From: an uncultured Deferribacteres bacterium
Lineage (GTDB): Bacteria; Zhuqueibacterota; Zhuqueibacteria; Zhuqueibacterales; Geothermadaptataceae
Length of the DNA stretch: 64,000 bases
Assembly (NCBI GenBank): GCA_964014485.1
Contig: CAXHAT010000011.1
Coordinates: 1 to 64,000, forward strand
Direction: 5' to 3'
Of this stretch, positions 1-64,000 are shown in pieces. The translations under genes were made by a program, and so were the position numbers. The notes beneath the pieces are model-generated. The model searched no databases. It saw only the letters and a list, made by a program, of their open reading frames with translations, and had not been told where the DNA came from. The stretch's first letter is position 1, and every line of letters starts with the position of its first letter.

Positions 1-49
1 TACGAAAAACAGCCAATATAAGAAACCGAATCAAATCGATAACGCTCAG

Positions 50-316
50 AAATAGTGACTATTCAGCCTGATTTTCAGCTACAGCATCAGGGTTTGGAGT
101 TCTTGTAGTGGATTTTTATTCTGCTTGACAGCGGTAGCGAGGAAGGCCTTAATGCGGCAAAAAATCTCCGGCGGCTTTCGAACTCAAAAAGGTGCGGAAA
201 TGTTTTGTCGCATCAAGGGCTTTCTGAAAACCGCCGTCAAACAGGGAAAAAATCCGCTCTACGAACTGCAAACCGTACTCAAATAGGGCCAAAATCAGGC
301 TGAATAGTTACTGTTT
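50..316. repeat. ~265-bp foldback (long imperfect inverted repeat) element, MITE/REP-like
   Basis: Ends aaatagtgactattcagcctgatttt and aaaatcaggctgaatagttactgttt are complementary; imperfect complementarity continues for ~120 bp per arm. Confidence 0.8.
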
Positions 317-453
317 TTGAATGGTAACTAAATGTATTTTAACACATTAAGGCGCCAGGAATATTTCAATAACCGGACAGTACTGATTTGGGGTATATTC
401 ATTTTCTTTCGAAAATCCGGCCCAAGCGAAATATTCGACCTTACGCTTTTCTT

Positions 454-834
454 TTAAGCGGCGGATTTGGCCAACAAGTACGGCTGAATCAAAATATCAG
501 CCGAAATGCCCAAACCGTCATGTAACCGTCGGATCATATCAATGGTTAAGGCTGCTCTGCGGTTCAATACAGTTTCGACAGCGGCTTTATTTCCGATAAA
601 AGGATGTAAAGCGTCTTGCTTTAAACCGCGGCTTTCAAAGTGGTATTGAATCGCCTCAATTGGGTCAGGTAATGGAATAACACGGCGTCGTTCTTCATAA
701 ACTTCAACCAGCGTGGCCAAAACTTCCAGGCGGTCGCCCTCCGGCGTTCCCGGCTCTGCATCAAATAGACGTTCGACGCCTTCAAGCGCCGCATTGTAAT
801 CGGCTTCAGTTTTCAGCGGTTTAATTTTCATCAC
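454..834 (-). CDS. HigA-like antitoxin / HTH transcriptional regulator
   Basis: IKPLKTEADY..AL, PGTPEGDRLEVLATLVEVYE, LPDPIEAI and C-terminal HTH (LTIDMIRRLHDGLGISADIL) are typical of HigA. Confidence 0.85.
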   Translation of the reverse strand: MMKIKPLKTEADYNAALEGVERLFDAEPGTPEGDRLEVLATLVEVYEERRRVIPLPDPIEAIQYHFESRGLKQDALHPFIGNKAAVETVLNRRAALTIDMIRRLHDGLGISADILIQPYLLAKSAA

Positions 835-841
835 TCAAGAC

Positions 842-1111
842 TCACGACGCGTGTTCAGCGAGTCGGTTCTTTTTCTCCAATGTTTTTCCTTCCGTATACA
901 AAGTATCAGGGCAAAAATCCTGGCCGCCTTGCCATTGAACACTGCCTAGAAACGGCTTGACTGAATTGAAAACGTTCTTGTTTTTTAACTCACGAAAAAT
1001 ACCTTTGTCAAGATAAGGCTTTACGTCAAAGATTCTGATTTCGTCGTTAGTGAAAGTAATTGTCAGCGTAAAATCAGAGTTGGGCTTGACGCTTTTAACT
1101 CGGGGATTCAT
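842..1111 (-). CDS. DUF2442 domain protein (putative antitoxin)
   Basis: VKSVKP..DFTLTITFTNDE.R.FDVKPYL..G.F..L; W..GQDFCPDTLY. Confidence 0.85.
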   Translation of the reverse strand: MNPRVKSVKPNSDFTLTITFTNDEIRIFDVKPYLDKGIFRELKNKNVFNSVKPFLGSVQWQGGQDFCPDTLYTEGKTLEKKNRLAEHAS

Positions 1112-1123
1112 AAGCTCAGTTCA

Positions 1124-1393
1124 CTATTTTAGCGGTTCAATTTTGAAGATATTCTCCCCTTGGGAAGCCAATTGCCAATTCGCCATCAGTTCTTCCTGGT
1201 GAATTTCCAACCAGGCCAACACCAGCTTCATCTTTTTGTTCTTTAACCCGCCTTCAAGCAATTTTCCATCCGGAATTGAAAGCACCGCCTCTTCCTCCTG
1301 ATATCTGACATGAATGTGCGGCAAGTGGTGGTGTTGATTGTCGAAATAGTACATCGATACAATAACACCATAAAACATTGAAATGACGGCCAT
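1124..1393 (-). CDS. DUF4160 domain protein (putative toxin)
   Basis: ISMFYGVIVSMYY..H.LPHIHVRY; W.EIHQEELMANW; KIEPL; adjacent to DUF2442 as usual. Confidence 0.88.
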   Translation of the reverse strand: MAVISMFYGVIVSMYYFDNQHHHLPHIHVRYQEEEAVLSIPDGKLLEGGLKNKKMKLVLAWLEIHQEELMANWQLASQGENIFKIEPLK

Positions 1394-1488
1394 AGCTTTA
1401 ATATCTGTTTAATTTTAAAAGCTTGCGACAAATTTAACCAATAAATAAAATCAAATTCTCAATTTGAATCAAGTCGCTTGTTCAAGCA

Positions 1489-2238
1489 TCAAAGCGTTCC
1501 GCTCAGCACGGCAAGATAGAAAAAAATGCAGGCAAAAACGACGGCGATAAACACGACGTAGCTCACCAGCGACAAAACTAACGCTTGTACGGCCTGCAGA
1601 ACGCCGGACTTTTGGTTGAACTGCATCAGCGCCATTGGCATGTGGACAAGAATCATAAAAATGTAAAGATAATAAAGGGCTGGATGGATAGCGGAGAGCG
1701 GAATCAAAAATGCAGTGACGAGCACATAGAGACTGACCACGAACAGGGCGAAAGTAAAATGCTCGGTGTAATTGAATTTTCTTGGCCAGTAAAACAGCCG
1801 TGAACAGGCGGAAAATATGAGGATCAAAAAAATGGTGAAAAAATTCATATGCTCGGAAGCGAATTGCCCCGCGCGTACGGAAATGTGCGGCTGTCCCGGG
1901 GGCGGTGCGGATTGCCCGGAGAGCCGCATCTGGTTTTCAACCGGATCGAAATCGAATAACGTTTTGACAATCAGGACGATCGCAAAGGAAAACAGGTAGA
2001 ATTTGATTGGCGGATAAAAAGCGATGCGGCGACCGCTCACATACTCGTGCGCCAAAACGCCTGGCTTCAGAAAAGCCGTTTTGATCGTCCGTGCTAGCGG
2101 AGTATCGAGGCTGACCAAGCGATTGAAAGCTTCATCGAATAAATCCGAGAAAAAAATGCGGCCTTTGTTCATGCGCTGACCGCAGGCTTCGCAGAATTGA
2201 CCGCGCAGTTCTGTTTCGCAGTTTTTGCAGTTATTCAT
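1489..2238 (-). CDS. DUF3667 domain membrane protein
   Basis: N-terminal Zn ribbon CKNC..GQFCEACGQ; KPG.L..EY..GRR..F.PP.KFYL; several TM helices. Confidence 0.85.
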   Translation of the reverse strand: MNNCKNCETELRGQFCEACGQRMNKGRIFFSDLFDEAFNRLVSLDTPLARTIKTAFLKPGVLAHEYVSGRRIAFYPPIKFYLFSFAIVLIVKTLFDFDPVENQMRLSGQSAPPPGQPHISVRAGQFASEHMNFFTIFLILIFSACSRLFYWPRKFNYTEHFTFALFVVSLYVLVTAFLIPLSAIHPALYYLYIFMILVHMPMALMQFNQKSGVLQAVQALVLSLVSYVVFIAVVFACIFFYLAVLSGTL

Positions 2239-2903
2239 CGGATGCGAATCGCGGTGAGTTTGTCCAAATTGGGGAAATCGCGGTCAAGATGAGCGTTGCC
2301 TTCGTTAAACATTCTGTCCTGCCTGCCCAGGCGCATGCCGCCGCCTGCGTCTTCGCCGTATTCCGAATAAATTTTAGCGACGACTTCGTCCATTCCTTCG
2401 ACAATCCTGCCAATCGGCGCGAAGCCTTGTGCGTCAAGTCTTGAGTTGTCATCCAGATTGATGTAGATTTGCGTTGTTCGGGTGTCCGGCCCGGTCATAG
2501 CAAAAGCCGCCGCGCCGCGCGTGTTGCTTTGTTTCACCGGATCATCCGGCATGGCGCGCTCCCGCCAGTGCTGCGAAATTGCGGGGTCGCCGGGAATGCC
2601 GAATTGCACGATAAAACCGGCGCGCACGCGAAAGAAACGCGAATCGTCATAAAAACCGGCTCGGGCAAGATTGTAAAAACGGTCAACGCCGATCGGCGCC
2701 CAGCCGCGAAAGACGCGCAATGCAAATTCGCCCCTGCTTGTTTCAAAAACCGCATCGAAACTGTCAGGAGCGGCGGTTTTCCAGAATGCGTTTTCAGGGT
2801 CAGTTAAATGCTGTTTGAAATTTTCTGTCGGAGTATTCTCCGTAGAATCATCAGTAGGCTGGCAGGCAAGACAAAAAATAGCCAGATATTTTAACGCTTT
2901 CAT
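2235..2903 (-). CDS. Cyclophilin-type peptidyl-prolyl cis-trans isomerase, probable lipoprotein
   Basis: WAPIGVDRFYNL, FFRV..GFIVQFGI, AFAMTGPDTRTTQIYINL, GFAPIGRIVEGM; lipobox-like CLAC. Confidence 0.9.
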   Translation of the reverse strand: MKALKYLAIFCLACQPTDDSTENTPTENFKQHLTDPENAFWKTAAPDSFDAVFETSRGEFALRVFRGWAPIGVDRFYNLARAGFYDDSRFFRVRAGFIVQFGIPGDPAISQHWRERAMPDDPVKQSNTRGAAAFAMTGPDTRTTQIYINLDDNSRLDAQGFAPIGRIVEGMDEVVAKIYSEYGEDAGGGMRLGRQDRMFNEGNAHLDRDFPNLDKLTAIRIR

Positions 2904-2934
2904 TTTGCAGTTTTAAAACGGGATAAATTAAAAA

Positions 2935-4011
2935 ATGAATCGACGCAATTTTATTCAAAAGACCGCTTTGGCGACTTCAGCTTTTGTGCTCAATCAACGA
3001 CTTGTCGCACAAACGACAGACAAGCCGATCATCATCGACGGCATGGGCGAAGTACGGCTCGAATATTCGGAATCGTTGATCAGTGAAATGATTGCCAGCG
3101 GCATCAACGCCGTACAAATTACGCTGGGAAACCCCGCTCTGCAAGGCGCATCAGCCTGGCAGGACGTTCTCGATGAAATCGCCGCCTATGAAGCGCACAT
3201 TCGCCTGCGAAAAAAGCAATTTTTGAAAGCGACAACCGCCGCTGATATTGACCGAGCGAAGAAGGAAAAGCGCATCGCCTTGTTTTATCTATTTCAAAAC
3301 ACCTCGCCGATTGGCGATGATTTAGGCGGACTTAAATTTTTCTATGACCTGGGGGTGCGAACGATTCAATTGACATACAATTTCAGAAACCTTGTCGGCG
3401 ACGGCTGCCTGGAGCGCACGGAAGCAGGATTGTCGAATTTTGGCTTGCGCGTCATCGAACGAATGAATGCGTTAGGCTTGCTGATCGACCTCTCCCACGC
3501 CGGAATGAAAACCATGGCCGAAGCGATCCACTTTTCGAAAGGGCCGGTTGCGATCACGCACTCCGGCTGCAAAGCCGTTTTTGATCATCCCCGCAACGTT
3601 TCCGATGAAAACCTGCGCGCTTTGGGCGAGAAGGGCGGCGTCATTGGCATTTACCAAATCAACCCGTACATCAGCGCCAAAGAACGCTCGACGCTGGACG
3701 ATTACATGAATCACATCGACCACGCCGTTAAAACGGCGGGCGTCGAAAGCGTGGGCATTGGCAGCGATCGCGAGCACAAAACAATTCCCGACACCGAAGA
3801 AGAAAAACGAAAGCTGGAACAGGAATTATCGCGATTGAAGCCGAATAAAAAAGCCTCGTTTCGCTGGCCGTTTTTTATTTCCGAGCTCAACGGCCCGCGC
3901 CGCATGGAAGCGATTTGGGGCGCTTTGGGCAAGCGCGGTTATTCTTCGGGTGATCGCGATAAAGTTATGGGCGGGAATTTTTATCGGTTGATCAAAGAAG
4001 TGATGGGGTGA
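2935..4011 (+). CDS. Membrane dipeptidase (peptidase M19) with Tat signal
   Basis: NRRNF Tat motif; GVRTIQLTYN, GLSNFG..VIERMN, IDLSH, THS, HPRN..DE, VGIGSD. Confidence 0.88.
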   Translation: MNRRNFIQKTALATSAFVLNQRLVAQTTDKPIIIDGMGEVRLEYSESLISEMIASGINAVQITLGNPALQGASAWQDVLDEIAAYEAHIRLRKKQFLKATTAADIDRAKKEKRIALFYLFQNTSPIGDDLGGLKFFYDLGVRTIQLTYNFRNLVGDGCLERTEAGLSNFGLRVIERMNALGLLIDLSHAGMKTMAEAIHFSKGPVAITHSGCKAVFDHPRNVSDENLRALGEKGGVIGIYQINPYISAKERSTLDDYMNHIDHAVKTAGVESVGIGSDREHKTIPDTEEEKRKLEQELSRLKPNKKASFRWPFFISELNGPRRMEAIWGALGKRGYSSGDRDKVMGGNFYRLIKEVMG

Positions 4012-4123
4012 GTTATTGGGGCAAAGGCACATAGGCGCAAAGTTTTGCACTCCTCACCAGCAGGTCATGCTTGCTCTGCAAAAGAATTTGGGATTACAGC
4101 AGATGAGCGCGGTTTTGTTGGTG

Positions 4124-4963
4124 CTATGCCATTCCGGTCAGTTTCTCGCTCAAGTTCCACAAACGTTTCCAAGCCTCTCGATCACAAGAAGCGTCAGAAG
4201 ATTTTTGCACGCGTTTGTTGACAAAATATTTCCCGCTAACGTCTTCCATTTCCGGCGAGGACGCAAGAAAAACAGAAGTTTCCGCGCCTTTTTTGGGGCT
4301 GGTGAGAAGCGGGGCGCCGAGCTTGAATAAAAATTGGAAGAACTTTGTGCCGCCTCGCCCAAATCCCGTCGCGACGACGCCCGGGTGAAGACAATTCACC
4401 GTCACACCCATTCCTTCCAAGCGCTCGGCCAGTTCGTAGGTGAACATCACATTGGCCAGTTTCGATTGTGCGTATGCGCGAAAACTTTGAAAGTCCTTCT
4501 CTCCATAGAGATCATCGAAATTCATTGTCGTTCGCATATGCGCCCGCGAGGCAACGTTCACAATGCGTGAAGGGGCGCTGGCTTTGAGCTTGTCGAGCAG
4601 CAAATTCGTCAGCAGAAAATAACCGAGATGGTTGACGGCGAAAGTGGTCTCAATCCCGTCCACGGTCAATTTGCGCTCACCGAAAATCGCTCCGGCATTG
4701 TTCACCAGCACGTCCAGGCGGTCATATTTTTGATTGAACTCTTCCGCCACGCGCCGAATCGATTCTTGCGATGAAAAATCGGCAAGCAGCAAATCGACTT
4801 TTTCATTGCCGCTTTTCTTTTTGATTTCGGCCTGCGCGGATTCCCCTCTGCTCTTATCCCGGCAAATCATCACCACATGCCCGCCCATTTTTGCCAATTC
4901 GATCGCGGTTATTTTTCCGATGCCGATGTTGCTGCCGGTAACGATACAGATTTTGCCGTTCAT
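4124..4963 (-). CDS. SDR family oxidoreductase (retinol dehydrogenase-like)
   Basis: TGSNIGIG, LVNNAG, FAVNHLG, YAQSK catalytic motif, LHPGVVAT. Confidence 0.92.
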   Translation of the reverse strand: MNGKICIVTGSNIGIGKITAIELAKMGGHVVMICRDKSRGESAQAEIKKKSGNEKVDLLLADFSSQESIRRVAEEFNQKYDRLDVLVNNAGAIFGERKLTVDGIETTFAVNHLGYFLLTNLLLDKLKASAPSRIVNVASRAHMRTTMNFDDLYGEKDFQSFRAYAQSKLANVMFTYELAERLEGMGVTVNCLHPGVVATGFGRGGTKFFQFLFKLGAPLLTSPKKGAETSVFLASSPEMEDVSGKYFVNKRVQKSSDASCDREAWKRLWNLSEKLTGMA

Positions 4964-5057
4964 TTTTTTAGATTTTTTTTGAAATGCAATCGAGTTTTCA
5001 CAGGATTCGTTGGGGCTTAATCCGGCCTACTTTTCCCAAGAGATGTGAATCTTAGAA

Positions 5058-5792
5058 TTAAAACAGAGAATGAACCAACGCCGCTATGACGGCGCCGAGA
5101 ATGGGGCCGGCGACGGGAATCCAGGCGTAGCCCCAATCGCTGGAGCCTTTGCCTTTAATGGGAAGAACGGCATGAGCAATACGCGGCGCCAAGTCGCGCG
5201 CAGGATTTATGGCGTAGCCGGTCGGGCCGCCGATTCCGATACCGATAACGACGACGAGCAGCGCTACAGGCAATGCACCGATGGAACCGAGTCCTACCTT
5301 TGGATCAGACACTGCGCTGGCGGTAAACTCTGGTTGAGAGAAGTGTAAGATGACAAATATGAGTACAAAAGTAGCGACCGCCTCGGTCATTAAATTACTT
5401 AGCGGGCTGCGAATTTCCGGGCTGGTGGAGAAAGTTCCGAGCTGTGCGCCCTGATCATCTGTTGCATTAAAATGCTCTTTGTAGGCGAGCCAGGCCAGAA
5501 CTGCGCCAATAAACGCGCCGATCATTTGCGCGGCGATGAATGAGCCCACGTCCGCCCAGGGGAATTGGCCAGCGACGGCTAACCCGATTGTGACGGCGGG
5601 GTTGATGTGCGCGCCGCTCACCGGCCCCGCGATGACGACGCCGGAAAAAACCGCGAGTCCCCACCCTAAAGTAATCACGATCCAGCCGCTGTTATTGCCT
5701 TTGGTTCCTTTCAAAACAACATTCGCCACCGTGCCGACGCCGAGTAAAATCAGCATCATCGTCCCCAGAATTTCCGCGATAAAAGGCGTCAT
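5058..5792 (-). CDS. MIP family aquaglyceroporin (GlpF-like); start set at ATG 5792
   Basis: SGAHINPAVT and GYAINPARDL double NPA motifs; multiple TM helices. Confidence 0.92.
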   Translation of the reverse strand: MTPFIAEILGTMMLILLGVGTVANVVLKGTKGNNSGWIVITLGWGLAVFSGVVIAGPVSGAHINPAVTIGLAVAGQFPWADVGSFIAAQMIGAFIGAVLAWLAYKEHFNATDDQGAQLGTFSTSPEIRSPLSNLMTEAVATFVLIFVILHFSQPEFTASAVSDPKVGLGSIGALPVALLVVVIGIGIGGPTGYAINPARDLAPRIAHAVLPIKGKGSSDWGYAWIPVAGPILGAVIAALVHSLF

Positions 5793-5879
5793 TTTCCATC
5801 CACTCCCAATTGTCAATATCCAATTCTATTTTTTGTCGAGTTCATCTCGTATTAATTTTGCATTTCAACATTATAGCTA

Positions 5880-6022
5880 AGAGCGTATTTGGAAAGTCCT
5901 TGTCTTGTCATTCCGTAGGAATCTTTTTGGGTCGCCAGGCATGAACGTTCCGACAGTTGTTGCGGAAAAGTCTAAAAAAGATGCTTACAGCATGACAATT
6001 TTTGATTTTCAAAATACGCTCT
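5880..6022. repeat. Nested REP-like palindrome (GTCAT...ATGAC type)
   Basis: Outer agagcgtattt/aaatacgctct and inner ttgtcat/atgacaa inverted repeats. Confidence 0.65.
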
Positions 6023-7496
6023 AAGCAAGAACTTGCTTCACAACTTTCCCGTGAACGTCCGTCAAACGAAAACGCCGTCCCTGATGTTTAAACGTCAAAC
6101 GCTCATGATCAACACCGAGCAAGTGCATGATCGTTGCCTGAAAATCGTGTACGTGCACCGGGTCTTTGGCGATGTTGTAGCCAAATTCGTCCGTTTGTCC
6201 GAAAGTGAATCCAGCCTTGACCCCGGCCCCGGCCATCCAAACGGTGAAACAGCGCGGATGGTGATCGCGGCCGTAATTTGTTTTGGTAAGTGCGCCTTGC
6301 GAATAGTTCGTCCTGCCGAATTCGCCGCCCCAAATCACCAGCGTGTCCTCGAGCAAGCCTCGCTGCTTTAAATCCATCACCAGCGCTGCGGACGCTTGAT
6401 CCGTGCTTCTGGTCATGATCTCGATGTCTTTGGGCAAATTGCCGTGCTGATCCCAGCCCTGATGGTAAAGCTGGACGAATTTAACGTCGCGTTCAATTAA
6501 GCGACGGGCAAGCAGACAATTGGCTGCAAACGTTCCCGGCACGTCTGCTTCCTGGCCGTACAGCCTAAAAATTGATTCCGGCTCCTGAGAAACGTCCATC
6601 AATTCCGGCACGGAAGTTTGCATGCGATAGGCCATTTCGTATTGCGAGATACGCGATTGAATTTCCGGATCGCGCACGCGCTCGTATTGCTGTTCGTTGA
6701 GTTTGCGAAGATAGTCGAGCATCCTGCGGCGGCTCGTGGCTTTGATTCCGGGCGGATTGTTGAGATAAAGCACCGGGTCTTTCCCGGCGCGAAATTGCAC
6801 GCCTTGATGGAGCGAAGGTAAAAATCCATTTCCCCAAAGTCTTGAGTAAAGCGGTTGGCCGCCTTCCCGTGCGCGTGAAAGCAGAACGACAAAAGACGGA
6901 AGATTGTGATTGTCCGAACCCAAACCATAGCTCAGCCAAGAGCCGATGCTTGGGCGCCCGGGTTGTTGGGAGCCTGTTTGGAAAAAAGTAATCGCCGGAT
7001 CGTGATTTATCGCTTCCGTGTGCATTGATTTGATGAAACATAGCTCATCGGCAATTTTCGCCGTCTGCGGCATCAAATTGCTGATCCAGGCGCCGCTGTT
7101 GCCGTGTTGCGCAAAATCAAATTGCGATCCGGCCATTGGGAAGTTTTTCTGATGCGCCGTCATTCCGGTCAAACGCTGTTTGCCGCGCACGGAATCGGGC
7201 AAATCTTCACCGTTACGCTCGCGAAGCAAGGGCTTGTAATCGAAAAGTTCAAGCTGCGAAGGCCCGCCGCTCTGAAAGAGATAAATGATACGTTTCGCTT
7301 TTGGCGGGAAATGAGGCGCGCTTAAGACGCCTTTCAAAGCTTGATCTGCGCCGGCAGCGGAAGCGCCGGACGAACCGAATAACCCTGCTACGGCCAATCC
7401 GCCCAATCCGAGGCTTGTTTTTGTCAAAAACTGCCGGCGGTTTACTTGATAATCGGGATCGCAATCAAACTCGTGCATCGGCTTTGCTCGTTTCAT
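6021..7496 (-). CDS. DUF1501 domain protein (sulfatase-like fold) with Tat signal
   Basis: NRRQFL Tat motif; PHFPPKAKRIIYLFQSGGPSQ, GWDQH, WGGEFGRT, GRDHHP, RLTDVHG. Confidence 0.9.
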   Translation of the reverse strand: MKRAKPMHEFDCDPDYQVNRRQFLTKTSLGLGGLAVAGLFGSSGASAAGADQALKGVLSAPHFPPKAKRIIYLFQSGGPSQLELFDYKPLLRERNGEDLPDSVRGKQRLTGMTAHQKNFPMAGSQFDFAQHGNSGAWISNLMPQTAKIADELCFIKSMHTEAINHDPAITFFQTGSQQPGRPSIGSWLSYGLGSDNHNLPSFVVLLSRAREGGQPLYSRLWGNGFLPSLHQGVQFRAGKDPVLYLNNPPGIKATSRRRMLDYLRKLNEQQYERVRDPEIQSRISQYEMAYRMQTSVPELMDVSQEPESIFRLYGQEADVPGTFAANCLLARRLIERDVKFVQLYHQGWDQHGNLPKDIEIMTRSTDQASAALVMDLKQRGLLEDTLVIWGGEFGRTNYSQGALTKTNYGRDHHPRCFTVWMAGAGVKAGFTFGQTDEFGYNIAKDPVHVHDFQATIMHLLGVDHERLTFKHQGRRFRLTDVHGKVVKQVLA

Positions 7497-7679
7497 TGGT
7501 TAGGAAGCAGTTTCTTTGACACAAAAGGTTTTTAAAAATTGCGTGTTAATCAAAGTCAATTCGCCCGAAAAGCTGCAAAACGTCGATGGCCGTGTTTCGT
7601 GTCGGGAGCGTCGTATTTGCATTTTGCGCTCCGTCTGGTTATGCTGGATTGCCGGAAAGTAAAAGGTTAGCAGAGAAGA

Positions 7680-8037
7680 ATGGACGACAAAAACACAGCT
7701 CTCGACGAATATTTTAATCGCACTTCAATAGATGCTGCGCGTGCGGGGCGCGATGCAATTTATCCTTTCTCTTGGGTTTGAGGTCTCTTGGAAGCTGAAC
7801 AAGGCAACCATCGATTTTAGGGCCGAACGACAATTTTGCTCCCTTTGGCCGGTTAAAAGTCACATCACTTTCTGGATCACTAAAACTGAGAATGTAAACG
7901 ACCCAAATCAGCGTTTGAAAGGAAACGGCAGAACCGCGAGCACAAAATTAACCAAGTCAGGAGACTTTGATGACGATCTCAAGCGCATCGTTCGTGAATC
8001 GTATCTTTCAGAAGGCTTGAGACCTTTGAAAAAATAG
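7680..8037 (+). pseudogene. Frameshifted DUF1801 (YdhG-like) gene
   Basis: ATG 7680 reads MDDKNTALDEYFNRTSIDAARAGRDA in one frame; the DUF1801-like remainder (FCSLWPVKSHITF..NDPNQRLKGNG..DFDDDLKRIVRESY) is in the +1 frame (ORF 7732-8037). Confidence 0.55.
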
Positions 8038-8133
8038 CTCTTGTTCCATTCCGGGAACAAAGCGTGGAAAGAAAGAATTAGAGAACTCAGTCAAAATATG
8101 TGCGATCATAATTCCGAAAATCGGAGGGTTTGG

Positions 8134-8598
8134 ATGAAATTGTTCTTAAAATTATTCATAACTGGCGGCTTGCTTTTGACGCTCGCAAATTGCGGCGAAA
8201 ACCCGGCTGCCGTTAACCAAAGGGAAGGCATGGATTTTCTAGAAACAAACGGGATGCGTCCTGAAGTCATCACAACTGACAGCGGCTTACAATATGAGGT
8301 GATCACGGAAGGCGACGGCCCTAGACCCACGATCAATGACTTTGTTCGCGTCCACTACGTCGGCACACTGATCGACGGCACGGAATTCGACAGTTCTTTC
8401 AGCCGCGGCCAGCCTGCGGAGTTTCCTGTGGGCGGCGTTATTTCAGGTTGGATTGAAGCCTTGCTTTTGATGAAAGTGGGCAGCAAGTACAAGTTGTACA
8501 TTCCGCCGGCGTTGGGCTACGGCTCTCGCGGCGCCGGGGAGCTCATCGGCCCCAACGAAGTGCTGATTTTCGAAGTCGAACTGTTGGATATTTTGTAG
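8134..8598 (+). CDS. FKBP-type peptidyl-prolyl cis-trans isomerase, probable lipoprotein
   Basis: [58 protein letters not shown] before ATG 8134; LANC lipobox. Confidence 0.92.
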
Positions 8599-8646
8599 GC
8601 AAAAGATGCGCATGGTCTGCAGCGCTGACGGTTCTCAAGTCAGCCT

Positions 8647-8721
8647 CTCGTTTGTTTTTCAGGATGAATCTATTTTGCACCGAGTTCTGGCAGAATAGAT
8701 TCTTCCTGAATGACAGACGAG
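8647..8721. repeat. REP-like palindrome (ttcagga.gaatctatt/aatagattc.tcctgaatgac), same family as 25119-25186; possible bidirectional terminator
   Basis: Inverted repeat between convergent FKBP and uvrA genes. Confidence 0.7.
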
Positions 8722-8751
8722 GGAAAACCGTGCGGAAATTTTCTGTAAGCG

Positions 8752-11613
8752 CTAAGCCGCCGTCTGAGCTAACTTTAGATTCTCGACGCGCTCGAATTCG
8801 CGCTTCAGGAATTGCCCGGTGAAGGAGCGGTCAGCTTGGGCGATTTCTTCCGGCGTGCCTTCAGCAACGATTTCGCCGCCGCCGTCGCCGCCTTCCGGGC
8901 CGAGATCAATGAGCCAGTCAGCGGTTTTGATTACGTCAAGATTGTGCTCGATGACGATAACCGTGTTGCCCTTATCCGCCAAGCGGTTGAGCACGCTGAG
9001 CAGCATTTTCACATCTTCAAAATGCAGACCGGTCGTCGGCTCATCAAGAATATAAATTGTGCGACCGGTGGCGATTTTCGAAAGTTCCGTCGCCAACTTA
9101 ACGCGCTGCGCTTCCCCGCCGGAAAGCGTGGTCGCCTGCTGACCGAGCTTGATGTAGCCAAGCCCGACGTCAAAAAGCGTTTGCAGTTTGCGCTTGACAC
9201 GGGGAATATTTTTGAAAAACTCCAGTCCTTCCTCAACAGTAAAATCAAGAACGTCCGCAATCGATTTGCCGCGATACTTGATTTCCAGCGTTTCGCGATT
9301 GTAGCGCTTGCCTTTGCACGTTTCACACTTGACGTAAACGTCGGGCAGAAAGTGCATCTCAATTTTAATCACCCCATCGCCCTGACACGCCTCGCAGCGT
9401 CCGCCTTTAACATTGAAGCTGAACCGTCCCGGTTTATAACCACGAATTTTCGCTTCGTTGACCTGGGTAAAAAGATCGCGGATGTGCGTGAACAAACCGG
9501 TGTAAGTCGCCGGATTGGAGCGCGGCGTACGGCCAATCGGCGATTGATCGATGTCGATAACTTTGTCGATAAACGCCAGACCGGAGAGTTTTTCGTAGTG
9601 CAGCGGCGTTTTTTTCGAGTGCATTATTTCACGCGCAAGCGCCTTGTACAACGTCTCATTGATCAGCGTGCTTTTGCCCGAGCCGGAAACGCCCGTGACG
9701 ACGATAAATTTGCCCAACGGAAAATCAACCTTAACATTTTGCAAATTGTTGCCGTTTGCCCCGGAAATAGTGATTGCATTGCCGCTGCCCGGGCGGCGCT
9801 TCTTCGGCGCTGAAATGCTCTTTCTGCCGGAAAGATAGTCGCCGGTCAGAGATTTTTCATTGGCTGCGACCAAGTTGGGCGGCCCGGCGGCGACGACTTT
9901 CCCGCCATGAACGCCTGCGCGCGGCCCTAGATCGATCAGCCAATCCGCCGATTCCATCGTGTCCAAATCGTGCTCGACGACAATGACGGTGTTGCCCAAA
10001 TTACGCAGTTTTTTGAGCGTATTGATCAAGCGCTCATTGTCACGCTGATGCAAGCCAATAGACGGCTCGTCTAAAATGTAAAGCACGCCGACCAATTGGC
10101 TGCCGATTTGGGTGGCCAGGCGAATGCGCTGCGCCTCGCCGCCGGAAAGCGTGCCCGCTGTGCGATCGAGCGTGATGTACTCTAACCCGACGCTGTTGAG
10201 AAAGCCGATCCTTTCCTGAATTTCCTTCATAATCTGATGCACGATTTGCTGCTCGCGGTCTGTCAACGTCAGGTTATTAAAAAACTCAAACGCGTTCCGG
10301 ATCGACATTTTGGTCACGTCGTGAATGCTTTTTTCGTGCACATAAACCGAAAGCACTTCTTTTCTCAGGCGCGCGCCGTGACATTCATGGCAGGGCAGAA
10401 CGTTCATGAAGCCTTCGATCCAATTGCGAATATAATTGCTGTCCGTCTGTTTGTAGCGCCGCTCGAGATTTGGAATCACGCCTTCGTATTTTCCGGTAAA
10501 CTCCGCTTGCACTTTGCCGTCGCCGCGCTCATAGGCAAAACGCAATTCCTGGTCGCCTGTGCCATACATCACAACTTTTTGCTGCTCTCCAGTGAGCTCA
10601 TACCAGGGTTGGTCGAGAGTGAAGTCATACTCCCGCGCAACAGTTTTGATCTGACTGAAATACCAACCGTCCCGGCTTTCGCCAAGTGCGCTGAGCGCGC
10701 CGTTATTGATCGAAGCGTTCCTGTCGTTCACGATCAACTCGGGATCCACTTCCATCGTTGTGCCCAAACCGTTGCAGGCTTTGCACGCGCCGTAGGGACT
10801 GTTAAAAGAAAACATGCGCGGCGCCAGTTCCTCCATGGATACGCCGCAATCGACGCAAGCGTAATGCTCGCTGAAAAGCAATTCTTCTTTGCCGATAACA
10901 TCGATCAAAACCAGCCCGTCGGCCAAATGGAGCGCCGTCTCGACCGAATCGGTCAGGCGACTTTTGATGTTCTTTTCAACCACCAGACGGTCAACGACAA
11001 TTTCGATGTTGTGCTTGAATTTTTTGTCGAGATGGATTTTTTCGGAAAGATCGCGAATTTCGCCGTCGACGCGAATGCGAATGAATCCGTCCCGGCGCGC
11101 CTGTTCGAAAATTTGCGCGTACTCGCCTTTTCTGCCGCGCACGACCGGCGAGAGCACCTGGAATTTTTCGCCTTCCGGCAATTCCAAAACGGCGTCAACG
11201 ATTTGCTGCACGGTCTGTCGTTCAATCAATTTGCCACAATTGTAACAGTGCGGCTTGCCGATGCGTGCAAAAAGGAGACGGAGATAGTCGTAAACTTCAG
11301 TCACTGTGCCGACGGTTGAGCGCGGGTTGCGGCTGGAAGTTTTTTGTTCGATTGATATGGCGGGAGAAAGGCCTTCGATGTAGTCAACGTCGGGTTTTTC
11401 CATCAGACCGAGAAACTGGCGGGCGTACGCCGAAAGGGATTCGACGTAACGTCGCTGGCCTTCGGCGTAGATTGTATCAAACGCGAGACTTGATTTGCCT
11501 GAGCCGGAAAGCCCGGTGATGACGATGAGCTTGTATCTTGGAATCTCAACGTCAATGTTGCGCAGGTTATGCTCGCGCGCACCTTTGACGATAATTTTTT
11601 CCTGATCCATCAT
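8752..11613 (-). CDS. uvrA: Excinuclease ABC subunit A
   Basis: GAREHNL, two Walker A motifs ([16 protein letters not shown]), two LSGGEAQR signatures, Zn fingers, [12 protein letters not shown]; start at ATG 11613 or 11610. Confidence 0.98.
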
Positions 11614-11754
11614 GTTTGAAAGCGGGGTTGTGGCGAAAAGTGAAAATTTGCAAAAAACGGCGGGCAATATATAACAATTTTGCAGAAAATGAAATATTTG
11701 GAAGACGTTTTTAACTGTTGCAATTTGCATTCGCAAAGCGACCAGTTATAAAAC

Positions 11755-11789
11755 AAAAAAGCACCGTGAAAAGTCACGATGCTTTTTTT
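11755..11789 (-). terminator. Intrinsic terminator after the tRNA pair
   Basis: aaaaaagca-ccgtga-aaag-tcacga-tgcttttttt hairpin with A/T tracts on both sides. Confidence 0.75.
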
Positions 11790-11793
11790 AGAG

Positions 11794-11868
11794 CGGGACC
11801 GACGGGCTTCGAACCCGCGATCTCCGGCTTGACAGGCCGGCGTGTTAACCAGGCTACACCACGGTCCC
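11794..11868 (-). tRNA. tRNA-Asp(GTC)
   Basis: Reverse complement GGGACCGTGGTGTAGCCTGGTTAACACGCCGGCCTGTCAAGCCGGAGATCGCGGGTTCGAAGCCCGTCGGTCCCG folds as a cloverleaf; CCA not encoded. Confidence 0.96.
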
Positions 11869-11885
11869 TTGAGATCTTTCGTAAG

Positions 11886-11960
11886 TGGGCGATACTGGAT
11901 TCGAACCAGTGACCCCCTGCTTGTAAGGCAGGTGCTCTGAACCAGCTGAGCTAATCGCCC
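11886..11960 (-). tRNA. tRNA-Val(TAC)
   Basis: Reverse complement GGGCGATTAGCTCAGCTGGTTCAGAGCACCTGCCTTACAAGCAGGGGGTCACTGGTTCGAATCCAGTATCGCCCA. Confidence 0.96.
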
Positions 11961-12226
11961 GCAGGATTCACATTTTCTTCTGCGTCGACCTTGCGTTCTC
12001 GATAGAGAATTGAAATCGGGATAACGACGCAATAACCAATAACCAGCAAAACAGGCGCAACGCTCAAAGAAGAAAAACTGGCGGCAGGCCCTTGAGAGAG
12101 CGCGATATAACCAGCGACTATGATGACAATTCCGATTGCAAACAGCAGGTAGTTAACTTTGCTGAACGGCAGCGCACGCGGTTTCGCAACTGCTTTTTTT
12201 CTTCTTCTGGACTTTGTGTTTGCCAT
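11951..12226 (-). CDS. Small 2-TM membrane protein (DUF3098-like)
   Basis: LPFSKVNYLLFAIG..I..GY.AL; SLSVAPVLLVIGY.V.IP.SI; stop codon lies inside tRNA-Val. Confidence 0.75.
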   Translation of the reverse strand: MANTKSRRRKKAVAKPRALPFSKVNYLLFAIGIVIIVAGYIALSQGPAASFSSLSVAPVLLVIGYCVVIPISILYRERKVDAEENVNPAGD

Positions 12227-12251
12227 GCCAACCTGATTTTTTGAAGCGCTA

Positions 12252-12280
12252 AATATAACCGCCGAAGCCGCGATTGTCAA
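12252..12280 (-). promoter_or_regulatory. Sigma70-type promoter for the DUF3098-tRNA-Val-tRNA-Asp unit
   Basis: TTGACA-17 nt-TATATT on the minus strand, 25 nt upstream of ATG 12226. Confidence 0.7.
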
Positions 12281-12390
12281 TAGAAAAGATTGCTTTTTTG
12301 AATGCTTGTTTTTCTATAGTTTCGGAACCTATTACACCTTTTAAGTCAAAAAGTTCAGCTTACTTTGAGTTGGATAGAGTAGCGCAAAAA

Positions 12391-13794
12391 TTATTTTGCG
12401 AAGATTTTGATTTGAGAGTTTTGCCAGTTTGATACAGCCTTATCACAATTACCAGCTAAACTGCATTCACAAAAAGCCATCTTAAAAATTAAAGGTTTGT
12501 TATTTGGGTTTGATCTATTCAGATTCAGAATCTTCGATATTTGGGTGATTCGTTGGTTTGTAAGAGATTCTTGTTTATTATCCCGGTCTCTGTTCATATC
12601 CGTGTAAATTATAAAAAGCTTCTTTCCTGATTTTGAAATCTTGTTTATTCGTCGACGATCGTAGTGACCTGGATTTTCGCTATTATACCCAAAAAAAACA
12701 ACCTGCCGCTCTCCCAAGTCTTTGCTTGTTTCGATAACGTATTTTAAAAGTTCAATGGTCACGGGTCGATTTTTTGCTGAGCTTAACGAGCTTCTTATAG
12801 CCTTTGCTAAACAAGCTGGCTCTGGAAAATCAGGCAAATACAATGAAATAAATGTTCGCAGTTGATCGAGAGAGATCTTCTTACCTATGGTAGCATTATC
12901 TATTATTTGCCTTTCAAGCATCAGAATACAATATTCAGCCAAGTGTAAAGCTTGCTGACGAGCATCATCAGGGAGATGTATTTCTTTTAGTAAGTTATTC
13001 TTTGTTATCGTATGCTTTTCCTGCAAATCCTTAGTTAAAAATGCACTTAGATCGTTTACTGAAATGTATTTCGCCTGACTGACACTGCGCAGGTTATCAA
13101 TAAATGCAGGTCTCTTGTCTTTGATCAGTTTCATTGTTCTTTCGATACAAAGATGCCAGGCGTATGTCGTGACGGCGTTTATGTAAACATCATTCAGCGT
13201 TTTATGCCGATCATTTTGCTTATTATGCAAAGCCAAAGCTGTTCTAAATGATGAATCTGCATATTTTAAATTTTGGCGGAATATTTTAGCGTACAGTGGA
13301 TCGACTGGCAAACGGGATGCCCATAAATAGTACAAATCTCCAAGCTTTCTGTAAATTGTCGCCTTATCAAGCCCGGACGATTCATCAATGCTAGGTGAAA
13401 GGGCTTTTTTATAATATTCTTCAGCTCGTTTGTAAAAGCCGCTTCGTCTTAACGCGTCGGCGATGACGACATATTGGGCGACGGTAATCTCTCCAAAAAC
13501 TCCGTACAAATTATCTTCGATGATTTCAAGGGATTCCAAAAGATCAAGCTTCATCATTAGCCCGGAATCTTCGTCACTCTGATTTTGAGCAAGAGCTTTT
13601 ACGGAGCCGACTAATATTTGACGCTGCAAAGAAGTATATTGCACGAGAGTCAGGAAAGCGATGACTGCGCCTATGAATAGAGCTGCGAGAGCGGAGGGTT
13701 CACGGTTCTGTTCTTTTTTATGAAATTGGTACAATAGACGACAAACTAAAACGAATAGGACAAGCAGAGCCAAGACAAACAAATACTTAAACAT
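12391..13794 (-). CDS. AT-rich hypothetical membrane protein: 2 N-terminal TM helices, TPR-like region, possible degenerate OmpA-like C-terminus
   Basis: 467-aa ORF; AEEYYKKAL and ATIYRKLGDLY are TPR-like; C-terminal VFFGYNS..YTD..N..SLTNQRI..NSQIKI. Confidence 0.6.
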   Translation of the reverse strand: MFKYLFVLALLVLFVLVCRLLYQFHKKEQNREPSALAALFIGAVIAFLTLVQYTSLQRQILVGSVKALAQNQSDEDSGLMMKLDLLESLEIIEDNLYGVFGEITVAQYVVIADALRRSGFYKRAEEYYKKALSPSIDESSGLDKATIYRKLGDLYYLWASRLPVDPLYAKIFRQNLKYADSSFRTALALHNKQNDRHKTLNDVYINAVTTYAWHLCIERTMKLIKDKRPAFIDNLRSVSQAKYISVNDLSAFLTKDLQEKHTITKNNLLKEIHLPDDARQQALHLAEYCILMLERQIIDNATIGKKISLDQLRTFISLYLPDFPEPACLAKAIRSSLSSAKNRPVTIELLKYVIETSKDLGERQVVFFGYNSENPGHYDRRRINKISKSGKKLFIIYTDMNRDRDNKQESLTNQRITQISKILNLNRSNPNNKPLIFKMAFCECSLAGNCDKAVSNWQNSQIKIFAK

Positions 13795-14089
13795 CGTACG
13801 AATCCCCGTGGGAAATAACTATAATTCTAAGCACTGCAAAAATTTGACTTTTGGTTATAACACTCGTCGTGAAACGACAAAATCTGATTCGAAAACAATT
13901 CTGCTCTCATGGGTTCAGCATTTGATTTGGAAAAGTGTGCTGCAATGAGGCGGCGTTTCGCTGTTGCCTTCCGATCTGGCTCTAGAAAAACACGTATCTG
14001 GCACTTTATTGAACCCCCTAAAGATCAAACGCCGCTCAGACAGAATGGACTGAGCGGCGTTTAAGTAGATACGAAATTTTCGATTGTGA

Positions 14090-14926
14090 TTATGCAGTCG
14101 TCTCGGCCATCGTATTTTTGATTGCTTCAACGATGCGTTCGTGAGCAACGCCGTTGCTGACCAACATGCCGTCAAGGTTTTTGACTTCTTCTCTGGAATA
14201 ATCCAATTCGCCGCCGTGGACGTCCGTCATAACGCCGCCTGCAGCTTCCAAAATGGCTTGCGGGGCGCAACTGTCCCACATTTTGGTGTAAGGGCTTGGA
14301 TGGATGTAAAGATCGCACTCGGCGCGTGCGATGAGGCCGCACTTCAAACCGACGCTCCCGCTTTTTCGTAAATCTTTGATCCCCAGCGATTTGCGGATAT
14401 CGTCAACGACAGGCTCCATATGCGAGCGGGAGACGACCATTCTGAGCGTGCTAAGCTTGTCGCGTTTCGTCACGGCCAGTTCTTTTGAGTCGCCATTCTG
14501 GACCATGGTTGCACCCAGGCCCTTGGCGCCAAGATAAAGGCGATCTTCAGTCGGCTGGTAAACGCCGCCCAAAACCGGCTTGCCTTTATGCGCCAAGCCA
14601 ATCATGATGGAAAACTCGCCGTTCTGACTGATGAACTCTTTTGTCCCGTCCATCGGATCGATAATCCAGACTAAATCGCGAGAGAAGCGAGTGTTGTTGT
14701 CTTTCGATTCTTCCGAAAGCAGGCCGTCTTCGGGGAAGGCTTTTTCAAGGCAACTGATGATGTATTCGTTGCTTGCATGGTCGGCGGCGGTCACCGGCTC
14801 ATTTTTGTTTTTGTAGTCTACGCTTGAGTTGTCGCCGTAAAAATGCAGAACTTCTAGTCCGGCGCCGCGCAGAATTGGCACGAGACACTCCAGACGCTCT
14901 TTTTTCTCGTTGTTTGTTAAAGCCAT
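14090..14926 (-). CDS. cysQ: 3'(2'),5'-bisphosphate nucleotidase
   Basis: PVTAAD, LSEE, WIIDPMDGTKEF, VVSRSH, GSVGLK, WDSCAPQAILEAAGG. Confidence 0.88.
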   Translation of the reverse strand: MALTNNEKKERLECLVPILRGAGLEVLHFYGDNSSVDYKNKNEPVTAADHASNEYIISCLEKAFPEDGLLSEESKDNNTRFSRDLVWIIDPMDGTKEFISQNGEFSIMIGLAHKGKPVLGGVYQPTEDRLYLGAKGLGATMVQNGDSKELAVTKRDKLSTLRMVVSRSHMEPVVDDIRKSLGIKDLRKSGSVGLKCGLIARAECDLYIHPSPYTKMWDSCAPQAILEAAGGVMTDVHGGELDYSREEVKNLDGMLVSNGVAHERIVEAIKNTMAETTA

Positions 14927-15076
14927 TGAAACCAGCCTTTTTGAGTGACAATTTCCCGGTTAAAATTTTGATTATAAGATGAACATTACCTGAGTCGAAC
15001 GGCTTTTGCGGAGTTTGAACAGGAGCGGCCCCCAAAAGATTTCGTTTTAGCGCGTATGAGCGTCATTCAATCAAAA

Positions 15077-16654
15077 TCATTTCAACGATTTTAGAATTTC
15101 CAGCGCCGCCAAACGCCCCGGCGCACCGGTGATGCCGCCGCCGGGGTGCACCCCCGAACCGCACTGAAAATAATTGCGAATCGGCGTTTTGTACTGCGCC
15201 AAACCATGCGCCGGACGTAAGAAAAAAAGCTGAGAAAGCGTAAGTTCACCCTGGAAAATGTTGCCCTGCGTCAAACCGATTTTTTGCTCGATGTCCCATG
15301 GCGTGACAACCTGTCGGTGCAAAATAATATCTTTCAGATTTGGAATATACTCGGCAAGAGTATTCACCACAACGTCGCCGAAAGCCTCGCGTTTTTCTTC
15401 CCACGTCCCTTCGCGCAGTTTATATGGCGCGTACTGCACAAAACAAGACATGACATGTTTTCCAGGCGGAGCCATGCCGGGATCAATCATCGATGGGATG
15501 ATCACGTCCATGTATGGGCGGCGAGAAAAATCGCCATACTTTGCATCGTCGTACGCGCGTTCAATATAGTCGATGCTCGGACTAATTGATATAGCGCCGG
15601 CAAGATGCGGACCGGGGCCGGGCATGCAGCTTAAATCCGGCAATGCGTCCAACGCCAAATTGACCTTTGCCGAAGAGCCTCGAATATTAAAATTTTCGAT
15701 GGATTGCACCATCTCCTCGGGCAATTGCTTTGGGTCGACCAATTTGAGAAACGTCAGCTTCGGGTCAACGCTTGAAGCGACAACGTCGGCGTAAATTTCA
15801 TCGCCGTTTTGCAGCGCGACGCCAACGGCCTCGCCGTTTTTCACGATCACTTGCTCAACCGGCGCATCCGTTTTGATTTCAACGCCGAATTCTTGCGCCG
15901 CGCCGGCAATCGCGTCCGCAACGCCGCCAGTGCCGCCTTTCTGGAAGCCCCAGGCGCGGAAGACACCGTCGATTTCGCCCATGTAATGATGCAGCAACAC
16001 ATACGCCGTGCCCGGCGATTTTGGCCCGAGATAAGTTCCGATAACGCCGCTGGCCGATAGCGTGGCTTTGAGAACATCGGTTTCAAACCATTCGTCGAGA
16101 AAGTCCGAGGAACTCATGGTCATGAGCTTGACCAGCGTGTAAAAGTGCTCTTCGCGCAATCCCAAAATATGTTTGCCCACGCCTGCCAGACCGCTCAGTT
16201 CTTTCGGCGACATTCTGGTCGGATCGGGCGGTGTAACGCCGAGCATGTACTTGACCGCCTTGGCCATAAAAAACATATCGCGGCCGTACTCGTCGTAGGC
16301 TTCGGCGTCGCGCGGGGAAAATCGTGCAATATTGCGCATTGTGTGGAAGTGATCGCCGTCGCGGTAAAGGCAGTCGCCGTCGGGCAGAGGAGTGAGCGTA
16401 CTTTCCAGCGGCAGAATGGTGAGGCCGTGTTTGGTCAGGTTGAGATCGCGGATGATTTCCGGTCGCAGAATGCTGACAACGTAGGAAAAAACGGAATATT
16501 TAAAACCGGGATAAATTTCTTCGGTGACGGAGGCTCCGCCAACCAAATGACGTTTTTCCAAAACCAGCACGCGCTTTCCCGCCTTGCCTAAGTAAGCCGC
16601 GGCAACCAGTCCGTTATGCCCCCCGCCAATAATAATTGCGTCGTATTTTTTCAT
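15077..16654 (-). CDS. Phytoene dehydrogenase-like FAD-dependent oxidoreductase
   Basis: DAIIIGGGHNGLVAAAYL, VGGASVTEE, GL.GGNIFQGEL-like, GSGVHPGGGITGAPG. Confidence 0.9.
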   Translation of the reverse strand: MKKYDAIIIGGGHNGLVAAAYLGKAGKRVLVLEKRHLVGGASVTEEIYPGFKYSVFSYVVSILRPEIIRDLNLTKHGLTILPLESTLTPLPDGDCLYRDGDHFHTMRNIARFSPRDAEAYDEYGRDMFFMAKAVKYMLGVTPPDPTRMSPKELSGLAGVGKHILGLREEHFYTLVKLMTMSSSDFLDEWFETDVLKATLSASGVIGTYLGPKSPGTAYVLLHHYMGEIDGVFRAWGFQKGGTGGVADAIAGAAQEFGVEIKTDAPVEQVIVKNGEAVGVALQNGDEIYADVVASSVDPKLTFLKLVDPKQLPEEMVQSIENFNIRGSSAKVNLALDALPDLSCMPGPGPHLAGAISISPSIDYIERAYDDAKYGDFSRRPYMDVIIPSMIDPGMAPPGKHVMSCFVQYAPYKLREGTWEEKREAFGDVVVNTLAEYIPNLKDIILHRQVVTPWDIEQKIGLTQGNIFQGELTLSQLFFLRPAHGLAQYKTPIRNYFQCGSGVHPGGGITGAPGRLAALEILKSLK

Positions 16655-16820
16655 GAGCGGAATGATAGCATTTTCGTCCATACGGCAAAACCATTTCCAC
16701 CCAAGCAGGGAGAGGTGAAGCGTGTTAGAAAGTAACTGATCAGCTATTAGCTGCTGGCCTTTAGCCCTTGGCTCAACTATTGAAATTAGCAGCCAATAAC
16801 CAACGGTTTCCGGAGAACTC

Positions 16821-16872
16821 TTTCGGAGTGCGACGATTCATCGTCGCCAGCGACGACAAGCTTCACTCCAAA
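16821..16872. repeat. REP-like palindrome (ggagtg...cactcc type)
   Basis: tttcggagtgcgacgattcatcgtcg...cactccaaa; a related element lies at about 41510-41629. Confidence 0.5.
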
Positions 16873-16978
16873 GAAGTTACTCCTTGATCGAGACTGCAAG
16901 CGATGTTGGTTAGCTTAATTGTAACGTCAGAAAATATCTAACCTGAATATTTCATAGGCGCTCAGTTCATTCTGAAAG

Positions 16979-17608
16979 TCAACGTTTTAACGGGCGTTTA
17001 ACATGCTCGCTCTGAGGGTGCCCGGTTCGAATCCACGCCTCTAACTCGCCCGCATTTTTGCAGACTTTGCGAAGATCGTCACTGAACTCCATCATCAAAT
17101 CCGTTTGCACCTTAAATTCGGCTTTGAGTTCTCCTGCAGAATCGTAGAAGGCGTCAACGCCGTGTTGCGCGGCGGGCAGGGCGACGTTTTCGATGAACTC
17201 CAAACGCCTGATATAATTTTGATGAATGCCAAGAAATTCGCTGTAAAAATAGCCCAGCGCGAGCCTCAGTTCGGGATCGAACATGCTTGCAATGCCGGAT
17301 GAAACCGCCTCGTCCCAAGCGGCGGTTGGCGGCGAAGGCGCGCCTGGAATACGATAAAACTTCGGAATTGTGCGACGCCCCGCCTGATTTTGCGCTTTCC
17401 AGCGCTCGATTCGCACGGAGATTGAATCTGCGTGTTGCACGCCCTTGATTTGGAAACGCACAAGTTCAATGAGAATCGCTTCTTTGGTTCGGTTCAATTG
17501 CCGTCTTTCTTCAAGACCCTTTCGGTGGTTCTCGACAATAAAAGCGGCCGTGACTCCAACGAAAACGACCAGCAGTTCCGCCGCTATGCGGCCTATTCTA
17601 AACTTCAT
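16979..17608 (-). CDS. Hypothetical membrane-anchored protein
   Basis: N-terminal ELLVVFVGVTAAFIVEN TM followed by helical region; start taken at ATG 17608. Confidence 0.6.
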   Translation of the reverse strand: MKFRIGRIAAELLVVFVGVTAAFIVENHRKGLEERRQLNRTKEAILIELVRFQIKGVQHADSISVRIERWKAQNQAGRRTIPKFYRIPGAPSPPTAAWDEAVSSGIASMFDPELRLALGYFYSEFLGIHQNYIRRLEFIENVALPAAQHGVDAFYDSAGELKAEFKVQTDLMMEFSDDLRKVCKNAGELEAWIRTGHPQSEHVKRPLKR

Positions 17609-17630
17609 GGGACATTGACTCGACAGTTTT

Positions 17631-18245
17631 TTAGATAAACGCTTCAATCAGCATTTGATGAGGCAGCAAGTCTAAATCAACAACCGTTTTGGCAAAGCCG
17701 GCCTGCAACAGTTCTTTTTGTATGATTTCCGGCTGGACCTTGATATGTTCCGGCGGGCCGAAAGGAAGTTCGCCGGGACGAAAATCGATGATGAGAAATC
17801 TGCCGTTTTCTTTAATTCCGGCTCGAATTTTTTTGAGATAATCGACGCGGTCTTTGAAGTGATGGTAAGTGTTCACGGTCAACACGACGTCCGCCGCGTT
17901 TTCTTGCAAAGCCGGATTGCTTTCGTCGACCAATCTGATCTTTACATTTTTGGCGCGCACTTCATTTTCACGCTCTTTTCTCTCTTCAAGAAATTCAATA
18001 AATCTGGCGTCGTAATCGAGCGCTGTCACATTTTTGGCCTTTGTCGCCATTCGAAAAGTGAAGTAGCCGCTGCCCGCGCCCAAGTCGATCACCGCTTTGT
18101 CGGACAAGTCGCCGAGCCGAGCGATGACCGCTTCGGGTTTTTGCCATATTTGCCGATCCTCTCCTTCAAATCTCGCCACTAAATCTTCAAAGCTTGTTTT
18201 GTGCATGTGCGCGTTGCCTGCGCTAGGTTTTTCACATTTTTTCAC
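17631..18245 (-). CDS. Class I SAM-dependent methyltransferase
   Basis: R..WQKPE.V, IDLGAGSGYFT, TYHH, GRFLIIDF, GPP, LPHQ; start GTG 18245 or ATG 18206. Confidence 0.88.
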   Translation of the reverse strand: MKKCEKPSAGNAHMHKTSFEDLVARFEGEDRQIWQKPEAVIARLGDLSDKAVIDLGAGSGYFTFRMATKAKNVTALDYDARFIEFLEERKERENEVRAKNVKIRLVDESNPALQENAADVVLTVNTYHHFKDRVDYLKKIRAGIKENGRFLIIDFRPGELPFGPPEHIKVQPEIIQKELLQAGFAKTVVDLDLLPHQMLIEAFI

Positions 18246-18470
18246 GAGTTATCCACATTTTATCCTTCCGCACCTTGAAAATGATCGGAAACTAAATTTT
18301 ACAAGAATTTAAACTAAATTTCAAAACTTTGCGCAAAAATGTCTCTAAATGAAACAATTTCAAAGACTTTTAGCGAAAGTGAGACACAAAATTAACGATT
18401 TTTGCCAGAATATTTCAGCTTTTAAAATTGAGCCGTTTTTCAAATTATGACCAATAAGAAGTTATCCACA
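18228..18470 (+). promoter_or_regulatory. Cluster of DnaA-box-like 9-mers
   Basis: TTTTTCACA 18228-36, TTTTTCACG 18238-46, TTATCCACA 18249-57 and TTATCCACA 18462-70, flanking an AT-rich tract. Confidence 0.45.
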
Positions 18471-18585
18471 CCTCAGGCGTTATTCGTTGACAAACTAATG
18501 GCAAAGCCGTTTATTGCAGGCCCGTTTCCCGGAATCGAGCCGGATTGATGACACGGACTAGCGACCGATAATCAGATTAAAAACA

Positions 18586-20238
18586 ATGCAAAACGGCCTG
18601 TTGGACATACCTTCGATCACGAAAAAACATTGGGACGCCATCATTATTGGGACGGGTTTCGGCGGAAGTATGACAGCTCTGCGGCTGGCAAACGCGGGCA
18701 TGGACGTATTGATGCTCGAGCGCGGAGACTGGGTCGTTCGAGATGACAGCGTTTGGGACGTTCGATCGATTCTAATAGATCGAAATTATAAGGCACCGAG
18801 CCCTTACGACGCCGACGCTTGGGTCGGGCGCAGTGAAGTTTATCCTGACATGGCGGTCGGCGGCAATTCGATTTTTTATGGCGCCGCCTCGCTGCGATTG
18901 CGAGAGTTCGACTTCGAAGCGCGCAGCCATTACGGCAAAATTGCTGATGATTTGGAGTTGGTCGACTGGCCGATTGCCTACAGCGATCTGGCTCCGTACT
19001 ACGATCAAGTGGAGCATCTTTTGGGCGTGGCGGGAGTCGCCGGGCAGGACCCTTTCGAACCGCCGCGAAACATTGATTTTTGCCAAGAACCCGCACCTTA
19101 CAGCACGCCCGCCCGCCTGCTTGCAGAAACAGGACGGAAGATGGGACTCAGCCCCTTCCCGTTGCCGCTGGCGATCAATTACGGTCAAGACCCCAAGCGC
19201 GAAAACTGTATCCACTGCACGACTTGCGATCTTTTTCCATGTAAAATATCAGCCAAGAACGACCTTTCCGTCACCGTTTTACCGGAAGCTTTGGCGCAAG
19301 GGGCGAAGCTGCGCCCAAACACTGTCGCGGCAAAATTGCTCAAAAAGGAATCGCGTATAACCGGGGTGGAATGCGTGGATCGAAAGTCGGGTGAACGCTT
19401 TGCTTTGAAAAGTGATGTTTGCATTGTCAGCGGCGGCGGCGTGGCCTCGGCTCGCTTGCTGCAACTCTCCGGTTTGCAGAACTCACCGCGAAACGGCGAT
19501 CTCATCGGGCGCTATTTGCTGCGACATTGCAACGGCGTCGTGATCGGCATGTTTCCGTTCCAAACCAACCCTGAACAGAAATTCAACAAGCAGGTGGCTT
19601 TTACCGATTTCTACATAAATCGTCCTGAAAACAACGGTTTGAAGGGCCCGATGGGCATGCTGCAAGCGCTGCAAGTCCCGCCGCCGGAGTACATCACCTC
19701 GCAGGCTCCCGCCGTCATCGGCCAGATCGGCGCGGCGACGACAAAATTACACATGTACCTGCTTTGTATTGCGGAAGATTTGCCGAACCCTCAAAATCGC
19801 GTCAGGTTGCACGACGAAAAACGAGACGGGTTTGGGCTCCCCATAGCGAAAATTACCAGCAAGTACCATAAACGAGACTTGCGAGCGCGACGGGCGCTTT
19901 ACCGGGAAGGCGCAAAGATTCTTAAACAGGCCGGCGCTTTCATCCGGGTAAAAAAGCCAATCAATACTTATTCGCATGCCGTCGGAACGTGTCGCTTCGG
20001 GAATTCGCCCGATGAGGCCGTGCTCGACCCCAATTGCAATTTCTTCGGCGTCCCAAATTTGTTTGTGATCGACGGCAGTTTTATGCCGACTTCCGGCAGC
20101 GTCAATCCGTCGCTCACAATTGCCGCGAACGCTCTGCGCGTGGCCGACTATTTGGCGAACAACTGGGAGTTGCACGCCGCTCGCAGCAAAAACGCTGATT
20201 TCGCGACGCAAAAGACGCACGCCGTATTAACCTCCTAA
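18586..20238 (+). CDS. GMC family oxidoreductase
   Basis: IIGTG.GG FAD motif, VGGNS..YGA, WPI.Y.DL.PYY, C..CTTC, H.VGTCRFG, NLFV.DGSFMPTSG.VNPSLTI.ANA.RVA. Confidence 0.92.
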   Translation: MQNGLLDIPSITKKHWDAIIIGTGFGGSMTALRLANAGMDVLMLERGDWVVRDDSVWDVRSILIDRNYKAPSPYDADAWVGRSEVYPDMAVGGNSIFYGAASLRLREFDFEARSHYGKIADDLELVDWPIAYSDLAPYYDQVEHLLGVAGVAGQDPFEPPRNIDFCQEPAPYSTPARLLAETGRKMGLSPFPLPLAINYGQDPKRENCIHCTTCDLFPCKISAKNDLSVTVLPEALAQGAKLRPNTVAAKLLKKESRITGVECVDRKSGERFALKSDVCIVSGGGVASARLLQLSGLQNSPRNGDLIGRYLLRHCNGVVIGMFPFQTNPEQKFNKQVAFTDFYINRPENNGLKGPMGMLQALQVPPPEYITSQAPAVIGQIGAATTKLHMYLLCIAEDLPNPQNRVRLHDEKRDGFGLPIAKITSKYHKRDLRARRALYREGAKILKQAGAFIRVKKPINTYSHAVGTCRFGNSPDEAVLDPNCNFFGVPNLFVIDGSFMPTSGSVNPSLTIAANALRVADYLANNWELHAARSKNADFATQKTHAVLTS

Positions 20239-20270
20239 GCGCTGATTGCAATCCCCACATTTTTAAGAAT

Positions 20271-21341
20271 ATGAACCAGGAAACGCCGGAAAATAACGTA
20301 CAGATTTCTCAGATTAAGTCAGCTTTTACCCGTGAAAGACTTTTCAAGGGCGTGCGCTATTTCGTGATGTTCACGCTGATCGGCTTCACGATCCTTTTCT
20401 TTTTTACCAGTTCTTTCGATGAGGTCGTCGAAGCGCTCGACCATCTGGAAGCGCGGTTTTTTCTCATTGCCATTGCACTTTCCGCGGTCGATTTGACGCT
20501 GGGCGGTTTTCGCAACCATTTGTTTGTGCGAAAAATCAGGCCGGGGACAAGCATCAAGCTTTGCCTGCGCGCCAACGTGGCGAATTTGTTCATGGGGTCG
20601 GTGACGCCGTCGCAATCCGGCGGGGGGCCGGCGCAAATTTTCGTGCTCTATCGCGGCGGCGTGCCTTTGCCGTCCATTCTTTCCATCAGCGTGATCACTT
20701 TTCTCTGCACGCTTGTTTTTTTTCTCATTGCCGCCAGTTTTTCCATGGTTGTCGTGCGTGACATGTTTTCGACCGAGATCATCATGTACGTCGTGCAGTA
20801 TAGTTTTGCCGCGTTTGGTTCGGTCACGCTGTTTTTCATCCTTGCGCTCTGGCGGCCTGACGTCATCGGCAGAATTATTTTGCGCGTCACAAGTTTTTTG
20901 GGGCGAAAGAGCAAGAAGTATGGCGAGCGGATTACGAAATTCGGCGAGACGGCAAACAGGGAAATTGGAAAATACCACGTTACGTGCCGCCAATTTATCA
21001 AGGACGAGCCGATGGTGGTTTTCTGGTGCGTCGTCGTCACGGTGGTGCTTTATCTCAACAAATTTACGCTGGCCTATTTTATCATGCTCGGGTTGGGGGG
21101 AACCGGAGATTACGCTTCTATGATCGCGATTCAAGCGATTTTGATTTTTATCGCCTACGCCTCCCCCAGTCCCGGCGGCAGCGGCATCGCCGAACTGAGC
21201 ATCGGCGCACTGATGACGACAATGCTGCCGATGAGCGCCATCGCCATTTTTGCCGTGCTTCAGCGCTTTTTCCTTTATTACTTGCCCGCCATTCTCGGCT
21301 TTTTCGTTCTGACCGGCGAGCTCAAATCCGACGCGTCTTGA
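20271..21341 (+). CDS. Lysylphosphatidylglycerol synthase TM / flippase-like membrane protein (UPF0104)
   Basis: VTPSQSGGGPAQ and PSPGGSGIAE motifs, R...YY, multiple TM helices. Confidence 0.85.
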   Translation: MNQETPENNVQISQIKSAFTRERLFKGVRYFVMFTLIGFTILFFFTSSFDEVVEALDHLEARFFLIAIALSAVDLTLGGFRNHLFVRKIRPGTSIKLCLRANVANLFMGSVTPSQSGGGPAQIFVLYRGGVPLPSILSISVITFLCTLVFFLIAASFSMVVVRDMFSTEIIMYVVQYSFAAFGSVTLFFILALWRPDVIGRIILRVTSFLGRKSKKYGERITKFGETANREIGKYHVTCRQFIKDEPMVVFWCVVVTVVLYLNKFTLAYFIMLGLGGTGDYASMIAIQAILIFIAYASPSPGGSGIAELSIGALMTTMLPMSAIAIFAVLQRFFLYYLPAILGFFVLTGELKSDAS

Positions 21342-21395
21342 TATTCCAAGCCGGAATCAATCAGGTGCCGTTATTCAACATTGACCTTGTGGTTT

Positions 21396-21546
21396 AACGC
21401 AAAGGCCGCGGAGCTTCGCGGAGTTTTTTTGAAAACACAAATTTTTTGAAATTCCATTTGTGAGTTTTCGTCGCTGCGAACCATTCAAAATGAACGCACA
21501 ATTCAATTTTCTCGGCGCATCTCAGCGTCCTTCGCGTCTCTGCGTT
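21396..21546. repeat. aacgcaaag...ctctgcgtt type intergenic palindromic repeat
   Basis: aacgcaaaggccgcggag...ctcggcgcatctcagcgtccttcgcgtctctgcgtt. Confidence 0.5.
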
Positions 21547-21692
21547 TTGAAAAGTTCTGCCAAAAAGACTGTGCTCGAATGTTTTTTGTCGAGTATGGCT
21601 TTAAATGACTTTACCGGCATTGAAAATCAATCTCGTCACAACGGTCTCCGTTCTTAAGAGTCTGCTGTGCCTTGGAATTTGGCGTTTGAGAT

Positions 21693-22319
21693 TTAAGCAA
21701 GCTGTGCATCTATCCCGGCAGTCACTTTTACCAAATTTGTGAAAACGCTCTGATCGTCGTAAACCAAATTAAACACCGGCCTGCCCCATTTCGCGTTTGA
21801 AATGAGATGAATGTCCTTTACGCTCTGCCGCATCTTATCAAAACTCTCCGGTTTGACTTGCACGCCGCACAAAACCATTCTGTCTTGACTCTCGACCGTT
21901 AAATCGACCCGCAATTCTGCGTCAACGTATTCGTCCGCACGTTTAATCATTAAATTTGGGAAAGTTTTCGCCAGCAGCTTCTGCGCCTTAACTTCCATTA
22001 ATTCGCCCTTTAAAGAATTGGTCACGAAAAGGTGATACTCCCAGCGAATGCACTCGTTGAGCGTATATTTTTCTTTTCCCCAAGCTTTAAACTGCGCTTT
22101 ATACAAGTTCCGCCCAAAATCTTCCACCGTGCCTTGACTGATGATTCCGCAATCGCATCGATGAACAAAATGCTCGCGAATCAGCGAATACAACTCATGC
22201 TGACTTTTGGGCTTGTGCGTCCGAATTAACTTCATCACAGGCACGGATTTGTCCGGGGCGGAAACGCCGAATTTGCCGTTAAGCCAATTCAATTCGCCGC
22301 CGGTCAGGTTTTTTTTCAT
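21693..22319 (-). CDS. PD-(D/E)xK nuclease, MjaI restriction endonuclease-like
   Basis: LFVTNSLKGELME..A, D.ELRVDL, GVQVKPESF catalytic arrangement; ATGA overlap with the upstream gene. Confidence 0.6.
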   Translation of the reverse strand: MKKNLTGGELNWLNGKFGVSAPDKSVPVMKLIRTHKPKSQHELYSLIREHFVHRCDCGIISQGTVEDFGRNLYKAQFKAWGKEKYTLNECIRWEYHLFVTNSLKGELMEVKAQKLLAKTFPNLMIKRADEYVDAELRVDLTVESQDRMVLCGVQVKPESFDKMRQSVKDIHLISNAKWGRPVFNLVYDDQSVFTNLVKVTAGIDAQLA

Positions 22320-23788
22320 AATTTCTTTTCGATCCAGCCTTTAAAATCGAGATAATCCAGGGCGGATTTTAGCAGACGCGGATCGCACTTCTCTTTCAGC
22401 GCAAGATCGAGCTTTTTGAATAATTTGGCGTGGTCGCTGCGCGGGGTCATGCTGGCTTTCGAGAAAAATTTGAGCAGCAACATCTCAAAATCTCTCAGGT
22501 CGCGTTTTTTCTTCAAAAATCTGCGGCATGAATCGACGGCGTATTTCAGGATGGTCAAATTGCCCAGCTCGTACTGCACGACGAGGTGCAGCAGTTGCGC
22601 ATAACTCAAAATGTCTTCTCTCACCGTATCCGCGCGCAGAGCGAAAATCTCATTGAGCCGTTCCAGCGAATCCCTGAACGATTTTTTCATAAAATAGAAG
22701 TAGGCGAACTGGTAGTAGAGAATCAGAATATAGTCGACCGGAATTTGACGACGGTATTTTTGAATGTATTGCTCAATTTCATCGATGCGTGCGATTCCTG
22801 CGTCGCAATCTCCGGCGTCGCGGTACATTTCCAATTCCACGTTCCAGGTTTGCAGCAAGAGTTTGACGGCGGTCTTGCTTCCGGCTTTCATGCCGTAAAC
22901 TTCCGGAATCGAACGAATCTTTTCCAATAGCGGAGGAACGCCCTCGAGTTCCTTGAGATGCAAATGCACGCTGATGTAATTGTTCAAAGCCGTGATGTAA
23001 GATTTCGGATTCTCGCGAATGCGCTCAGGGCGAGATTCGATGAGCCGGATGAGTTGATCGACGCTGCGCTTCGCGCCTTCGTAGTCGCTGTGAAAAAAAT
23101 AGTAGCTGTTCCAGATGTAGCGGTAGAGAATTTTCGCCTGCAACGACAGCGCGGAATCGATGCTTTGCAAATCCGGGTGTTCGAAAATACCCAACGGCGC
23201 ATTCTCGCTTTTACTGGCGGCTTGCCAGAGATCGAACATGTTGATAGTCAGCGCCCAATAGTTGTTTAAATTGGAAAGTTTGGCGACGGCTTTCTTTTCT
23301 TGATCAATAATTTCGGCCAGGCCTTCGCGGCCCGCCCCTGCACTCGTCGTCGCTAAAAGGAGCTGCCTTTTCCACGCCAGAATCGCCAGCATCTCGGGGA
23401 ACGCTTCATAGGCGCAGGCCAATTTTTCCGCTTTTTCGATGGCGTAACGACACTGGTCAAACAGTTCTTTCATGAATAAAATTTCAATATCCCGGAGTAA
23501 ATCTTTCAACTCCGCATCCTTCGAAAACTGGCTGTGGAAATTCCTTAGACTTTTAAGAATGAGTTTGGAAAGATAGTTTTTCGTGACGTGCAGTTGGTTG
23601 GCAAACGCTTCATTGGCAAACTTTTTTTTGACTTTTTGCTCGTCGAAACACTCCTGCCGATCAATGAAATCAAACAGTTGCAGGTAGTTTTTGTTATTTC
23701 CTGACATCGTCGCGAACAGGCGAAAGTAGCGCTTTTCCGCCTTGGTCAAGGATTTTATCAGCAAAAACAGGTTGTTTTTTTTGGCCAT
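22316..23788 (-). CDS. Conserved all-helical (TPR-like) hypothetical protein of the Bacteroidota LF.LIKSL.K.EKRYF family
   Basis: LFLLIKSLTKAEKRYFRL, Y..LFD.I, K.YL..LILKSLR.F, YLDF..WIE. Confidence 0.75.
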   Translation of the reverse strand: MAKKNNLFLLIKSLTKAEKRYFRLFATMSGNNKNYLQLFDFIDRQECFDEQKVKKKFANEAFANQLHVTKNYLSKLILKSLRNFHSQFSKDAELKDLLRDIEILFMKELFDQCRYAIEKAEKLACAYEAFPEMLAILAWKRQLLLATTSAGAGREGLAEIIDQEKKAVAKLSNLNNYWALTINMFDLWQAASKSENAPLGIFEHPDLQSIDSALSLQAKILYRYIWNSYYFFHSDYEGAKRSVDQLIRLIESRPERIRENPKSYITALNNYISVHLHLKELEGVPPLLEKIRSIPEVYGMKAGSKTAVKLLLQTWNVELEMYRDAGDCDAGIARIDEIEQYIQKYRRQIPVDYILILYYQFAYFYFMKKSFRDSLERLNEIFALRADTVREDILSYAQLLHLVVQYELGNLTILKYAVDSCRRFLKKKRDLRDFEMLLLKFFSKASMTPRSDHAKLFKKLDLALKEKCDPRLLKSALDYLDFKGWIEKKL

Positions 23789-23993
23789 AGAATTCTACGT
23801 TTTTTGCAAATCAGGCGGTTCTTGGGGGCGAAATGATACAAAAACGCGACATATCGCGCAAGTTAGACCTTTACGTTTTTAAAACTTGTGTCGTTGAAAC
23901 GATTTGCTCCGCGTTTTATCTTGCGCCCGTCAATTTAAAAGCGCTGGTTTAGAAGCCAATATTTTACGCCTCATCAAAAATATTGGTTTTTAT

Positions 23994-24063
23994 GTCATTC
24001 CCGCGAAGGCGGGAATCCAGAACTCTCGCAAGGCCGATAGATTCTCGCCTTCGCGTGAATGAC
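23994..24063. repeat. GTCATTCCCGCG.AGGCGGGAATC REP palindrome pair
   Basis: gtcattcccgcgaaggcgggaatc...gattctcgccttcgcgtgaatgac; same family as 50757-50827. Confidence 0.8.
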
Positions 24064-24120
24064 GGTTTGGAGACATAAAACGAGCGCGCGTTATTTACTC
24101 ATTTCCAAGGAGAAACAATC

Positions 24121-24495
24121 ATGGCGAACGCAATCAACTGGTTTGAAATCCCGGCTAAAGACATCAATCGCGCAACCACATTTTACGGCAAAGTGCTTGG
24201 CGCTGATCTGCAAATTATGGAAATGATGGGCACGCAAATGGCGTTTTTGCCCGGCGACAGTGCACAAGGCGACGTCAGCGGCTCGTTGTGTCAGGGCGAA
24301 GGCTATGAGCCGTCTGAAACCGGCGCTTTGATTTACTTGAGCGGCGGCGAAGACTTGGCTGATCCGCTCTCGCGCGTTGAAGCGGCAGGCGGCTCGGTCG
24401 TTTTGCCGAAAACCAAAATCACTGACGAAATTGGTTTCATGGCTTATTTCAGAGATACGGAAGGCAACCGCGTCGCTTTCCATTCGCCGAAGTAA
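24121..24495 (+). CDS. VOC family protein (glyoxalase/bleomycin resistance)
   Basis: NWFEIPA.D..RA..FY..V, RVEAAGG.V..PKT.I, G.MA.F.DTEGNRVA.HS; AAGGAG RBS. Confidence 0.92.
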   Translation: MANAINWFEIPAKDINRATTFYGKVLGADLQIMEMMGTQMAFLPGDSAQGDVSGSLCQGEGYEPSETGALIYLSGGEDLADPLSRVEAAGGSVVLPKTKITDEIGFMAYFRDTEGNRVAFHSPK

Positions 24496-24556
24496 TTTCT
24501 AAACGCGCCTGCGCACCAACAAAGTGCGCGGCGCTGCTTGGAGACGGCGCTCTATC

Positions 24557-24640
24557 CGCCCTGAAAGGGCTAAATAACACAGCCCAGGGCAACGCCCTGG
24601 GCTTGAAAAATCACATCATTTTTCAAGCCCTGTAAGGGCG
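24557..24640. repeat. gccctgaaagggc / gcccagggcaacgccctggg REP cluster
   Basis: Consecutive short hairpins of the type associated with IS200/IS605 and RAYT REPs. Confidence 0.7.
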
Positions 24641-24673
24641 AAACAAAACAGCCTTGATCTTTAGGAGGGAGCA

Positions 24674-25033
24674 ATGAGCAAAACAGAAGCAACAAAAGAA
24701 CTGATTCTCAAATATTGGCGCTCCTGGCAGCAGCCGTCAGATTTCGATGAAATGCGCGCATGCCTGGCGGACGACGCCAAAATTGACGGCGGCATGTTTT
24801 CCCTGGACAGCGCCGACGCCTTTCGCACCATGGTCGAAGCCAACAACTCGCCCTGGCGTGACGTGAAAATGCTGGATTCCGTTTTTACTGAAAATACCGG
24901 CGCGATTTTCTACGAAGGGATTGAAGTGAAAACAAATATCCGTATGCGCGTCGCCGAGCATTGCGTTGTGAAGGACGGAAAAATTTCAAAGGCGATTGCG
25001 GTCATCACACAGCTTGGCGAGATTCCCGAATAG
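24674..25033 (+). CDS. SnoaL/NTF2-like protein
   Basis: Y..SW...DFDEMRACLADDA, AEHC.VKDGKI; AGGAGG RBS. Confidence 0.8.
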   Translation: MSKTEATKELILKYWRSWQQPSDFDEMRACLADDAKIDGGMFSLDSADAFRTMVEANNSPWRDVKMLDSVFTENTGAIFYEGIEVKTNIRMRVAEHCVVKDGKISKAIAVITQLGEIPE

Positions 25034-25040
25034 TTTTGTA

Positions 25041-25068
25041 GTAGAGACGCGATGCATCGCGTTTCTAC
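25041..25068. repeat. GTAG-type REP hairpin
   Basis: gtagagacgcgatgcatcgcgtttctac. Confidence 0.7.
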
Positions 25069-25118
25069 CGGCAATTCACAAAATACCAACTTCTTTAATT
25101 TTGTATCCATGCTTCGCG

Positions 25119-25186
25119 TGTCATTCAGGAGGAATCTATTTTGCCTGACCCTGTAAGTTGGCCAAATAGATTCCTCCTGAATGACA
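25119..25186. repeat. REP-like palindrome, same family as 8647-8721
   Basis: tgtcattcaggaggaatctattt / aaatagattcctcctgaatgaca perfect arms. Confidence 0.8.
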
Positions 25187-25232
25187 GCACAAAAAGTTTA
25201 GAGAATAAAGAAAACCGGCAGTGAGGAGAACT

Positions 25233-25904
25233 ATGAGCTACTTCACACAAGACTTTATTGATTTTTTTGCAGAATTAAAATCAAACAACCAGAAGGAATG
25301 GTTTCACGCCAACAAAAAACGGTACGAGGCCTCGGTCAAAAAGCCGTTTGAAGATTTTATCGAAGAGTTGATTCTACGCGTTCGCGCGGACGATCCGTCG
25401 GTGGAAATCGCCCCAAAACAAGCGATCATGCGCATCTACCGCGACATTCGCTTTTCCAAGGACAAAACGCCTTATAAAACGCACGCCAGCGCCATCATTT
25501 CAGCAGGCGGCACGAAAGACAAAAGCGTGCCTGGGATTTACGTTCATCTCGGGCCAAACGAAAATGAAGTCCGCGTTTACGGCGGCGCACACATGGTGGA
25601 CAAAGACCAACTCCACAAAATCAGAACGGCGATTATGAATGATCCTGGCGCTTTTGAAAAACTGTTAAACGAAAAAGCTTTCAAAGAAACGTTCGGCGAA
25701 GTTCGCGGCGATAAAAACAAGCGCATTCCCCCGGAGTTTAGAGAAGCCGCCGAAAAGCAGTCCCTCCTCATGAACAAGAATTACTACTACTACAAAACCT
25801 TCGACGGCGCACTTATTTTACAGGACGGCTTGGTGGACGCGGTCATGGACTGCTATGCCGCCGGCAAAAACATGAGTGCGTTTTTTAAGCAAGCGATGAA
25901 TTAA
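25233..25904 (+). CDS. DUF2461 family protein (TIGR02453)
   Basis: FF.EL..NN.KEWF.ANK.RY, RIYRDIRFSKDKTPYKT; GAGGAG RBS before ATG 25233. Confidence 0.9.
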   Translation: MSYFTQDFIDFFAELKSNNQKEWFHANKKRYEASVKKPFEDFIEELILRVRADDPSVEIAPKQAIMRIYRDIRFSKDKTPYKTHASAIISAGGTKDKSVPGIYVHLGPNENEVRVYGGAHMVDKDQLHKIRTAIMNDPGAFEKLLNEKAFKETFGEVRGDKNKRIPPEFREAAEKQSLLMNKNYYYYKTFDGALILQDGLVDAVMDCYAAGKNMSAFFKQAMN

Positions 25905-26015
25905 CGTCTGAACCGTATCGAAGCAAATGAATTTTTTTGGGGGGCACAACTCCGAGACGTTTCATTCACAAATTTTCATATTCCTGCCTGACATTCTGTG
26001 GAAACGCACAGTAAG

Positions 26016-26184
26016 ATGTCACCCCTGACGGGGTTGAGGAATGAACGGAAGCGACATTTTCTACAAACATTCCACCCCTAACGGGGTTAAAATCGCCAGA
26101 ATTCGGTTTCCTAAACCGCGCAGCGGTGACATGTTTATAGCAAAAGTTGTCCTTATCATTCCCCAACCCCGTCAGGGGTGGCAT
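26016..26184. repeat. BIME-like cluster of four acccc(tgac)ggggt REP units in inverted arrangement
   Basis: atgtcacccctgacggggtt, ctacaaacattccacccctaacggggtt, aaccgcgcagcggtgacatgtttatag, aaccccgtcaggggtggcat. Confidence 0.75.
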
Positions 26185-26458
26185 AAAAAAGGACGAACAA
26201 GAAATAGTGTCAGGTAGTGAGTTCGTTTTCCATAAAATCATTCAATAAACGATTCTCTCTTCGGCTTTTTTAACAGTATAAAGCCTGAAATTCCCGGGGT
26301 TTTTCCATCGTTTGAAAAGCGTTTCAGATATTTGATTTGCCGCGAACCGACCGAAATGACATCGCCGTTGCACGCCCCTTCCGTTTCAAATCATTATTCA
26401 CTCCTCCACGTCTTTCCTTATTTTAAACCCGACAAGATTTTTACGCGAGGAATGACTA

Positions 26459-27739
26459 ATGATTAAAATGACTTACCCGAGAACCGCTGAAGGCTTTTTC
26501 GCAAATTGCAGAAGGATGATTTTGCCACTCTGTGTCCTTCTAATGTTTGGCGCAGCTGAAGCCTGGGCTCAGAAAATTGTCGAGTTGGGAGATCAGTCGG
26601 CCAATTGTGAACAGGATCCGGATTGCATCAACAGGATTCATCCGGCAATTCCAATGGCCGCCCGCGCAAAACCGGGCGACACGATTGTATTCCATACTCG
26701 CAACGCCAGTGACTTTGACCTTGATCCTGAAGCGCCGCCGGATCCGCGGAGAGGCGATCCTGGAATTGGCAATGTACACCCGCTCACCGGCCCGGTCTAT
26801 ATCGAGGGCGCTGAACCGGGCGACGTGCTGAAGGTTCGCATCCTCGACATTGCTCCCGGACCCTGGGCGTTTACCGTGATTTCGCCAATCGGTTTTCTCT
26901 CTGATCAAATTCAGGGGCCATTGCGCGTCCTCTGGAAACTAAACCGTGATTACGCGGTTTCCGATGATCTTCCGGGCGTACGCATTCCCAATCGAAGTTT
27001 TCCCGGCGTGGTGACCGTTTTGCCGGGGCCGGAGCAGCATGCCAAGATGCTTGCCAGAGAAGCCGAGCTCTCAAAAGCGGGCGGCGCCGTTATGCCCGCG
27101 ACTCACTTGACACATGCTTCTCCAAAAGAAATCTGCGGAGAAGGCGGCAGTCATGCAGGCGAGTGTCTCCGCACGATTCCGCCGCGCGAGCATGGCGGCA
27201 ACATGGATATCAGGTATTTGCAAACCGGCGTTTCAATCTATTTGCCGTGTTACATTGAAGGCGGCGGCCTTGCCCTAGGAGATTTGCATTATGCGCAAGG
27301 AGACGGGGAAGTCAGCGGCACGGCGCTCGAAATGGACGCCATTGTCACAGTGACGGTCGAGTTGATCAAAGACGGTCCAAAATTAGATCGCGGGCCTCAC
27401 TATGAAGGCTCTTCCGCCCTGTTGGATATTCCGTCCCGCAGGTTCTACGCGACGACGGGCTTTCCTATAAAAGAAAAGGGAGAAGTGCCGCCTGACATGA
27501 AATACCTCGCGTCAGAGAAAATAGCCGGGCTGGAGAATTTATCCAAAGACATATCTTTAGCCGCTCGGAACGCCTTGACGGAAATGATTGACTACATTTC
27601 GAAAACCTTCGGCTACACGAGACAACAGGCGTACCTGATTGCTTCAGTCGCCGTTGACTTAAGAATCGGGCAACTTGTAGATGCGCCCAACGTGGGCGTT
27701 ACAGCGGTTTTGCCGCTTGACATTTTCGAGCAGCGTTAA
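26459..27739 (+). CDS. Acetamidase/formamidase family protein with probable signal peptide
   Basis: HPLTGPVYIEGAEPGDVL, RTIPPREHGGNMDI, GDLH.AQGDGEVSG.A.EM, GY..QQAY.I.S, VDAPN. Confidence 0.92.
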   Translation: MIKMTYPRTAEGFFANCRRMILPLCVLLMFGAAEAWAQKIVELGDQSANCEQDPDCINRIHPAIPMAARAKPGDTIVFHTRNASDFDLDPEAPPDPRRGDPGIGNVHPLTGPVYIEGAEPGDVLKVRILDIAPGPWAFTVISPIGFLSDQIQGPLRVLWKLNRDYAVSDDLPGVRIPNRSFPGVVTVLPGPEQHAKMLAREAELSKAGGAVMPATHLTHASPKEICGEGGSHAGECLRTIPPREHGGNMDIRYLQTGVSIYLPCYIEGGGLALGDLHYAQGDGEVSGTALEMDAIVTVTVELIKDGPKLDRGPHYEGSSALLDIPSRRFYATTGFPIKEKGEVPPDMKYLASEKIAGLENLSKDISLAARNALTEMIDYISKTFGYTRQQAYLIASVAVDLRIGQLVDAPNVGVTAVLPLDIFEQR

Positions 27740-27838
27740 AGCGACTTTTGATTGCGATTAGATTAATTGGCGCAGGTAGGAGGTTCAGTAAATGTTGACA
27801 TAAGTCGCGTTATACACAAAAGTTGTAGTGAAAAAAGG

Positions 27839-27874
27839 AATGCGAGCGCAGGCATCTCAACTTGCGCTCGCATT
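27839..27874. terminator. Hairpin between convergent genes, probable terminator
   Basis: aatgcgagcgcag-gcatctcaac-ttgcgctcgcatt. Confidence 0.55.
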
Positions 27875-27974
27875 GTTCGTTCAACTATACAAAACCGGAC
27901 ATAAAGTTAGGAATGGTATTTTTTCCCTTTGCTGTCCAACTTGCTGTAAAGATGATGGGCGGCAAATATCACAG

Positions 27975-28775
27975 TCAAGTATAAATGGCTTCGGTTATAT
28001 GAACTAGAGAAGGCTTGCATTCGCCTATTCCGACGGCGTCATAGGTAACGCTGTTACCAACCGGAGATCGATCCGTCTTCGCCTGTACTCTGAACCATTG
28101 TCCACATGGAATATCGATCGTCCAATGTCCCCCCACGGGCAAGACGATTCCGGCATATTCAGTAAAAGCCTGCCAGTTAAAAGAAATGAAAAGATATCTG
28201 GGGCCATCACTTCGATTGAATAGAGTGAATCGAGTTCCTTTGCCGGCCGGAGTATACCTTGGACGTTTTGGAATCTCGGGATAAATTTCCACAAGTGGTT
28301 TCCAATTAGCGGGCCGCAAAGCGTAGAATTGATGAATCGGCGAAGTATAGCCCCAACATCTCAGCGATTCAGCAGGTATTTCTTCATCAGCTAGAGTGAC
28401 CCAATCCCTGCTTGCGCGATGCCACCAGCGCGTCACAGGCATCGTGCCACTCTCTCTTCTTCTTGAAGCGTAGAATTGAAAAGTTTTCTGCTCATACCCC
28501 CATGCACGCATCTTATAATCCGGGATTTCTCCTCCTGCCAATGAAATCCAATCCTTATCTCGGGGGTGAAACCAACGATGGACGGGATTTGGACGCCAAA
28601 GTTCTCCAGGAGTGAGCCATGCATCAAACTGATGGATTTTCTTGGAGTAACCGAGGCGAAAAAGTTGTTCGTCGGGCAACTCATTTTCTGCCAGAGTCCA
28701 CCAATCTCCTTTTATGGGATTCCACCAACGATAAACTTTTACTCTTTTTTGAGCATTAACGCTATTAAAATTCAT
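27975..28775 (-). CDS. Protein with three ~50-aa Trp-rich repeats (DUF5648/beta-trefoil-like) and a C-terminal beta domain
   Basis: Repeat V.RW(W/F).P...DW.(T/S)LA..E.P...(L/M)..(L/W)GY.....QF.A occurs three times; AAGGAG RBS. Confidence 0.7.
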   Translation of the reverse strand: MNFNSVNAQKRVKVYRWWNPIKGDWWTLAENELPDEQLFRLGYSKKIHQFDAWLTPGELWRPNPVHRWFHPRDKDWISLAGGEIPDYKMRAWGYEQKTFQFYASRRRESGTMPVTRWWHRASRDWVTLADEEIPAESLRCWGYTSPIHQFYALRPANWKPLVEIYPEIPKRPRYTPAGKGTRFTLFNRSDGPRYLFISFNWQAFTEYAGIVLPVGGHWTIDIPCGQWFRVQAKTDRSPVGNSVTYDAVGIGECKPSLVHITEAIYT

Positions 28776-28851
28776 TTTATACTCCTTATAAATGCAAGAC
28801 GATAACTTTTAAAGAGTGAGATTCGGTAATTGAATATTATTTTCCGCTATG

Positions 28852-29130
28852 CCGTCTCATTGAAATCCCCCGGGGCCGCTCTTAAAAAACTTGCGAAAAG
28901 CTTCAAATTTCGCCAAGTTGAGACGGTCTTGATTTAGGAGGGCATTCCCGAATCAAGCATTATGAGGGCCCGTTTGTCTGACTGATGGGCTTTTGTTAAC
29001 CATGCTCTATCTGTTGCCACAGGTAGAGCATCTTTTTATTGCCAAAGCCAGGTTGCAACAAAAAGAGCGTTACTAAGGGCCGCGCATTAAAATCACCTCC
29101 TTTAAATCAGTGAATGACATGAAAACGCTC
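28852..29130. ncRNA. Candidate structured RNA / leader with abutting hairpins
   Basis: Stems 28852-59/28919-26 (inner 28889-98/28908-18), 28928-57, 28968-90, 29002-31, 29031-66, 29065-71/29124-30; no long ORF. Confidence 0.45.
29073..29087 (-). other. Minigene MRGP-TAG-TAA with a 12-nt Shine-Dalgarno
   Basis: AAAGGAGGTGAT (29103-29092)-TTTA-ATG CGC GGC CCT TAG TAA. Confidence 0.4.
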
Positions 29131-29136
29131 GTTTGA

Positions 29137-29373
29137 CTAAGTGAAGAGCAGTTCCACGACAATTTTGATGACTGCCGTACCGCTGAGTAATAGAACTGCG
29201 TGCATCAATTTGTTCTGTACCGCCTGTTTCGCCTCGAGCCTCGCCAGTTTACTCTTCAAGCCTTCAGCGCCGTTGCCAAAGACTGAATCCTGCAGAACCT
29301 TGGATTCAGTCTTCGCTTCATTTAGAAGGCGTTCAAGAACCGCTACTCTGGCTTCTATTGGGAGTCTGCTCAT
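29137..29373 (-). CDS. 78-aa coiled-coil protein with C-terminal TM (phage-type small membrane protein, holin/XhlA-like layout)
   Basis: GGAGA RBS before ATG 29373; EARVAVLE, VFGNGAEGLKSKLARLE, hydrophobic C-terminal segment. Confidence 0.65.
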   Translation of the reverse strand: MSRLPIEARVAVLERLLNEAKTESKVLQDSVFGNGAEGLKSKLARLEAKQAVQNKLMHAVLLLSGTAVIKIVVELLFT

Positions 29374-29579
29374 TTTTTCTGTCTCCAATCAAAGTTGCTT
29401 GCTGTGCAAGCACCAATGTGATTTCGTTTTTTTACTAAAGCGCGATACGCGCTTTAATAATAGAACCCGGCTATCGCAAAATCTGGGTGATTTTTTTCGG
29501 ATTGTAGCAAACCAAGTTTTCTTCGGTCCGCGAGTCAGTGATAAACGGCGGGTCGATATAGTTTAAAGCGAAGGTTCTT

Positions 29580-30218
29580 ATGATAACTAACGAAGCGCAG
29601 AAGGAGCTTATCAAATCAATTCAACGGGGTGACCAGGCAGCCGAAAACAAGCTAATAAGGTACTACCTGCGCGTTCTAAATAGATTTTATCCCGACTATC
29701 CGGACTTGGTGCAAGATGTCCTATTCTATTTTATCCGGAGAGTTAGATCAGGCGAGTTCAAGATTGGGGAGCATTATCCATGGGGATACGTACGGAAAGC
29801 CCTTTTATCGAAGATAGCGACTTACCATAAACGCTCAAAAAAAAGCCACGTGGAAATAGATAAGGTTGGAGTAGAAACAACACTTGCATCTAGCGTAGAA
29901 GCGCCCGAAACTCCCTTGCATAAACTGTTGCGCAAGGAGCACGAACGCCTAACGCAGCGTGTAGATCAAGAGCTTTCAGACGCCATCGAGCGCTTAAAAG
30001 ATCCACATAAACAGATAATGCGCTGGACGTTATATGATGGGAAAAAGCCTTTTGAGATTCGGGAAAAGTTGGATTTGCCTAAAGATGAGGAGCAGACAGT
30101 CTACGAACTCAAAAGACGCGCTCTAAATCTTCTCGAAGATGATGTTGTGCTTCAACGTTTATACTCAGAAATTACGAAACACGAAATTGACTTAAATGAG
30201 TTGATCCATGAAAGCTAA
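29580..30218 (+). CDS. ECF-type (sigma70 group 4) sigma factor
   Basis: Region 2: LIKSIQRGDQAAENKLIRYY..DLVQDV..YVRK; region 4: LSDAIERLKDPHKQIM..YDGK..EI.EKL..TVYELKRRALNLL. Confidence 0.82.
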   Translation: MITNEAQKELIKSIQRGDQAAENKLIRYYLRVLNRFYPDYPDLVQDVLFYFIRRVRSGEFKIGEHYPWGYVRKALLSKIATYHKRSKKSHVEIDKVGVETTLASSVEAPETPLHKLLRKEHERLTQRVDQELSDAIERLKDPHKQIMRWTLYDGKKPFEIREKLDLPKDEEQTVYELKRRALNLLEDDVVLQRLYSEITKHEIDLNELIHES

Positions 30219-30906
30219 ATCTAAGGCCGATAAGGAGTTCGATGCCACCATCGACAGATATTTGGACGGACTTCTTTCTTCTGAAGAAGCTGAAAATTTT
30301 GAACTTCTATGTATGCAAGAAGAAGCTCTTTTTCAGCGCTTCGAGCAAAGAAAAAGATTTCGACATGATGTGGCTCGGGTCATCAAAGAAAAGGGCGATG
30401 AGATTTTCCCCAAGCAAACCCCGGAAGAGGCGGAACGAGATCGAGAAATCGTCCGAGCAGCTATTCTCGGGCAAGAACATACACCCAATGTTGAAGCTAA
30501 AGACCGGGATTTAGAGTGGAAAGATCGTCTGGCAGTGATGTTCAAGCAAATTTCCGCCGATTTCAACCGCGCGTTTCCGAATCCCGCCTCGCTTGCGCTG
30601 GCCAAAAGCGAAGGCGGCGCTTTTGAAGTCAAAACAATTCAAAGCGACGACAAGAGTTTGAGTTTGCATGTCACGTCGGCGGTATTTGCTGATGATGCGC
30701 TCAAACTTTTGTTTAGCATAAAGAAAGGCGATCCAACGCCATTCACCGGCAGTCTTTGCATTTACAAGACTGCCAATGGAAAACGGGATCTCATCGAAAA
30801 AGTCCGTTTGGAAGACGACCCTGATTTTTTATCCGCTGGTATTGCAAAAGAAATTATCATCAAAAAAGATGAACTCGGCGAGTTTGAGTTTGAATTGTGC
30901 GATTGA
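30208..30906 (+). CDS. Putative soluble anti-sigma factor
   Basis: N-terminal IDRYLDGLLSSEEAENFE..L helical anti-sigma-type motif; 11-nt overlap with the sigma gene; no TM; C-terminal beta-rich domain. Confidence 0.7.
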   Translation: MKAKSKADKEFDATIDRYLDGLLSSEEAENFELLCMQEEALFQRFEQRKRFRHDVARVIKEKGDEIFPKQTPEEAERDREIVRAAILGQEHTPNVEAKDRDLEWKDRLAVMFKQISADFNRAFPNPASLALAKSEGGAFEVKTIQSDDKSLSLHVTSAVFADDALKLLFSIKKGDPTPFTGSLCIYKTANGKRDLIEKVRLEDDPDFLSAGIAKEIIIKKDELGEFEFELCD

Positions 30907-30912
30907 ACCGTT

Positions 30913-33900
30913 TTGACTGAGAATAAATTTAATACCCTTTCCGACTTTTTCTTTCCTGCCGCCAAGGCTCCTGCAACCGCTGCTCTCAAATGGCATGAGG
31001 TAGAAGTGTATCTATACGCCCGCTTGCAGACCTCGCCGCCGCCTGAAGCGCTCAAAGCCTTCTTGCTTGATCTTGAAGAGAATTGGCGACCTTTTATTGA
31101 AAGCCGCACTGAGAAGCAAGAGCAATTGACTATCGCTCAACGGTTGACATGGTGTGCTCTTCACAGCCGAGAATTCAAAACGCGTGCGGCATTCGACGTT
31201 TCGAGCGACAAACCGGATTTTATCTGCAAGGATGAGGAAGATAGTTGGCGCTTCATTCTAGCCTTCCGCTCGGGGGAAAAGCTCCAAATACCATTTGCGT
31301 GCGTGGTCGATACCGACGGCGCGATCTGCCATTTTGAGTTGAAATTGTGTCGGGGCGGTACGGGAAACGTGTATCATCATCCAGACAATCCGTTCAGAAT
31401 AACATCCTGCGAAAAAGACAACCTTATTGAAGATAATTTTATTGACGCCGTTGAGACGGCTTGGCGCGCGGCAAGACGACATGTTGATAACTGCAACGTC
31501 GACGGATGTTGGCGCATTATCGATCCGCCTGCCAAGCCTTTGGGCGGCCCATCCGCCGGAGGCGCGGCGGCTCTTGGCTGGCTTCACTTATTACGAGGAA
31601 CCAAGCCCGATACGCGTGTGATCGTCATCGCGGCGATTGATACAGGCGGCAAGTTGCAAAAAGTTGGAGGCGTGGAGGCTAAAACGCGTGCGGTGGCTGC
31701 GGCCAATGCGCGGAACAAAGACTCCGTTCATTCTTTTTTTGACAAAATTATTGTTGCGGCCCCGGAAAACCGGGACGCTGCTGTGAAGGATGAGGCGATT
31801 GTTCCAGAAATCGTGGGTTCACTCGCCGACTGCGCCGATGTCCGCTCACAGGCGGCGACGGACTTGATCCACTACTTGAACAAGTTGATCGAAGACTTGG
31901 ACGCAGTTCAAGGACGGAACCCAGCAAGGAGGAGTCGAGATATTGCAATCGATACTTCAGTCTACACACGCAAAATTGAAGCTAAAGATGAAACGTTCGA
32001 CCCAAACGATCCTAGAAGAAGGCAACATCGTTCCGTTCTTGAAGAGATGGAGTACCAAAAATATGAACTGCCAATTGAGCGTGAGCGCCGACTGAAAGAA
32101 CCGTGGTCCGATGTGTTCGAGCGCGCTCGAGAACCGCTTGTACTCAAAGGGGCCCCCGGTTCCGGCAAGACCTTCCTTTCGCGGCAGTCGGTTTTGAAAA
32201 TTGCGCTACAAGCTCGAGGCGCTTTGGCTGCTGGCGCCGGGCTCAAAGATGTCGGTTTACTGCCGATCTGGATTACAGCAAACGAACTGATACAATCTGC
32301 ATCCGTTCCTGATTGTATTCTTGAATCTATACGATGCAATAAAGTCAAGGGCAAATTGTCTCAAGCGTTTTTGCAGTGGTTCGAAGAATCCAGAATTTGC
32401 ATCGTCATAGATGCGCTGGATGAGATTTCGGAAACCAAAAGCGTCTTGAGGGAAAAGCTGCGGGCACTCAATGCATGGATTGGTAAGGGACGTTTGATGA
32501 TGACATGCCGAACGATGGATTGGCTTAAATTCCAAGATAATCTTGGTTCGATGATGCTTACCGAGGTCGAGCTGGCGACGCTTGACGATGACGAAAAACA
32601 GCAGCTTGTCCGTAAGTTTTTCGCCAGAGACTCAGAAAAGTGCGAACGCATGCTCAACCTGCTCGATGATAACAGGTCACTCGATTATGCCTGCGAGTCG
32701 CCGCTTTTGCTGAACTTCGCATGCTCGCTATGCGACGACCCTGACACGAAAATCGACAAGAACACAACTAGCGTCGGGCTTTACATTAAGATAATGGATC
32801 ACATTTTTTCAGGAAAGTGGCGGAATGTTGAGCCTTTCTGGGGAGATGAAGACGAGGACATCAGAGATTGGCAGAACAAGTTGCACTGCATCGCTTGGCC
32901 AATGTTTTCTAACACTCAGGAAGCAAAATACAATGAAAACGATAATGACGCAAAGTGGCGCGAAAAAAATCGATTTTCAAATATCGAGTGGAAGGCCGCT
33001 TGTAAACAAGCTGGAATCAACGATAGGAACAATCGCTTCTTCAAAGAACTGAAAAAGGTCGGCGTCTTGGTTTCCTCTGGCCGACGAGATAACCAGGACA
33101 AAGACCCATGTACGAGTTTTTTGCACCGTACGCTGTTCGAGTATAGCGCGGCTCGCGGCTTGGCGCTGGATAAAAACAATTATCGCACATGGATTGCTGA
33201 AAAGGCGAAAAAACGACCAGGAGAGCCGGGTGGCGTATTTTGGTTCGCCCCTGAATGGTGGGAAATGTTGACGTTTCTATCTGGCATAGAAAATATCGAC
33301 GTACAGCTTTTGCTCGATGCTGTTGATCAAAATTGCGACGATGTTTTCCACTCAATGCTTTACCTTAAGGCAAAATTCGTAGGCGCAGCCGACGGCACAA
33401 ACCATCTGAGTGGAAGTACCTTACCAATAATCTGTAGCGTAATTCAAATGGTGGTCGTTCAAGATAGTACCATCTCGACTTTACATAGATCGGTTATCCG
33501 TTCTATAATCAACCAGTTATCACTCACCCACCAGGTGAAAGAACAGCTTGGTATAACGCTATTAGACAGTCTTAACCCGCAAAGCGGTCCTGTTTTAAAT
33601 GACTTCATTTGTAAAATGTTGGGAGACATCAGAAGCGAACGGACTGTCAATCCTCTCATCCAAATCATGAGGCTTTATTCAAAGTCAATCGCCAAACTAA
33701 AAAGAGGCGAGCATGCTTATTTGGCTGATTTTGCATCTCAAGCGCTAGTCAGAATTAGAAGCGAAGGCGCAGTTTATGGTATCCTACAGTCCCTGAAAGG
33801 GACAGAACATTGGAGTTTGCAAATTTATGCTGCTTCGGCACTAGGTAGGATGGTAGGTTTCATAAAGTATGCTGCGGGAAAGGACAACATCAAGAAAGTT

Positions 33901-34920
33901 CCAGACCTTCTTAAAACTATGAGGGAAACAGAATATGCAGAGTTAGCTCAAATCGTTGCCGAAAAGCTTGGCGATATGAGAAGCGCACGCGCTGTGTCAG
34001 TGTGTTTACAGGCCCTACGACAAAATGAAGATTTGTCTTTACGTTCTGCCGTCTACTGGGCGTTAGATTGGATTTCTTGGGCGCTGACTGCTTCCAAAAG
34101 TGAACACCCCGATCCTAAAGCCTTTCGGCGACCAGATGAGCCCCAAATCGTCACAGAGGTCCCGGATAACATCAGAATCGAACAAACCGTTTTCGAACTT
34201 CTTAAGACTATCCGGGAAGCAAAAAATTGGGATTTGCGCGAACGCGCCGTTGAAGCCCTTATCGAATCTTCAAGGGAAGCTGTAAGTGATGAAGTGTTCG
34301 ATGAGATTGCCGGAGCTCTGGGGAGTATTAAAAGTGAGCACACTATTAAAGCTCTTGTCAACGCCTTGCGAGATACGCACAAAGATGTGCGCTGGGTTGC
34401 TGCCGAGGCTCTGGGAATTATTAAAAGCGAACGCACAGTTGATGCCCTTATCACTGCTTTACGGGATATTGACGAAGATGTGCGTTCGTCCGCCGCCTCT
34501 GCGCTGGGCAAGATTAATACCGAACATGCAATTAATGCCCTTGTCACAGCCTTATGGGATCCAGATGAGGATATACGTTTGACTGCTGTTAGAGGTCTGG
34601 GCGATGCCAATTGCGAACGCGCCGTGGATGCCCTTGTCGAAGTCTTAGTGGATGAAAATAGGGACATCCGTGCTAATGCCGCCTCATCACTAGGCAGACT
34701 TAAGAGCGAACGTACGGTTGATGCCCTCATAACTACCTTGTCGGATATTGATGTAGGCGTGCGTTTGTCCTCCGTTGATGCTCTGGGCAAGATCAAAAGC
34801 AAACGCACTATTGAGGCTCTTGTCGAACTCTTCCGAGATGAAGACCATGGCGTGAGAACGCATGCTGCCGATGCGCTATGGAATATTTCATGGGAACATA
34901 AAGTCCCAATCTTTAAATAA
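30913..34920 (+). CDS. Lon (S16) protease domain - NACHT NTPase - HEAT-repeat fusion protein (NLR-like STAND)
   Basis: GGPSAGG (S214) and VGGVEAK (K257); Walker A GAPGSGKT (413-420), Walker B IVIDALDE (497-504), TCR, SPLLL, FLHRTLFEYSAA; 31-aa PBS-lyase HEAT repeats at the C-terminus; TTG start 6 nt after the upstream stop. Confidence 0.88.
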   Translation: MTENKFNTLSDFFFPAAKAPATAALKWHEVEVYLYARLQTSPPPEALKAFLLDLEENWRPFIESRTEKQEQLTIAQRLTWCALHSREFKTRAAFDVSSDKPDFICKDEEDSWRFILAFRSGEKLQIPFACVVDTDGAICHFELKLCRGGTGNVYHHPDNPFRITSCEKDNLIEDNFIDAVETAWRAARRHVDNCNVDGCWRIIDPPAKPLGGPSAGGAAALGWLHLLRGTKPDTRVIVIAAIDTGGKLQKVGGVEAKTRAVAAANARNKDSVHSFFDKIIVAAPENRDAAVKDEAIVPEIVGSLADCADVRSQAATDLIHYLNKLIEDLDAVQGRNPARRSRDIAIDTSVYTRKIEAKDETFDPNDPRRRQHRSVLEEMEYQKYELPIERERRLKEPWSDVFERAREPLVLKGAPGSGKTFLSRQSVLKIALQARGALAAGAGLKDVGLLPIWITANELIQSASVPDCILESIRCNKVKGKLSQAFLQWFEESRICIVIDALDEISETKSVLREKLRALNAWIGKGRLMMTCRTMDWLKFQDNLGSMMLTEVELATLDDDEKQQLVRKFFARDSEKCERMLNLLDDNRSLDYACESPLLLNFACSLCDDPDTKIDKNTTSVGLYIKIMDHIFSGKWRNVEPFWGDEDEDIRDWQNKLHCIAWPMFSNTQEAKYNENDNDAKWREKNRFSNIEWKAACKQAGINDRNNRFFKELKKVGVLVSSGRRDNQDKDPCTSFLHRTLFEYSAARGLALDKNNYRTWIAEKAKKRPGEPGGVFWFAPEWWEMLTFLSGIENIDVQLLLDAVDQNCDDVFHSMLYLKAKFVGAADGTNHLSGSTLPIICSVIQMVVVQDSTISTLHRSVIRSIINQLSLTHQVKEQLGITLLDSLNPQSGPVLNDFICKMLGDIRSERTVNPLIQIMRLYSKSIAKLKRGEHAYLADFASQALVRIRSEGAVYGILQSLKGTEHWSLQIYAASALGRMVGFIKYAAGKDNIKKVPDLLKTMRETEYAELAQIVAEKLGDMRSARAVSVCLQALRQNEDLSLRSAVYWALDWISWALTASKSEHPDPKAFRRPDEPQIVTEVPDNIRIEQTVFELLKTIREAKNWDLRERAVEALIESSREAVSDEVFDEIAGALGSIKSEHTIKALVNALRDTHKDVRWVAAEALGIIKSERTVDALITALRDIDEDVRSSAASALGKINTEHAINALVTALWDPDEDIRLTAVRGLGDANCERAVDALVEVLVDENRDIRANAASSLGRLKSERTVDALITTLSDIDVGVRLSSVDALGKIKSKRTIEALVELFRDEDHGVRTHAADALWNISWEHKVPIFK

Positions 34921-35077
34921 AGTGCTAAAAAACTCGATGTCTTTCACAAACATAACAATGAAGTCAGTTGGCTATTGATGGTGAGAGTGAATGGTTTTCA
35001 CCCCTATTTTACTATTGATAAAATCTGTTATCAGTACCAAACTAACACCCTTTTGATCATAATTGCAGTGGGGAATT

Positions 35078-37291
<2,214 letters not shown>

Positions 37292-37463
37292 TCAGAAATA
37301 AGCGGATTCAACAACGCATTATCGCAACATCAACATTTTTTCAAAAGCGAATATTATACGAAGGGCGTTCGAAGCGGGCCGAGATGACGATGATTTATCA
37401 TTTTTTGTCTCGAACGATTAGCATTACAAGGTTAAGTCCGCCTCAGAACGCGTGATGAAAGAC

Positions 37464-37553
37464 ACGCTAAAGCGTGAACTACAAACCACAGTGCTTTCTC
37501 AACGCTCAGAGAAAAACGAGAGCACTGTGGTTTGTAGTTCAAACTTCAGTTTG
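37464..37553. repeat. REP-like palindrome with 21-bp perfect arms
   Basis: tgaactacaaaccacagtgct / agcactgtggtttgtagttca preceded by acgctaaagcgt. Confidence 0.75.
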
Positions 37554-37579
37554 TTCTCAGGTTTGCAAAAATTGCATGC

Positions 37580-38695
37580 TTAATTTTGCACCAGTTCAAA
37601 CGCGCCAAGCGGCTTGGTAACGCCGTTTAAAACAACCTCGACCTGGTGCGTTCCGGGATAATGTTTTCGCGTCGTCAATTGAGCCAGTGAAATCGACTTT
37701 TGAATCTTGACGCTTTCTCCCTGTGCGAGTTCAGCGGTCTTCAGCTTAAAGACCTTGGGACTGGTTTTGCCGTTGGCTTTGATAAAATGCACGCGACAGT
37801 CGATGAGCAGGCGGCGTTTTTTTGCGTCATCATTTTTCACTTCAAAACTCAGGACAACCGATTGCCCGATGGCAGGTTTTGCAGGCGAAAGCGAAACCTC
37901 ATTGAAAGAAATATTATCGGCGCCCTCATAGCCCAAAATGGCGAGCGCTCCGGGATCGGCGCGCTTAATCGCCGAACGCAGCGCGTGCCGGACAAGCCAT
38001 TCTCGATTTTCTGAAGCGTCTTTCATCCACCCGCGCGCTGTCTCCACAAGAATCTTGGGATGGTCTTTGCCGATGTCGTTCAAATTGTTCGCCACCGAGC
38101 GGCGCACGTAAAGCTCAGGATCATCCTTCAACAATTCGAGCAATTCCAGCACAGGGGCCGGGTCTTTTTGAAAACGGCGCAGACGCGGCGCCCAGGGCAA
38201 AAGCGGGCGCGTCCCTTCGGAGACGAGGCGGCGAACGTGGAGGTTGGGATCGTGCGTCCATTCTCGGAGACGCTCCAACGTCTTCTCCGGATAGCGATCC
38301 AGAAATGCGCGAATGCTGAATTCCGCGGTGAATCTTTGCGTCAACTCGTACTGCGCCCGCATCGACGCTTCGAAATGTTCCAGCCCGAATTCGGCGACAA
38401 AAAACACGTGCGGCATGTAGAGAAACGGCGCCATTCCATTGCCTTCAAGGCTTTTGATTCTGGGGCCAAGCGAAGCGAGCAATATTTCAATCGCGGCTTC
38501 GTAATCTTCCGGCAAGTATTTGCGCAGCGTCCTGGCTATTTTCCAGCCGCGCGGGGTGAGCTCGAGTTCATCGTAGCCGTCAAGTGCGTCGCGGACAAAG
38601 CCGTCAGCATCGAAGTCCGGCATGACCGATGAAATCATGCCCGCAATCTTTTTTGGAATCTCAGGGCCGAAATAATTCTTTAGCGGTTCCGCCAT
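37580..38695 (-). CDS. DNA alkylation repair protein (AlkC-like HEAT-repeat glycosylase with C-terminal Ig-like domain)
   Basis: LTQRFTAEFSIR.F, HVRRLVSEGTRP.LPW, YVRRSVANNLNDIGKDHP, KVFKL, TTRKHYPG.H. Confidence 0.9.
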   Translation of the reverse strand: MAEPLKNYFGPEIPKKIAGMISSVMPDFDADGFVRDALDGYDELELTPRGWKIARTLRKYLPEDYEAAIEILLASLGPRIKSLEGNGMAPFLYMPHVFFVAEFGLEHFEASMRAQYELTQRFTAEFSIRAFLDRYPEKTLERLREWTHDPNLHVRRLVSEGTRPLLPWAPRLRRFQKDPAPVLELLELLKDDPELYVRRSVANNLNDIGKDHPKILVETARGWMKDASENREWLVRHALRSAIKRADPGALAILGYEGADNISFNEVSLSPAKPAIGQSVVLSFEVKNDDAKKRRLLIDCRVHFIKANGKTSPKVFKLKTAELAQGESVKIQKSISLAQLTTRKHYPGTHQVEVVLNGVTKPLGAFELVQN

Positions 38696-38775
38696 CGTTA
38701 GTTATTCTCCAATTTATCCGACTCATTTTTCTCGAATAATTGCAATGTTCGATTCTTTGAGTGGTCTTCCAGCGT

Positions 38776-39882
38776 CTATTGCAGCCCGCCGTATTGTTTC
38801 CAAAAATATTCTCGCAGCTTATTTTTCAGTTCGCTCACGTCTTTGTTGTCCGCGTTCACTAAAACGATAATGGCGACCTCTCTGTCCGCGCTGACCATCA
38901 CCGCCGAAGAATACGTCCCCAGGCTGCCGCCGTGATAGCTGAACTTTTGCTTCGAAGCTCCGATATTGCCGTTGTACCAGCCCAGTGCGTATCCGGAAAA
39001 GCCAAAATGCAGTTTTTGAAATGTTTGTGGTTGCAAAAAGTTATCGTTTCCCAGCAATCCTTGCAAATGCAGTTGAATGAATTTTGAAAAGTCGTGAACA
39101 CTCATCGACAAGTTCCCCGTCGGCGCGAAGAACTTTTCCAGAGGGTATTCTTTTTCCGGGGGGATGGATTTGTAGGAGCGGCGCGTCTTTTGGTGTCCGA
39201 AAGTTTCCTGCGCACTCTTTTGGCTCGGAAAACCGATGAAATATTCCAGCCCCAATTCATCGAACAATTCTCCGACGAGTGCTTCCCAGCTTTTACCGCT
39301 CGCCGCTTCGAGCATCGCCGTTGCGACGATGTACCCGCCGTTGGAGTACGGCACGCCCGACTTTTTCGCTTTAATGGGCGGCAGGCTCAAAGCGTACTTT
39401 GCAAATTCCAGGCGTTGGTTCTCCGCGTTTGAGATAGTTTTGGGCATGTTTTTCCATTCTTTGCTGCCGTCGTCTTCGAACGGGCGCACCTTCCCCTGGT
39501 GGGCGAGGAACTGCTCCAGAGTCACGTCGCGATAATCGGGTTTTACAACGCCGTCCAATTCCGGGATGACGTCGACGAGCTTGTCTGTCCAGCTAACTTT
39601 TCCAGCTTCAACCAGTTTTGCGGCGAGCGTCGCCGTAATCGCTTTTGTGTTTGAAGCGAGATGAAAAAGCGATTTGTGCTCGACTTCTTCCTGCGACTCA
39701 ATTTTTTTCGAACCGCTCAAGCCAAATAGAATTGTGTCCGGCGTGATCACGCTCGCGGCAACGGCTGGAATCTGGTAAGCGACGCGAAACGAATCAACCA
39801 CGGATTTGAGCGTATTATTGGGCGCTTGTGCGCTTGCAGTTGCAGCGCCAAAACAAAAGGCGAAAAAAAGCACTTTTTTCAT
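38776..39882 (-). CDS. Serine hydrolase, beta-lactamase (class C-like) family, secreted
   Basis: Signal peptide; FHLASNTK (SxxK), YSNGGY, HGGS. Confidence 0.88.
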   Translation of the reverse strand: MKKVLFFAFCFGAATASAQAPNNTLKSVVDSFRVAYQIPAVAASVITPDTILFGLSGSKKIESQEEVEHKSLFHLASNTKAITATLAAKLVEAGKVSWTDKLVDVIPELDGVVKPDYRDVTLEQFLAHQGKVRPFEDDGSKEWKNMPKTISNAENQRLEFAKYALSLPPIKAKKSGVPYSNGGYIVATAMLEAASGKSWEALVGELFDELGLEYFIGFPSQKSAQETFGHQKTRRSYKSIPPEKEYPLEKFFAPTGNLSMSVHDFSKFIQLHLQGLLGNDNFLQPQTFQKLHFGFSGYALGWYNGNIGASKQKFSYHGGSLGTYSSAVMVSADREVAIIVLVNADNKDVSELKNKLREYFWKQYGGLQ

Positions 39883-39908
39883 TCAGCATTCTCGTCGATA
39901 AAATGGTT

Positions 39909-41339
39909 TCACGAAAAATTTTCTTTCAAGTAAACTTCCAGTTCTGCAAGCAGTTGAAGCTGCTGCGCATCCAACTCCCGCTCGTCGCGAAGTTTTGCGG
40001 CTTCTTCAAGAACTTGCGCGGGAAGCAATCGTTTTTTGCCGCGATAGTCTACCGGCGCGTTTTCAGGTGATTCCGGATCAACATAAGTGAGATAATCTTC
40101 CGCCTGCCGTTGCAGCCAGCCGGGCAATTCTCCCGGGTAGTTGCGAATTAAAATGCGCCCCGCCAGTTCTTGCGAAATGTTTGACTCAAAGGCGGTCATG
40201 AGTTCGATCTTCCGTTCCAGCGGGCCGTTATGAAAAGCTTCGCAGGTTAAGCGTTCCGTGTCCGTCAAAAAGCCTTGCAAGTAAAGCATCGCGTCCGCGT
40301 CGACGTTCGGGACTTCCGGGTATTCATATTCGCGGTAATAACGAATGATCTCCTGAAAAAGGTCGTTTTCTGATTTCAACCACGCGAGATTTTCTTCAAC
40401 AAGCTTCAATCGATCTTCATCAAGCCGTTCCAGATAGCGCTCTTTCGGCGGCAGCAGAATGCCGGGCTCGCCAAACTTTTTGCGAATCACCCAAGTCGTT
40501 TCCGCGACGTCTTCAATTTTTGTCTCCTGCAATTCCGGTCTGTCGAGACGCAGCCACAAGGTTTGGTTTGAATAGGGAATGGAAGGGCCGATGCCAAGCA
40601 CCGGCGTCTGGTAGAGCTGCGCCGCGCCAAACTCATTACTTACGTAGAGCGCGTAACGGTGCAAACCCGCATCCGTGTGAAAGGAAACTGGCAATGTCTG
40701 CGCCCGCCCGTCATCGGTTTTTTTGCGAAAATAGCCGCGCAGGAAATTCCACATTTTTTCATTGCCGGCAAAACGCCGCGCCAGTTCAATCGTCGCTTCC
40801 ACGTCCACCATGGCGTCGTGCGCCGGGCCTTCCGCCAGCTCATTGAGCGCACTGATCAACTCTAATTTCAAGCTTGGCTTGCCGTCTTCCAGCTCCGGCC
40901 AGTCGATGACGTCATTTTTGTAAAGCCAGAAAATCGTGCTCATCGGCAAAATATCCATGCGCCCGCAGTCGTTTTTGTACTGGTGGCTGTACGGGCGCAG
41001 CAAATTGCGGTAAAACGCGAAACGCAAAAATTCATCGTCAAAACCGAGCGTGTTGTAGCCGACGCTGATCGTGCCCGGTTCGTTGGCCAACCGGTGAATC
41101 TGCCGCACCGCATCGTATTCGCACAAGCCGGCGTTGATTCTTTCGATGGGCATGCGATGGGTGATCATGGCGCCGGGCGAGGGAATCGTGTCCGGGCGCA
41201 ATTTGATCATCGTTTCGTACCGGTCAATTTCGTTCAGACGCGCGTCGGTGCGAATGGATGCGAATTGGATGATTTGATCGAAAGCGCGGTTCATCCCCGT
41301 CGTTTCAATATCATAAAAAAGATACGTCAGCGGCGTCAT
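39909..41339 (-). CDS. sbcB: Exodeoxyribonuclease I
   Basis: FYDIETTG, QFASIRTD, GYNTLGFDDEFLR..FYRNL, SLKLE, AHDAMVDVEAT DEDDh motifs. Confidence 0.85.
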   Translation of the reverse strand: MTPLTYLFYDIETTGMNRAFDQIIQFASIRTDARLNEIDRYETMIKLRPDTIPSPGAMITHRMPIERINAGLCEYDAVRQIHRLANEPGTISVGYNTLGFDDEFLRFAFYRNLLRPYSHQYKNDCGRMDILPMSTIFWLYKNDVIDWPELEDGKPSLKLELISALNELAEGPAHDAMVDVEATIELARRFAGNEKMWNFLRGYFRKKTDDGRAQTLPVSFHTDAGLHRYALYVSNEFGAAQLYQTPVLGIGPSIPYSNQTLWLRLDRPELQETKIEDVAETTWVIRKKFGEPGILLPPKERYLERLDEDRLKLVEENLAWLKSENDLFQEIIRYYREYEYPEVPNVDADAMLYLQGFLTDTERLTCEAFHNGPLERKIELMTAFESNISQELAGRILIRNYPGELPGWLQRQAEDYLTYVDPESPENAPVDYRGKKRLLPAQVLEEAAKLRDERELDAQQLQLLAELEVYLKENFS

Positions 41340-41821
41340 GGCATTGTTCGCCTTTTTAGGAAGGGTTCATTGAATTTGTACAGCTTCATGATACGCGATT
41401 GGCGGTCGGTTTGTCAAGCGTTGAATTTCTTGACGCATAGCATAATAACCCAAGTTTTGACCTTCCAGTAAAAGCGCCGTTTTGACGCGCTTACAAACGG
41501 AAAGCGTTCGGAGTGCAAAGCTTGCTTTGCCTTCCATTCCGCTCAAATGGATAACACGGCAAATTTCAGTAAAAATCGAACGGTTCTGAGAAAGCTTGCA
41601 AAGGAATAGCAAGAAAAGCCTTGCACTCCTGTTTAGATTGGTTCCAACTTGAGCTATAACAAGCAGGCAGGGGTTCAAGATTGTGAACTCCTACGTTCTA
41701 TCAAACGCTGAAACGTTTGACGCCGTAGAAAGCTGTTTAGCGAGAATCCGCTTGCATAAAAATTCAGCTTTGGCTACTTGCATCTACTTCGCGTTCTCGA
41801 AAAAATAAATGGAGCATCAAA

Positions 41822-42253
41822 TTGGCGGAACTCAAGACCAAGCCAAACGAAGCAAGCGTTGAAGATTTTTTGAACGGCGTTGAAGACGAAACGAAGCGCC
41901 GAGACAGTTTCACGATCCTTGAAATGATGCGCAAAATCACCGGCGAAGCGCCGAAAATGTGGGGCCCAAGCCTTGTTGGTTTTGGAAGTTATCACTACAA
42001 ATATCCCAGCGGCAGAGAGGGCGACTGGTTCCGCACTGGCTTTTCGCCAAGGAAACAAAACCTGACCATTTACTGCATGCCCGGATTTACACGATACAAT
42101 GAACTAATGCAAAGCCTGGGAAAACACAAGACGGGCAAAGGCTGTCTTTACATCAAAAAACTCGCAGACGTTGACGCAGCCGTATTGGAAGAATTGATTC
42201 AAACGTCCTTCAATTACATGGCGAAAATTTACCCGGAAAGCGGCGGGAGTTAG
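41822..42253 (+). CDS. DUF1801 domain protein
   Basis: ELKTKPNEASV, PKMWG.S.VGFG.YHYKY.SGREGDW, GFSPRKQNL, LGKHKTGKGCLYIKKL. Confidence 0.9.
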   Translation: MAELKTKPNEASVEDFLNGVEDETKRRDSFTILEMMRKITGEAPKMWGPSLVGFGSYHYKYPSGREGDWFRTGFSPRKQNLTIYCMPGFTRYNELMQSLGKHKTGKGCLYIKKLADVDAAVLEELIQTSFNYMAKIYPESGGS

Positions 42254-43249
42254 ATGGATTCATTAAAAATGAAGCGGCGGTTGGGGCTGGCCGCACAGTC
42301 AAAGTTTGTGTTTATACTCGTTTGCGTCGTTGTGCTTTTGTTTTCGTGCTCGTCTCAAACCGAGCAGCCTCCGATTGCGGATACGGCTCCGTTTGTCGTC
42401 GTTTTAGGCGTGGCGCAAGACGCCGGACTGCCGCAGGCGAATTGTGAGAAAGAATGCTGTCGAGCGGCCTGGGACGATCCGTCAAAAAGAAAAATGGTTT
42501 CGTCTTTGGGGATTGTTGATCCTCAGTCCGGCGAACGCTGGATTATTGACGCCACCCCTGATTTTAAAGATCAACTCCGACTCATCAACGAAATCGCGCC
42601 AAGCAAAAACGACGATCCAATCTCCGGCGTGCTTTTGACGCACGGACACATGGGGCATTACACCGGCCTGATCCATCTCGGCTTTGAAGCGATGGCGAGC
42701 AAAAGCGTGCCGGTTTACGCGATGCCGCGAATGCAAAGTTATCTTTCCAATTCCGGGCCGTGGGATCAACTTTTGCGCATGGAAAATATCGAAATAAAAC
42801 CTTTGCAGGACGGTGAAGAAACTACGCTGAATGCGCGCATCAAAATCACGCCGTTCCTCGTGCCGCACCGCGACGAATACACTGAAACGGTCGGCTACGT
42901 TATCTCCGGCCCCGAAAAATCGGTGATGTTTATCCCGGACATTGACAAATGGGAAAAATGGCAAACACGGATCGAAGACAAAGTCGCCGAGGTTGACCGC
43001 GCCTATCTTGACGGCAGTTTTTTCGCATCTGCAGAAGTCGGCGGCAGGGACATGTCCGGCTTCCCACATCCGTTTATCGTCGAATCAATGCAGCGTTTTT
43101 CGGAATTGCCAAGCTCGGAGAGAGGCAAAATCACATTTATTCATCTTAATCACACCAACCCGGCTCTTGACAAAAACGGCGCGGCGCGCAAAGAAATCGA
43201 ACAGGCAGGATTTCACGTTGCCGAAACAGGCGAACGTTTTTCGCTCTAA
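42254..43249 (+). CDS. MBL-fold metallo-hydrolase (PqqB-like), probable lipoprotein
   Basis: LGVAQDAG.PQ..C, DATPD, THGHMGHYTGL, VPHRDE, IPDIDKW, HP, IHLNHTNP. Confidence 0.88.
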   Translation: MDSLKMKRRLGLAAQSKFVFILVCVVVLLFSCSSQTEQPPIADTAPFVVVLGVAQDAGLPQANCEKECCRAAWDDPSKRKMVSSLGIVDPQSGERWIIDATPDFKDQLRLINEIAPSKNDDPISGVLLTHGHMGHYTGLIHLGFEAMASKSVPVYAMPRMQSYLSNSGPWDQLLRMENIEIKPLQDGEETTLNARIKITPFLVPHRDEYTETVGYVISGPEKSVMFIPDIDKWEKWQTRIEDKVAEVDRAYLDGSFFASAEVGGRDMSGFPHPFIVESMQRFSELPSSERGKITFIHLNHTNPALDKNGAARKEIEQAGFHVAETGERFSL

Positions 43250-43325
43250 CCCTCGCTACAAACGAAGGCAAAAGTTCGAGTCGTTTGTTTAAGGTGAATT
43301 TGACGTTTCAACCAACAAAATTCTC

Positions 43326-43595
43326 ATGGACGCCAAATCGATCAACGCATTTTTGATTCTTGTGATTATCATCCTCGCCATTTTTGTGCTTACCGGCAGG
43401 CTCGAACTGGCCGATCTTTCGCCGACAAGATGGCTGCCGGAGAATTTTTCAAAGTCTTCCTTGCGCTGGCGGCTGGGATGGATGGCGCTGGGAGCGGCGG
43501 TGGGCTTTGTCTTCATGTGGGGCAATAAAATGAAACCGGAAAAAGCGCTTTGGGCGGCGATTTTTTGCGGCGTGCTCGCCTGGTTTTTACTTTAG
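43326..43595 (+). CDS. Small hypothetical membrane protein
   Basis: 89-aa ORF with three hydrophobic segments, co-oriented with neighbours. Confidence 0.55.
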   Translation: MDAKSINAFLILVIIILAIFVLTGRLELADLSPTRWLPENFSKSSLRWRLGWMALGAAVGFVFMWGNKMKPEKALWAAIFCGVLAWFLL

Positions 43596-43631
43596 GCAGA
43601 TTCGGATTGAGCTTATCAAACGACCTTCGTC

Positions 43632-44492
43632 ATGTTGAATAAAGTCCTCAATGTTTTCACAAGCCCGATTCCTTTTTACAAAGAGCTCTCCCGCAATCTT
43701 TGGTACATTCTCATCTTCAGCATTTTCATTCCTGTTTTCATGATTGTATTTCAGCCCTTCGGATTGGCGAATGTCGAATTGCCCAACGAGAGCCTTGCAC
43801 TGTCCGGCTTCGGATTGATCGCCTTCTTTGTGTTAATCGGAAATCAGGCGTTTTTTCCAAGAATGCTTCCCAATTTATTTCGGACAAATCGTTGGAATTT
43901 GGGGCGTGAGCTGGTCTGGGAACTTTTGAATTTTTTCATGGTCGTGCTCATCAGTGCGACTTACTGGGCGCAAGTATTGGAGTATAGCCTGAACCTGCAA
44001 TTGATGTGGGAGCTGATGAAAAGCGCTCTTGTGCTTGCCGTTATCCTGATCCCGTTTTGCGCCATGGTCAGCTACATTAGCAGAGCATTCCCTAAGCGCG
44101 GGGCGGCTTTTCAAAAGCCTCCTTCACAAGTCGGTGACAGCGATTTCATTCTTTTGAAAGCGGAGAGCGGTCATGAAACAGTGCAGGCTTTTTTTCAAGA
44201 TTTGCTTTATATCCAGGCTTGCGAAAACTATGTGAGAATTGTACAAAAGAATGGTAACGCGAACGCAGAAGTTTTGCTTCGATCCAGCTTGAAAAATATA
44301 GAGCGGCAACTTCCTGCATCCGGTTTTTTCCGATGCCATCGTTCATTTATTGTAAATTTGGCGAACGCGGCGTCTCTTGAGGGAAACAAACGACAATCTT
44401 ACCTTATCTTAAAGGATCGCCAATTCAAAATCCCGGTTTCTCGCGCCGTTTTGGAAGACTTGAAGAACGAGTTTTTGGAGTGCAAGACATAA
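43632..44492 (+). CDS. Membrane-bound LytTR family transcriptional regulator
   Basis: 4 N-terminal TM helices (FQPFG); LLYIQA.ENYV, LLRSSLK.IE, FFRCHRSFIVNL, IPVSR. Confidence 0.88.
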   Translation: MLNKVLNVFTSPIPFYKELSRNLWYILIFSIFIPVFMIVFQPFGLANVELPNESLALSGFGLIAFFVLIGNQAFFPRMLPNLFRTNRWNLGRELVWELLNFFMVVLISATYWAQVLEYSLNLQLMWELMKSALVLAVILIPFCAMVSYISRAFPKRGAAFQKPPSQVGDSDFILLKAESGHETVQAFFQDLLYIQACENYVRIVQKNGNANAEVLLRSSLKNIERQLPASGFFRCHRSFIVNLANAASLEGNKRQSYLILKDRQFKIPVSRAVLEDLKNEFLECKT

Positions 44493-44842
44493 GCCTTCGG
44501 CGCCGCTTCGAGCAGTTGGGGAAAATCCTCCTTTCACGCCCGTCCCAAATCCATCCCAAACATCCCGCCGCCCTTCAAAATCAAAACGAACATTTTATTT
44601 TTTTGCGGCAAGAAATTTTTTCAAATTCACTACTTGACACTTTTTGTATAGGCTTCTAAAACTGGCGAAAAAGGCCGGAATTGTCATGCTGGAAGCATCT
44701 TGTTTGATCCGACCCTTGAGCATGATTTGTACTGGGCGATAACAAAGATTCCTGCAGAATGACAAAACGGGGTCTTGCGACGGCTCGAAAATGCAGTTTA
44801 CAAAAAAGTGTCAGGTGGAGAGTTTCAAATTGGAGGATTACC

Positions 44843-45232
44843 ATGTTGTGGAAAAAAGTATGGCGCGTCGTGGTTGTTTTGATGAGCCTCTACCTGGCCT
44901 ATATGTACATAAAGGCCGGCGCCGCCAAGCTCGACCCGGAAGGCTTTTGGGCCGCGCCGTTCAAAAGATGGGGTTACCCGGAATGGCTCCGAGTCGGCGT
45001 CGGCGTTTTGGAAATTCTGGGAGGCGTTATGATTCTAACGCCCTGGACGGCCACATACGGCGCTTCGCTGCTTATCGCAGTGATGGTTGGAGCATGGGTG
45101 ACGCGTTTTAATGACGGGTGGATAACGGACGTTCTTTGGATCAGTATTTTCATCCTGGCTTTGCTGGCGATTGGCTATGAATGGCGGGGGTGGCGGAAGC
45201 CAAAGTTAAAACGTCTGTCAGGCGAGGGGTGA
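44843..45232 (+). CDS. DoxX family membrane protein
   Basis: AG.AKL, F.RWGYP.W.R..VG.LE..GG, MVGA..T; GGAGGA RBS before ATG 44843. Confidence 0.85.
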   Translation: MLWKKVWRVVVVLMSLYLAYMYIKAGAAKLDPEGFWAAPFKRWGYPEWLRVGVGVLEILGGVMILTPWTATYGASLLIAVMVGAWVTRFNDGWITDVLWISIFILALLAIGYEWRGWRKPKLKRLSGEG

Positions 45233-45243
45233 CCAAAAACAAA

Positions 45244-45275
45244 GAGGTCGCATACAAAAATTTTGCAGCGACCTC
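45244..45275. terminator. Hairpin between convergent DoxX and cyclase genes
   Basis: gaggtcgc...gcgacctc. Confidence 0.45.
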
Positions 45276-45312
45276 GTACTCCTCCTCTTCGGGCCCTTTT
45301 GGCCGAACGCCG

Positions 45313-46137
45313 TTAAGCGTCAGTAAGTTTTGCAGGAAACAGAATGGGGCGGCTTGGCGCGGCGTCCGCTACAAAATGCGGCGCACTCAAGCTCAAAAAA
45401 TACTTCCCGTCTACAATTTCGTCTGGAACGAAAATCAACTCCGTGATTGTTTTTTTTGAGAAATCGTTCGGCTTGACCTCGTGACTTCCTTGTTCAATAT
45501 TCCAGAAAATATGATGGTTACTCAACAACCCGCCGTCGATGGCGCGATCGACGGAAGGCAAATCCACCAACAAGTGATTGACGCCGAGTTTGGAGATTTC
45601 CGTCATCGCTTCATTGGAAAAATAGGGCGGCGGTGAAGCCGTGTAGCGCCGGGAAACTTTTGATAAATCGTTCGGGGTTGTGCGAATAATGAGCGCATCC
45701 AAAAACAGGCGATCAACGGTTCGTAAAGCTTCAAGGAGGGCTTGAGACGTGATGATTTGGTCTTGCGGATCCGGAACGGGCTGGCAGCTGTCGGAAATTG
45801 TGCGCGCTGTTTGCGCTTCAACCGTGATCAAGGTGCTCGGAATGAAACCATTTGGAATGATTTTGTCAATTGAAATTCTCTCCAAAGCAATATGCCCGAC
45901 GCCCTCGGTGTGCGTGCCGTTGCAATGTGGAATCAGGCGATATTCTTCAAAATTGCAACCGCCGCCCTGGCGCGTATCGCCAACGAAGTTTCCGTCTTTG
46001 TAGGGTTTTGCGGTTGCGGCGGGAACGTCGTAGGCGTTTGGCTGCTTGCCGTTGAATCGCAAAGGAATGGAAATTTCAACTGCTTGCTCGGTCAAAATCT
46101 CGTACTTTGTTGCCTCAATTTGCGCGAACAACCTCAT
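45313..46137 (-). CDS. Cyclase family protein, probable kynurenine formamidase (KynB-like)
   Basis: PHCNGTHTE..GH, HLLVDLPSVDR, TITELI, DAAPSRP; ATGA-coupled to ACMSD. Confidence 0.82.
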   Translation of the reverse strand: MRLFAQIEATKYEILTEQAVEISIPLRFNGKQPNAYDVPAATAKPYKDGNFVGDTRQGGGCNFEEYRLIPHCNGTHTEGVGHIALERISIDKIIPNGFIPSTLITVEAQTARTISDSCQPVPDPQDQIITSQALLEALRTVDRLFLDALIIRTTPNDLSKVSRRYTASPPPYFSNEAMTEISKLGVNHLLVDLPSVDRAIDGGLLSNHHIFWNIEQGSHEVKPNDFSKKTITELIFVPDEIVDGKYFLSLSAPHFVADAAPSRPILFPAKLTDA

Positions 46138-47159
46138 GGAAGAAATTTTCTCCGCTCCAGCCCAAGCCATTCCAGCGCGGTTCCGCCAAGGAGCTGAGCT
46201 TTGAGTTCGTCGGGGAATTCGGTTACGGATTCGATCAGTTTTCCCGGCTCTAATTCGCCCAGAGGAAACGGGTAATCCGTGCCAAGCGCGACTTTGTCAG
46301 CGCCCATGACGTCGATCAGGAAATTCAAGGCTTGTTGATCGTGAACGAGTGAATCGACCCAAAAGCGTCCCAGGTATTCTCGCGGATTAACGTTATTGTC
46401 GACGGCGCAAAGATCGGGGCGAACGTTGAATCCGTGCTCGATGCGGCCGACCGTGCCGGGGAAGGAGCCGCCGCCGTGAGCAAATGCGACTTTCAATTTC
46501 GGCAGGCGCTCGAACACCCCGCCAAAAATCATCGAACAAATGGCCATGCACGTTTCCGCCGGCATGCCGACCAGCCACGGCAGCCAGTAATCCGGCATTT
46601 TTTCTTTGCCCATCATGTCCCACGGATGGACGAAAATCGCGGCGTCCAGTTCTTCCGCCGCCTGGAAAACGTCGAACAAGCGCTCGTCGTTTAGATTCCA
46701 CGCATTGATGTGGGTGCCGATTTGTAAGCCGCGCAGCCCGAGTTCTTTGACGCAGCGCTCCATTTCTTTAATCGCCAAGTGCGGCGCTTGCATGGGCGCT
46801 GTGCCGAGTCCGATAAAACGCGTTGGGTATTCGTCCACAATTTCAGCGATGTGATCATTCAAAATTTTTGACAAATCCAGCGTGTGCTCAGCATCAGCCC
46901 AGTAATTAAACATGACCGGCACCGTGGACAAAACCTGAACGTTCACATTGTGCGCCGCGCATTCTTCAAGCCGCACTTGCGGGTCCCAGCAGTTGCTTTG
47001 AACTTCGCGAAAAAACTTGCCGTCGATGTGCATCCGCGCAGCGCCGGCGCAATGGTGGTCCAGTTGCACGAAGCCGCCGTAGCCGTAGCGCTCTCGCAAG
47101 TTCGGCCAGTTTTCAGGCAAAATATGCGTGTGAATATCGATTTTGAGGAAATCCGTCAT
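46134..47159 (-). CDS. nbaD: 2-amino-3-carboxymuconate-6-semialdehyde decarboxylase (ACMSD)
   Basis: IDIHTHILP, VQVLSTVPVMF, FVHPWDM, WLPWLVGMPAET, AHGGGSFP, GTDYPFPLGE; next to nbaC. Confidence 0.93.
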   Translation of the reverse strand: MTDFLKIDIHTHILPENWPNLRERYGYGGFVQLDHHCAGAARMHIDGKFFREVQSNCWDPQVRLEECAAHNVNVQVLSTVPVMFNYWADAEHTLDLSKILNDHIAEIVDEYPTRFIGLGTAPMQAPHLAIKEMERCVKELGLRGLQIGTHINAWNLNDERLFDVFQAAEELDAAIFVHPWDMMGKEKMPDYWLPWLVGMPAETCMAICSMIFGGVFERLPKLKVAFAHGGGSFPGTVGRIEHGFNVRPDLCAVDNNVNPREYLGRFWVDSLVHDQQALNFLIDVMGADKVALGTDYPFPLGELEPGKLIESVTEFPDELKAQLLGGTALEWLGLERRKFLP

Positions 47160-47680
47160 TTTTTAACGGGCGGCTCCATGACTGCGCCGCAGTTTTGACA
47201 CTTGCGGTGTTCTTCGGATTGGTAGAATCGCTCCATGATGGGCGGCAATTGTTTTACAATATCTTCGAGGTGGAAGTATTCGTCATAAAGTTTTTCATTG
47301 CAGTTTTCGCAAAACCACATGAAGCCGTCCGTGTCTTTTTCCGCCCGTTTTTTTTCCATAACCAGGCCGACGGTATTTTCCGGGCGTTGCGGCGAATGCG
47401 GCACTTTGGGAGGCAATAAAAAAATCTCTCCTTCACGAATCGGAATATCCTTCGTCTCGCCGTCGTCAATAATCCGCAAAGTAATATCGCCCTCAATTTG
47501 ATAGAAAAACTCTTCCCCTTCGTTGTAATGGAAATCTTTACGCTTGTTCGGCCCGCCTACTACCATGACGATAAAATCTTCAGCTTCCTGATAAACGCAT
47601 TGGTTGCCTACAGGCGGCTTTAACAAATGTCGGTTGTCGTCGATCCATTTTTTGAAATTGATAGGCGGGAGAACGGCCAT
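47156..47680 (-). CDS. nbaC: 3-hydroxyanthranilate 3,4-dioxygenase
   Basis: WIDDNRHLLKPPVGN, VMVVGGPN.RKDFH, EEFFYQ, VPHSPQR, rubredoxin-like CENC...CQNCG. Confidence 0.96.
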   Translation of the reverse strand: MAVLPPINFKKWIDDNRHLLKPPVGNQCVYQEAEDFIVMVVGGPNKRKDFHYNEGEEFFYQIEGDITLRIIDDGETKDIPIREGEIFLLPPKVPHSPQRPENTVGLVMEKKRAEKDTDGFMWFCENCNEKLYDEYFHLEDIVKQLPPIMERFYQSEEHRKCQNCGAVMEPPVKK

Positions 47681-47836
47681 CGCTTGACTCCTTTTGAATG
47701 GAATTAATCAACTCGCTGGTAAAAATATAGAAATTTTTCGAGCATCAGGTTTTTAGGGCTGGGTCTACGTCAGCAAAAAACGCAGCATTCAAGAGGACGA
47801 TGGAAGGGAAAAAGAAAGGAGGATTTCTGTTGTCCT

Positions 47837-48643
47837 CTAAGAAATTCGCGGCCCGTAAACTTTCTTTTCTAGATATTCTTCGCGAAATTCGCAAGCAAGA
47901 TCAAACGCACCCTCTTCGCCGTGCTTTTCGATGGAGAAGCTTTTGGTCTTCCGTTGATTGCTGCGGGCCTGATAGCTGACCATGTAGTATTCGTAACCTT
48001 CGCCTTTTGAAGAACGATAAACGCCGACGACGCCGGTTTTGCTTTTATTGTATTTCCTGAGATTGCGAACAACAGTGTAGCGCTTGCCTTTTTTGCGCTT
48101 TCCTTTGGGGCCGCGTAATCGCTTGGGTTTTTGCTCAATCTCAAGTCCGGGAACGACTTTGAAGGCGGGGAGCCCCAGTTCCTTGCGCATTTCATCGCGG
48201 TGTTCGATGGCCAGCTCCAACGCTTTTTCTTTGCCGCCGCATTTTAAATCGCTAAAAAGTTTGCTGTGGGTTTTTGATTCTTTATAAACGCGCACAAACC
48301 AGCCGTGCGTGTTCTTTGAATCGATTCGGCTAACGCCGGTCAGCGCTTTTTCTTCCGGGATTTCTTCAAAATTCGGGTCTTTTTCAACTTTAGGCTTTTT
48401 CTTGATTTCTTTTGTAGCAAGCCGGCTTTCATAGGATTTGACGAATTCTTTGTACTTCGTCGGAAGGTCACCGTAGGTTTCTTTGTCGTAAACCAGTTCT
48501 TCATCTTCATTGGGCGGGCGATGAAAAACGAAGCACTTGCTTTTGAAAACGACCGCCTGCGGCTCGCAAAAACAAGCTTTGTCGCCGTCGTGCTTCTTGA
48601 ATTCTTCCGGAGCGAGCTGAGGATAAATATGAATATAAGTCAT
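47837..48643 (-). CDS. Protein with two AP2-like DNA-binding domains
   Basis: TGVSRIDS..THGWFVRV..SKLFSD..GGKEKALELAIEHRD and SKTGVVGVYR..KTKSFSIEKHGEEGAFDLACEFRE. Confidence 0.75.
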   Translation of the reverse strand: MTYIHIYPQLAPEEFKKHDGDKACFCEPQAVVFKSKCFVFHRPPNEDEELVYDKETYGDLPTKYKEFVKSYESRLATKEIKKKPKVEKDPNFEEIPEEKALTGVSRIDSKNTHGWFVRVYKESKTHSKLFSDLKCGGKEKALELAIEHRDEMRKELGLPAFKVVPGLEIEQKPKRLRGPKGKRKKGKRYTVVRNLRKYNKSKTGVVGVYRSSKGEGYEYYMVSYQARSNQRKTKSFSIEKHGEEGAFDLACEFREEYLEKKVYGPRIS

Positions 48644-48650
48644 AAGTCTT

Positions 48651-49943
48651 TTACTCAGAACCGATTGAGTCGGCGGTTTCTAAAAGTTTCGCCTGCATTT
48701 TCTCGGATAATTCTTCGGTTTTAATCTCGAATTGTTCGCTTTTTTGCAAATCTCTTATCGCGACTTTCCCTTTTTCGAGTTCTTGTTCGCCAATGATTAC
48801 GGCGAATCTCGACCTGGAGCGATTCGCTTCTTTCATTTGCGCTTTCAAGCTGCGGCCAAGTAAATCCGTTTCAACGCTCAGGCCTAAGCCGCGTAATTCG
48901 TGCGCCAGTTTCGCCGCCAAAAATCGAGCCTTGTCGCTCAAAGCTGTAATAAAAACATCAATTGAATTTATCAGGTCTGGAAACAGTTCTCTTTTTTCCA
49001 TAACAAGCAAGGCGCGCTCCATCCCGGCGGCAAAACCGACTGCCGGCGTTTTTTTTCCGCCCAGTTGTTCGGCAAGAAGATCGTAGCGCCCGCCGCCGCA
49101 TAAGGCGTCTTGCGCGCCCAAGTCTTCGCTGATGATTTCATAGGCTGTGCGCGTGTAATAATCGAGGCCGCGGACAAGGCGGTGATCCAGTTCGAAAGCG
49201 ACGCCGTTTTCTTCCAGCAACGCTTTGACGCTTTCAAAATGCGAAGCGGATGCGTCGTCGAGATAATCAAGCATCTTGGGCGCGTCTTGCGTTTCCTCGT
49301 TGCAGATCGGCTTTTTGCAATCGAGAATGCGCATTGGATTTTTTTCAAACCGCGTTTGGCATGTACCGCACAATTTTTCGAGTTTAGGCTTTAAGAATTC
49401 CCGGAGAATTTCTTTGTACTGATCGCGGCAATTTTCATCGCCGACACTATTAAGTTTGACTTTAAACGACTTCAAGCCAAGCGCAGCATAAACGTCGATG
49501 GCGAACATGATCGACTCAACGTCTGCGAAGGGTTCCGCGCTGCCGATGATCTCAACGCCGAATTGATGGAATTGTCTAAAACGACCCGCCTGGGGGCGTT
49601 CCTGTCGAAACATTGGGGAGATGTAAAAGACTTTCGTAACGGGTTTCAGCGCGCCCAAATTGTTTTCGAGATAGGCGCGTACGACCGGCGCCGTGTTTTC
49701 CGGTTTCAAAGTCAGAGACTTGCCGCCCATATCTTGAAAGGTGTACATTTCTTTCGCCACGATGTCCGTGAGCTGACCTACCCCACGTGCAAAAAGCTGG
49801 GTAAGTTCGAACATCGGCGTTCGAATTTCCTGGAAGGCGTACTGCGCCGCTGTTCGCCGAATCGTTTCTTCCAGAAAAAGCCATTTGGGCGAGTCGGCGG
49901 GCAGAATATCTTGCGTGCCCTTGAGTTTTCTAAGAATATTCAT
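48651..49943 (-). CDS. hisS: Histidine--tRNA ligase
   Basis: KGTQDILP, KEMYTF, MFRQERPQAGRFRQFHQFG, LVRGLDYYT, GGGRYD, GFAAGMER. Confidence 0.98.
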   Translation of the reverse strand: MNILRKLKGTQDILPADSPKWLFLEETIRRTAAQYAFQEIRTPMFELTQLFARGVGQLTDIVAKEMYTFQDMGGKSLTLKPENTAPVVRAYLENNLGALKPVTKVFYISPMFRQERPQAGRFRQFHQFGVEIIGSAEPFADVESIMFAIDVYAALGLKSFKVKLNSVGDENCRDQYKEILREFLKPKLEKLCGTCQTRFEKNPMRILDCKKPICNEETQDAPKMLDYLDDASASHFESVKALLEENGVAFELDHRLVRGLDYYTRTAYEIISEDLGAQDALCGGGRYDLLAEQLGGKKTPAVGFAAGMERALLVMEKRELFPDLINSIDVFITALSDKARFLAAKLAHELRGLGLSVETDLLGRSLKAQMKEANRSRSRFAVIIGEQELEKGKVAIRDLQKSEQFEIKTEELSEKMQAKLLETADSIGSE

Positions 49944-50052
49944 TTAAAGTAAGTTTCAAATTCAAGGATGTACGTATAAAGCAACTCAAATTGTAAGGTT
50001 GGGCGGCAACAATTGCGACGAAAAATATGGACGGTTTTTGAGTGTGAACTGT

Positions 50053-50532
50053 TCAGGAATGCCTAAGCTCGGCAACCGCCTGCTCTTCTTTTGAAATGAT
50101 TTCAAAAACCTCGCGGGAGGTCTGAGCCGCCAGCAAACGTTGTCGGAAATCGTCGACATGCATCAGCCGCGAAATTCGGCTGAGCGCTTTTATGTGCGGC
50201 CCGGTCGCCCCGTGCGGTCCGACTAATAGCCAAATAATTTGAACGGGTTTTTTATCCATCGATTCAAAATCGACAGGCCGTTCGGTAATTCCCAGGCCGG
50301 CCGTCAGGCTCGGCGCCGCATCACTTTTTGCGTGCGGTATGGCAACGCCGTCGCCGACCCCTGTACTCATGACCGCTTCTCTGTCAAGTACCGCTTTTAG
50401 AACCTGGGCTTCGTCATCAATTCTCCCTGCGTCGCCAACGCTTGCAACGAGTTTTTTAATGGCTTCGTACTTGTCTTCGGTTTTCAAGGGGACGAGGATA
50501 GCGTCGAGTGAAAGTATCTCCGTAAGTCTCAT
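50053..50532 (-). CDS. PTS EIIA domain protein (PtsN/fructose-type)
   Basis: REAVMSTGVGDGVAIPHAK, DFESMD.KPV, HIKALSRISRL. Confidence 0.9.
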   Translation of the reverse strand: MRLTEILSLDAILVPLKTEDKYEAIKKLVASVGDAGRIDDEAQVLKAVLDREAVMSTGVGDGVAIPHAKSDAAPSLTAGLGITERPVDFESMDKKPVQIIWLLVGPHGATGPHIKALSRISRLMHVDDFRQRLLAAQTSREVFEIISKEEQAVAELRHS

Positions 50533-50631
50533 GCGTGCGCTCCTTCCGCTCTCGCTTTTAGCCCGCCAAGAATATATCATTCTCCCCCCTAATAGCAATT
50601 TATTTCTCTAAAAACACAGTGATGTAAAAAG

Positions 50632-50673
50632 AAAAAACGCGGATTGGCAAACGAGCGCCAATCCGCGTTTTTT
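50632..50673. terminator. Strong intrinsic (bidirectional) terminator
   Basis: aaaaaacgcggattggc-aaacgagc-gccaatccgcgtttttt. Confidence 0.8.
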
Positions 50674-50756
50674 ATGCCCGGAAAAGTGCGGTTATGATCT
50701 CATGTTACGCACTTTCGGAAATTTTCCGAATAGCACCTGAGAAACGTCACTTTTGC

Positions 50757-50827
50757 GTCATTCCCGCGCAGGCGGGAATCCAGTCAATCGCGCACAGCCC
50801 CTGGATTCCCGCCTGCGCGGGAATGAC
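50757..50827. repeat. GTCATTCCCGCGCAGGCGGGAATC REP palindrome pair
   Basis: Perfect arms gtcattcccgcgcaggcgggaatccag / ctggattcccgcctgcgcgggaatgac; also explains the spurious ORF 50694-50912. Confidence 0.85.
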
Positions 50828-50880
50828 TTTAACGAGAGTTTCTACGGCGCCACGGCTATCGCGTAACATAAGTTATGATT

Positions 50881-53877
50881 TTAGAAATCCACGCCTATCG
50901 AGAACAGGCTGACCGGTTTGTCGATGTTGCGCAAATCGGTTGGAAAACCCAGGTCATATTTTATGGCAAAGTACCCAAGGTTGAAACGCGCGCCGACGCC
51001 AAACGCGGCTTTCAAATCATTCAGACGAAATCCGTCTTCAGTTGAAACGAGGTCAGGCGAGACTGTTGAAAATCCGGGCGCATCGATTCCCCAGGCCACC
51101 GCCGTGTCAAAGAAGAGCGCCGCGCTGAAAGCGTCGTATTGCGCCGGAGCAAACGGGAACATCGGGAAGCGGTATTCCAAATTCTGAACAACGAATTTGG
51201 TGCCGTAGAGCGAGTTGTAGTCGGCGCCGCGAAAAGTGTACGGACCGCCAATGGCGTAGAGTTGTGCGTCGCGACCGTAGCTGCCGAGACCAAGTACTCG
51301 GAAAGCGAGGGTTGAACGAGAACTCACTTGAAAATACCGCCGGAAATCCGCTGAAACCGTCGTGAATGAAAAATCGTCGAAAGCGCGCTCAACTTCAAAC
51401 CGGGCCCTCGTGCCGCTGAGCGGGCCGATAAATCCGTACGCCGTGTTGTCAAATACAAAGGCTGTGTATGCTTGTCCAAACGTTACATTGAAGACGTCCG
51501 ACCGTTCACGATTTCGTCTGTTGCCGGTGAACGTATCGAGCAGGTAATTTCGGTCAACTCGGGTTAGGCCTGCTCCCAGTTCAATACGCATAAAGCGATT
51601 AAAGGGATACTGGACGATACCGTTGAATCCGCGATAATTGTCTTCAACGACGCCAAGTTGATTGAACGTCGCGAATGCTGCGTAATTTAAGCGCGATTGA
51701 AAAACTTGTGCGCCGAAATTCAAGCGCTGCCCCTGGTTTAAGTAGGCCAGACCGAGGTCGGAGTTCAGCAAGTTTAAGCGCAAACCTGTAGAAACCTGCA
51801 AAACATGATTGCCAAGCATGTCGCTGAATTGCAGGCCAAGCCCGGCAGTGGAGCCGAAATACCCGCCGACGTTTGCGCCAACGGATCCGCCGTCAAATGA
51901 GGGACGCGCCTTGTATTTTCGCGCTTCCACCGAATCGACATTTTCGAGCGTGTAGCCAGTATAAATGTCGTTTTGTTCCTTCAGCTCAGGCAGCCAGGGC
52001 TTGTCGTTCTTGAGCGTGTCGTCGTCGGCGTTTTTGAGAACAACGATGCCAACGCTTTCGCCGGTTGTGACTGACGCCATCGTCGTTATGTCTTCTTTAA
52101 AGATTTTGAACGGCTTTTTGCTCTCAGGCATTTCCATGCGGTAGATTTGCCAAGAGCTTTTTTCGAACGAGGAGAACGCCAGATATTTTCCATCCGCCGA
52201 CCAGCTAAGCGCCGGGGTCAATTCCGTGATTCCGGCGACCCCGGATTTCAAGGCCGTCACTTGCTCAATTGCGCGGCTGTCGAGATCAAGCTTGTAAATA
52301 TTCGACACGCCCTGATGGTCGGAGACAAATGCGATTTCATTGCTTTGCGGCGACCATTGCGGGCTGATGGTGTTGCCCTTCAGATTAGTTATTTGCTCGA
52401 TTTCTCGCGTTGCAATGTCGTATAGCGCCAAATCAAGATCGCCGAAAAGCAGGTCGTCGATATTCGTTCCTTCGCCTCTGTCTGTAATAAAAGCGATGCG
52501 TTTTCCATCGGGAGACCAAGCGGGGTGCATGTCGGCATAGCGATCCGCCGTCAATTGCTGGCGTTCTTTTGTTGCGATATCAACAATGTAAAGGTCTGAG
52601 CGTCCGCCCGTTATGCCGACAAAAACGATTTCGTTGCCGTCGGGCGAGAAGGCGGGGGAGAGCAGACCGTTAAGATCGTCAAAAACGAGTTTGCGCAATT
52701 TTTTTCCTGACTCGGCGTCGACGACATGAATAGCGTCGTCTTTACCGCTTTTTGAAATAAATGCGAGTTTCTTGCCGTCCATCGACCAGGACATTCCGGT
52801 TTCAAGATATCGCAGGGCTTCAAAATCTGTGCTGCGGCTTCCTTTGATCAAATGCTTTTGCGTGAACTTGCCATCGGCGTTTTCCTTCAAAACGGCAACG
52901 TCGTCAATCAAATTCTTGTTCGTCATAAATGCGACTTGCTTGCCGTCGGGGCTGATGGCCGGCAGTACATTCATGCTGTGAAATGCGTTCTGTTTTTTCG
53001 TTAGTTTTTGCGCGACTTTTGCGGACTCTTGCAAGTCTTCGGATTCAGGCAGCATCTGCTCGCGCATAGCGGCGTGCCATTTTTTTGTTAAGGCGTTCGC
53101 GGTTAACCCGGTGTGTTTTAACAAGGCTTTTTGAATACTCCCCATTTGCACCGCTGATTTTAGAATCTCGCCGACTTTTTGCTTGCCGTGCTTTTCACCG
53201 ATGTAGTACCAAAGCGATTCGCCGATGCGATAAACGCGGATGTCTTGAGTGGTATTTAGCTGGTCGACTGTGAGCAGTTTGTTGTGCATTAAGCCGTCGC
53301 GCACCCACATGCGCGTAATCGTGTCCATTTCGATTGAGAGATATTCCGCCATCCCTTCAACAAACCATAGCGGCGGGTTGCCGAGGCCCTTGGCGTTTTT
53401 CCCGGCATTGCCTGGGTTTAGTAAAATGTCGAATTGGAAAGCGTGTACGAGCTCGTGTACAAGAACGTGATTGAATTGGCGATAGGAGCCGGTGATCGGC
53501 AGTGCAACGCGCCCCTTCAACGACTCAGTCACGCCGCGAGTGCCGTGCCCAATCGCGCCGACAACGTTGGTTTGTTGAAAATCATTGACTGAGGCGTAAA
53601 GAATCAACGGGATGCGTTCTTTGAATTCATGCTGAAAAACGTCGCTTAAATAGTCGTAGCCGCGTTCCGCCATTCTGGCCGCATCGTGTGCGGCTTGTTC
53701 CTCTTCTTCATAATAATGAACGTCGAAATGTTCAGTTCGGAAAACCGCCCAGTCAAAATTTTTATAGTGAACTTTATTCTGACCAAAGCGATAAGATTGT
53801 CCTGAAGCCAGATTTGTTAAGAACAATAGAAAACCGGCGATTGCCAGCGTTTTTTGAAAAAATTGAGAGAAAAGCAT
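50881..53877 (-). CDS. Outer-membrane protein: peptidase MA-like domain, TolB/PD40 propeller and Omp85-type barrel
   Basis: Signal peptide, FGQNKV.Y, HELVH..PLWFVEGMAEY, repeated P.WSPDG, barrel region with FRG motif and terminal Phe; AGGAGG RBS before ATG 53877. Confidence 0.85.
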   Translation of the reverse strand: MLFSQFFQKTLAIAGFLLFLTNLASGQSYRFGQNKVHYKNFDWAVFRTEHFDVHYYEEEEQAAHDAARMAERGYDYLSDVFQHEFKERIPLILYASVNDFQQTNVVGAIGHGTRGVTESLKGRVALPITGSYRQFNHVLVHELVHAFQFDILLNPGNAGKNAKGLGNPPLWFVEGMAEYLSIEMDTITRMWVRDGLMHNKLLTVDQLNTTQDIRVYRIGESLWYYIGEKHGKQKVGEILKSAVQMGSIQKALLKHTGLTANALTKKWHAAMREQMLPESEDLQESAKVAQKLTKKQNAFHSMNVLPAISPDGKQVAFMTNKNLIDDVAVLKENADGKFTQKHLIKGSRSTDFEALRYLETGMSWSMDGKKLAFISKSGKDDAIHVVDAESGKKLRKLVFDDLNGLLSPAFSPDGNEIVFVGITGGRSDLYIVDIATKERQQLTADRYADMHPAWSPDGKRIAFITDRGEGTNIDDLLFGDLDLALYDIATREIEQITNLKGNTISPQWSPQSNEIAFVSDHQGVSNIYKLDLDSRAIEQVTALKSGVAGITELTPALSWSADGKYLAFSSFEKSSWQIYRMEMPESKKPFKIFKEDITTMASVTTGESVGIVVLKNADDDTLKNDKPWLPELKEQNDIYTGYTLENVDSVEARKYKARPSFDGGSVGANVGGYFGSTAGLGLQFSDMLGNHVLQVSTGLRLNLLNSDLGLAYLNQGQRLNFGAQVFQSRLNYAAFATFNQLGVVEDNYRGFNGIVQYPFNRFMRIELGAGLTRVDRNYLLDTFTGNRRNRERSDVFNVTFGQAYTAFVFDNTAYGFIGPLSGTRARFEVERAFDDFSFTTVSADFRRYFQVSSRSTLAFRVLGLGSYGRDAQLYAIGGPYTFRGADYNSLYGTKFVVQNLEYRFPMFPFAPAQYDAFSAALFFDTAVAWGIDAPGFSTVSPDLVSTEDGFRLNDLKAAFGVGARFNLGYFAIKYDLGFPTDLRNIDKPVSLFSIGVDF

Positions 53878-54462
53878 AGAACCTCCTAATTCATACACAG
53901 CAATTAATTTGTCGAAATTTTCGCTCTCTTGTTTTTCGTGGGGCTTTCCTGATTTTGCTCACGCGTTCCCACTTTTCTTTGAATGATGTTGAACCTTGTT
54001 TCGCGCGGCAATCAGAGAAAAATCAAGCAGCATCTTTTCGTCGGGCGAGAGCGAATTCGAACGTTGCCATACTATACGGACGCGGTGGTGTATACCCTAT
54101 TAGCTTTTTCTTGTAGCAATTCGCAACGCCAGATGGTTGCCGCCTTTCCAGGCGTATTTTCTGGTTATCATGAAATAGCAATTGATTTTTGCGGCCTGAG
54201 TCTTCATTTTTGCCACGTTTTGGAATGACGGCAAAATCGGCTAGTTACCTGATGTTATGCACTCGCCGTCTATGGCGTGCGACAAAAATAGAAAACGGGC
54301 GTTTTGCTCGTTACCGGGCTGAAACCTGGCGTTAATGAAGCGATGTTTGCGTTTGAGCTTCACAAAATAAGTTGGCATACGTGATTGCCGTTAGTATGAA
54401 GTTTGCCTGTGCTAGTTATCAGAAAACCGTCTGGAACTTGTAAAATTTGAAATGCTGATGTT

Positions 54463-55332
54463 TTGGAAATGAAGATAGATTTGAAATTACCGAATAAGCA
54501 CATTCAACAAATGTCTAATCAAAAGGTTTGGGGAAAGGGGGAGATTGTCCGCAAAACGCGAGTTTACGACGCGCTTTTGCAAGATAAGCTTGTCGACGTT
54601 TTTCGCATAAAATACCGAAGTGACGGACTTTTAGTAACGGGCTTTTTACTTCAACCTCAGAAACTTAAGACGGCTCTGCCGCTGATTATTTTTAACAGGG
54701 CGGGAAACCGGGAAACCGCGCTCATAGGCGTCCGGACACTGAGATATTTGTCTTCATTCGCTGAACAGAATTACGTTGTTTTGGCTTCGCAATACCGCGG
54801 CAATGACGGCGGCGAAGGCCGTGAAGCTTTTGGCGGCGAGGACATTAATGACGTTCTCAATTTAATCGACGTTGCCAAGAGTCTTGATTATGTTGACGCT
54901 CAACGTATAGCGATGTTGGGATATTCGCGCGGCGGAATGATGACGTTTTTGGCAATGAAAGAAGGGGCGCCGCTTAAGGCGGCGGCAGTAGTGGGTGCGC
55001 CTACGGATTTGACTCAAACCTACGAAGAACGGGATGATCTAAAGCCGGATTTAATCGAGCTGGTCGGCGGGTCTCCGCAAGGTAATCGAGACGCTTATTT
55101 TGAACGATCTGCCTGTTATTGGCCTGAAAAATTAGAAGCGCCCTTGCTCATTCTCCACGGTGACAAAGATTGGCGTGTTGACGTATCACAAAGTCGTAAA
55201 TTGGTGGAGAAGCTCATCAAGCTCAACGCCAGACACAAATATGTAGAATTCCCCGGGGCCGATCATAATCTAAGCACGGAACGTAAAAAGAGAGACGCTC
55301 TCATACTGCAGTGGTTTGCGAAGTATGTTTAG
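54463..55332 (+). CDS. S9 family peptidase (alpha/beta hydrolase)
   Basis: Y.SDGL.V.G, SQYRGNDGGEG, GYSRGG nucleophile elbow, HGDKDWRV, ADH; start uncertain. Confidence 0.88.
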   Translation: MEMKIDLKLPNKHIQQMSNQKVWGKGEIVRKTRVYDALLQDKLVDVFRIKYRSDGLLVTGFLLQPQKLKTALPLIIFNRAGNRETALIGVRTLRYLSSFAEQNYVVLASQYRGNDGGEGREAFGGEDINDVLNLIDVAKSLDYVDAQRIAMLGYSRGGMMTFLAMKEGAPLKAAAVVGAPTDLTQTYEERDDLKPDLIELVGGSPQGNRDAYFERSACYWPEKLEAPLLILHGDKDWRVDVSQSRKLVEKLIKLNARHKYVEFPGADHNLSTERKKRDALILQWFAKYV

Positions 55333-55561
55333 TTTTGGCGTCGAAAGTTAAAGTTGCTGCTTCATGTCAATAGTTTGTATTTTCCGTCAGGCTCAAAAAC
55401 CTAAAATTATTGTTGAAAATTGAGATTTATTCCATTACATTCGCAATCTTTTGTGCATCTTTGCGGTGCAAAGCGGCTGATATCACAAAAGAAAACAGAA
55501 GTTTAAACAAATATAGGCGCGGAACAGCGTCAGCGAAAAGCAGAATTTCGGAGGAATTGAA

Positions 55562-55801
55562 ATGGCCCGCGTTTGTAAAATAACCGGAAAACGCCCAATG
55601 GTTGGGAACAACGTTTCCCACGCCAACAACAGAAACAAGCGTCGTTGGAAGCCAAATCTGATTTCCAAAAGAATTTGGGTCCCGGAACTCAATCGATGGG
55701 TTCGCATCAAAATGTCCGTTCGTGCATTAAGAACAGTCGAGAAAAAAGGACTGATGCAAACTCTGAAAGATAACGGCCTCTCTTTGAAAGACGTGGTTTG
55801 A
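55562..55801 (+). CDS. rpmB: 50S ribosomal protein L28
   Basis: MARVCKITGKRPMVGNNVSHANNRNKRRWKPNL; GGAGG RBS. Confidence 0.97.
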   Translation: MARVCKITGKRPMVGNNVSHANNRNKRRWKPNLISKRIWVPELNRWVRIKMSVRALRTVEKKGLMQTLKDNGLSLKDVV

Positions 55802-55847
55802 ATTTTTTAAAGATTAGAGCGATTTATCGCAAATACTGGAGTAGGAA

Positions 55848-56009
55848 ATGGCAAAGAAAGGCAACCGTGTAAAAATTAAACTGCAGAGCACTGAAAGCTC
55901 GCATTTTTATTATACCACAAAAAATAAACAAAAAACGCCTGCGCGCATCGAATTGAAAAAATACGATCCGACTGTGCGTAAGCATGTTTTGTACAAAGAA
56001 ACACGATAA
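55848..56009 (+). CDS. rpmG: 50S ribosomal protein L33 (53 aa, absent from the ORF track)
   Basis: [53 protein letters not shown]. Confidence 0.97.
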
Positions 56010-56167
56010 ACTCTCACAAAAGTAACGTCTGCGTCGCTTGTCCTGAATCGATTTTGAATTCGAGATTCTCAAAAAGCATCTTGACAGCGCCCGACTTGAG
56101 AAAAACAGCGAACGGACAGGATTAATCAGGTAACCAAAGTTCTTAGAACCTCAGGGAGGTAAGTTCG

Positions 56168-56344
56168 ATGAAAACCACATTTTATGATGTCAAACTGCGA
56201 ACCAAAGTTGAAGCGGAAGTGACCGAAAAAGTCGAATACGGCAAAGACGGTCGCAAGCGCTACGCTATCCGTGCGAAAACTTCGGACGGACGCAACCTGA
56301 CGAAATTCGTCAGCAAGGCGGACTGGGACGCGATTAACGTTTAA
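56168..56344 (+). CDS. 58-aa basic protein, CC1/Cren7-like small beta-barrel candidate (absent from the ORF track)
   Basis: GGGAGGT RBS; MKTTFYDVKLRTKVEAEVTEKVEYGKDGRKRYAIRAKTSDGRNLTKFVSKADWDAINV; followed by a terminator. Confidence 0.75.
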   Translation: MKTTFYDVKLRTKVEAEVTEKVEYGKDGRKRYAIRAKTSDGRNLTKFVSKADWDAINV

Positions 56345-56367
56345 CGTCGAAAATCATCGACTGATCT

Positions 56368-56415
56368 AATAAAAAAGCCGGTTAAGCACAAAATAGCTTA
56401 ACCGGCTTTTTTATT
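56368..56415. terminator. Bidirectional intrinsic terminator
   Basis: aataaaaaagccggttaagc-acaaaata-gcttaaccggcttttttatt. Confidence 0.85.
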
Positions 56416-57520
56416 TTAATCTCTTAATTGCTCGTTTTGCGACTTTCGATGAGGGATCGAATTCTAACGCTGTAAGGTATGATCGACGGGCAAGCTCGCT
56501 TTCTCCCTTCAGGCGATAAATCTCAGCAAGCACATTGTGAGCCTCGGCCATTTTATTTGGTGCGTCACCAGCGGTTTTTTCTAAATATAACAAAATTCTG
56601 CTTTCACCGGATTTCAACCGCGCGCCGGAATACACGCTTGTCCTGCCTACTTGCAAATAAGCGTTAACTTCGTTTGGGCTGAGCTGTATTATTCTCTCCC
56701 ATGCGGCGAACGCTTCGTAATAACGCTGCGTTTCCTGGCATAAATACCCCAGTTTTGTGAGCGCGAGAATATCTTCAGGATACCGTTCTAATACGCCTTG
56801 ATACATTAAGACTGCCGATCGCAAATCTTCTTTTTCGCGATAGATTTTCTCGAGACGCTGGTAGGCAAAACTGGCGGTCTCTTTTACGTCGATCGCTTGT
56901 AACAAAAGTCGTTCAGCGGCTTGGAAGTTTTTCCCGTCCGCGGCAATTAATCCGTTCGCCAAAGCTGAAAAGCGTGGAGCGAGCTGTTCAATCTTTCCGG
57001 CTTGAGCTCTTGCCTTTGAAACGCCGCCGCCTAAAAGCGCCGGCGCCTTTAGGTAGAAATATAGAATTGCCAAACGAGCTTCGATATTTTCAGGATCAAG
57101 CGCGACTGCGGTTTCGAAGGAGCGCTTGATTTTGAATGCCAAGAGCGGTTTTTTCAGAATTGACGACTGGCTGGATAGCTGACCGTAAATTCGGCCTAAC
57201 CAGAGATGATACTCAGAAGTTTTGGGGGCTGATTGGACTGCTTTCTCAAACCACTCCGCCGATTCCGAATAGCGCTTGTTCTCAAAGAAGATTCTCCCCA
57301 GGTAAAAATAGATTTGCGCTGCCTTTTCTACCTTCTGATCAAGAGCGGCAAGGAAGATTGCCTTCGCCTGGTGAAATTCTCTCCTTTCAAACAGGGAAAT
57401 CCCTTCCTGCAGAAAGTGTTTCTCCTGCGCAGATGCGTCGCCGCTAAAAAACGCGGATGCAGTGATCAACAAAAAAAGTATACGTTTTGATTTTCGCCAG
57501 GCAGTAATTTTGATTTCCAT
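56411..57520 (-). CDS. Secreted tetratricopeptide repeat protein
   Basis: Signal peptide (ASAQ); TPR motifs YFYLGRI, YHLWLGRIYG, AP.LLGG...KA. Confidence 0.85.
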   Translation of the reverse strand: MEIKITAWRKSKRILFLLITASAFFSGDASAQEKHFLQEGISLFERREFHQAKAIFLAALDQKVEKAAQIYFYLGRIFFENKRYSESAEWFEKAVQSAPKTSEYHLWLGRIYGQLSSQSSILKKPLLAFKIKRSFETAVALDPENIEARLAILYFYLKAPALLGGGVSKARAQAGKIEQLAPRFSALANGLIAADGKNFQAAERLLLQAIDVKETASFAYQRLEKIYREKEDLRSAVLMYQGVLERYPEDILALTKLGYLCQETQRYYEAFAAWERIIQLSPNEVNAYLQVGRTSVYSGARLKSGESRILLYLEKTAGDAPNKMAEAHNVLAEIYRLKGESELARRSYLTALEFDPSSKVAKRAIKRLK

Positions 57521-57723
57521 TTTATGGTTGAAAGTAGCCGTTAAGATATTCGATTTGTTTCCAAATGAGCTTGGTCATGATCTCGAAAAAAGCCGACGAT
57601 AACCAAAACCTGTCCAAACGCGGCTTTCTTCCCGTGTTTTCAAAATGTGATAATTTTGGGCAATTTTCGCAAGAATCGGGTGGTTGATCAACAGAGCGTT
57701 TTTTTATATTCGCAGAAACAAAA

Positions 57724-58605
57724 ATGGAGTTCCAAATGCAGCAATCACTCTATTCACAAGCGACGCTGGACTATCAGCGAATCGAACAAGCCATAAAATT
57801 TCTTGAAAAAAACTTTCGCGACCACCCCAGCCTCAAAGAAATCGCCCAAAGCGCCGCGATGAGCGAATTTCATTTTCAAAAATTATTCAGCCGGTGGGTT
57901 GGAATCAGCCCCAAAAGGTTTTTGCAATATCTTACCGTCGAGTATGCAAAAGAATTGCTCGATGAATCAAGAGATTTGCTCGACGTTACTTTTCAAAGCG
58001 GACTCTCTAGTCCTGGAAGGTTACACGACTTGTTCGTCACTTGCGAAGCCGTCACTCCCGGCGATTACAAAAACAGAGGCGGCGGAATCGCCATCGATTT
58101 TGGATTTCATCCATCACCATTCGGAGAATGCCTTGTTTTGCTAACGGAAAAGGGCGTTTGCGGCCTTGCTTTTGTGCAAGACGGCAACAGAGAAGATGCG
58201 CTGGAGGCTTTTCGGAAACGATGGAAAAACGCCGTCTTTAATGAAGATAAATCAAAAACAGCACCCTTGGTTGCGCAGATATTTCACTTGGAAGGCGAGA
58301 AGAGCGCCAAACCGCTCCATATTCATATTCGGGGCACGAATTTTCAAGTCAAGGTCTGGGAAGCGTTACTAAAAATTCCAGTGGGTCAGCTACACACTTA
58401 CCAGGATATCGCGCGGGCTATTGGAAGACCGGCCGCTACACGCGCGGTTGGAACTGCTGTTGGACAAAACCAGATTTCGTTCGTCATTCCGTGTCATCGC
58501 GTCCTGCGGGCAAACGGCAGGATCAGCGGTTATGCGTGGGGGCCGACGCGCAAGCGCATTATTTTGGGGTGGGAAGCGAATCACAGGCAAACATTGCAGG
58601 CATGA
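57724..58605 (+). CDS. AraC-HTH / methylated-DNA--protein-cysteine methyltransferase (Ada/Ogt-like, no N-terminal Zn domain)
   Basis: SEFHFQKLFSRWVGISPK, GLSSPGRLHDLF, GTNFQVKVWEAL, RAVGTA, IPCHRV active site. Confidence 0.93.
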   Translation: MEFQMQQSLYSQATLDYQRIEQAIKFLEKNFRDHPSLKEIAQSAAMSEFHFQKLFSRWVGISPKRFLQYLTVEYAKELLDESRDLLDVTFQSGLSSPGRLHDLFVTCEAVTPGDYKNRGGGIAIDFGFHPSPFGECLVLLTEKGVCGLAFVQDGNREDALEAFRKRWKNAVFNEDKSKTAPLVAQIFHLEGEKSAKPLHIHIRGTNFQVKVWEALLKIPVGQLHTYQDIARAIGRPAATRAVGTAVGQNQISFVIPCHRVLRANGRISGYAWGPTRKRIILGWEANHRQTLQA

Positions 58606-58676
58606 AATCTTTTTCGAAACCAGGATATCGCACTGTGCGAGTACGGTGTAGCAGCCTTAGCTGAGACTTGCATTGC

Positions 58677-59861
58677 TCAAATCACAACCCGAATGGTCGT
58701 GCCTTTGCCCACTTCCGTTTCCTTGAGTATGAGTTTGCCTCCATGATATTCCTCTACAATTCTGCGAACGAGACTAAGGCCAAGCCCCCAGCCGCGCTTT
58801 TTGGTGCTGTAGCCAGGCTTAAAAATGTTCTTTTTTTCTTTGCTCTCAATACCCTTGCCTGTGTCGATTATGTCGATGATAGCGCAACACTTCACATCTT
58901 CGGGGGGCGTTGCGCGAACAGTGATTTTTCCAGCGGGCTGATCGATAGCATCCAGTGAGTTCTTCACCAAATTTTCGATTACCCACTCCAGCAGTTCAGG
59001 ATTGAAGGGGACTTCCTCTTTGATCTGATTCTCAAATTCTATCGCCACCGATTTACCGTTTTGCGGGATGCGTCTTCGGAAATAGGCGATCACGCTTTCG
59101 ATCGTTTCGCCGAGATTGTGCGGTTTAATGTCAGCTTTTGAGCCGATACGTGAGAAGCGTTGCGCGACTTTGTCCAGGCGCTTGACGTCCTGCTGCATGT
59201 CTTCGAGTACGTTCGCTTGCTCGGGGGTGGGGTTCTTGATTTTCAGCAATTCAAGCCAGCCCATTAATGAAGAGATCGGCGTGCCGAGTTGGTGCGCCGT
59301 TTCTTTTGCCATGCCAACCCAAATGAAACGCTGCTCGCTTCGGCGAATGCTGTTGAACCCCAGGAAGCCAATGGTAATGAAAAGCCCAATTGCGATTATT
59401 GTAACGTATGGCAAGCGCTGCAACTGCAGAATCGATTTTGAGTCGCCGAAGAATAGATATCCCAAAGGGTAGCCCTGGTACCGAATCGGGATCGGCTCGT
59501 TTTCTTTTCGCATTGCCGCCATGATGTCGCGCACTTTTTTCAGCGCCTCTTCCGATCTGTCGTTAGGGTCGACGCCAATGCCTTTCCAGCTCGAAGGTTC
59601 GAACTCGGCGTCGCTCTGGATGATTGGGAATTTTGTCGGTTGAATAATTTTTTCAAAGATAAAATTCAACTCAGGTCCGCTGGCTTCCTCTGCCGCCAAG
59701 GCGTAATATCGCGCATGTAAATCCGCAATTTCCCGCGCCTCGCGCCGCAAATCCTGCACAAGGTCATTCGTATATAGCAAAAGGAGAATAATTATAAGGA
59801 GCGCAAAAATGAAAAGAAGAGATTTGAACCTGCCCCCAAGTTGGTAGATTCGCGTGTTCAT
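58677..59861 (-). CDS. Sensor histidine kinase
   Basis: 2 TM helices; WVGMAKETAHQLGTP H-box, ENLVKNSLDA, DTGKG, F.PGYSTK.RGWGLGL. Confidence 0.93.
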   Translation of the reverse strand: MNTRIYQLGGRFKSLLFIFALLIIILLLLYTNDLVQDLRREAREIADLHARYYALAAEEASGPELNFIFEKIIQPTKFPIIQSDAEFEPSSWKGIGVDPNDRSEEALKKVRDIMAAMRKENEPIPIRYQGYPLGYLFFGDSKSILQLQRLPYVTIIAIGLFITIGFLGFNSIRRSEQRFIWVGMAKETAHQLGTPISSLMGWLELLKIKNPTPEQANVLEDMQQDVKRLDKVAQRFSRIGSKADIKPHNLGETIESVIAYFRRRIPQNGKSVAIEFENQIKEEVPFNPELLEWVIENLVKNSLDAIDQPAGKITVRATPPEDVKCCAIIDIIDTGKGIESKEKKNIFKPGYSTKKRGWGLGLSLVRRIVEEYHGGKLILKETEVGKGTTIRVVI

Positions 59862-60334
59862 GTCGTTTCTGATGAACTGGTTTTACTGGGTTGCGACCGT
59901 TTTCGCCAGACGATCATAAAGCCGATGATGCCAATCCACATCGGCATAAAATAGAGCATTTCCTCCGGCCATAGCACGCCGACTTCCCAGGTTTTCCAGG
60001 AAAAAGGAAAAAACAACGGGTAACCGCCGTGTGCATGTTTTTGTAACAAATCGAAGGCGAGATGAAGAAAGCTGCCAAACATGAGCACGACAAAAGCGCG
60101 GTTGCGGTCTTTGCGCACGAAAAAGCCGGATATCAACAGGCAGAGCAACAAAATCCCGAGCGGCGTGTGAAGCGGTTTAATGAACCAGTAAATTTGAGGG
60201 AAGGCGATGTAAAACGGGCGAGTCGCCATATCCGGCAGGACGGTTGCAAACAGGAAGAGCGCCATCCACGCCCTTTTTCGGTAGTTGAACGAAAAGAGAT
60301 AACCCGCGCCAATGTGGGAAATGAGATCAGGCAT
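59858..60334 (-). CDS. Membrane-bound metal-dependent hydrolase (YdjM-like)
   Basis: MPDLISH, LPD, LHTP, HL..D, G.PLFFP. Confidence 0.8.
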   Translation of the reverse strand: MPDLISHIGAGYLFSFNYRKRAWMALFLFATVLPDMATRPFYIAFPQIYWFIKPLHTPLGILLLCLLISGFFVRKDRNRAFVVLMFGSFLHLAFDLLQKHAHGGYPLFFPFSWKTWEVGVLWPEEMLYFMPMWIGIIGFMIVWRKRSQPSKTSSSETT

Positions 60335-60758
60335 CTTCGTCGATCTCCAGCGCGTTTTTTCCTAGCCTGAGCGCGCCGACAAGAAAAAGAACGGCTGCGG
60401 CCGCGCCAATAATCGAAACGGTGATTTTCAAACGGCGGTTTTTAGCGATGCGGAAACTGCCAAGCTGCAATGTGCTGTCAGCCTGGAAAACGCCGTCTAA
60501 ACTAATAAAATCGCTGACGAACGACTGGCTCAATTTGCCTTGCACCCACATGATTTCATCATTCTGTCGAATTCGGAAACCGTTTTCTCCAACGCTGTCA
60601 ACAATCGTTTCGACATAAAACTCGACTTTTTCCCCTACAAACTTTTCCGGCGTTTGATGCACTTCCGCAATTGTAAAGACCGGCGGCGTGCATGCAGCGT
60701 ATATGCACAAAATCAACAAAGCTCCGCCGCCCAGGCCGATTCGCCAATACGACATCAT
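60327..60758 (-). CDS. Hypothetical membrane protein with an OB-fold-like extracytoplasmic domain
   Basis: N- and C-terminal hydrophobic segments, PEKFVGEKV motif; overlaps both neighbours as in an operon. Confidence 0.6.
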   Translation of the reverse strand: MMSYWRIGLGGGALLILCIYAACTPPVFTIAEVHQTPEKFVGEKVEFYVETIVDSVGENGFRIRQNDEIMWVQGKLSQSFVSDFISLDGVFQADSTLQLGSFRIAKNRRLKITVSIIGAAAAVLFLVGALRLGKNALEIDEDA

Positions 60759-61588
60759 CCAAAAATACCGCCAAGTTCACTGGTGATTTCATGGTGAATT
60801 CGGCCGTTGGTCGCGACGATGTTCCCGGTTTCCCAAAAATCTTCGTCTTGTGTAAAACCGCTCACAAATCCCCCCGCTTCCTGAATTAACAACACGCCCG
60901 CAGCAATATCCCATTTGTTGAGGTTCAATTCCCAAAATCCGTCGAATCGCCCTCCCGCGACATAGGCCAAATCGATTGCAGCTGCGCCCATGCGGCGGAT
61001 ATCGCGGCACTTCCCAAAGAAATTTTGGAAGCTTTGTAAATAGGGTGTGATGAGTTCTTTCTTGCGGAAAGGAAAGCCGGTGGCAAGCAGGCAATCGGCC
61101 ATATCGTCATGCACGCTTACATGAAGTCTTGCACCGTTCATGAAAGCGCCGCCGCCTTTCGTAGCAGTGTAAATTTCATTCCGCACAGGGTCGAAAATAA
61201 CGCCTGCGACAGGTTCACCGGCAATAACCGCCGCGATTGAAACGGCAAAAACTCTCACATCATGCAAGTAGTTGGTGGTGCCGTCAAGCGGATCGATGAT
61301 CCATTGGACCTGACTGCCGCCAATCGAGCCGCCCTCTTCCGCAAGGATGGCGTGATCGGGAAAAGCGTTCCGAATGTGCTCGACGATAGCTTTTTCGGAA
61401 GTGTGATCGACAAGAGTCGCGTAATCGAATTCGCCTTTTTGTTCCAGGTTGTAATATTTAACGCGGGACAGATGCGTCAATAAAATCTCGCCGCCAATTT
61501 GTGCGGCTTCACGTGCGACTTTCAGGAATTCATCGTTTTTCGATTGCGGCGGGGCTATGTCATAGTCTGTTTGCGTATCGCCGTACAC
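60755..61588 (-). CDS. suhB: Inositol monophosphatase family protein
   Basis: AEE, WIIDPLDGTTNY.H, ATGFP, RRMGAAAIDLAYVA.GRFDGFWE, WDIAAG. Confidence 0.88.
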   Translation of the reverse strand: MYGDTQTDYDIAPPQSKNDEFLKVAREAAQIGGEILLTHLSRVKYYNLEQKGEFDYATLVDHTSEKAIVEHIRNAFPDHAILAEEGGSIGGSQVQWIIDPLDGTTNYLHDVRVFAVSIAAVIAGEPVAGVIFDPVRNEIYTATKGGGAFMNGARLHVSVHDDMADCLLATGFPFRKKELITPYLQSFQNFFGKCRDIRRMGAAAIDLAYVAGGRFDGFWELNLNKWDIAAGVLLIQEAGGFVSGFTQDEDFWETGNIVATNGRIHHEITSELGGIFG

Positions 61589-61635
61589 TTTATGTCTCCT
61601 GTGAAGTTTTTTGGGGTCTTCGTTTTTTTATTGCG

Positions 61636-62658
61636 CTACGAAATCGGGCTTTCGGCTTCTACTTTTTTCTTGGCTAAGGCGTCCTTGACGAATTTCTTTG
61701 CTTCAAGAAGAGAAGATGCATGTTTGAGCGAGTCACGCAGTGACTCAAGAGTACGAACGTCATTGACGCTTTGAATGTTCTCAATCAGTGCCGTGCTCGC
61801 ATCACCGAATTTGATTTCTAAAATATCATTGATACTTGCGTGTAGACCTTTTATCCACCCTTCTTCCATTCCCTTTTCTTTTCCTCTTTCCATCCCTCTT
61901 TTCATCCCCCTTCTTTCAGCATAGGTAACGTACGGCATTTTTTTGTTCTCCTCGATTCGTGTGAGTTCATCCATGACGACGTCTTCGAGTTCTTTCGGCA
62001 GCGTCATGACCCAGTCAATGAATCTGTATAAGGCTAAAACCGTCTTTTTCGTTAAGCCTCTTGCGTAAAGTTCAATCAATAGGCGTTTTTTCCACGAGAA
62101 TCGCGTCTGGTCATCGCCCTTGGTTGCTAACGTTTTTAAAAAAGCTTGAACCGCAATCGCAAAAGGGTTTTCATTTTTTTCGAGAGCATGCCAGTCTTTG
62201 TCATAGTCAATCAGTTTAATAGCTGGGAACTTGAATATTATTTCAAAACGCCAGTGTGCGCTACGGTACTGCTCAGGGCGAAAATTCACATTGTCGTCCG
62301 TTAAAATGACCAGACTGACAACGTCTTTGTTGAATTTATCCGCAATTCGATAATTATAAACATAAATCCGGCGCTCGAAATCTTTCTCCGGCTGCCCTTG
62401 AATTTCAACATGAATCAGCAGCCATTTTTCGCCGCCGTTTTTCAAAAAGACTTTGACAAGCTTATCGACAATGCGCGTGCCGGTCTGGCTGCCTTTGAGA
62501 ATTTTGCTCAGCTCTTTGTCGAGAAATTCGAAGCCTTTTGAAAAATCAACGTCGCGATAAACTTCGGGAAAAAAGAACTCAAGAAATTGCGGGAAAAGAT
62601 CTTCAAGAATATCTTTCCACGCGCTGTCTTGCTCAACAGGTTCCAGTTTTTTTGCCAT
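61636..62658 (-). CDS. Rpn-like PD-(D/E)xK nuclease / putative transposase
   Basis: DSAWKDILE..F..F..FFFP, FLDKEL, R.VDKLVKV, IHVEIQ, NPFA, MPYVT.AER.G..RG.E.G repeats. Confidence 0.8.
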   Translation of the reverse strand: MAKKLEPVEQDSAWKDILEDLFPQFLEFFFPEVYRDVDFSKGFEFLDKELSKILKGSQTGTRIVDKLVKVFLKNGGEKWLLIHVEIQGQPEKDFERRIYVYNYRIADKFNKDVVSLVILTDDNVNFRPEQYRSAHWRFEIIFKFPAIKLIDYDKDWHALEKNENPFAIAVQAFLKTLATKGDDQTRFSWKKRLLIELYARGLTKKTVLALYRFIDWVMTLPKELEDVVMDELTRIEENKKMPYVTYAERRGMKRGMERGKEKGMEEGWIKGLHASINDILEIKFGDASTALIENIQSVNDVRTLESLRDSLKHASSLLEAKKFVKDALAKKKVEAESPIS

Positions 62659-62681
62659 GAGTTTCCAAGAAGCCCGGGCAA

Positions 62682-64000
62682 TTATTTTAACTTCACTTCC
62701 GTCACGCCGGCGTCGCCCTGCCCTGTCTCTGTATCCGCGAGTTTGTATTGTTCAACGTCAGGGTGCTTTTTCAACATTTCCAGAATCGCCTTGCGCAAGG
62801 CTCCGGTGCCTCGGCCATGAATCAAACGAACGTTTTCCCAGCCGGACAACATTGCGTCGCTCAGGTATTGCTCAACGGCGATCAAGGCTTCTTCCACGCG
62901 CTTGCCGCGCAGATCAACGTGCGATAAAACCTTGTCGCTCGTCGAAACATTGACTGCGCCGTTCGTACGCTTCGTTTTTTTTGAAGCGCCTTTTAGCTCC
63001 TCAACCGGCACGCGTAGTCGCATATTCCCGACTTGAATATGCACTTTGCCGCCGTTCGGTTTTTCGAGAATTTGGGCGCGCATATTTTGCTTTTTCCACA
63101 CGGCTTCAGCGCCCGGTTCCAAGATAAGCGGATGCGCATGATCGACAAGTAATTTCTTCGGTTTTGGCTGAACGATTTTTTTGCGCTGACGATCCAGCGA
63201 TTCTTTTTGTTCGGAAACTTTCCGCTTCGCCGCTTTAATCGCTTCTTTCGAAGCCTGCTTCTCACGAATTTCGCGAATCGCTTCTTCTATCGCGGCGTTT
63301 GCCTTGGCAACGATGGCTTCGGAATCCTGGATCGCCTGCCGCTTCAATTTTCGTTCATTTTCGGCAAGTTTCTCGGCCCGGTCACGGTAGAGTTTCATCA
63401 TGCCGGTCAAACGAAGTTCTTCAGATTGAAGTTTGTCAATCAAGGCCTGCTGGTCGTGCAGCTTGGCCTGTAAATCCGCGATCAACGCTTCGACGCGGCC
63501 TTTTTCCGAGCCAACCAAATTGCGCGCCTCAGCGATCAGCCGTTCATTCAAACCGACGCGCGCCGCAATTTCGAACGCGTAGCTTGATCCTGGAATGTTC
63601 GGTTGAAAACGGTAGGTCGGTTCCAGAGAATCTGTGTTGAAAATCATACTGCCGTTGGCCGCGCCTTGCGTTTCGTGGGCATAGGCTTTCAGCGCGCCGT
63701 GATGCGTCGTGACGATGCACCGAACCTTGCGCTGAGTCAACAAATTCAGCATGGCAATCGACAGTGCAACTCCTTCTTCGGGATCGGTGCCGGAACCCAT
63801 TTCGTCAATCAAGACAAGATCGTGTGCGGCGGATTCCGCGACCATGCTTTGCAATCGTTGCAAATGCGAAGTGAAGGTCGAGAGATCATTCTCAATCGAT
63901 TGCTGGTCGCCGATGTCGACGAAAACGTTGCCCATGAGTCCGATTTCTGAATCGGCGCTGGCCGGAACGTGCAAGCCAAGCCGTGCGAGCAAAACGGCAA
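62682..64000 (-). CDS. mutS2: Endonuclease MutS2 (5' part lies outside the window)
   Basis: DIGDQQSIENDLSTF.SH, LIDEMGSGTDP.EG, TTHH, PG.SYAFEIA, C-terminal Smr domain DLRG..IHGRGTGALR. Confidence 0.95.
   Translation of the reverse strand, partial: AVLLARLGLHVPASADSEIGLMGNVFVDIGDQQSIENDLSTFTSHLQRLQSMVAESAAHDLVLIDEMGSGTDPEEGVALSIAMLNLLTQRKVRCIVTTHHGALKAYAHETQGAANGSMIFNTDSLEPTYRFQPNIPGSSYAFEIAARVGLNERLIAEARNLVGSEKGRVEALIADLQAKLHDQQALIDKLQSEELRLTGMMKLYRDRAEKLAENERKLKRQAIQDSEAIVAKANAAIEEAIREIREKQASKEAIKAAKRKVSEQKESLDRQRKKIVQPKPKKLLVDHAHPLILEPGAEAVWKKQNMRAQILEKPNGGKVHIQVGNMRLRVPVEELKGASKKTKRTNGAVNVSTSDKVLSHVDLRGKRVEEALIAVEQYLSDAMLSGWENVRLIHGRGTGALRKAILEMLKKHPDVEQYKLADTETGQGDAGVTEVKLK

Follow-up and report, generated by a model that had tools for sequence, protein, structure and literature searches.

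A candidate protease-gated sigma switch with an NLR-like STAND sensor in a marine bacterium

Results

Three coupled genes lie between metabolic genes

The window, the whole 64,000-nucleotide stretch of DNA from a marine bacterium analysed here, contains a three-gene operon that encodes a divergent sigma-like protein (P0001), an anti-sigma-like protein (P0002) and a fusion of a Lon-like domain, a NACHT NTPase and HEAT repeats (P0003), faced by a divergent unit on the opposite strand (Table 1). The ORF coordinates bear out the tight coupling of the three genes claimed in a preliminary description of this DNA, with P0001 and P0002 overlapping by 11 nt and a gap of 6 nt separating P0002 from P0003. 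The intergenic region ahead of the sigma gene contains a 19-nt inverted repeat at 29426–29466 and presumably holds the promoter or promoters of the divergent ORF and/or the sigma gene. Downstream of P0003 there is a weak terminator-like hairpin, which alone is not significant (one site, with 0.8 expected in shuffled sequences).

Table 1 Coordinates of features at the locus, in window positions.
Feature	Position	Strand	Basis or remark
Formamidase, flank	26459–27739		
Three-repeat protein, 266 aa	27975–28775	−	DUF5648 28.6 bits, cut-off 25
Divergent 83-aa ORF (78 aa from first ATG)	29137–29388	−	Hydrophobic C-terminus
Intergenic region between divergent 83-aa ORF and sigma gene	29389–29579	.	Sequence read
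P0001, putative sigma gene	29580–30218	+	ORF, 212 aa
P0002, anti-sigma-like gene	30208–30906	+	ORF, 232 aa
P0002 architecture: N-terminal helices, low-confidence linker, C-terminal beta domain	30208–30906	+	AF2 model
P0003, Lon-like/NACHT/HEAT gene	30913–34920	+	ORF, 1335 aa
P0003 N-terminal helical domain, residues 1–120	30913–31272	+	Kept in family
P0003 Lon-type (S16) proteolytic domain, residues ~121–328	31273–31896	+	Ser214-Lys257 dyad
P0003 NACHT NTPase, residues 408–572	32134–32628	+	Pfam 32.0 bits, cut-off 26.7
P0003 HEAT repeats, residues ~930–1330	33700–34902	+	HEAT_2 E 4.7e-68
Weak terminator-like hairpin	34980–35002	+	60 nt past P0003 stop
PQQ dehydrogenase, flank	35078–37291		

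As described earlier, the block sits amid unrelated metabolic genes, a formamidase on one side and a PQQ dehydrogenase on the other, and its GC content is 44–46% over much of its length, compared with 55–57% in these two flanks. No mobile-element or known defence genes adjoin the locus, and models from PADLOC matched mainly the HEAT repeats, together with a weak mad8 match (E = 0.0037) over the NTPase region. A synteny check for insertion, covering 30 relatives at E ≤ 1e-30, did not recover the flanking formamidase. The divergent unit (27975–29388, minus strand) adjoins the operon, and the two have low GC in common.

The hairpin array reported within the divergent unit corresponds to four inverted repeats in the 361-nt spacer that separates the 83-aa ORF from the 266-aa DUF5648 protein; however, this spacer folds just modestly better than shuffled sequences (z = −1.59 on the minus strand and −2.46 on the plus strand), and it gave no Rfam match at or above the gathering score. 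Among the 12 related loci searched, none encodes a relative of either divergent protein, leaving the earlier view of this unit as the output of the system without comparative support.

P0003 joins a Lon-type proteolytic domain to a NACHT NTPase and HEAT repeats

A structural model of the N-terminal part of P0003 (pLDDT 85.2) contains helices at residues 20–39, 44–62, 66–84 and 108–118, followed by a domain with the fold of Lon proteases. The helical region aligns with the N-termini of the family, and we therefore favour a TTG start at 30913; the database places the start at residue 32. A Foldseek search, one of the checks that the preliminary description had proposed, matched the protease model to Lon proteolytic domains at E = 2e-8, and the model aligns with E. 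coli Lon 1rr9_A (VIA) over 168 residues with a Z of 18.2 and an rmsd of 2.4 Å. At the profile level, the Lon-like domain matched six PDB entries, all of them Lon domains (best E = 0.0017), and Pfam Lon_C was not significant on P0003, reaching significance among the relatives only in P0151 (31.8 bits). Residues S214 and K257 are invariant in an alignment of 45 sequences, and the Ser214-Lys257 dyad is kept in 148/148 family domains covering at least 150 model positions, drawn from 161 with a domain match. In alignment, both residues fall on the regions of Lon that hold its catalytic Ser and Lys.

The NACHT domain that follows exceeds its Pfam cut-off, was recovered over an identical span in a second analysis and carries a Walker A motif GAPGSGKT, with K419 as its lysine, and a Walker B motif at about D500–E504 (IVIDALDE). 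Further towards the C-terminus, HEAT_2 matches P0003 in six stretches, accompanied by HEAT_PBS at E = 3.5e-25, and these repeats probably act as the sensor. Together with the Lon fold, these matches confirm the proposed Lon protease–NACHT–HEAT fusion. The NACHT domain is the sole NTPase, with no AAA+ match in residues 1–120, and a Pfam scan at E ≤ 0.1, which returned NACHT and HEAT families, detected no SAVED domain on P0003. The NCBIfam models of the NACHT anti-phage proteins EruA and HyoA gave no match at E ≤ 0.1.

A modelled interface places P0002 on the sigma-like protein

P0001 appears to be a divergent, ECF-like sigma factor of the sigma-70 family, weakly sigma-like in HMM searches. The earlier assignment as an ECF sigma factor agrees with a match to TIGR02937 (E = 7.9e-8), with similarity to RpoE in the PDB (1or7, E = 0.011) and with its ESM Atlas neighbours, which are sigma-70 clusters at 0.97 and include one structural row that passes the Sigma70_r2 bar; it falls short, however, at the curated thresholds, since the TIGR02937 match of 32.1 bits does not reach the cut-off of 42.9, all other curated sigma cut-offs were missed as well, and P0001 has no Pfam match. 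A word-indexed homologue search with P0001 was empty. A profile (A4) that retrieved sigma factors in the PDB was discounted, its signal being driven by the bona fide sigma factor of a related locus (L003) and hence not independent.

No long hydrophobic stretch was seen in P0002 when its sequence was inspected by eye. Its AF2 model has a mean pLDDT of 61.8, with helices between residues 6 and 122 and strands between 143 and 231, and the pLDDT drops below 50 at residues 89–97 and 109–141, in a low-confidence linker. P0002 has no family match and no sequence similarity to any PDB chain, and in a word-indexed search the sole match among 549 candidates was P0002 itself. In the ESM Atlas its neighbours all lie below 0.9, with a zf-HC2 cluster (15% of members) at rank 10 and a row for the anti-sigma domain RskA_C below the bar at a TM of 0.29. 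A profile of P0002 (A5) matched only serpins in the PDB, which we judged to be noise.

Modelling of the P0001:P0002 complex, also proposed in the preliminary description, gave a score of 0.79 in each of three runs, compared with 0.00 for the best of three controls. The runs share at least 79% of their contacts, the partner pLDDT is at least 66, and the predicted interface comprises P0002 residues 12–87, with the N-terminal helices docking between the two domains of P0001. The mark used for such scores was attained by 116/157 solved complexes and 2/215 mismatched pairs, a calibration that is rough for this pair, which was modelled from a custom alignment. Because sigma/anti-sigma complexes have been solved, the pass may mirror likeness to them. 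The modelled docking and the lack of a long hydrophobic stretch are both consistent with the earlier reading of P0002 as an anti-sigma-like protein without a transmembrane segment.

Anti-sigma-like genes recur upstream of a rare Lon-like family

Searches with the Lon-like domain gave 208 matches at E ≤ 1e-3 among 1.84 billion representatives, and the domain defines a rare, unnamed and unannotated family, whose members carry database labels such as 'HEAT repeat protein' or 'hypothetical'. They either stand alone or are fused to STAND NTPases with HEAT, TPR, WD40 or FGE sensors. Thirty long members were scanned at E ≤ 1e-5. An NTPase match (NACHT, AAA_16, AAA_22 or NPHP3_N) was present in 18 of them, and the repeat or sensor matches in these 30 comprised 17 HEAT, four TPR, one beta-propeller and one FGE-sulfatase, with two members lacking a match. 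Split forms also occur: at L018, the NACHT-HEAT protein (1398 aa) has a gene of its own behind that of a 285-aa Lon-like protein, and the same order of Lon-like and NACHT-HEAT genes is found at L024.

The family is distributed patchily, occurring in 1/167 genomes of the window's phylum, 2/401 of Chloroflexota and 5/401 of Planctomycetota. The last count was taken after removal of one genome (G272), whose locus (L020) was discarded as not belonging to the family: the protein matched there is a HerA-type ATPase of the canonical sort, carrying Pfam Lon_C (E = 4.5e-32). A search with a tighter alignment (A3) gave at least two related loci and a metagenome scan three, and family matches were absent from the plasmids, phages and viral contigs searched.

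At ten loci, 1.2 kb or more of upstream sequence could be read (the window, L003, L004, L016, L018, L019, L021, L025, L022 and L013). At eight of them the Lon-like gene is immediately preceded by one for an anti-sigma-like protein, in most cases accompanied by a sigma gene. This count overstates independence, because a single planctomycete order, represented by four genomes, supplied L013, L016, L017, L018, L019 and L021. The upstream linkage that the preliminary description had wanted scored is common but not universal among the ten, with neither sigma nor anti-sigma gene upstream at L022 and L013. Such upstream genes recur in three phyla and on metagenome contigs, and at some of these loci the Lon-like protein is a stand-alone one. 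An anti-sigma-like gene directly upstream of a Lon-like gene is the pattern expected of a protease and its substrate.

The anti-sigma-like proteins of L003, L004, L018, L021 and L025, together with that of the partial locus L023, form one family (jackhmmer, 1299 frames). HMM matches within it include ChrR for L003 (E = 3.6e-4) and zf-HC2 for both L004 (E = 3.2e-3) and L025, the last at 25.9 bits and above the cut-off of 22.2. The zinc motif HxxxCxxC is intact in the anti-sigmas of L003, L004, L016, L018 and L025. Among the sigma genes, that of L003 is strong, with Pfam regions r2, r3 and r4, and that of L004 matches region 4, while the matches at L016 (8e-4) and L021 (5.3e-4) are weak. P0002 was not recruited into the jackhmmer family, hhalign against this family (A7) gave a probability of 1.2%, and pairwise BLAST against the partner proteins of L025 was not significant. 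At the aligned place of the zinc motif P0002 reads F-x3-C-x2-E, lacking the H and the second C. P0002 is thus not demonstrably homologous to the anti-sigma family seen elsewhere.

Further genes lie downstream at some loci, with a TPR-CHAT protease gene right after the Lon-like gene at L021 and an overlapping GmrSD gene in the same position at L019. NACHT-FGE neighbours are also present at some related loci.

No Cas10 match in the genome exceeds its cut-off

The earlier claim that the system works without CRISPR or cyclic oligoadenylate (cOA) input agrees with the P0003 scan for SAVED and with a search of the window's genome (465 contigs, 97% complete), in which no Csm1/Cmr2 (Cas10) match exceeded its cut-off; the best matches, at 30.7 and 38.6 bits, lie on other contigs, and the controls of this search were positive in known type III genomes. 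A SAVED search of the same genome gave no match, with a control that likewise matched nowhere, and the window contains no tandem repeats. The preliminary description had recognised no named system here, and our literature searches likewise gave no description of a system combining Lon, NACHT/STAND and sigma/anti-sigma parts; the whole words 'Lon' and 'sigma' are absent from Kaur et al. 2020 (PMC7159879).

Discussion

We propose, with a probability of roughly 55%, that the operon is a protease-gated sigma switch of the CalpL/CalpT/CalpS type with an NLR-like STAND ATPase as its sensor. At rest, the N-terminal helices of P0002 would hold P0001, as in the modelled complex. A ligand would bind the C-terminal HEAT repeats of P0003 and, by analogy with the established behaviour of STAND and NLR proteins, may drive nucleotide-dependent oligomerisation of the NACHT module. 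Oligomerisation could then arrange the Ser214-Lys257 protease domains so that they become active, in the manner of filament-activated CalpL. The protease would cut P0002, most plausibly in the low-confidence linker at about residues 89–141, and the released P0001 would bind RNA polymerase and switch on its regulon, in anti-phage defence or in some other signalling role. All the computational tests that were run agree with the core of this proposal, from protease through anti-sigma to sigma. The preliminary description had traced the same circuit from HEAT ligand to anti-sigma; the fold, the dyad, the modelled interface and the linkage speak for it, whereas its activation and cleavage steps are ones that we infer.

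The sigma/anti-sigma pair may instead only regulate the NLR-like gene, with the Lon-type protease acting on other substrates, such as host or invader proteins or a latent toxin, like the protease effectors of other STAND and caspase-type conflict systems. Excerpts of a recent study describe protease-effector modules that unleash latent effectors as widespread (bioRxiv 10.1101/2025.11.14.688446), the TPR-CHAT and GmrSD genes behind the Lon-like genes of L021 and L019 hint at further downstream components, and the sigma/anti-sigma pair is missing at L022 and L013. We nevertheless consider this wiring unlikely, given that the anti-sigma-like gene lies upstream in eight of the ten assessable loci, even where the Lon-like protein stands alone, and that the locus mirrors the gene order and logic of CalpL/CalpT as outlined in excerpts of bioRxiv 10.1101/2024.05.08.593097.

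The protease-gated switch could also operate as proposed and yet serve ordinary regulation by an endogenous or environmental cue, as a STAND switch with a proteolytic output outside immunity. MalT and AfsR are STAND-type switches that provide a comparison for this reading. The metabolic flanks, the neighbourhood free of mobile-element and defence genes, the PADLOC matches mainly to HEAT repeats with weak mad8, and the failure to find family members on plasmids, phages or viral contigs would all suit such a role. Against it stand the very patchy distribution, the GC content of the block below that of its flanks, the swapping of sensor domains among relatives, and the GmrSD, CHAT or NACHT-FGE neighbours at some loci. 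These features are typical of conflict systems and, with none of them decisive, suggest that ordinary regulation is improbable. A Lon-like domain serving as a non-proteolytic scaffold or oligomerisation module, as in BrxL, RadA or ComM, whose domains of this type lie close in structure (Z 14–16) and of which BrxL lacks the dyad according to an excerpt of PMC12839542, is highly implausible in view of a dyad kept in every family domain counted and aligned with the catalytic regions of Lon.

More broadly, and only tentatively, we suggest that P0003 may be a bacterial NLR whose protease effector signals rather than kills, the cleaved anti-sigma leading to sigma-driven immune transcription in an inflammasome-like relay, and that the operon may represent one branch of a large, unrecognised Lon/anti-sigma/sigma superfamily that exchanges sensors (SAVED, STAND NTPases, membrane receptors and TPR). 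If the protease-gated switch proves true, it would be no CRISPR speciality but an output module portable to bacterial NLR-like sensors, and bacterial NLRs would gain a transcriptional output that does not kill. The operon would then offer a compact model of how oligomerisation activates proteolysis, consisting of three proteins and three point mutants, for which the fused and split forms and the swapped HEAT, TPR, WD40 and FGE sensors form a natural set for studying communication between sensor and protease.

Comparison with known systems

Excerpts of bioRxiv 10.1101/2024.05.08.593097 describe how CalpL, activated by filament formation, cleaves CalpT and thereby frees CalpS, and how Craspase cleaves Csx30 and frees CASP-sigma. 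The operon resembles CalpL-CalpT-CalpS in pairing a Lon-type Ser-Lys protease that lacks AAA+ and is fused to a sensor with a soluble anti-sigma-like protein and a sigma factor of the ECF-like type, and by analogy sensor-driven oligomerisation is expected to activate the protease in both. It differs in its sensor, which is NACHT plus HEAT in P0003 and a cA4-binding SAVED domain in CalpL, and in its setting, since CalpL-CalpT-CalpS is associated with type III CRISPR and the window's genome has no Cas10 over the cut-off. The Lon domain of P0003 is N-terminal, follows a family-specific helical domain and in structure resembles canonical Lon (Z 15–18) more closely than it does CalpL (Z 10.6 over 141 aligned residues), and P0002 lacks sequence similarity to any solved chain. 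Craspase shares the logic proposed here, in which a sensor-activated protease cuts a sigma-bound inhibitor to give a transcriptional output, but its protease, in a complex of gRAMP/Cas7-11 with TPR-CHAT Csx29, is caspase-like (CHAT) and activated by RNA-guided target binding; one relative, L021, has a TPR-CHAT gene directly behind the Lon-like gene.

Canonical Lon proteases (MEROPS S16; LonA, LonB and LonC) have the same proteolytic fold and Ser-Lys dyad, whereas in P0003 the protease is not preceded by an AAA+ unfoldase module. Compared with pairs of ECF sigma factors and ZAS anti-sigmas, P0002 is without an intact HxxxCxxC and P0001 scores below the curated sigma thresholds. The bNACHT and Avs/STAND anti-phage NTPases share with P0003 the order of N-terminal effector, NACHT NTPase and C-terminal repeat sensor, and in both cases the effector and sensor modules vary among relatives. 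Characterised bNACHT and Avs members act mostly via nucleases or other killing domains. In P0003, by contrast, a Lon-type protease takes the effector position and is coupled to a sigma/anti-sigma pair, implying a transcriptional output.

Locus architecture and flanking genes

The three plus-strand genes are as tightly coupled as the preliminary description had stated, with the sigma-like P0001 overlapping the anti-sigma-like P0002 by 11 nt and a 6-nt gap separating P0002 from P0003, a Lon-like protease/NACHT/HEAT protein. GC content is 44–46% across much of the block, compared with 55–57% in the flanking formamidase and PQQ-dependent dehydrogenase genes, and a weak terminator-like hairpin lies 3′ of the P0003 stop. 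Residues 1–31 of P0003 align with the N-termini of its relatives, which speaks for the TTG start at 30913 and against the recorded shorter start (P0006, from residue 32). Elsewhere in the window, two co-directional minus-strand ORFs of 208 and 490 aa, both without a Pfam match, overlap by 4 nt (21693–23788), and the protein encoded two genes downstream of the locus (371 aa; 37580–38695), which has matches to DNA_alkylation and HEAT-like families, is probably unrelated to it.

Gene order at the window locus and at related loci carrying Lon-like family genes (genes in order, separated by semicolons)
Locus	Feature	Position	Strand	Basis or remark
Window	P0001 ORF, 212 aa	29580–30218	+	ORF reading
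Window	P0002 ORF, 232 aa	30208–30906	+	ORF reading
Window	P0003 ORF, 1335 aa	30913–34920	+	ORF reading
Window	Formamidase	26459–27739		One flank of block
Window	PQQ-dependent dehydrogenase	35078–37291	−	Other flank of block
Window	Sigma-like 212 aa; 232 aa; Lon-NACHT-HEAT
L003	Sigma-70 (Pfam r2, r3, r4); 215 aa; Lon 369 aa; contig end			Anaerolineae MAG
L004	317 aa (zf-HC2 E 3.2e-3); Lon 504 aa			Planctomycetota MAG
L004	ORF with two sigma region-4 matches; NACHT-FGE-sulfatase gene	Within 3–5175		Divergent side
L016	229 aa (TIGR02937 8e-4); 212; 166; 168 (HxxxCxxC); Lon-NACHT-HEAT 1498 aa
L019	267; 219; 354 (RsrA E 1.3e-3); Lon-NACHT-HEAT 1527 aa; GmrSD			GmrSD overlapping
L018	255; 229; Lon 285 aa; NACHT-HEAT 1398 aa			NACHT-HEAT separate
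L021	297 aa (Sig70 5.3e-4); 226; Lon 474 aa; TPR-CHAT 872 aa
L025	536 aa; 579 aa (zf-HC2 25.9 bits, cut-off 22.2, plus HEAT); Lon 314 aa
L022	Lon-NACHT-HEAT			Upstream co-directional gene absent
L013	MFS fragment; Lon-like gene			Fragment upstream

P0003 carries a Lon-superfamily protease domain

P0003 matches Pfam NACHT at residues 408–572 (32.0 bits, cut-off 26.7) and HEAT_2 (E 4.7e-68), and a Walker A motif, GAPGSGKT including K419, and a Walker B motif at about D500–E504 can be read from its sequence. The N-terminus has no Pfam match and gives faint sequence-level Lon signals (LonB, E 0.043; 8dvh, E 0.049). In an alignment of 45 sequences, three columns are invariant (F176, S214 and K257), and all PDB matches of a profile made from this alignment are Lon proteolytic domains (6/6, best E 0.0017). 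An AlphaFold model of the N-terminus built on the same alignment (pLDDT 85.2, pTM 0.82) matches Lon catalytic domains in Foldseek (E 2e-8, TM by target 0.7–0.77) and 1rr9_A in VIA (Z 18.2, rmsd 2.4 Å, 168 aligned residues). CalpL, the SAVED-Lon protease of type III CRISPR (7qda_A), ranks 17th in VIA (Z 10.6, 141 aligned residues). Since Lon catalytic domains match in both structure comparisons and CalpL only reaches rank 17, the modelled N-terminal domain is a Lon-superfamily protease without special closeness to CalpL. Of 161 family members with a domain match, 148 have domains that span at least 150 model positions, and all 148 retain the Ser and Lys.

The proposal that the locus has no CRISPR input is supported by the lack of a SAVED domain in a Pfam scan of P0003, of any Csm1/Cmr2 match over the cut-off in the window's genome (97% complete, 465 contigs; controls positive), and of tandem repeats in the window.

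The Lon-like family occurs in fused and split forms

An exhaustive HMMER search of 1.84 billion entries with P0003 residues 1–400 returned 208 representatives at E ≤ 1e-3, 62 of them at E ≤ 1e-10. Most members listed are 200–500 aa long; true stand-alone genes are present in L003 (369 aa), L018 (285), L021 (474), L004 (504), L025 (314) and L023 (323), and others, such as P0133 (next to P0059), are probably fragments. Among 30 long members scanned at E ≤ 1e-5, 18 have an NTPase match (NACHT, AAA_16, AAA_22 or NPHP3_N), with HEAT repeats in 17, TPR in 4, a beta-propeller in 1, FGE-sulfatase in 1 and no match in 2; a single one, P0151 (31.8 bits), reaches Pfam Lon_C. Long and short forms are interleaved in a FastTree phylogeny of the 148 domains, where starred branches require at least 12 label changes and P0003 is sister to P0008 (SH-like support 88). 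That Lon and NACHT-HEAT occur in both fused and split forms supports the view that the protease and the STAND protein are physical partners. Ten members checked are singleton clusters labelled 'HEAT repeat protein' or 'hypothetical'.

Both among 61 relatives of the window's genome and among 167 genomes of its phylum, the family is found in the window's genome only. It occurs in 2/401 Chloroflexota genomes and in 5/401 sampled Planctomycetota genomes (6 before removal of G272, whose match is a canonical HerA-Lon_C protein and hence was not counted), four of the latter coming from a single order of nine genomes. Plasmids, phages and viral contigs gave no family match. In the window's genome, six ORFs of ~900–1340 aa score above the Pfam cut-off for NACHT (contigs C74, C289, C1, C194, C11 and C109; L026–L031), a sizeable NLR-like repertoire.

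Anti-sigma-like and sigma-like genes recur upstream

The linkage that the preliminary description had proposed to score in other genomes recurs: an anti-sigma-like gene lies directly upstream of the Lon-like gene in 8/10 assessable loci and a recognisable sigma-like gene is present in 6/10, although six loci (L013, L016, L017, L018, L019 and L021) belong to a single order, so these figures overstate independence. The 536-aa ORF of L025 (TIGR02937 E 0.03), a very weak seventh sigma candidate, was left out of the count; in L017 and L024 the sequence breaks off just ahead of the Lon-like gene, and only the end of the upstream gene is left in L023. Starting from the 215-aa protein of L003, jackhmmer over 1299 stop-to-stop frames from all loci exclusively recruited the Lon-upstream genes of L025, L023, L018, L004 and L021.

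Several neighbourhoods show further arrangements. In L019, a GmrSD-type restriction endonuclease gene (13577–15454) overlaps the Lon-NACHT-HEAT stop by 14 nt; this suggests that the two genes share an operon and have a defence context. Directly after the stand-alone Lon-like gene of L021 (474 aa) comes a gene for a caspase-like TPR-CHAT protease (872 aa; 5934–9998 for the pair), and the two could form a two-protease relay. In L025, the gene at 2344–4083, directly upstream of the stand-alone Lon-like gene, fuses an anti-sigma zinc-finger to HEAT repeats and the family C-terminal domain, so that the repeat 'sensor' is carried by the presumed substrate. L004 (3–5175) appears to carry the same set of parts, split and rearranged. 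In each of the two Chloroflexota genomes, ThiF-family (E1-like) genes adjoin the Lon-like locus (L003, 2573–4174; L022, 9729–11018).

P0001 and P0002 resemble an ECF sigma/anti-sigma pair

P0001 matches TIGR02937 below the cut-off (E 7.9e-8) and RpoE at E 0.011; its ESM Atlas neighbours are sigma-70 clusters (0.97), and a single structural row reaches the bar for Sigma70_r2. Searches with P0002 gave no match to any family, PDB chain or homologue. Its model (pLDDT 61.8, falling below 50 at residues 89–97 and 109–141) has helices within 6–122 and strands within 143–231. It was not recruited by jackhmmer into the L003-type anti-sigma family (1299 frames), and hhalign gives the two a probability of 1.2%; the two are alike in layout only, each having a C-terminal beta domain joined by a linker to an N-terminal pair of anti-sigma-like helices.

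The proposed pairing of P0001 with P0002 is favoured by complex modelling, which scored 0.79 in 3/3 runs (best control, 0.00), a mark also reached by 116/157 solved complexes and 2/215 mismatched pairs; these counts are approximate here owing to the use of our own alignment. The runs share at least 79% of contacts, with partner pLDDT of at least 66, and the predicted interface places P0002 residues 12–87 against P0001 residues 32–72 and 128–199. This arrangement is that of solved ECF sigma/anti-sigma pairs, and for this reason the modelling shows a predicted likeness to such pairs, not proof of binding.

The divergent unit and spacer

The divergent minus-strand unit had been proposed as the output of the switch. 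This role is not upheld, as P0004 and P0005, its two proteins, have no relative in any of 12 related loci and nothing ties them to the switch. They have the low GC of the block, making co-acquisition with it possible. One of the two is encoded by an 83-aa ORF (78 aa counted from the first ATG), and the other, of 266 aa, contains three repeats and matches DUF5648.

The 361-nt spacer (28776–29136) contains four inverted repeats, and its folding surpasses that of shuffles by only a modest margin (z −1.59 for the minus strand, −2.46 for the plus strand). The plus strand has a terminator-like hairpin (29002–29031) and then a T run, although no gene on that strand precedes it; this element could be a small RNA. 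The minus strand has a strong Shine-Dalgarno sequence, AAGGAGGTGA, followed by a 4-codon mini-ORF near 29105–29075.

Proposed mechanism and comparison with CalpLTS

The three-gene locus is best read as a sigma switch that is gated by a protease and has an NLR-like sensor. A ligand would be sensed, P0003 would cut P0002 at a putative site, and a regulon would be switched on. By analogy with CalpLTS, NACHT oligomerisation would take the place of SAVED filament formation.

In line with the novelty proposed earlier, no published match was found in open-access papers and preprints: these yielded no description of a NACHT/STAND protein that bears a Lon-type protease and is linked to a sigma/anti-sigma pair, and no paper treating CalpT together with NACHT. 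Likewise, passages of PMC8195603, PMC7159879 and PMC12839542 contain no description of a Lon/NACHT/sigma/anti-sigma system.

According to one preprint, which also treats Craspase, Csx30 and CASP-sigma, cA4 induces CalpL filaments whose formation activates the Lon domain, the anti-sigma CalpT is cut while paired with the sigma CalpS, the cut exposes a degron leading to CalpS release, and released CalpS binds RNA polymerase (bioRxiv 10.1101/2024.05.08.593097). The sensor of CalpL is SAVED, whereas P0003 has NACHT and HEAT in its stead, and the window locus is a NACHT-HEAT version of the sigma/anti-sigma/Lon-like protease theme.

Follow-up and report, generated by a model that had tools for sequence, protein, structure and literature searches.

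CalpL, CalpT and CalpS, the closest described counterparts of the operon analysed here, are a type III CRISPR SAVED-Lon protease, an anti-sigma factor and a sigma factor of the ECF-like kind, respectively. As set out in the available text of the preprint, the N-terminal domain of CalpL binds CalpT, and only once the sensor has driven oligomerisation does an adjacent subunit cut CalpT with its Lon domain (bioRxiv 10.1101/2024.05.08.593097). A sensor-activated protease is also linked to an anti-sigma factor and an ECF sigma factor in the Cas7-11/Csx29/Csx30/sigma factor system, where, going by the accessible part of the source, a caspase-like CHAT protease (Csx29, TPR-CHAT) works with an RNA-guided sensor (PMC10028731). 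Bacterial NACHT/NLR-related proteins and Avs proteins share a tripartite layout, with an N-terminal effector, a central NACHT domain and C-terminal repeats, and their output is killing. In the proteolytic domain of canonical Lon proteases (LonA, LonB and LonC; MEROPS S16), the Ser-Lys dyad lies within GxSAG and GG(V/I)xxK motifs; LonA and LonB carry an AAA+ unfoldase N-terminal to it.

The window, by which we mean the whole 64,000-nucleotide stretch analysed from an uncultured Deferribacteres bacterium, contains a tight operon of three genes on the + strand (29580-30218, 30208-30906 and 30913-34920), the strand to which all coordinates below refer. The product of its last gene (gene 3) is an NLR-like (NACHT) sensor with a Lon-type protease at its N-terminus; a helical N-terminal domain, the protease, NACHT and HEAT repeats follow one another in a protein of 1335 aa encoded by ORF 30913..34920 from a TTG start. 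An alternative database form begins at a GTG at 31006. The alignments of relatives begin at around query residue 8-20, which favours the longer, TTG-initiated form. All motifs listed in the original prediction were recovered at their coordinates within this ORF when positions were recomputed, with IPFACVVDTDGAICHFEL at aa 126-143, FIDAVETAWRAA at aa 176-187, TCR at aa 531-533, SPLLL at aa 596-600 and FLHRTLFEYSAA at aa 736-747. The predicted order of domains also held, with the protease (aa 122-328) N-terminal to the NACHT NTPase (aa 408-572), the reverse of canonical Lon. Gene 3 shares the proteolytic fold and the Ser-Lys motifs with canonical Lon, whereas the Lon-type AAA+ domain is missing: what precedes the protease is a helical domain of 118 residues, and the sole NTPase, NACHT, lies C-terminal to it.

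The Lon-type (S16-like) proteolytic domain (aa 122-328; 31276..31896) was assigned by its fold. Compared with 1rr9_A, the catalytic domain of E. coli Lon, the structure model of this region gave a VIA Z of 18.4 and an rmsd of 2.6 A over 171 aligned residues. In Foldseek, the matches listed for the region (E ~1e-8 to 1e-7) were all Lon entries, including 1rr9_F (TM by target 0.74, E 1.0e-7). The Lon proteolytic fold proposed in the original prediction is therefore borne out by the model (TM 0.74, Z 18.4). The Pfam profile put forward with it fared less well, as Lon_C (PF05362) scored 12.5 bits with the whole protein and 14.5 bits with aa 1-390, below the gathering cut-off of 21.1, and the domain is too divergent from canonical Lon to pass it. 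In terms of E values, the single-sequence matches to Lon were sub-threshold (Lon_C E 0.11, LonB E 0.043, PDB Lon protease 2 E 0.048). Across 70 family members, Lon_C was the sole Pfam family matched by more than one sequence, with six matches at E 0.5 or better and a best E of 2.7e-4.

The proposed nucleophile, S214 (31552..31554), lies in GGPSAGG (aa 211-217; 31543-31563), and the proposed general base, K257 (31681..31683), in KVGGVEAK (aa 250-257). Recomputation from the sequence gave the 43-residue spacing that had been likened to that of the E. coli Lon dyad, which we take to be numbered S679/K722. The conservation expected of such a pair in homologues was also found: serine occupies 150 of 152 aligned rows and lysine 151, the remaining rows (two and one, respectively) being gaps, and the two positions are the sole invariant columns of the 70-sequence family alignment. 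A 64-residue ungapped alignment to B. subtilis LonBA places S214 on the GPSAG serine and K257 on the GGVxPK lysine. Furthermore, the best PDB matches of the family profile are Lon proteases (E 0.006 and 0.05), with S214 and K257 on the Lon serine and lysine. Since fold and family conservation confirm an assignment that is weak in sequence, the match to Lon exceeds chance and gene 3, as modelled, carries a Lon-type domain with a putative Ser-Lys dyad. From these aligned residues, the domain is probably an active protease. CalpL was absent from the sequence and structural matches listed for the domain, so a relation specifically to CalpL is a candidate only, and the Lon domain may have been recruited independently.

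The N-terminal helical domain (aa 1-118; 30913..31266) is modelled as helices over residues 9-118, with a pLDDT of ~90 from residue 20 (85 when modelled alone), and the family consensus spans the region, showing that it is conserved alongside the protease domain. Fold searches with it gave background-level matches only (best Foldseek E 2.4; best Z 7.8). Its conservation may point, by analogy with CalpL, to a specific docking function, as the original prediction proposed for the substrate.

NACHT and HEAT take up the C-terminal 930 residues of the protein. The NACHT NTPase domain (aa 408-572; 32134..32628), which the original prediction had recognised by its motifs, passes the Pfam cut-off for PF05729 (32.0 against 26.7 bits; E 1.3e-7) and covers profile positions 2-166 of 167. 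Walker A is GAPGSGKT at aa 413-420 (32149-32172) and Walker B is IVIDALDE at aa 497-504 (32401-32424). The C-terminal HEAT-repeat array, the presumed sensor (~aa 930-1335; 33700..34917), was detected by Pfam (HEAT_2, E 4.7e-68 in six stretches; HEAT_PBS, E 3.5e-25) and by the PADLOC model HEAT-ARM_XIII (E 3.4e-19 over aa 936-1271). The list of 23 Pfam families for the protein at E up to 1 did not include SAVED.

Gene 1 (29580..30218) encodes a divergent sigma factor of the sigma-70/ECF type (212 aa). Residues 24-183 match positions 12-159 of 165 of the NCBIfam model TIGR02937 (sigma70-ECF) at E 7.9e-8 and 32.1 bits, below the cut-off of 42.9, and 11 of the 12 other NCBIfam models listed are sigma-factor models. 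Its best PDB sequence matches are sigma-E (1or7, E 0.011) and other ECF sigma factors; in the ESM Atlas, it has a feature score of 0.97 to sigma-70 clusters, with structure rows to ECF sigma clusters. There was no Pfam match even at E 10, and a word-indexed search returned the protein itself alone.

Gene 2 (30208..30906), which shares 11 nt with gene 1 and is separated from gene 3 by 6 nt, encodes an orphan protein of 232 aa and stands where an anti-sigma factor would be expected. Its sole Pfam match at E up to 10 is zf-HC2 (E 0.11, aa 10-32, 13 bits against a cut-off of 22.2). MAFFT aligned its N-terminus to the LxDEEFxAY...H..C..C region that the partner proteins at related loci carry, with the histidine and the second cysteine of the H-x3-C-x2-C zf-HC2 motif replaced, and hhalign against these partner proteins was not significant (Prob below 1%). 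A word-indexed search again returned the query alone, NCBIfam gave no match and the ESM Atlas score was below 0.9. From its position, gene 2 is a putative anti-sigma factor and putative substrate of the protease, roles that it would have as part of the switch proposed below.

Ahead of the operon lies an intergenic region (29389..29579) that presumably holds the promoter, and after it a terminator-like hairpin (34980..35002) matches the consensus. In a scan of 28500-35400, promoter sites were no more numerous than in shuffles, and neither was the number of terminator-like sites above that in shuffles.

Around 150 relatives of the module were aligned (152 rows), with a pairwise identity of only ~30% and the family-specific motifs HHPxD, DGRWRL and RFDTIVVA. 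Among the best 150, fusions were surveyed in the 29 relatives of at least 699 aa. NACHT was present in 15 of these, and AAA_16 or NB-ARC in two more; the C-terminal parts carried HEAT (14), TPR (5), a beta-propeller (1) or FGE-sulfatase (1), as in the tripartite layout of NACHT and Avs proteins. A split form also occurs at one locus (L016), where a 285-aa Lon protein is followed by a 1398-aa NACHT-HEAT protein, and at another (L021) a TPR-CHAT protease is encoded right after the Lon module.

In other genomes, the helical-domain-plus-Lon module recurrently comes third in the gene order, behind a sigma factor and then an anti-sigma-like protein. Upstream genes were readable at 12 loci, namely the window, L002, L003, L004, L016-L021, L023 and L025. 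A sigma-family match above the curated cut-off was found upstream on the same strand at three of them (L002, L023, L025), and a match at E 1e-3 or better at three more (the window, L017, L021). L004 gave a match at E 0.018, the protein at L019 is a 72% identical copy of that at L017 and gave no sigma match with its own sequence, and there was no sigma-family match upstream at L003, L016, L018 or L020. What lies immediately upstream of the Lon module, whether one gene or more, matches zf-HC2 itself (L025, E 3.4e-5, above the cut-off; L023, 3e-4; L004, 4e-4; L003, 0.003; L002, 0.02; the window, 0.11) or is linked by phmmer to a protein that does (L016, L017, L019, L021) at 10 of the 12 loci; neither match nor link was found upstream at L018 and L020. 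The metagenome contig L025 repeats the window's layout: a sigma factor and a zf-HC2 protein, both reaching the Pfam thresholds, are followed by a fusion of Lon to NACHT in which Walker A and B motifs are present. The two genes also precede free-standing family members (L002, L023). Sigma/zf-HC2-like neighbours recur for free-standing modules, for those fused to STAND NTPases and for one beside a CHAT protease, in MAGs that bear the labels Anaerolineae, Planctomycetota, Deltaproteobacteria and Methylococcales.

Set against the CalpLTS system, as far as the available text of the preprint describes it, gene 3 and CalpL have in common an ATPase-less Lon-type Ser-Lys protease that follows an N-terminal domain and is fused to an oligomerising sensor (here predicted). 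Next to the protease, both loci also carry a gene for a small partner protein and one for an ECF-like sigma factor. The dyad spacing is 43 residues in gene 3 and 41 in CalpL (S152/K193; bioRxiv 10.1101/2024.05.08.593097). The sensors differ, as SAVED is replaced by NACHT and HEAT, and a protein or other ligand together with NTP would take the place of cA4. CalpT comprises MazF-like and DUF2080 domains, whereas the partner in the window lacks both in Pfam at E up to 10 and that in related loci is a zf-HC2-type protein. CalpLTS is found with type III CRISPR, whereas a Pfam scan of 21 window ORFs lying between 8.7 and 53.9 kb turned up no Cas family. The likeness to the Cas7-11/Csx29 system, in the part of that source available, is one of logic: the protease there is of the caspase-like CHAT type and the sensor is RNA-guided, in place of Lon and NACHT-HEAT. 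The related locus L021 has its TPR-CHAT protease after the Lon module.

That a sigma factor gene and a partner gene stand immediately upstream of gene 3, a point absent from the original prediction, turns the analogy with CalpL into a concrete hypothesis. It is somewhat probable that a ligand drives assembly of NACHT, that assembly activates the protease and that cleavage of the partner frees the sigma factor. In this mechanism, the HEAT array of the gene 3 protein presumably binds the trigger. The NACHT NTPase would then oligomerise and gather the helical N-domains and Lon-type proteases, and the activated protease would cut the gene 2 product, which would hold the gene 1 sigma factor inactive until that point. 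The released sigma factor would direct RNA polymerase to a response regulon, both trigger and regulon being assumed. We lean slightly towards regarding the switch as the logic of CalpL, CalpT and CalpS with NACHT-HEAT in place of SAVED; the shared proposal, within what the available Calp text covers, is that assembly is followed by a cut made in trans, which unleashes a transcriptional response. The predicted output is thus the release of a sigma factor, not killing as in NACHT and Avs proteins.

Alternatively, the Lon-type domain may be a broad-specificity effector that kills or arrests the cell by abortive infection, degrading a wide range of phage or cellular proteins once NACHT-HEAT has sensed an invader, with the sigma factor and gene 2 controlling expression of the operon rather than serving as substrates. 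N-terminal peptidase effectors are recognised in bacterial NACHT proteins, where the available text of one preprint names caspase, trypsin, transglutaminase-like and SMT4-like types, with a Lon-type effector not among them (bioRxiv 10.1101/2022.07.19.500537); the word Lon is also absent from the main text of a 2026 STAND survey preprint and of an eLife 2020 article (PMC7159879). A killing effector would also fit the hhalign result, by which gene 2 is not demonstrably an anti-sigma factor, and the four of 12 loci with no sigma factor detected. However, genes for sigma and zf-HC2-like proteins are found immediately upstream time after time, in several MAG lineages and whatever the fusion of the module, which is what a dedicated substrate-enzyme relationship predicts, and the conserved helical N-domain may point to specific docking of the CalpL kind. 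We therefore consider a killing effector unlikely.

Cleavage of the partner might also proceed as proposed above but serve ordinary signal transduction, in response to an endogenous or environmental cue, instead of immunity. MalT is a STAND regulator that offers a comparison. The genes flanking the operon are housekeeping or metabolic (formamidase, PQQ dehydrogenase, UvrA, HisRS and others), and there were no mobile-element genes among the window ORFs scanned. PADLOC, in a database version from 2023, matched no defence-system model, Avs and bNACHT included, beyond generic HEAT matches: HEAT-ARM_XIII and HEAT_CxxC_PDDEXK fell on the repeats, and mad8 was matched at E 0.0037. An immune role is thus an assumption. 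Nevertheless, the module is patchy, as the window's own phylum has it in 1 of 167 genomes, the phylum of the L003 genome (labelled Planctomycetota) in 7 of 401 and that of the L002 genome (labelled Anaerolineae) in 2 of 401, and its sensors appear swappable; by analogy, both features are typical of conflict systems and would make purely ordinary signalling rather improbable.

A non-proteolytic Lon-like domain with a structural or oligomerisation role, as in ComM and BrxL, would accord with the sub-threshold Lon_C score and with the structural matches, which include the Lon domain of ComM (Z 16.3) as well as BrxL (Z 15.2). Such a role is very improbable, as serine and lysine are the sole invariant residues in ~150 relatives despite ~30% identity and fall on the residues that form the catalytic pair in true Lon proteases, the pattern expected of an active site under selection.

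In the cleavage reading that we prefer, the helical domain and Lon protease may further form a portable anti-sigma-cleaving device that has been plugged onto many sensors, a possibility we hold tentatively. These sensors would include STAND proteins with NACHT-HEAT, TPR, beta-propeller or FGE-sulfatase parts, separate NACHT proteins and perhaps CHAT proteases. In that case, the window operon would amount to an NLR-like receptor that triggers a transcription programme of its own rather than cell death, and it would be to STAND proteins what CalpLTS is to CRISPR, with an origin outside CRISPR.

The gene 3 open reading frame (30913-34920, forward strand) encodes a 1335-aa protein from a TTG codon. 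The form in a public protein collection starts at a GTG at 31006 and has 1304 residues; as the alignment of relatives begins at about query residue 8-20, upstream of that GTG, the longer TTG form is more likely, although the start codon is uncertain. Recomputing the coordinates placed all motifs of the gene on the forward strand where the original prediction had put them: GGPSAGG at residues 211-217, with the S214 codon at 31552-31554; KVGGVEAK at residues 250-257, with the K257 codon at 31681-31683, 43 residues past S214; Walker A (GAPGSGKT) at residues 413-420; and Walker B (IVIDALDE) at residues 497-504, with TCR, SPLLL and FLH..EY.AA C-terminal to the Walker motifs. The predicted NACHT domain was recovered over residues 408-572, forward strand, with 32.0 bits against a Pfam cut-off of 26.7, a score that by the Pfam threshold makes the gene 3 product a NACHT STAND protein. 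A HEAT array is strong in the last 400 residues (Pfam HEAT_2, E 4.7e-68).

Taken as a single sequence, gene 3 carries a Lon signal that is weak but consistent. The proposed Lon_C match falls on residues 207-262 (Pfam, E 0.11) but scores below the Lon_C cut-off, and NCBIfam LonB reaches E 0.043. Among PDB sequences, the top match is B. subtilis Lon protease 2 (E 0.048), which aligns over 64 residues, ungapped, with S214 on the GPSAG serine and K257 on the GGVxPK lysine. A word-indexed homologue search with residues 1-400 retrieved the query itself alone, and an exhaustive HMMER search with residues 1-390 returned 208 proteins at E ≤1e-3, 61 of them at ≤1e-10. When the query and the best 150 of these 208 relatives were aligned by HMM (152 rows), the S214 column held serine in 150 rows and gaps in 2, and the K257 column lysine in 151 rows and a gap in 1. 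These two are also the sole invariant columns of A1, a 70-sequence MAFFT alignment whose members share ~22-34% identity with the query, and in the A1 consensus a helical N-terminal domain is conserved jointly with the protease domain. Further motifs of this Lon-module family are G.G....HHP.D, DGRWRL, G.SA.GAAA.GW, V.G(V/I)..K..A(I/V) and RFDTIVVA.

When the A1 profile was compared with the PDB, the top matches were Lon proteases (8dvh, E 0.006; A. fulgidus Lon, E 0.05), which made up five of the eight matches at E ≤1, with serine and lysine aligned. Lon_C was the sole Pfam family to match more than one A1 member (6 of 70, best E 2.7e-4). An AlphaFold2 model built with A1 (mean pLDDT 80.1, pTM 0.75) has helices over residues 9-118 followed by an alpha/beta domain over 123-303. 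The Foldseek matches shown for the model are Lon entries throughout (e.g., 1rr9_F, E 1.0e-7, TM-score by target 0.74, rmsd 2.6 Å), and VIA-align superposed residues 122-328 on the E. coli Lon catalytic domain with Z 18.4 and rmsd 2.6 Å over 171 aligned residues. Conservation, profile and structure matches together confirm the Lon fold and the Ser-Lys dyad. The original prediction of a Lon-type protease domain on a NACHT protein is supported by this fold, the invariant dyad and the domain order, and gene 3 very probably encodes a catalytically competent Lon-type effector. The helical N-domain modelled alone gave background matches only (Foldseek best E 2.4; against 48,161 chains in VIA, best Z 7.8 to a designed repeat protein, with CalpL absent). 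CalpL was also absent among the 50 matches listed for the whole Lon module (N-domain plus protease domain), a scope that leaves similarity possible.

The Lon module occurs in several architectures. Domains were scanned in the 29 relatives of at least 699 aa among the best 150 of 208; the other relatives are mostly 300-400 aa. NACHT is found in 15 of the 29, and AAA_16 or NB-ARC alone in two more. The C-terminal parts carry HEAT (14), TPR (5), a beta-propeller (1) or an FGE-sulfatase domain (1); NACHT only was found in 6 of the 29 and nothing recognised in 2, and none reached Lon_C at E 1e-4. The module is rare and patchy in distribution. Within the phylum of the window it is found in 1 of 167 genomes, the window's own, and in two other phyla in at least 7 of 401 genomes (that of a record labelled Planctomycetota) and at least 2 of 401 (that of a record labelled Anaerolineae), both counts being lower bounds because five candidates were scored per genome.

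A tight operon ends with gene 3. Gene 1 (29580-30218, 212 aa) and gene 2 (30208-30906, 232 aa) overlap by 11 nt, and 6 nt separate the end of gene 2 from the TTG of gene 3. Sequence comparison identifies the gene 1 product as a divergent member of the sigma factors. NCBIfam TIGR02937 (sigma70-ECF superfamily) covers it over nearly the whole model at E 7.9e-8, with 32.1 bits below a cut-off of 42.9, and 11 of the 12 other NCBIfam models listed are sigma-factor models. Among PDB sequences it matches sigma-E and further ECF sigmas best (E 0.011-0.04), and in the ESM Atlas it has a feature score of 0.97 to sigma-70 clusters, with structure matches to ECF sigma clusters. Pfam gave no match to gene 1, and a word-indexed homologue search with its 212 residues returned the query itself alone. 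Gene 2 encodes an orphan, which was likewise the sole retrieval of its own word-indexed search. Its single family signal is zf-HC2, an anti-sigma zinc finger (Pfam, E 0.11, residues 10-32), and its ESM Atlas score is <0.9. Complex prediction for the Lon module (residues 1-335, with A1) and the gene 2 protein scored 0.17 and 0.15, where the mark is 0.32, and speaks neither for nor against an interaction.

The genes around the operon are housekeeping or metabolic. Its neighbours encode a formamidase, a DUF5648 protein, a PQQ dehydrogenase with cytochrome c, a DNA-alkylation-repair/HEAT protein and a beta-lactamase-fold protein, as well as UvrA, HisRS, oxidoreductases and an exonuclease. As these neighbours are housekeeping genes, and PADLOC gave only repeat-driven matches on gene 3, a defence island is not supported. 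A promoter and terminator scan around the operon found sites no more numerous than in shuffles. The sequencing runs listed as containing the sequence are three DNA runs from one marine-metagenome study, with no RNA runs. Several other reading frames of the window stand out. An 83-aa ORF at 29137-29388 (reverse strand), divergent from the operon, resembles a coiled coil in its N-terminal part and ends in a hydrophobic tail; a 141-aa forward-strand ORF overlapping it looks non-coding and of low complexity. The 266-aa protein at 27975-28775 (reverse) has internally repeated W-rich units and matches DUF5648 at E 1.9e-6. A second HEAT-containing protein (37580-38695, reverse; DNA_alkylation E 2.1e-6, weak HEAT_2) is encoded on the opposite strand, 2.7 kb downstream, and is probably unrelated to the operon. 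At 12391-13794 (reverse), a 467-aa ORF with no Pfam match at E 1e-5 occupies the lowest-GC segment of the window (0.396 against ~0.50), which may be foreign DNA.

Related loci were sought by pattern, which gave at least three loci from alignment A2 and one genome plus six short metagenome loci from A6. Gene order around the Lon module was inspected at 17 places, and upstream genes were readable at 12. In an Anaerolineae MAG (L002), a 247-aa sigma factor (Sigma70 r2, r3 and r4, E down to 1.3e-16) precedes a 215-aa protein (zf-HC2, E 0.02) and a 369-aa Lon module. In a metagenome (L025), a 220-aa sigma factor (Sigma70_r4_2, 38.1 bits against 25.7) and a 241-aa protein (zf-HC2, 24.3 bits against 22.2) precede an open-ended ORF of at least 552 aa, in which a P-loop NTPase bearing GGPGSGKS, LLLDALDE and TCR motifs comes after the Lon module. 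A Deltaproteobacteria MAG (L023) has the order 1033 aa, 257 aa (zf-HC2, E 3e-4), Lon module of 335 aa and 499 aa. Its 1033-aa protein (L023:975-4076, forward), with Tubulin_2 (E 2.4e-8), a C-terminal Sigma70_r4_2 (E 1.8e-6; 28.0 bits against 25.7) and a weak r2, by its domain matches joins a sigma factor to a tubulin-like domain, an unusual combination.

In genome G309 (L016), genes of 255 and 229 aa precede a 285-aa Lon module and a 1398-aa NACHT-HEAT protein (NACHT, E 2.4e-14), a split form of the gene 3 protein (L016:1974-7052, reverse). Genome G345 has two loci. At L021, a 297-aa protein (ECF-type sigma models, E 5e-4 to 0.014) and a 226-aa protein precede a free-standing 474-aa Lon module (L021:5074-6498), which is followed by an 872-aa TPR-CHAT (caspase-like) protease (L021:2434-5052, reverse; CHAT E 8.8e-41); two proteases may thus act as a cascade behind a sigma-like/anti-sigma-like pair. 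At L019, proteins of 267, 219 and 354 aa precede a 1527-aa Lon-STAND protein, and genome G177 (L017) has the order 229, 212, 166+168 and a 1498-aa Lon-STAND protein; the first protein of L017 matches TIGR02937 at E 8e-4, and the L019 copy is 72% identical with no match of its own. A Planctomycetota MAG (L003) has a 317-aa protein (zf-HC2, E 0.003) before a 504-aa Lon module. In the unpublished genome G169 (L004), proteins of 172 aa (TIGR02937, E 0.018), 508 aa and 534 aa precede a 401-aa Lon module. The 534-aa protein (L004:2124-3728, forward), directly upstream of the module, combines a zf-HC2 motif (E 4e-4) with a HEAT array (HEAT_2, E 2e-41), and the repeat sensor may here sit on the substrate instead of the protease. 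Two loci (L018, genome G273; L020, genome G242) have no recognisable gene upstream of the module; the Lon-like ORF of L018 overlaps a longer opposite-strand ORF, and this locus, which has no upstream genes on the same strand, was counted as having no sigma/anti-sigma neighbour. PDB sequence searches found no sigma factor with a profile of the L017, L019 and L004 first-gene proteins or with the 255-aa protein of L016.

Proteins encoded immediately ahead of the Lon module are interrelated (L002 against L016, E 3.1e-7; L003, 1.7e-5; L021, 2.1e-4), and four of the five aligned contain an H-x3-C-x2-C motif. The best PDB match of their profile is 3hug_B (E 0.036), an anti-sigma factor bound to its sigma factor. 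MAFFT aligned the N-terminus of the gene 2 protein with this region, but without the histidine and second cysteine, and hhalign of the gene 2 protein against two alignments of the related-locus partners was not significant.

Characterised bacterial NLR-like proteins mostly work via nucleases, NADases, pore formers or caspase- or trypsin-type peptidases that halt the infected cell. The lack of a Lon AAA+ module and a score short of the Lon_C cut-off show that gene 3 is not a canonical Lon. The precedent for the mechanism is CalpLTS, in which, according to its preprint, CalpL has a CalpT-binding N-terminal domain together with Lon and SAVED domains; cA4 drives filaments in which the Lon site of the adjacent subunit cuts CalpT, and CalpS is an ECF-like sigma factor (bioRxiv 10.1101/2024.05.08.593097). 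The window system is not a member, as it lacks a SAVED domain and a CalpT-type partner, cas genes are absent among the ORFs scanned in the window and CalpL is absent among the matches listed. Caspase, trypsin, transglutaminase-like and SMT4-like domains are listed as peptidase effectors of bacterial NACHT proteins (bioRxiv 10.1101/2022.07.19.500537). Full-text searching found no NACHT protein described with a Lon-type effector and no STAND-Lon-sigma cassette; the word Lon is absent from the main texts of a 2026 STAND survey preprint and of an eLife 2020 paper (PMC7159879), whose supplements could hold such a class. The precedents found for regulated proteolysis leading to transcription are the CRISPR-linked CalpL and Csx29. 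The analysis adds the link of a Lon-NACHT gene to genes for a sigma factor and an anti-sigma-like protein, and the system is on this basis a probable variant of a sensor-activated Lon-type protease switch.

By analogy, the gene 3 protein would reuse the logic of CalpL with NACHT-HEAT as the assembling sensor. The presumed trigger, a ligand on the HEAT array, would activate NTP-dependent NACHT oligomerisation, bringing together the N-domain/Lon modules, whose predicted protease activity would cut the 232-aa gene 2 protein as the putative substrate. By analogy with the LAAA site of CalpT, an alanine-rich linker around residues 127-135 of the gene 2 protein is a speculative cleavage site. Cleavage would free the gene 1 sigma factor, and from this we infer a regulon and a biological role. 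We consider this complete sigma-release mechanism somewhat favoured. If it is true, a Lon-type protease head with a sigma/anti-sigma-like pair joins NLR-like sensing to gene regulation via regulated proteolysis. Within the Lon-module family, different sensors are naturally exchanged on a shared output module, so that whether sensor assembly triggers site-specific cleavage, and which genes the sigma factor would then activate, can be tested directly, and the module could serve as a programmable protease-to-transcription switch.
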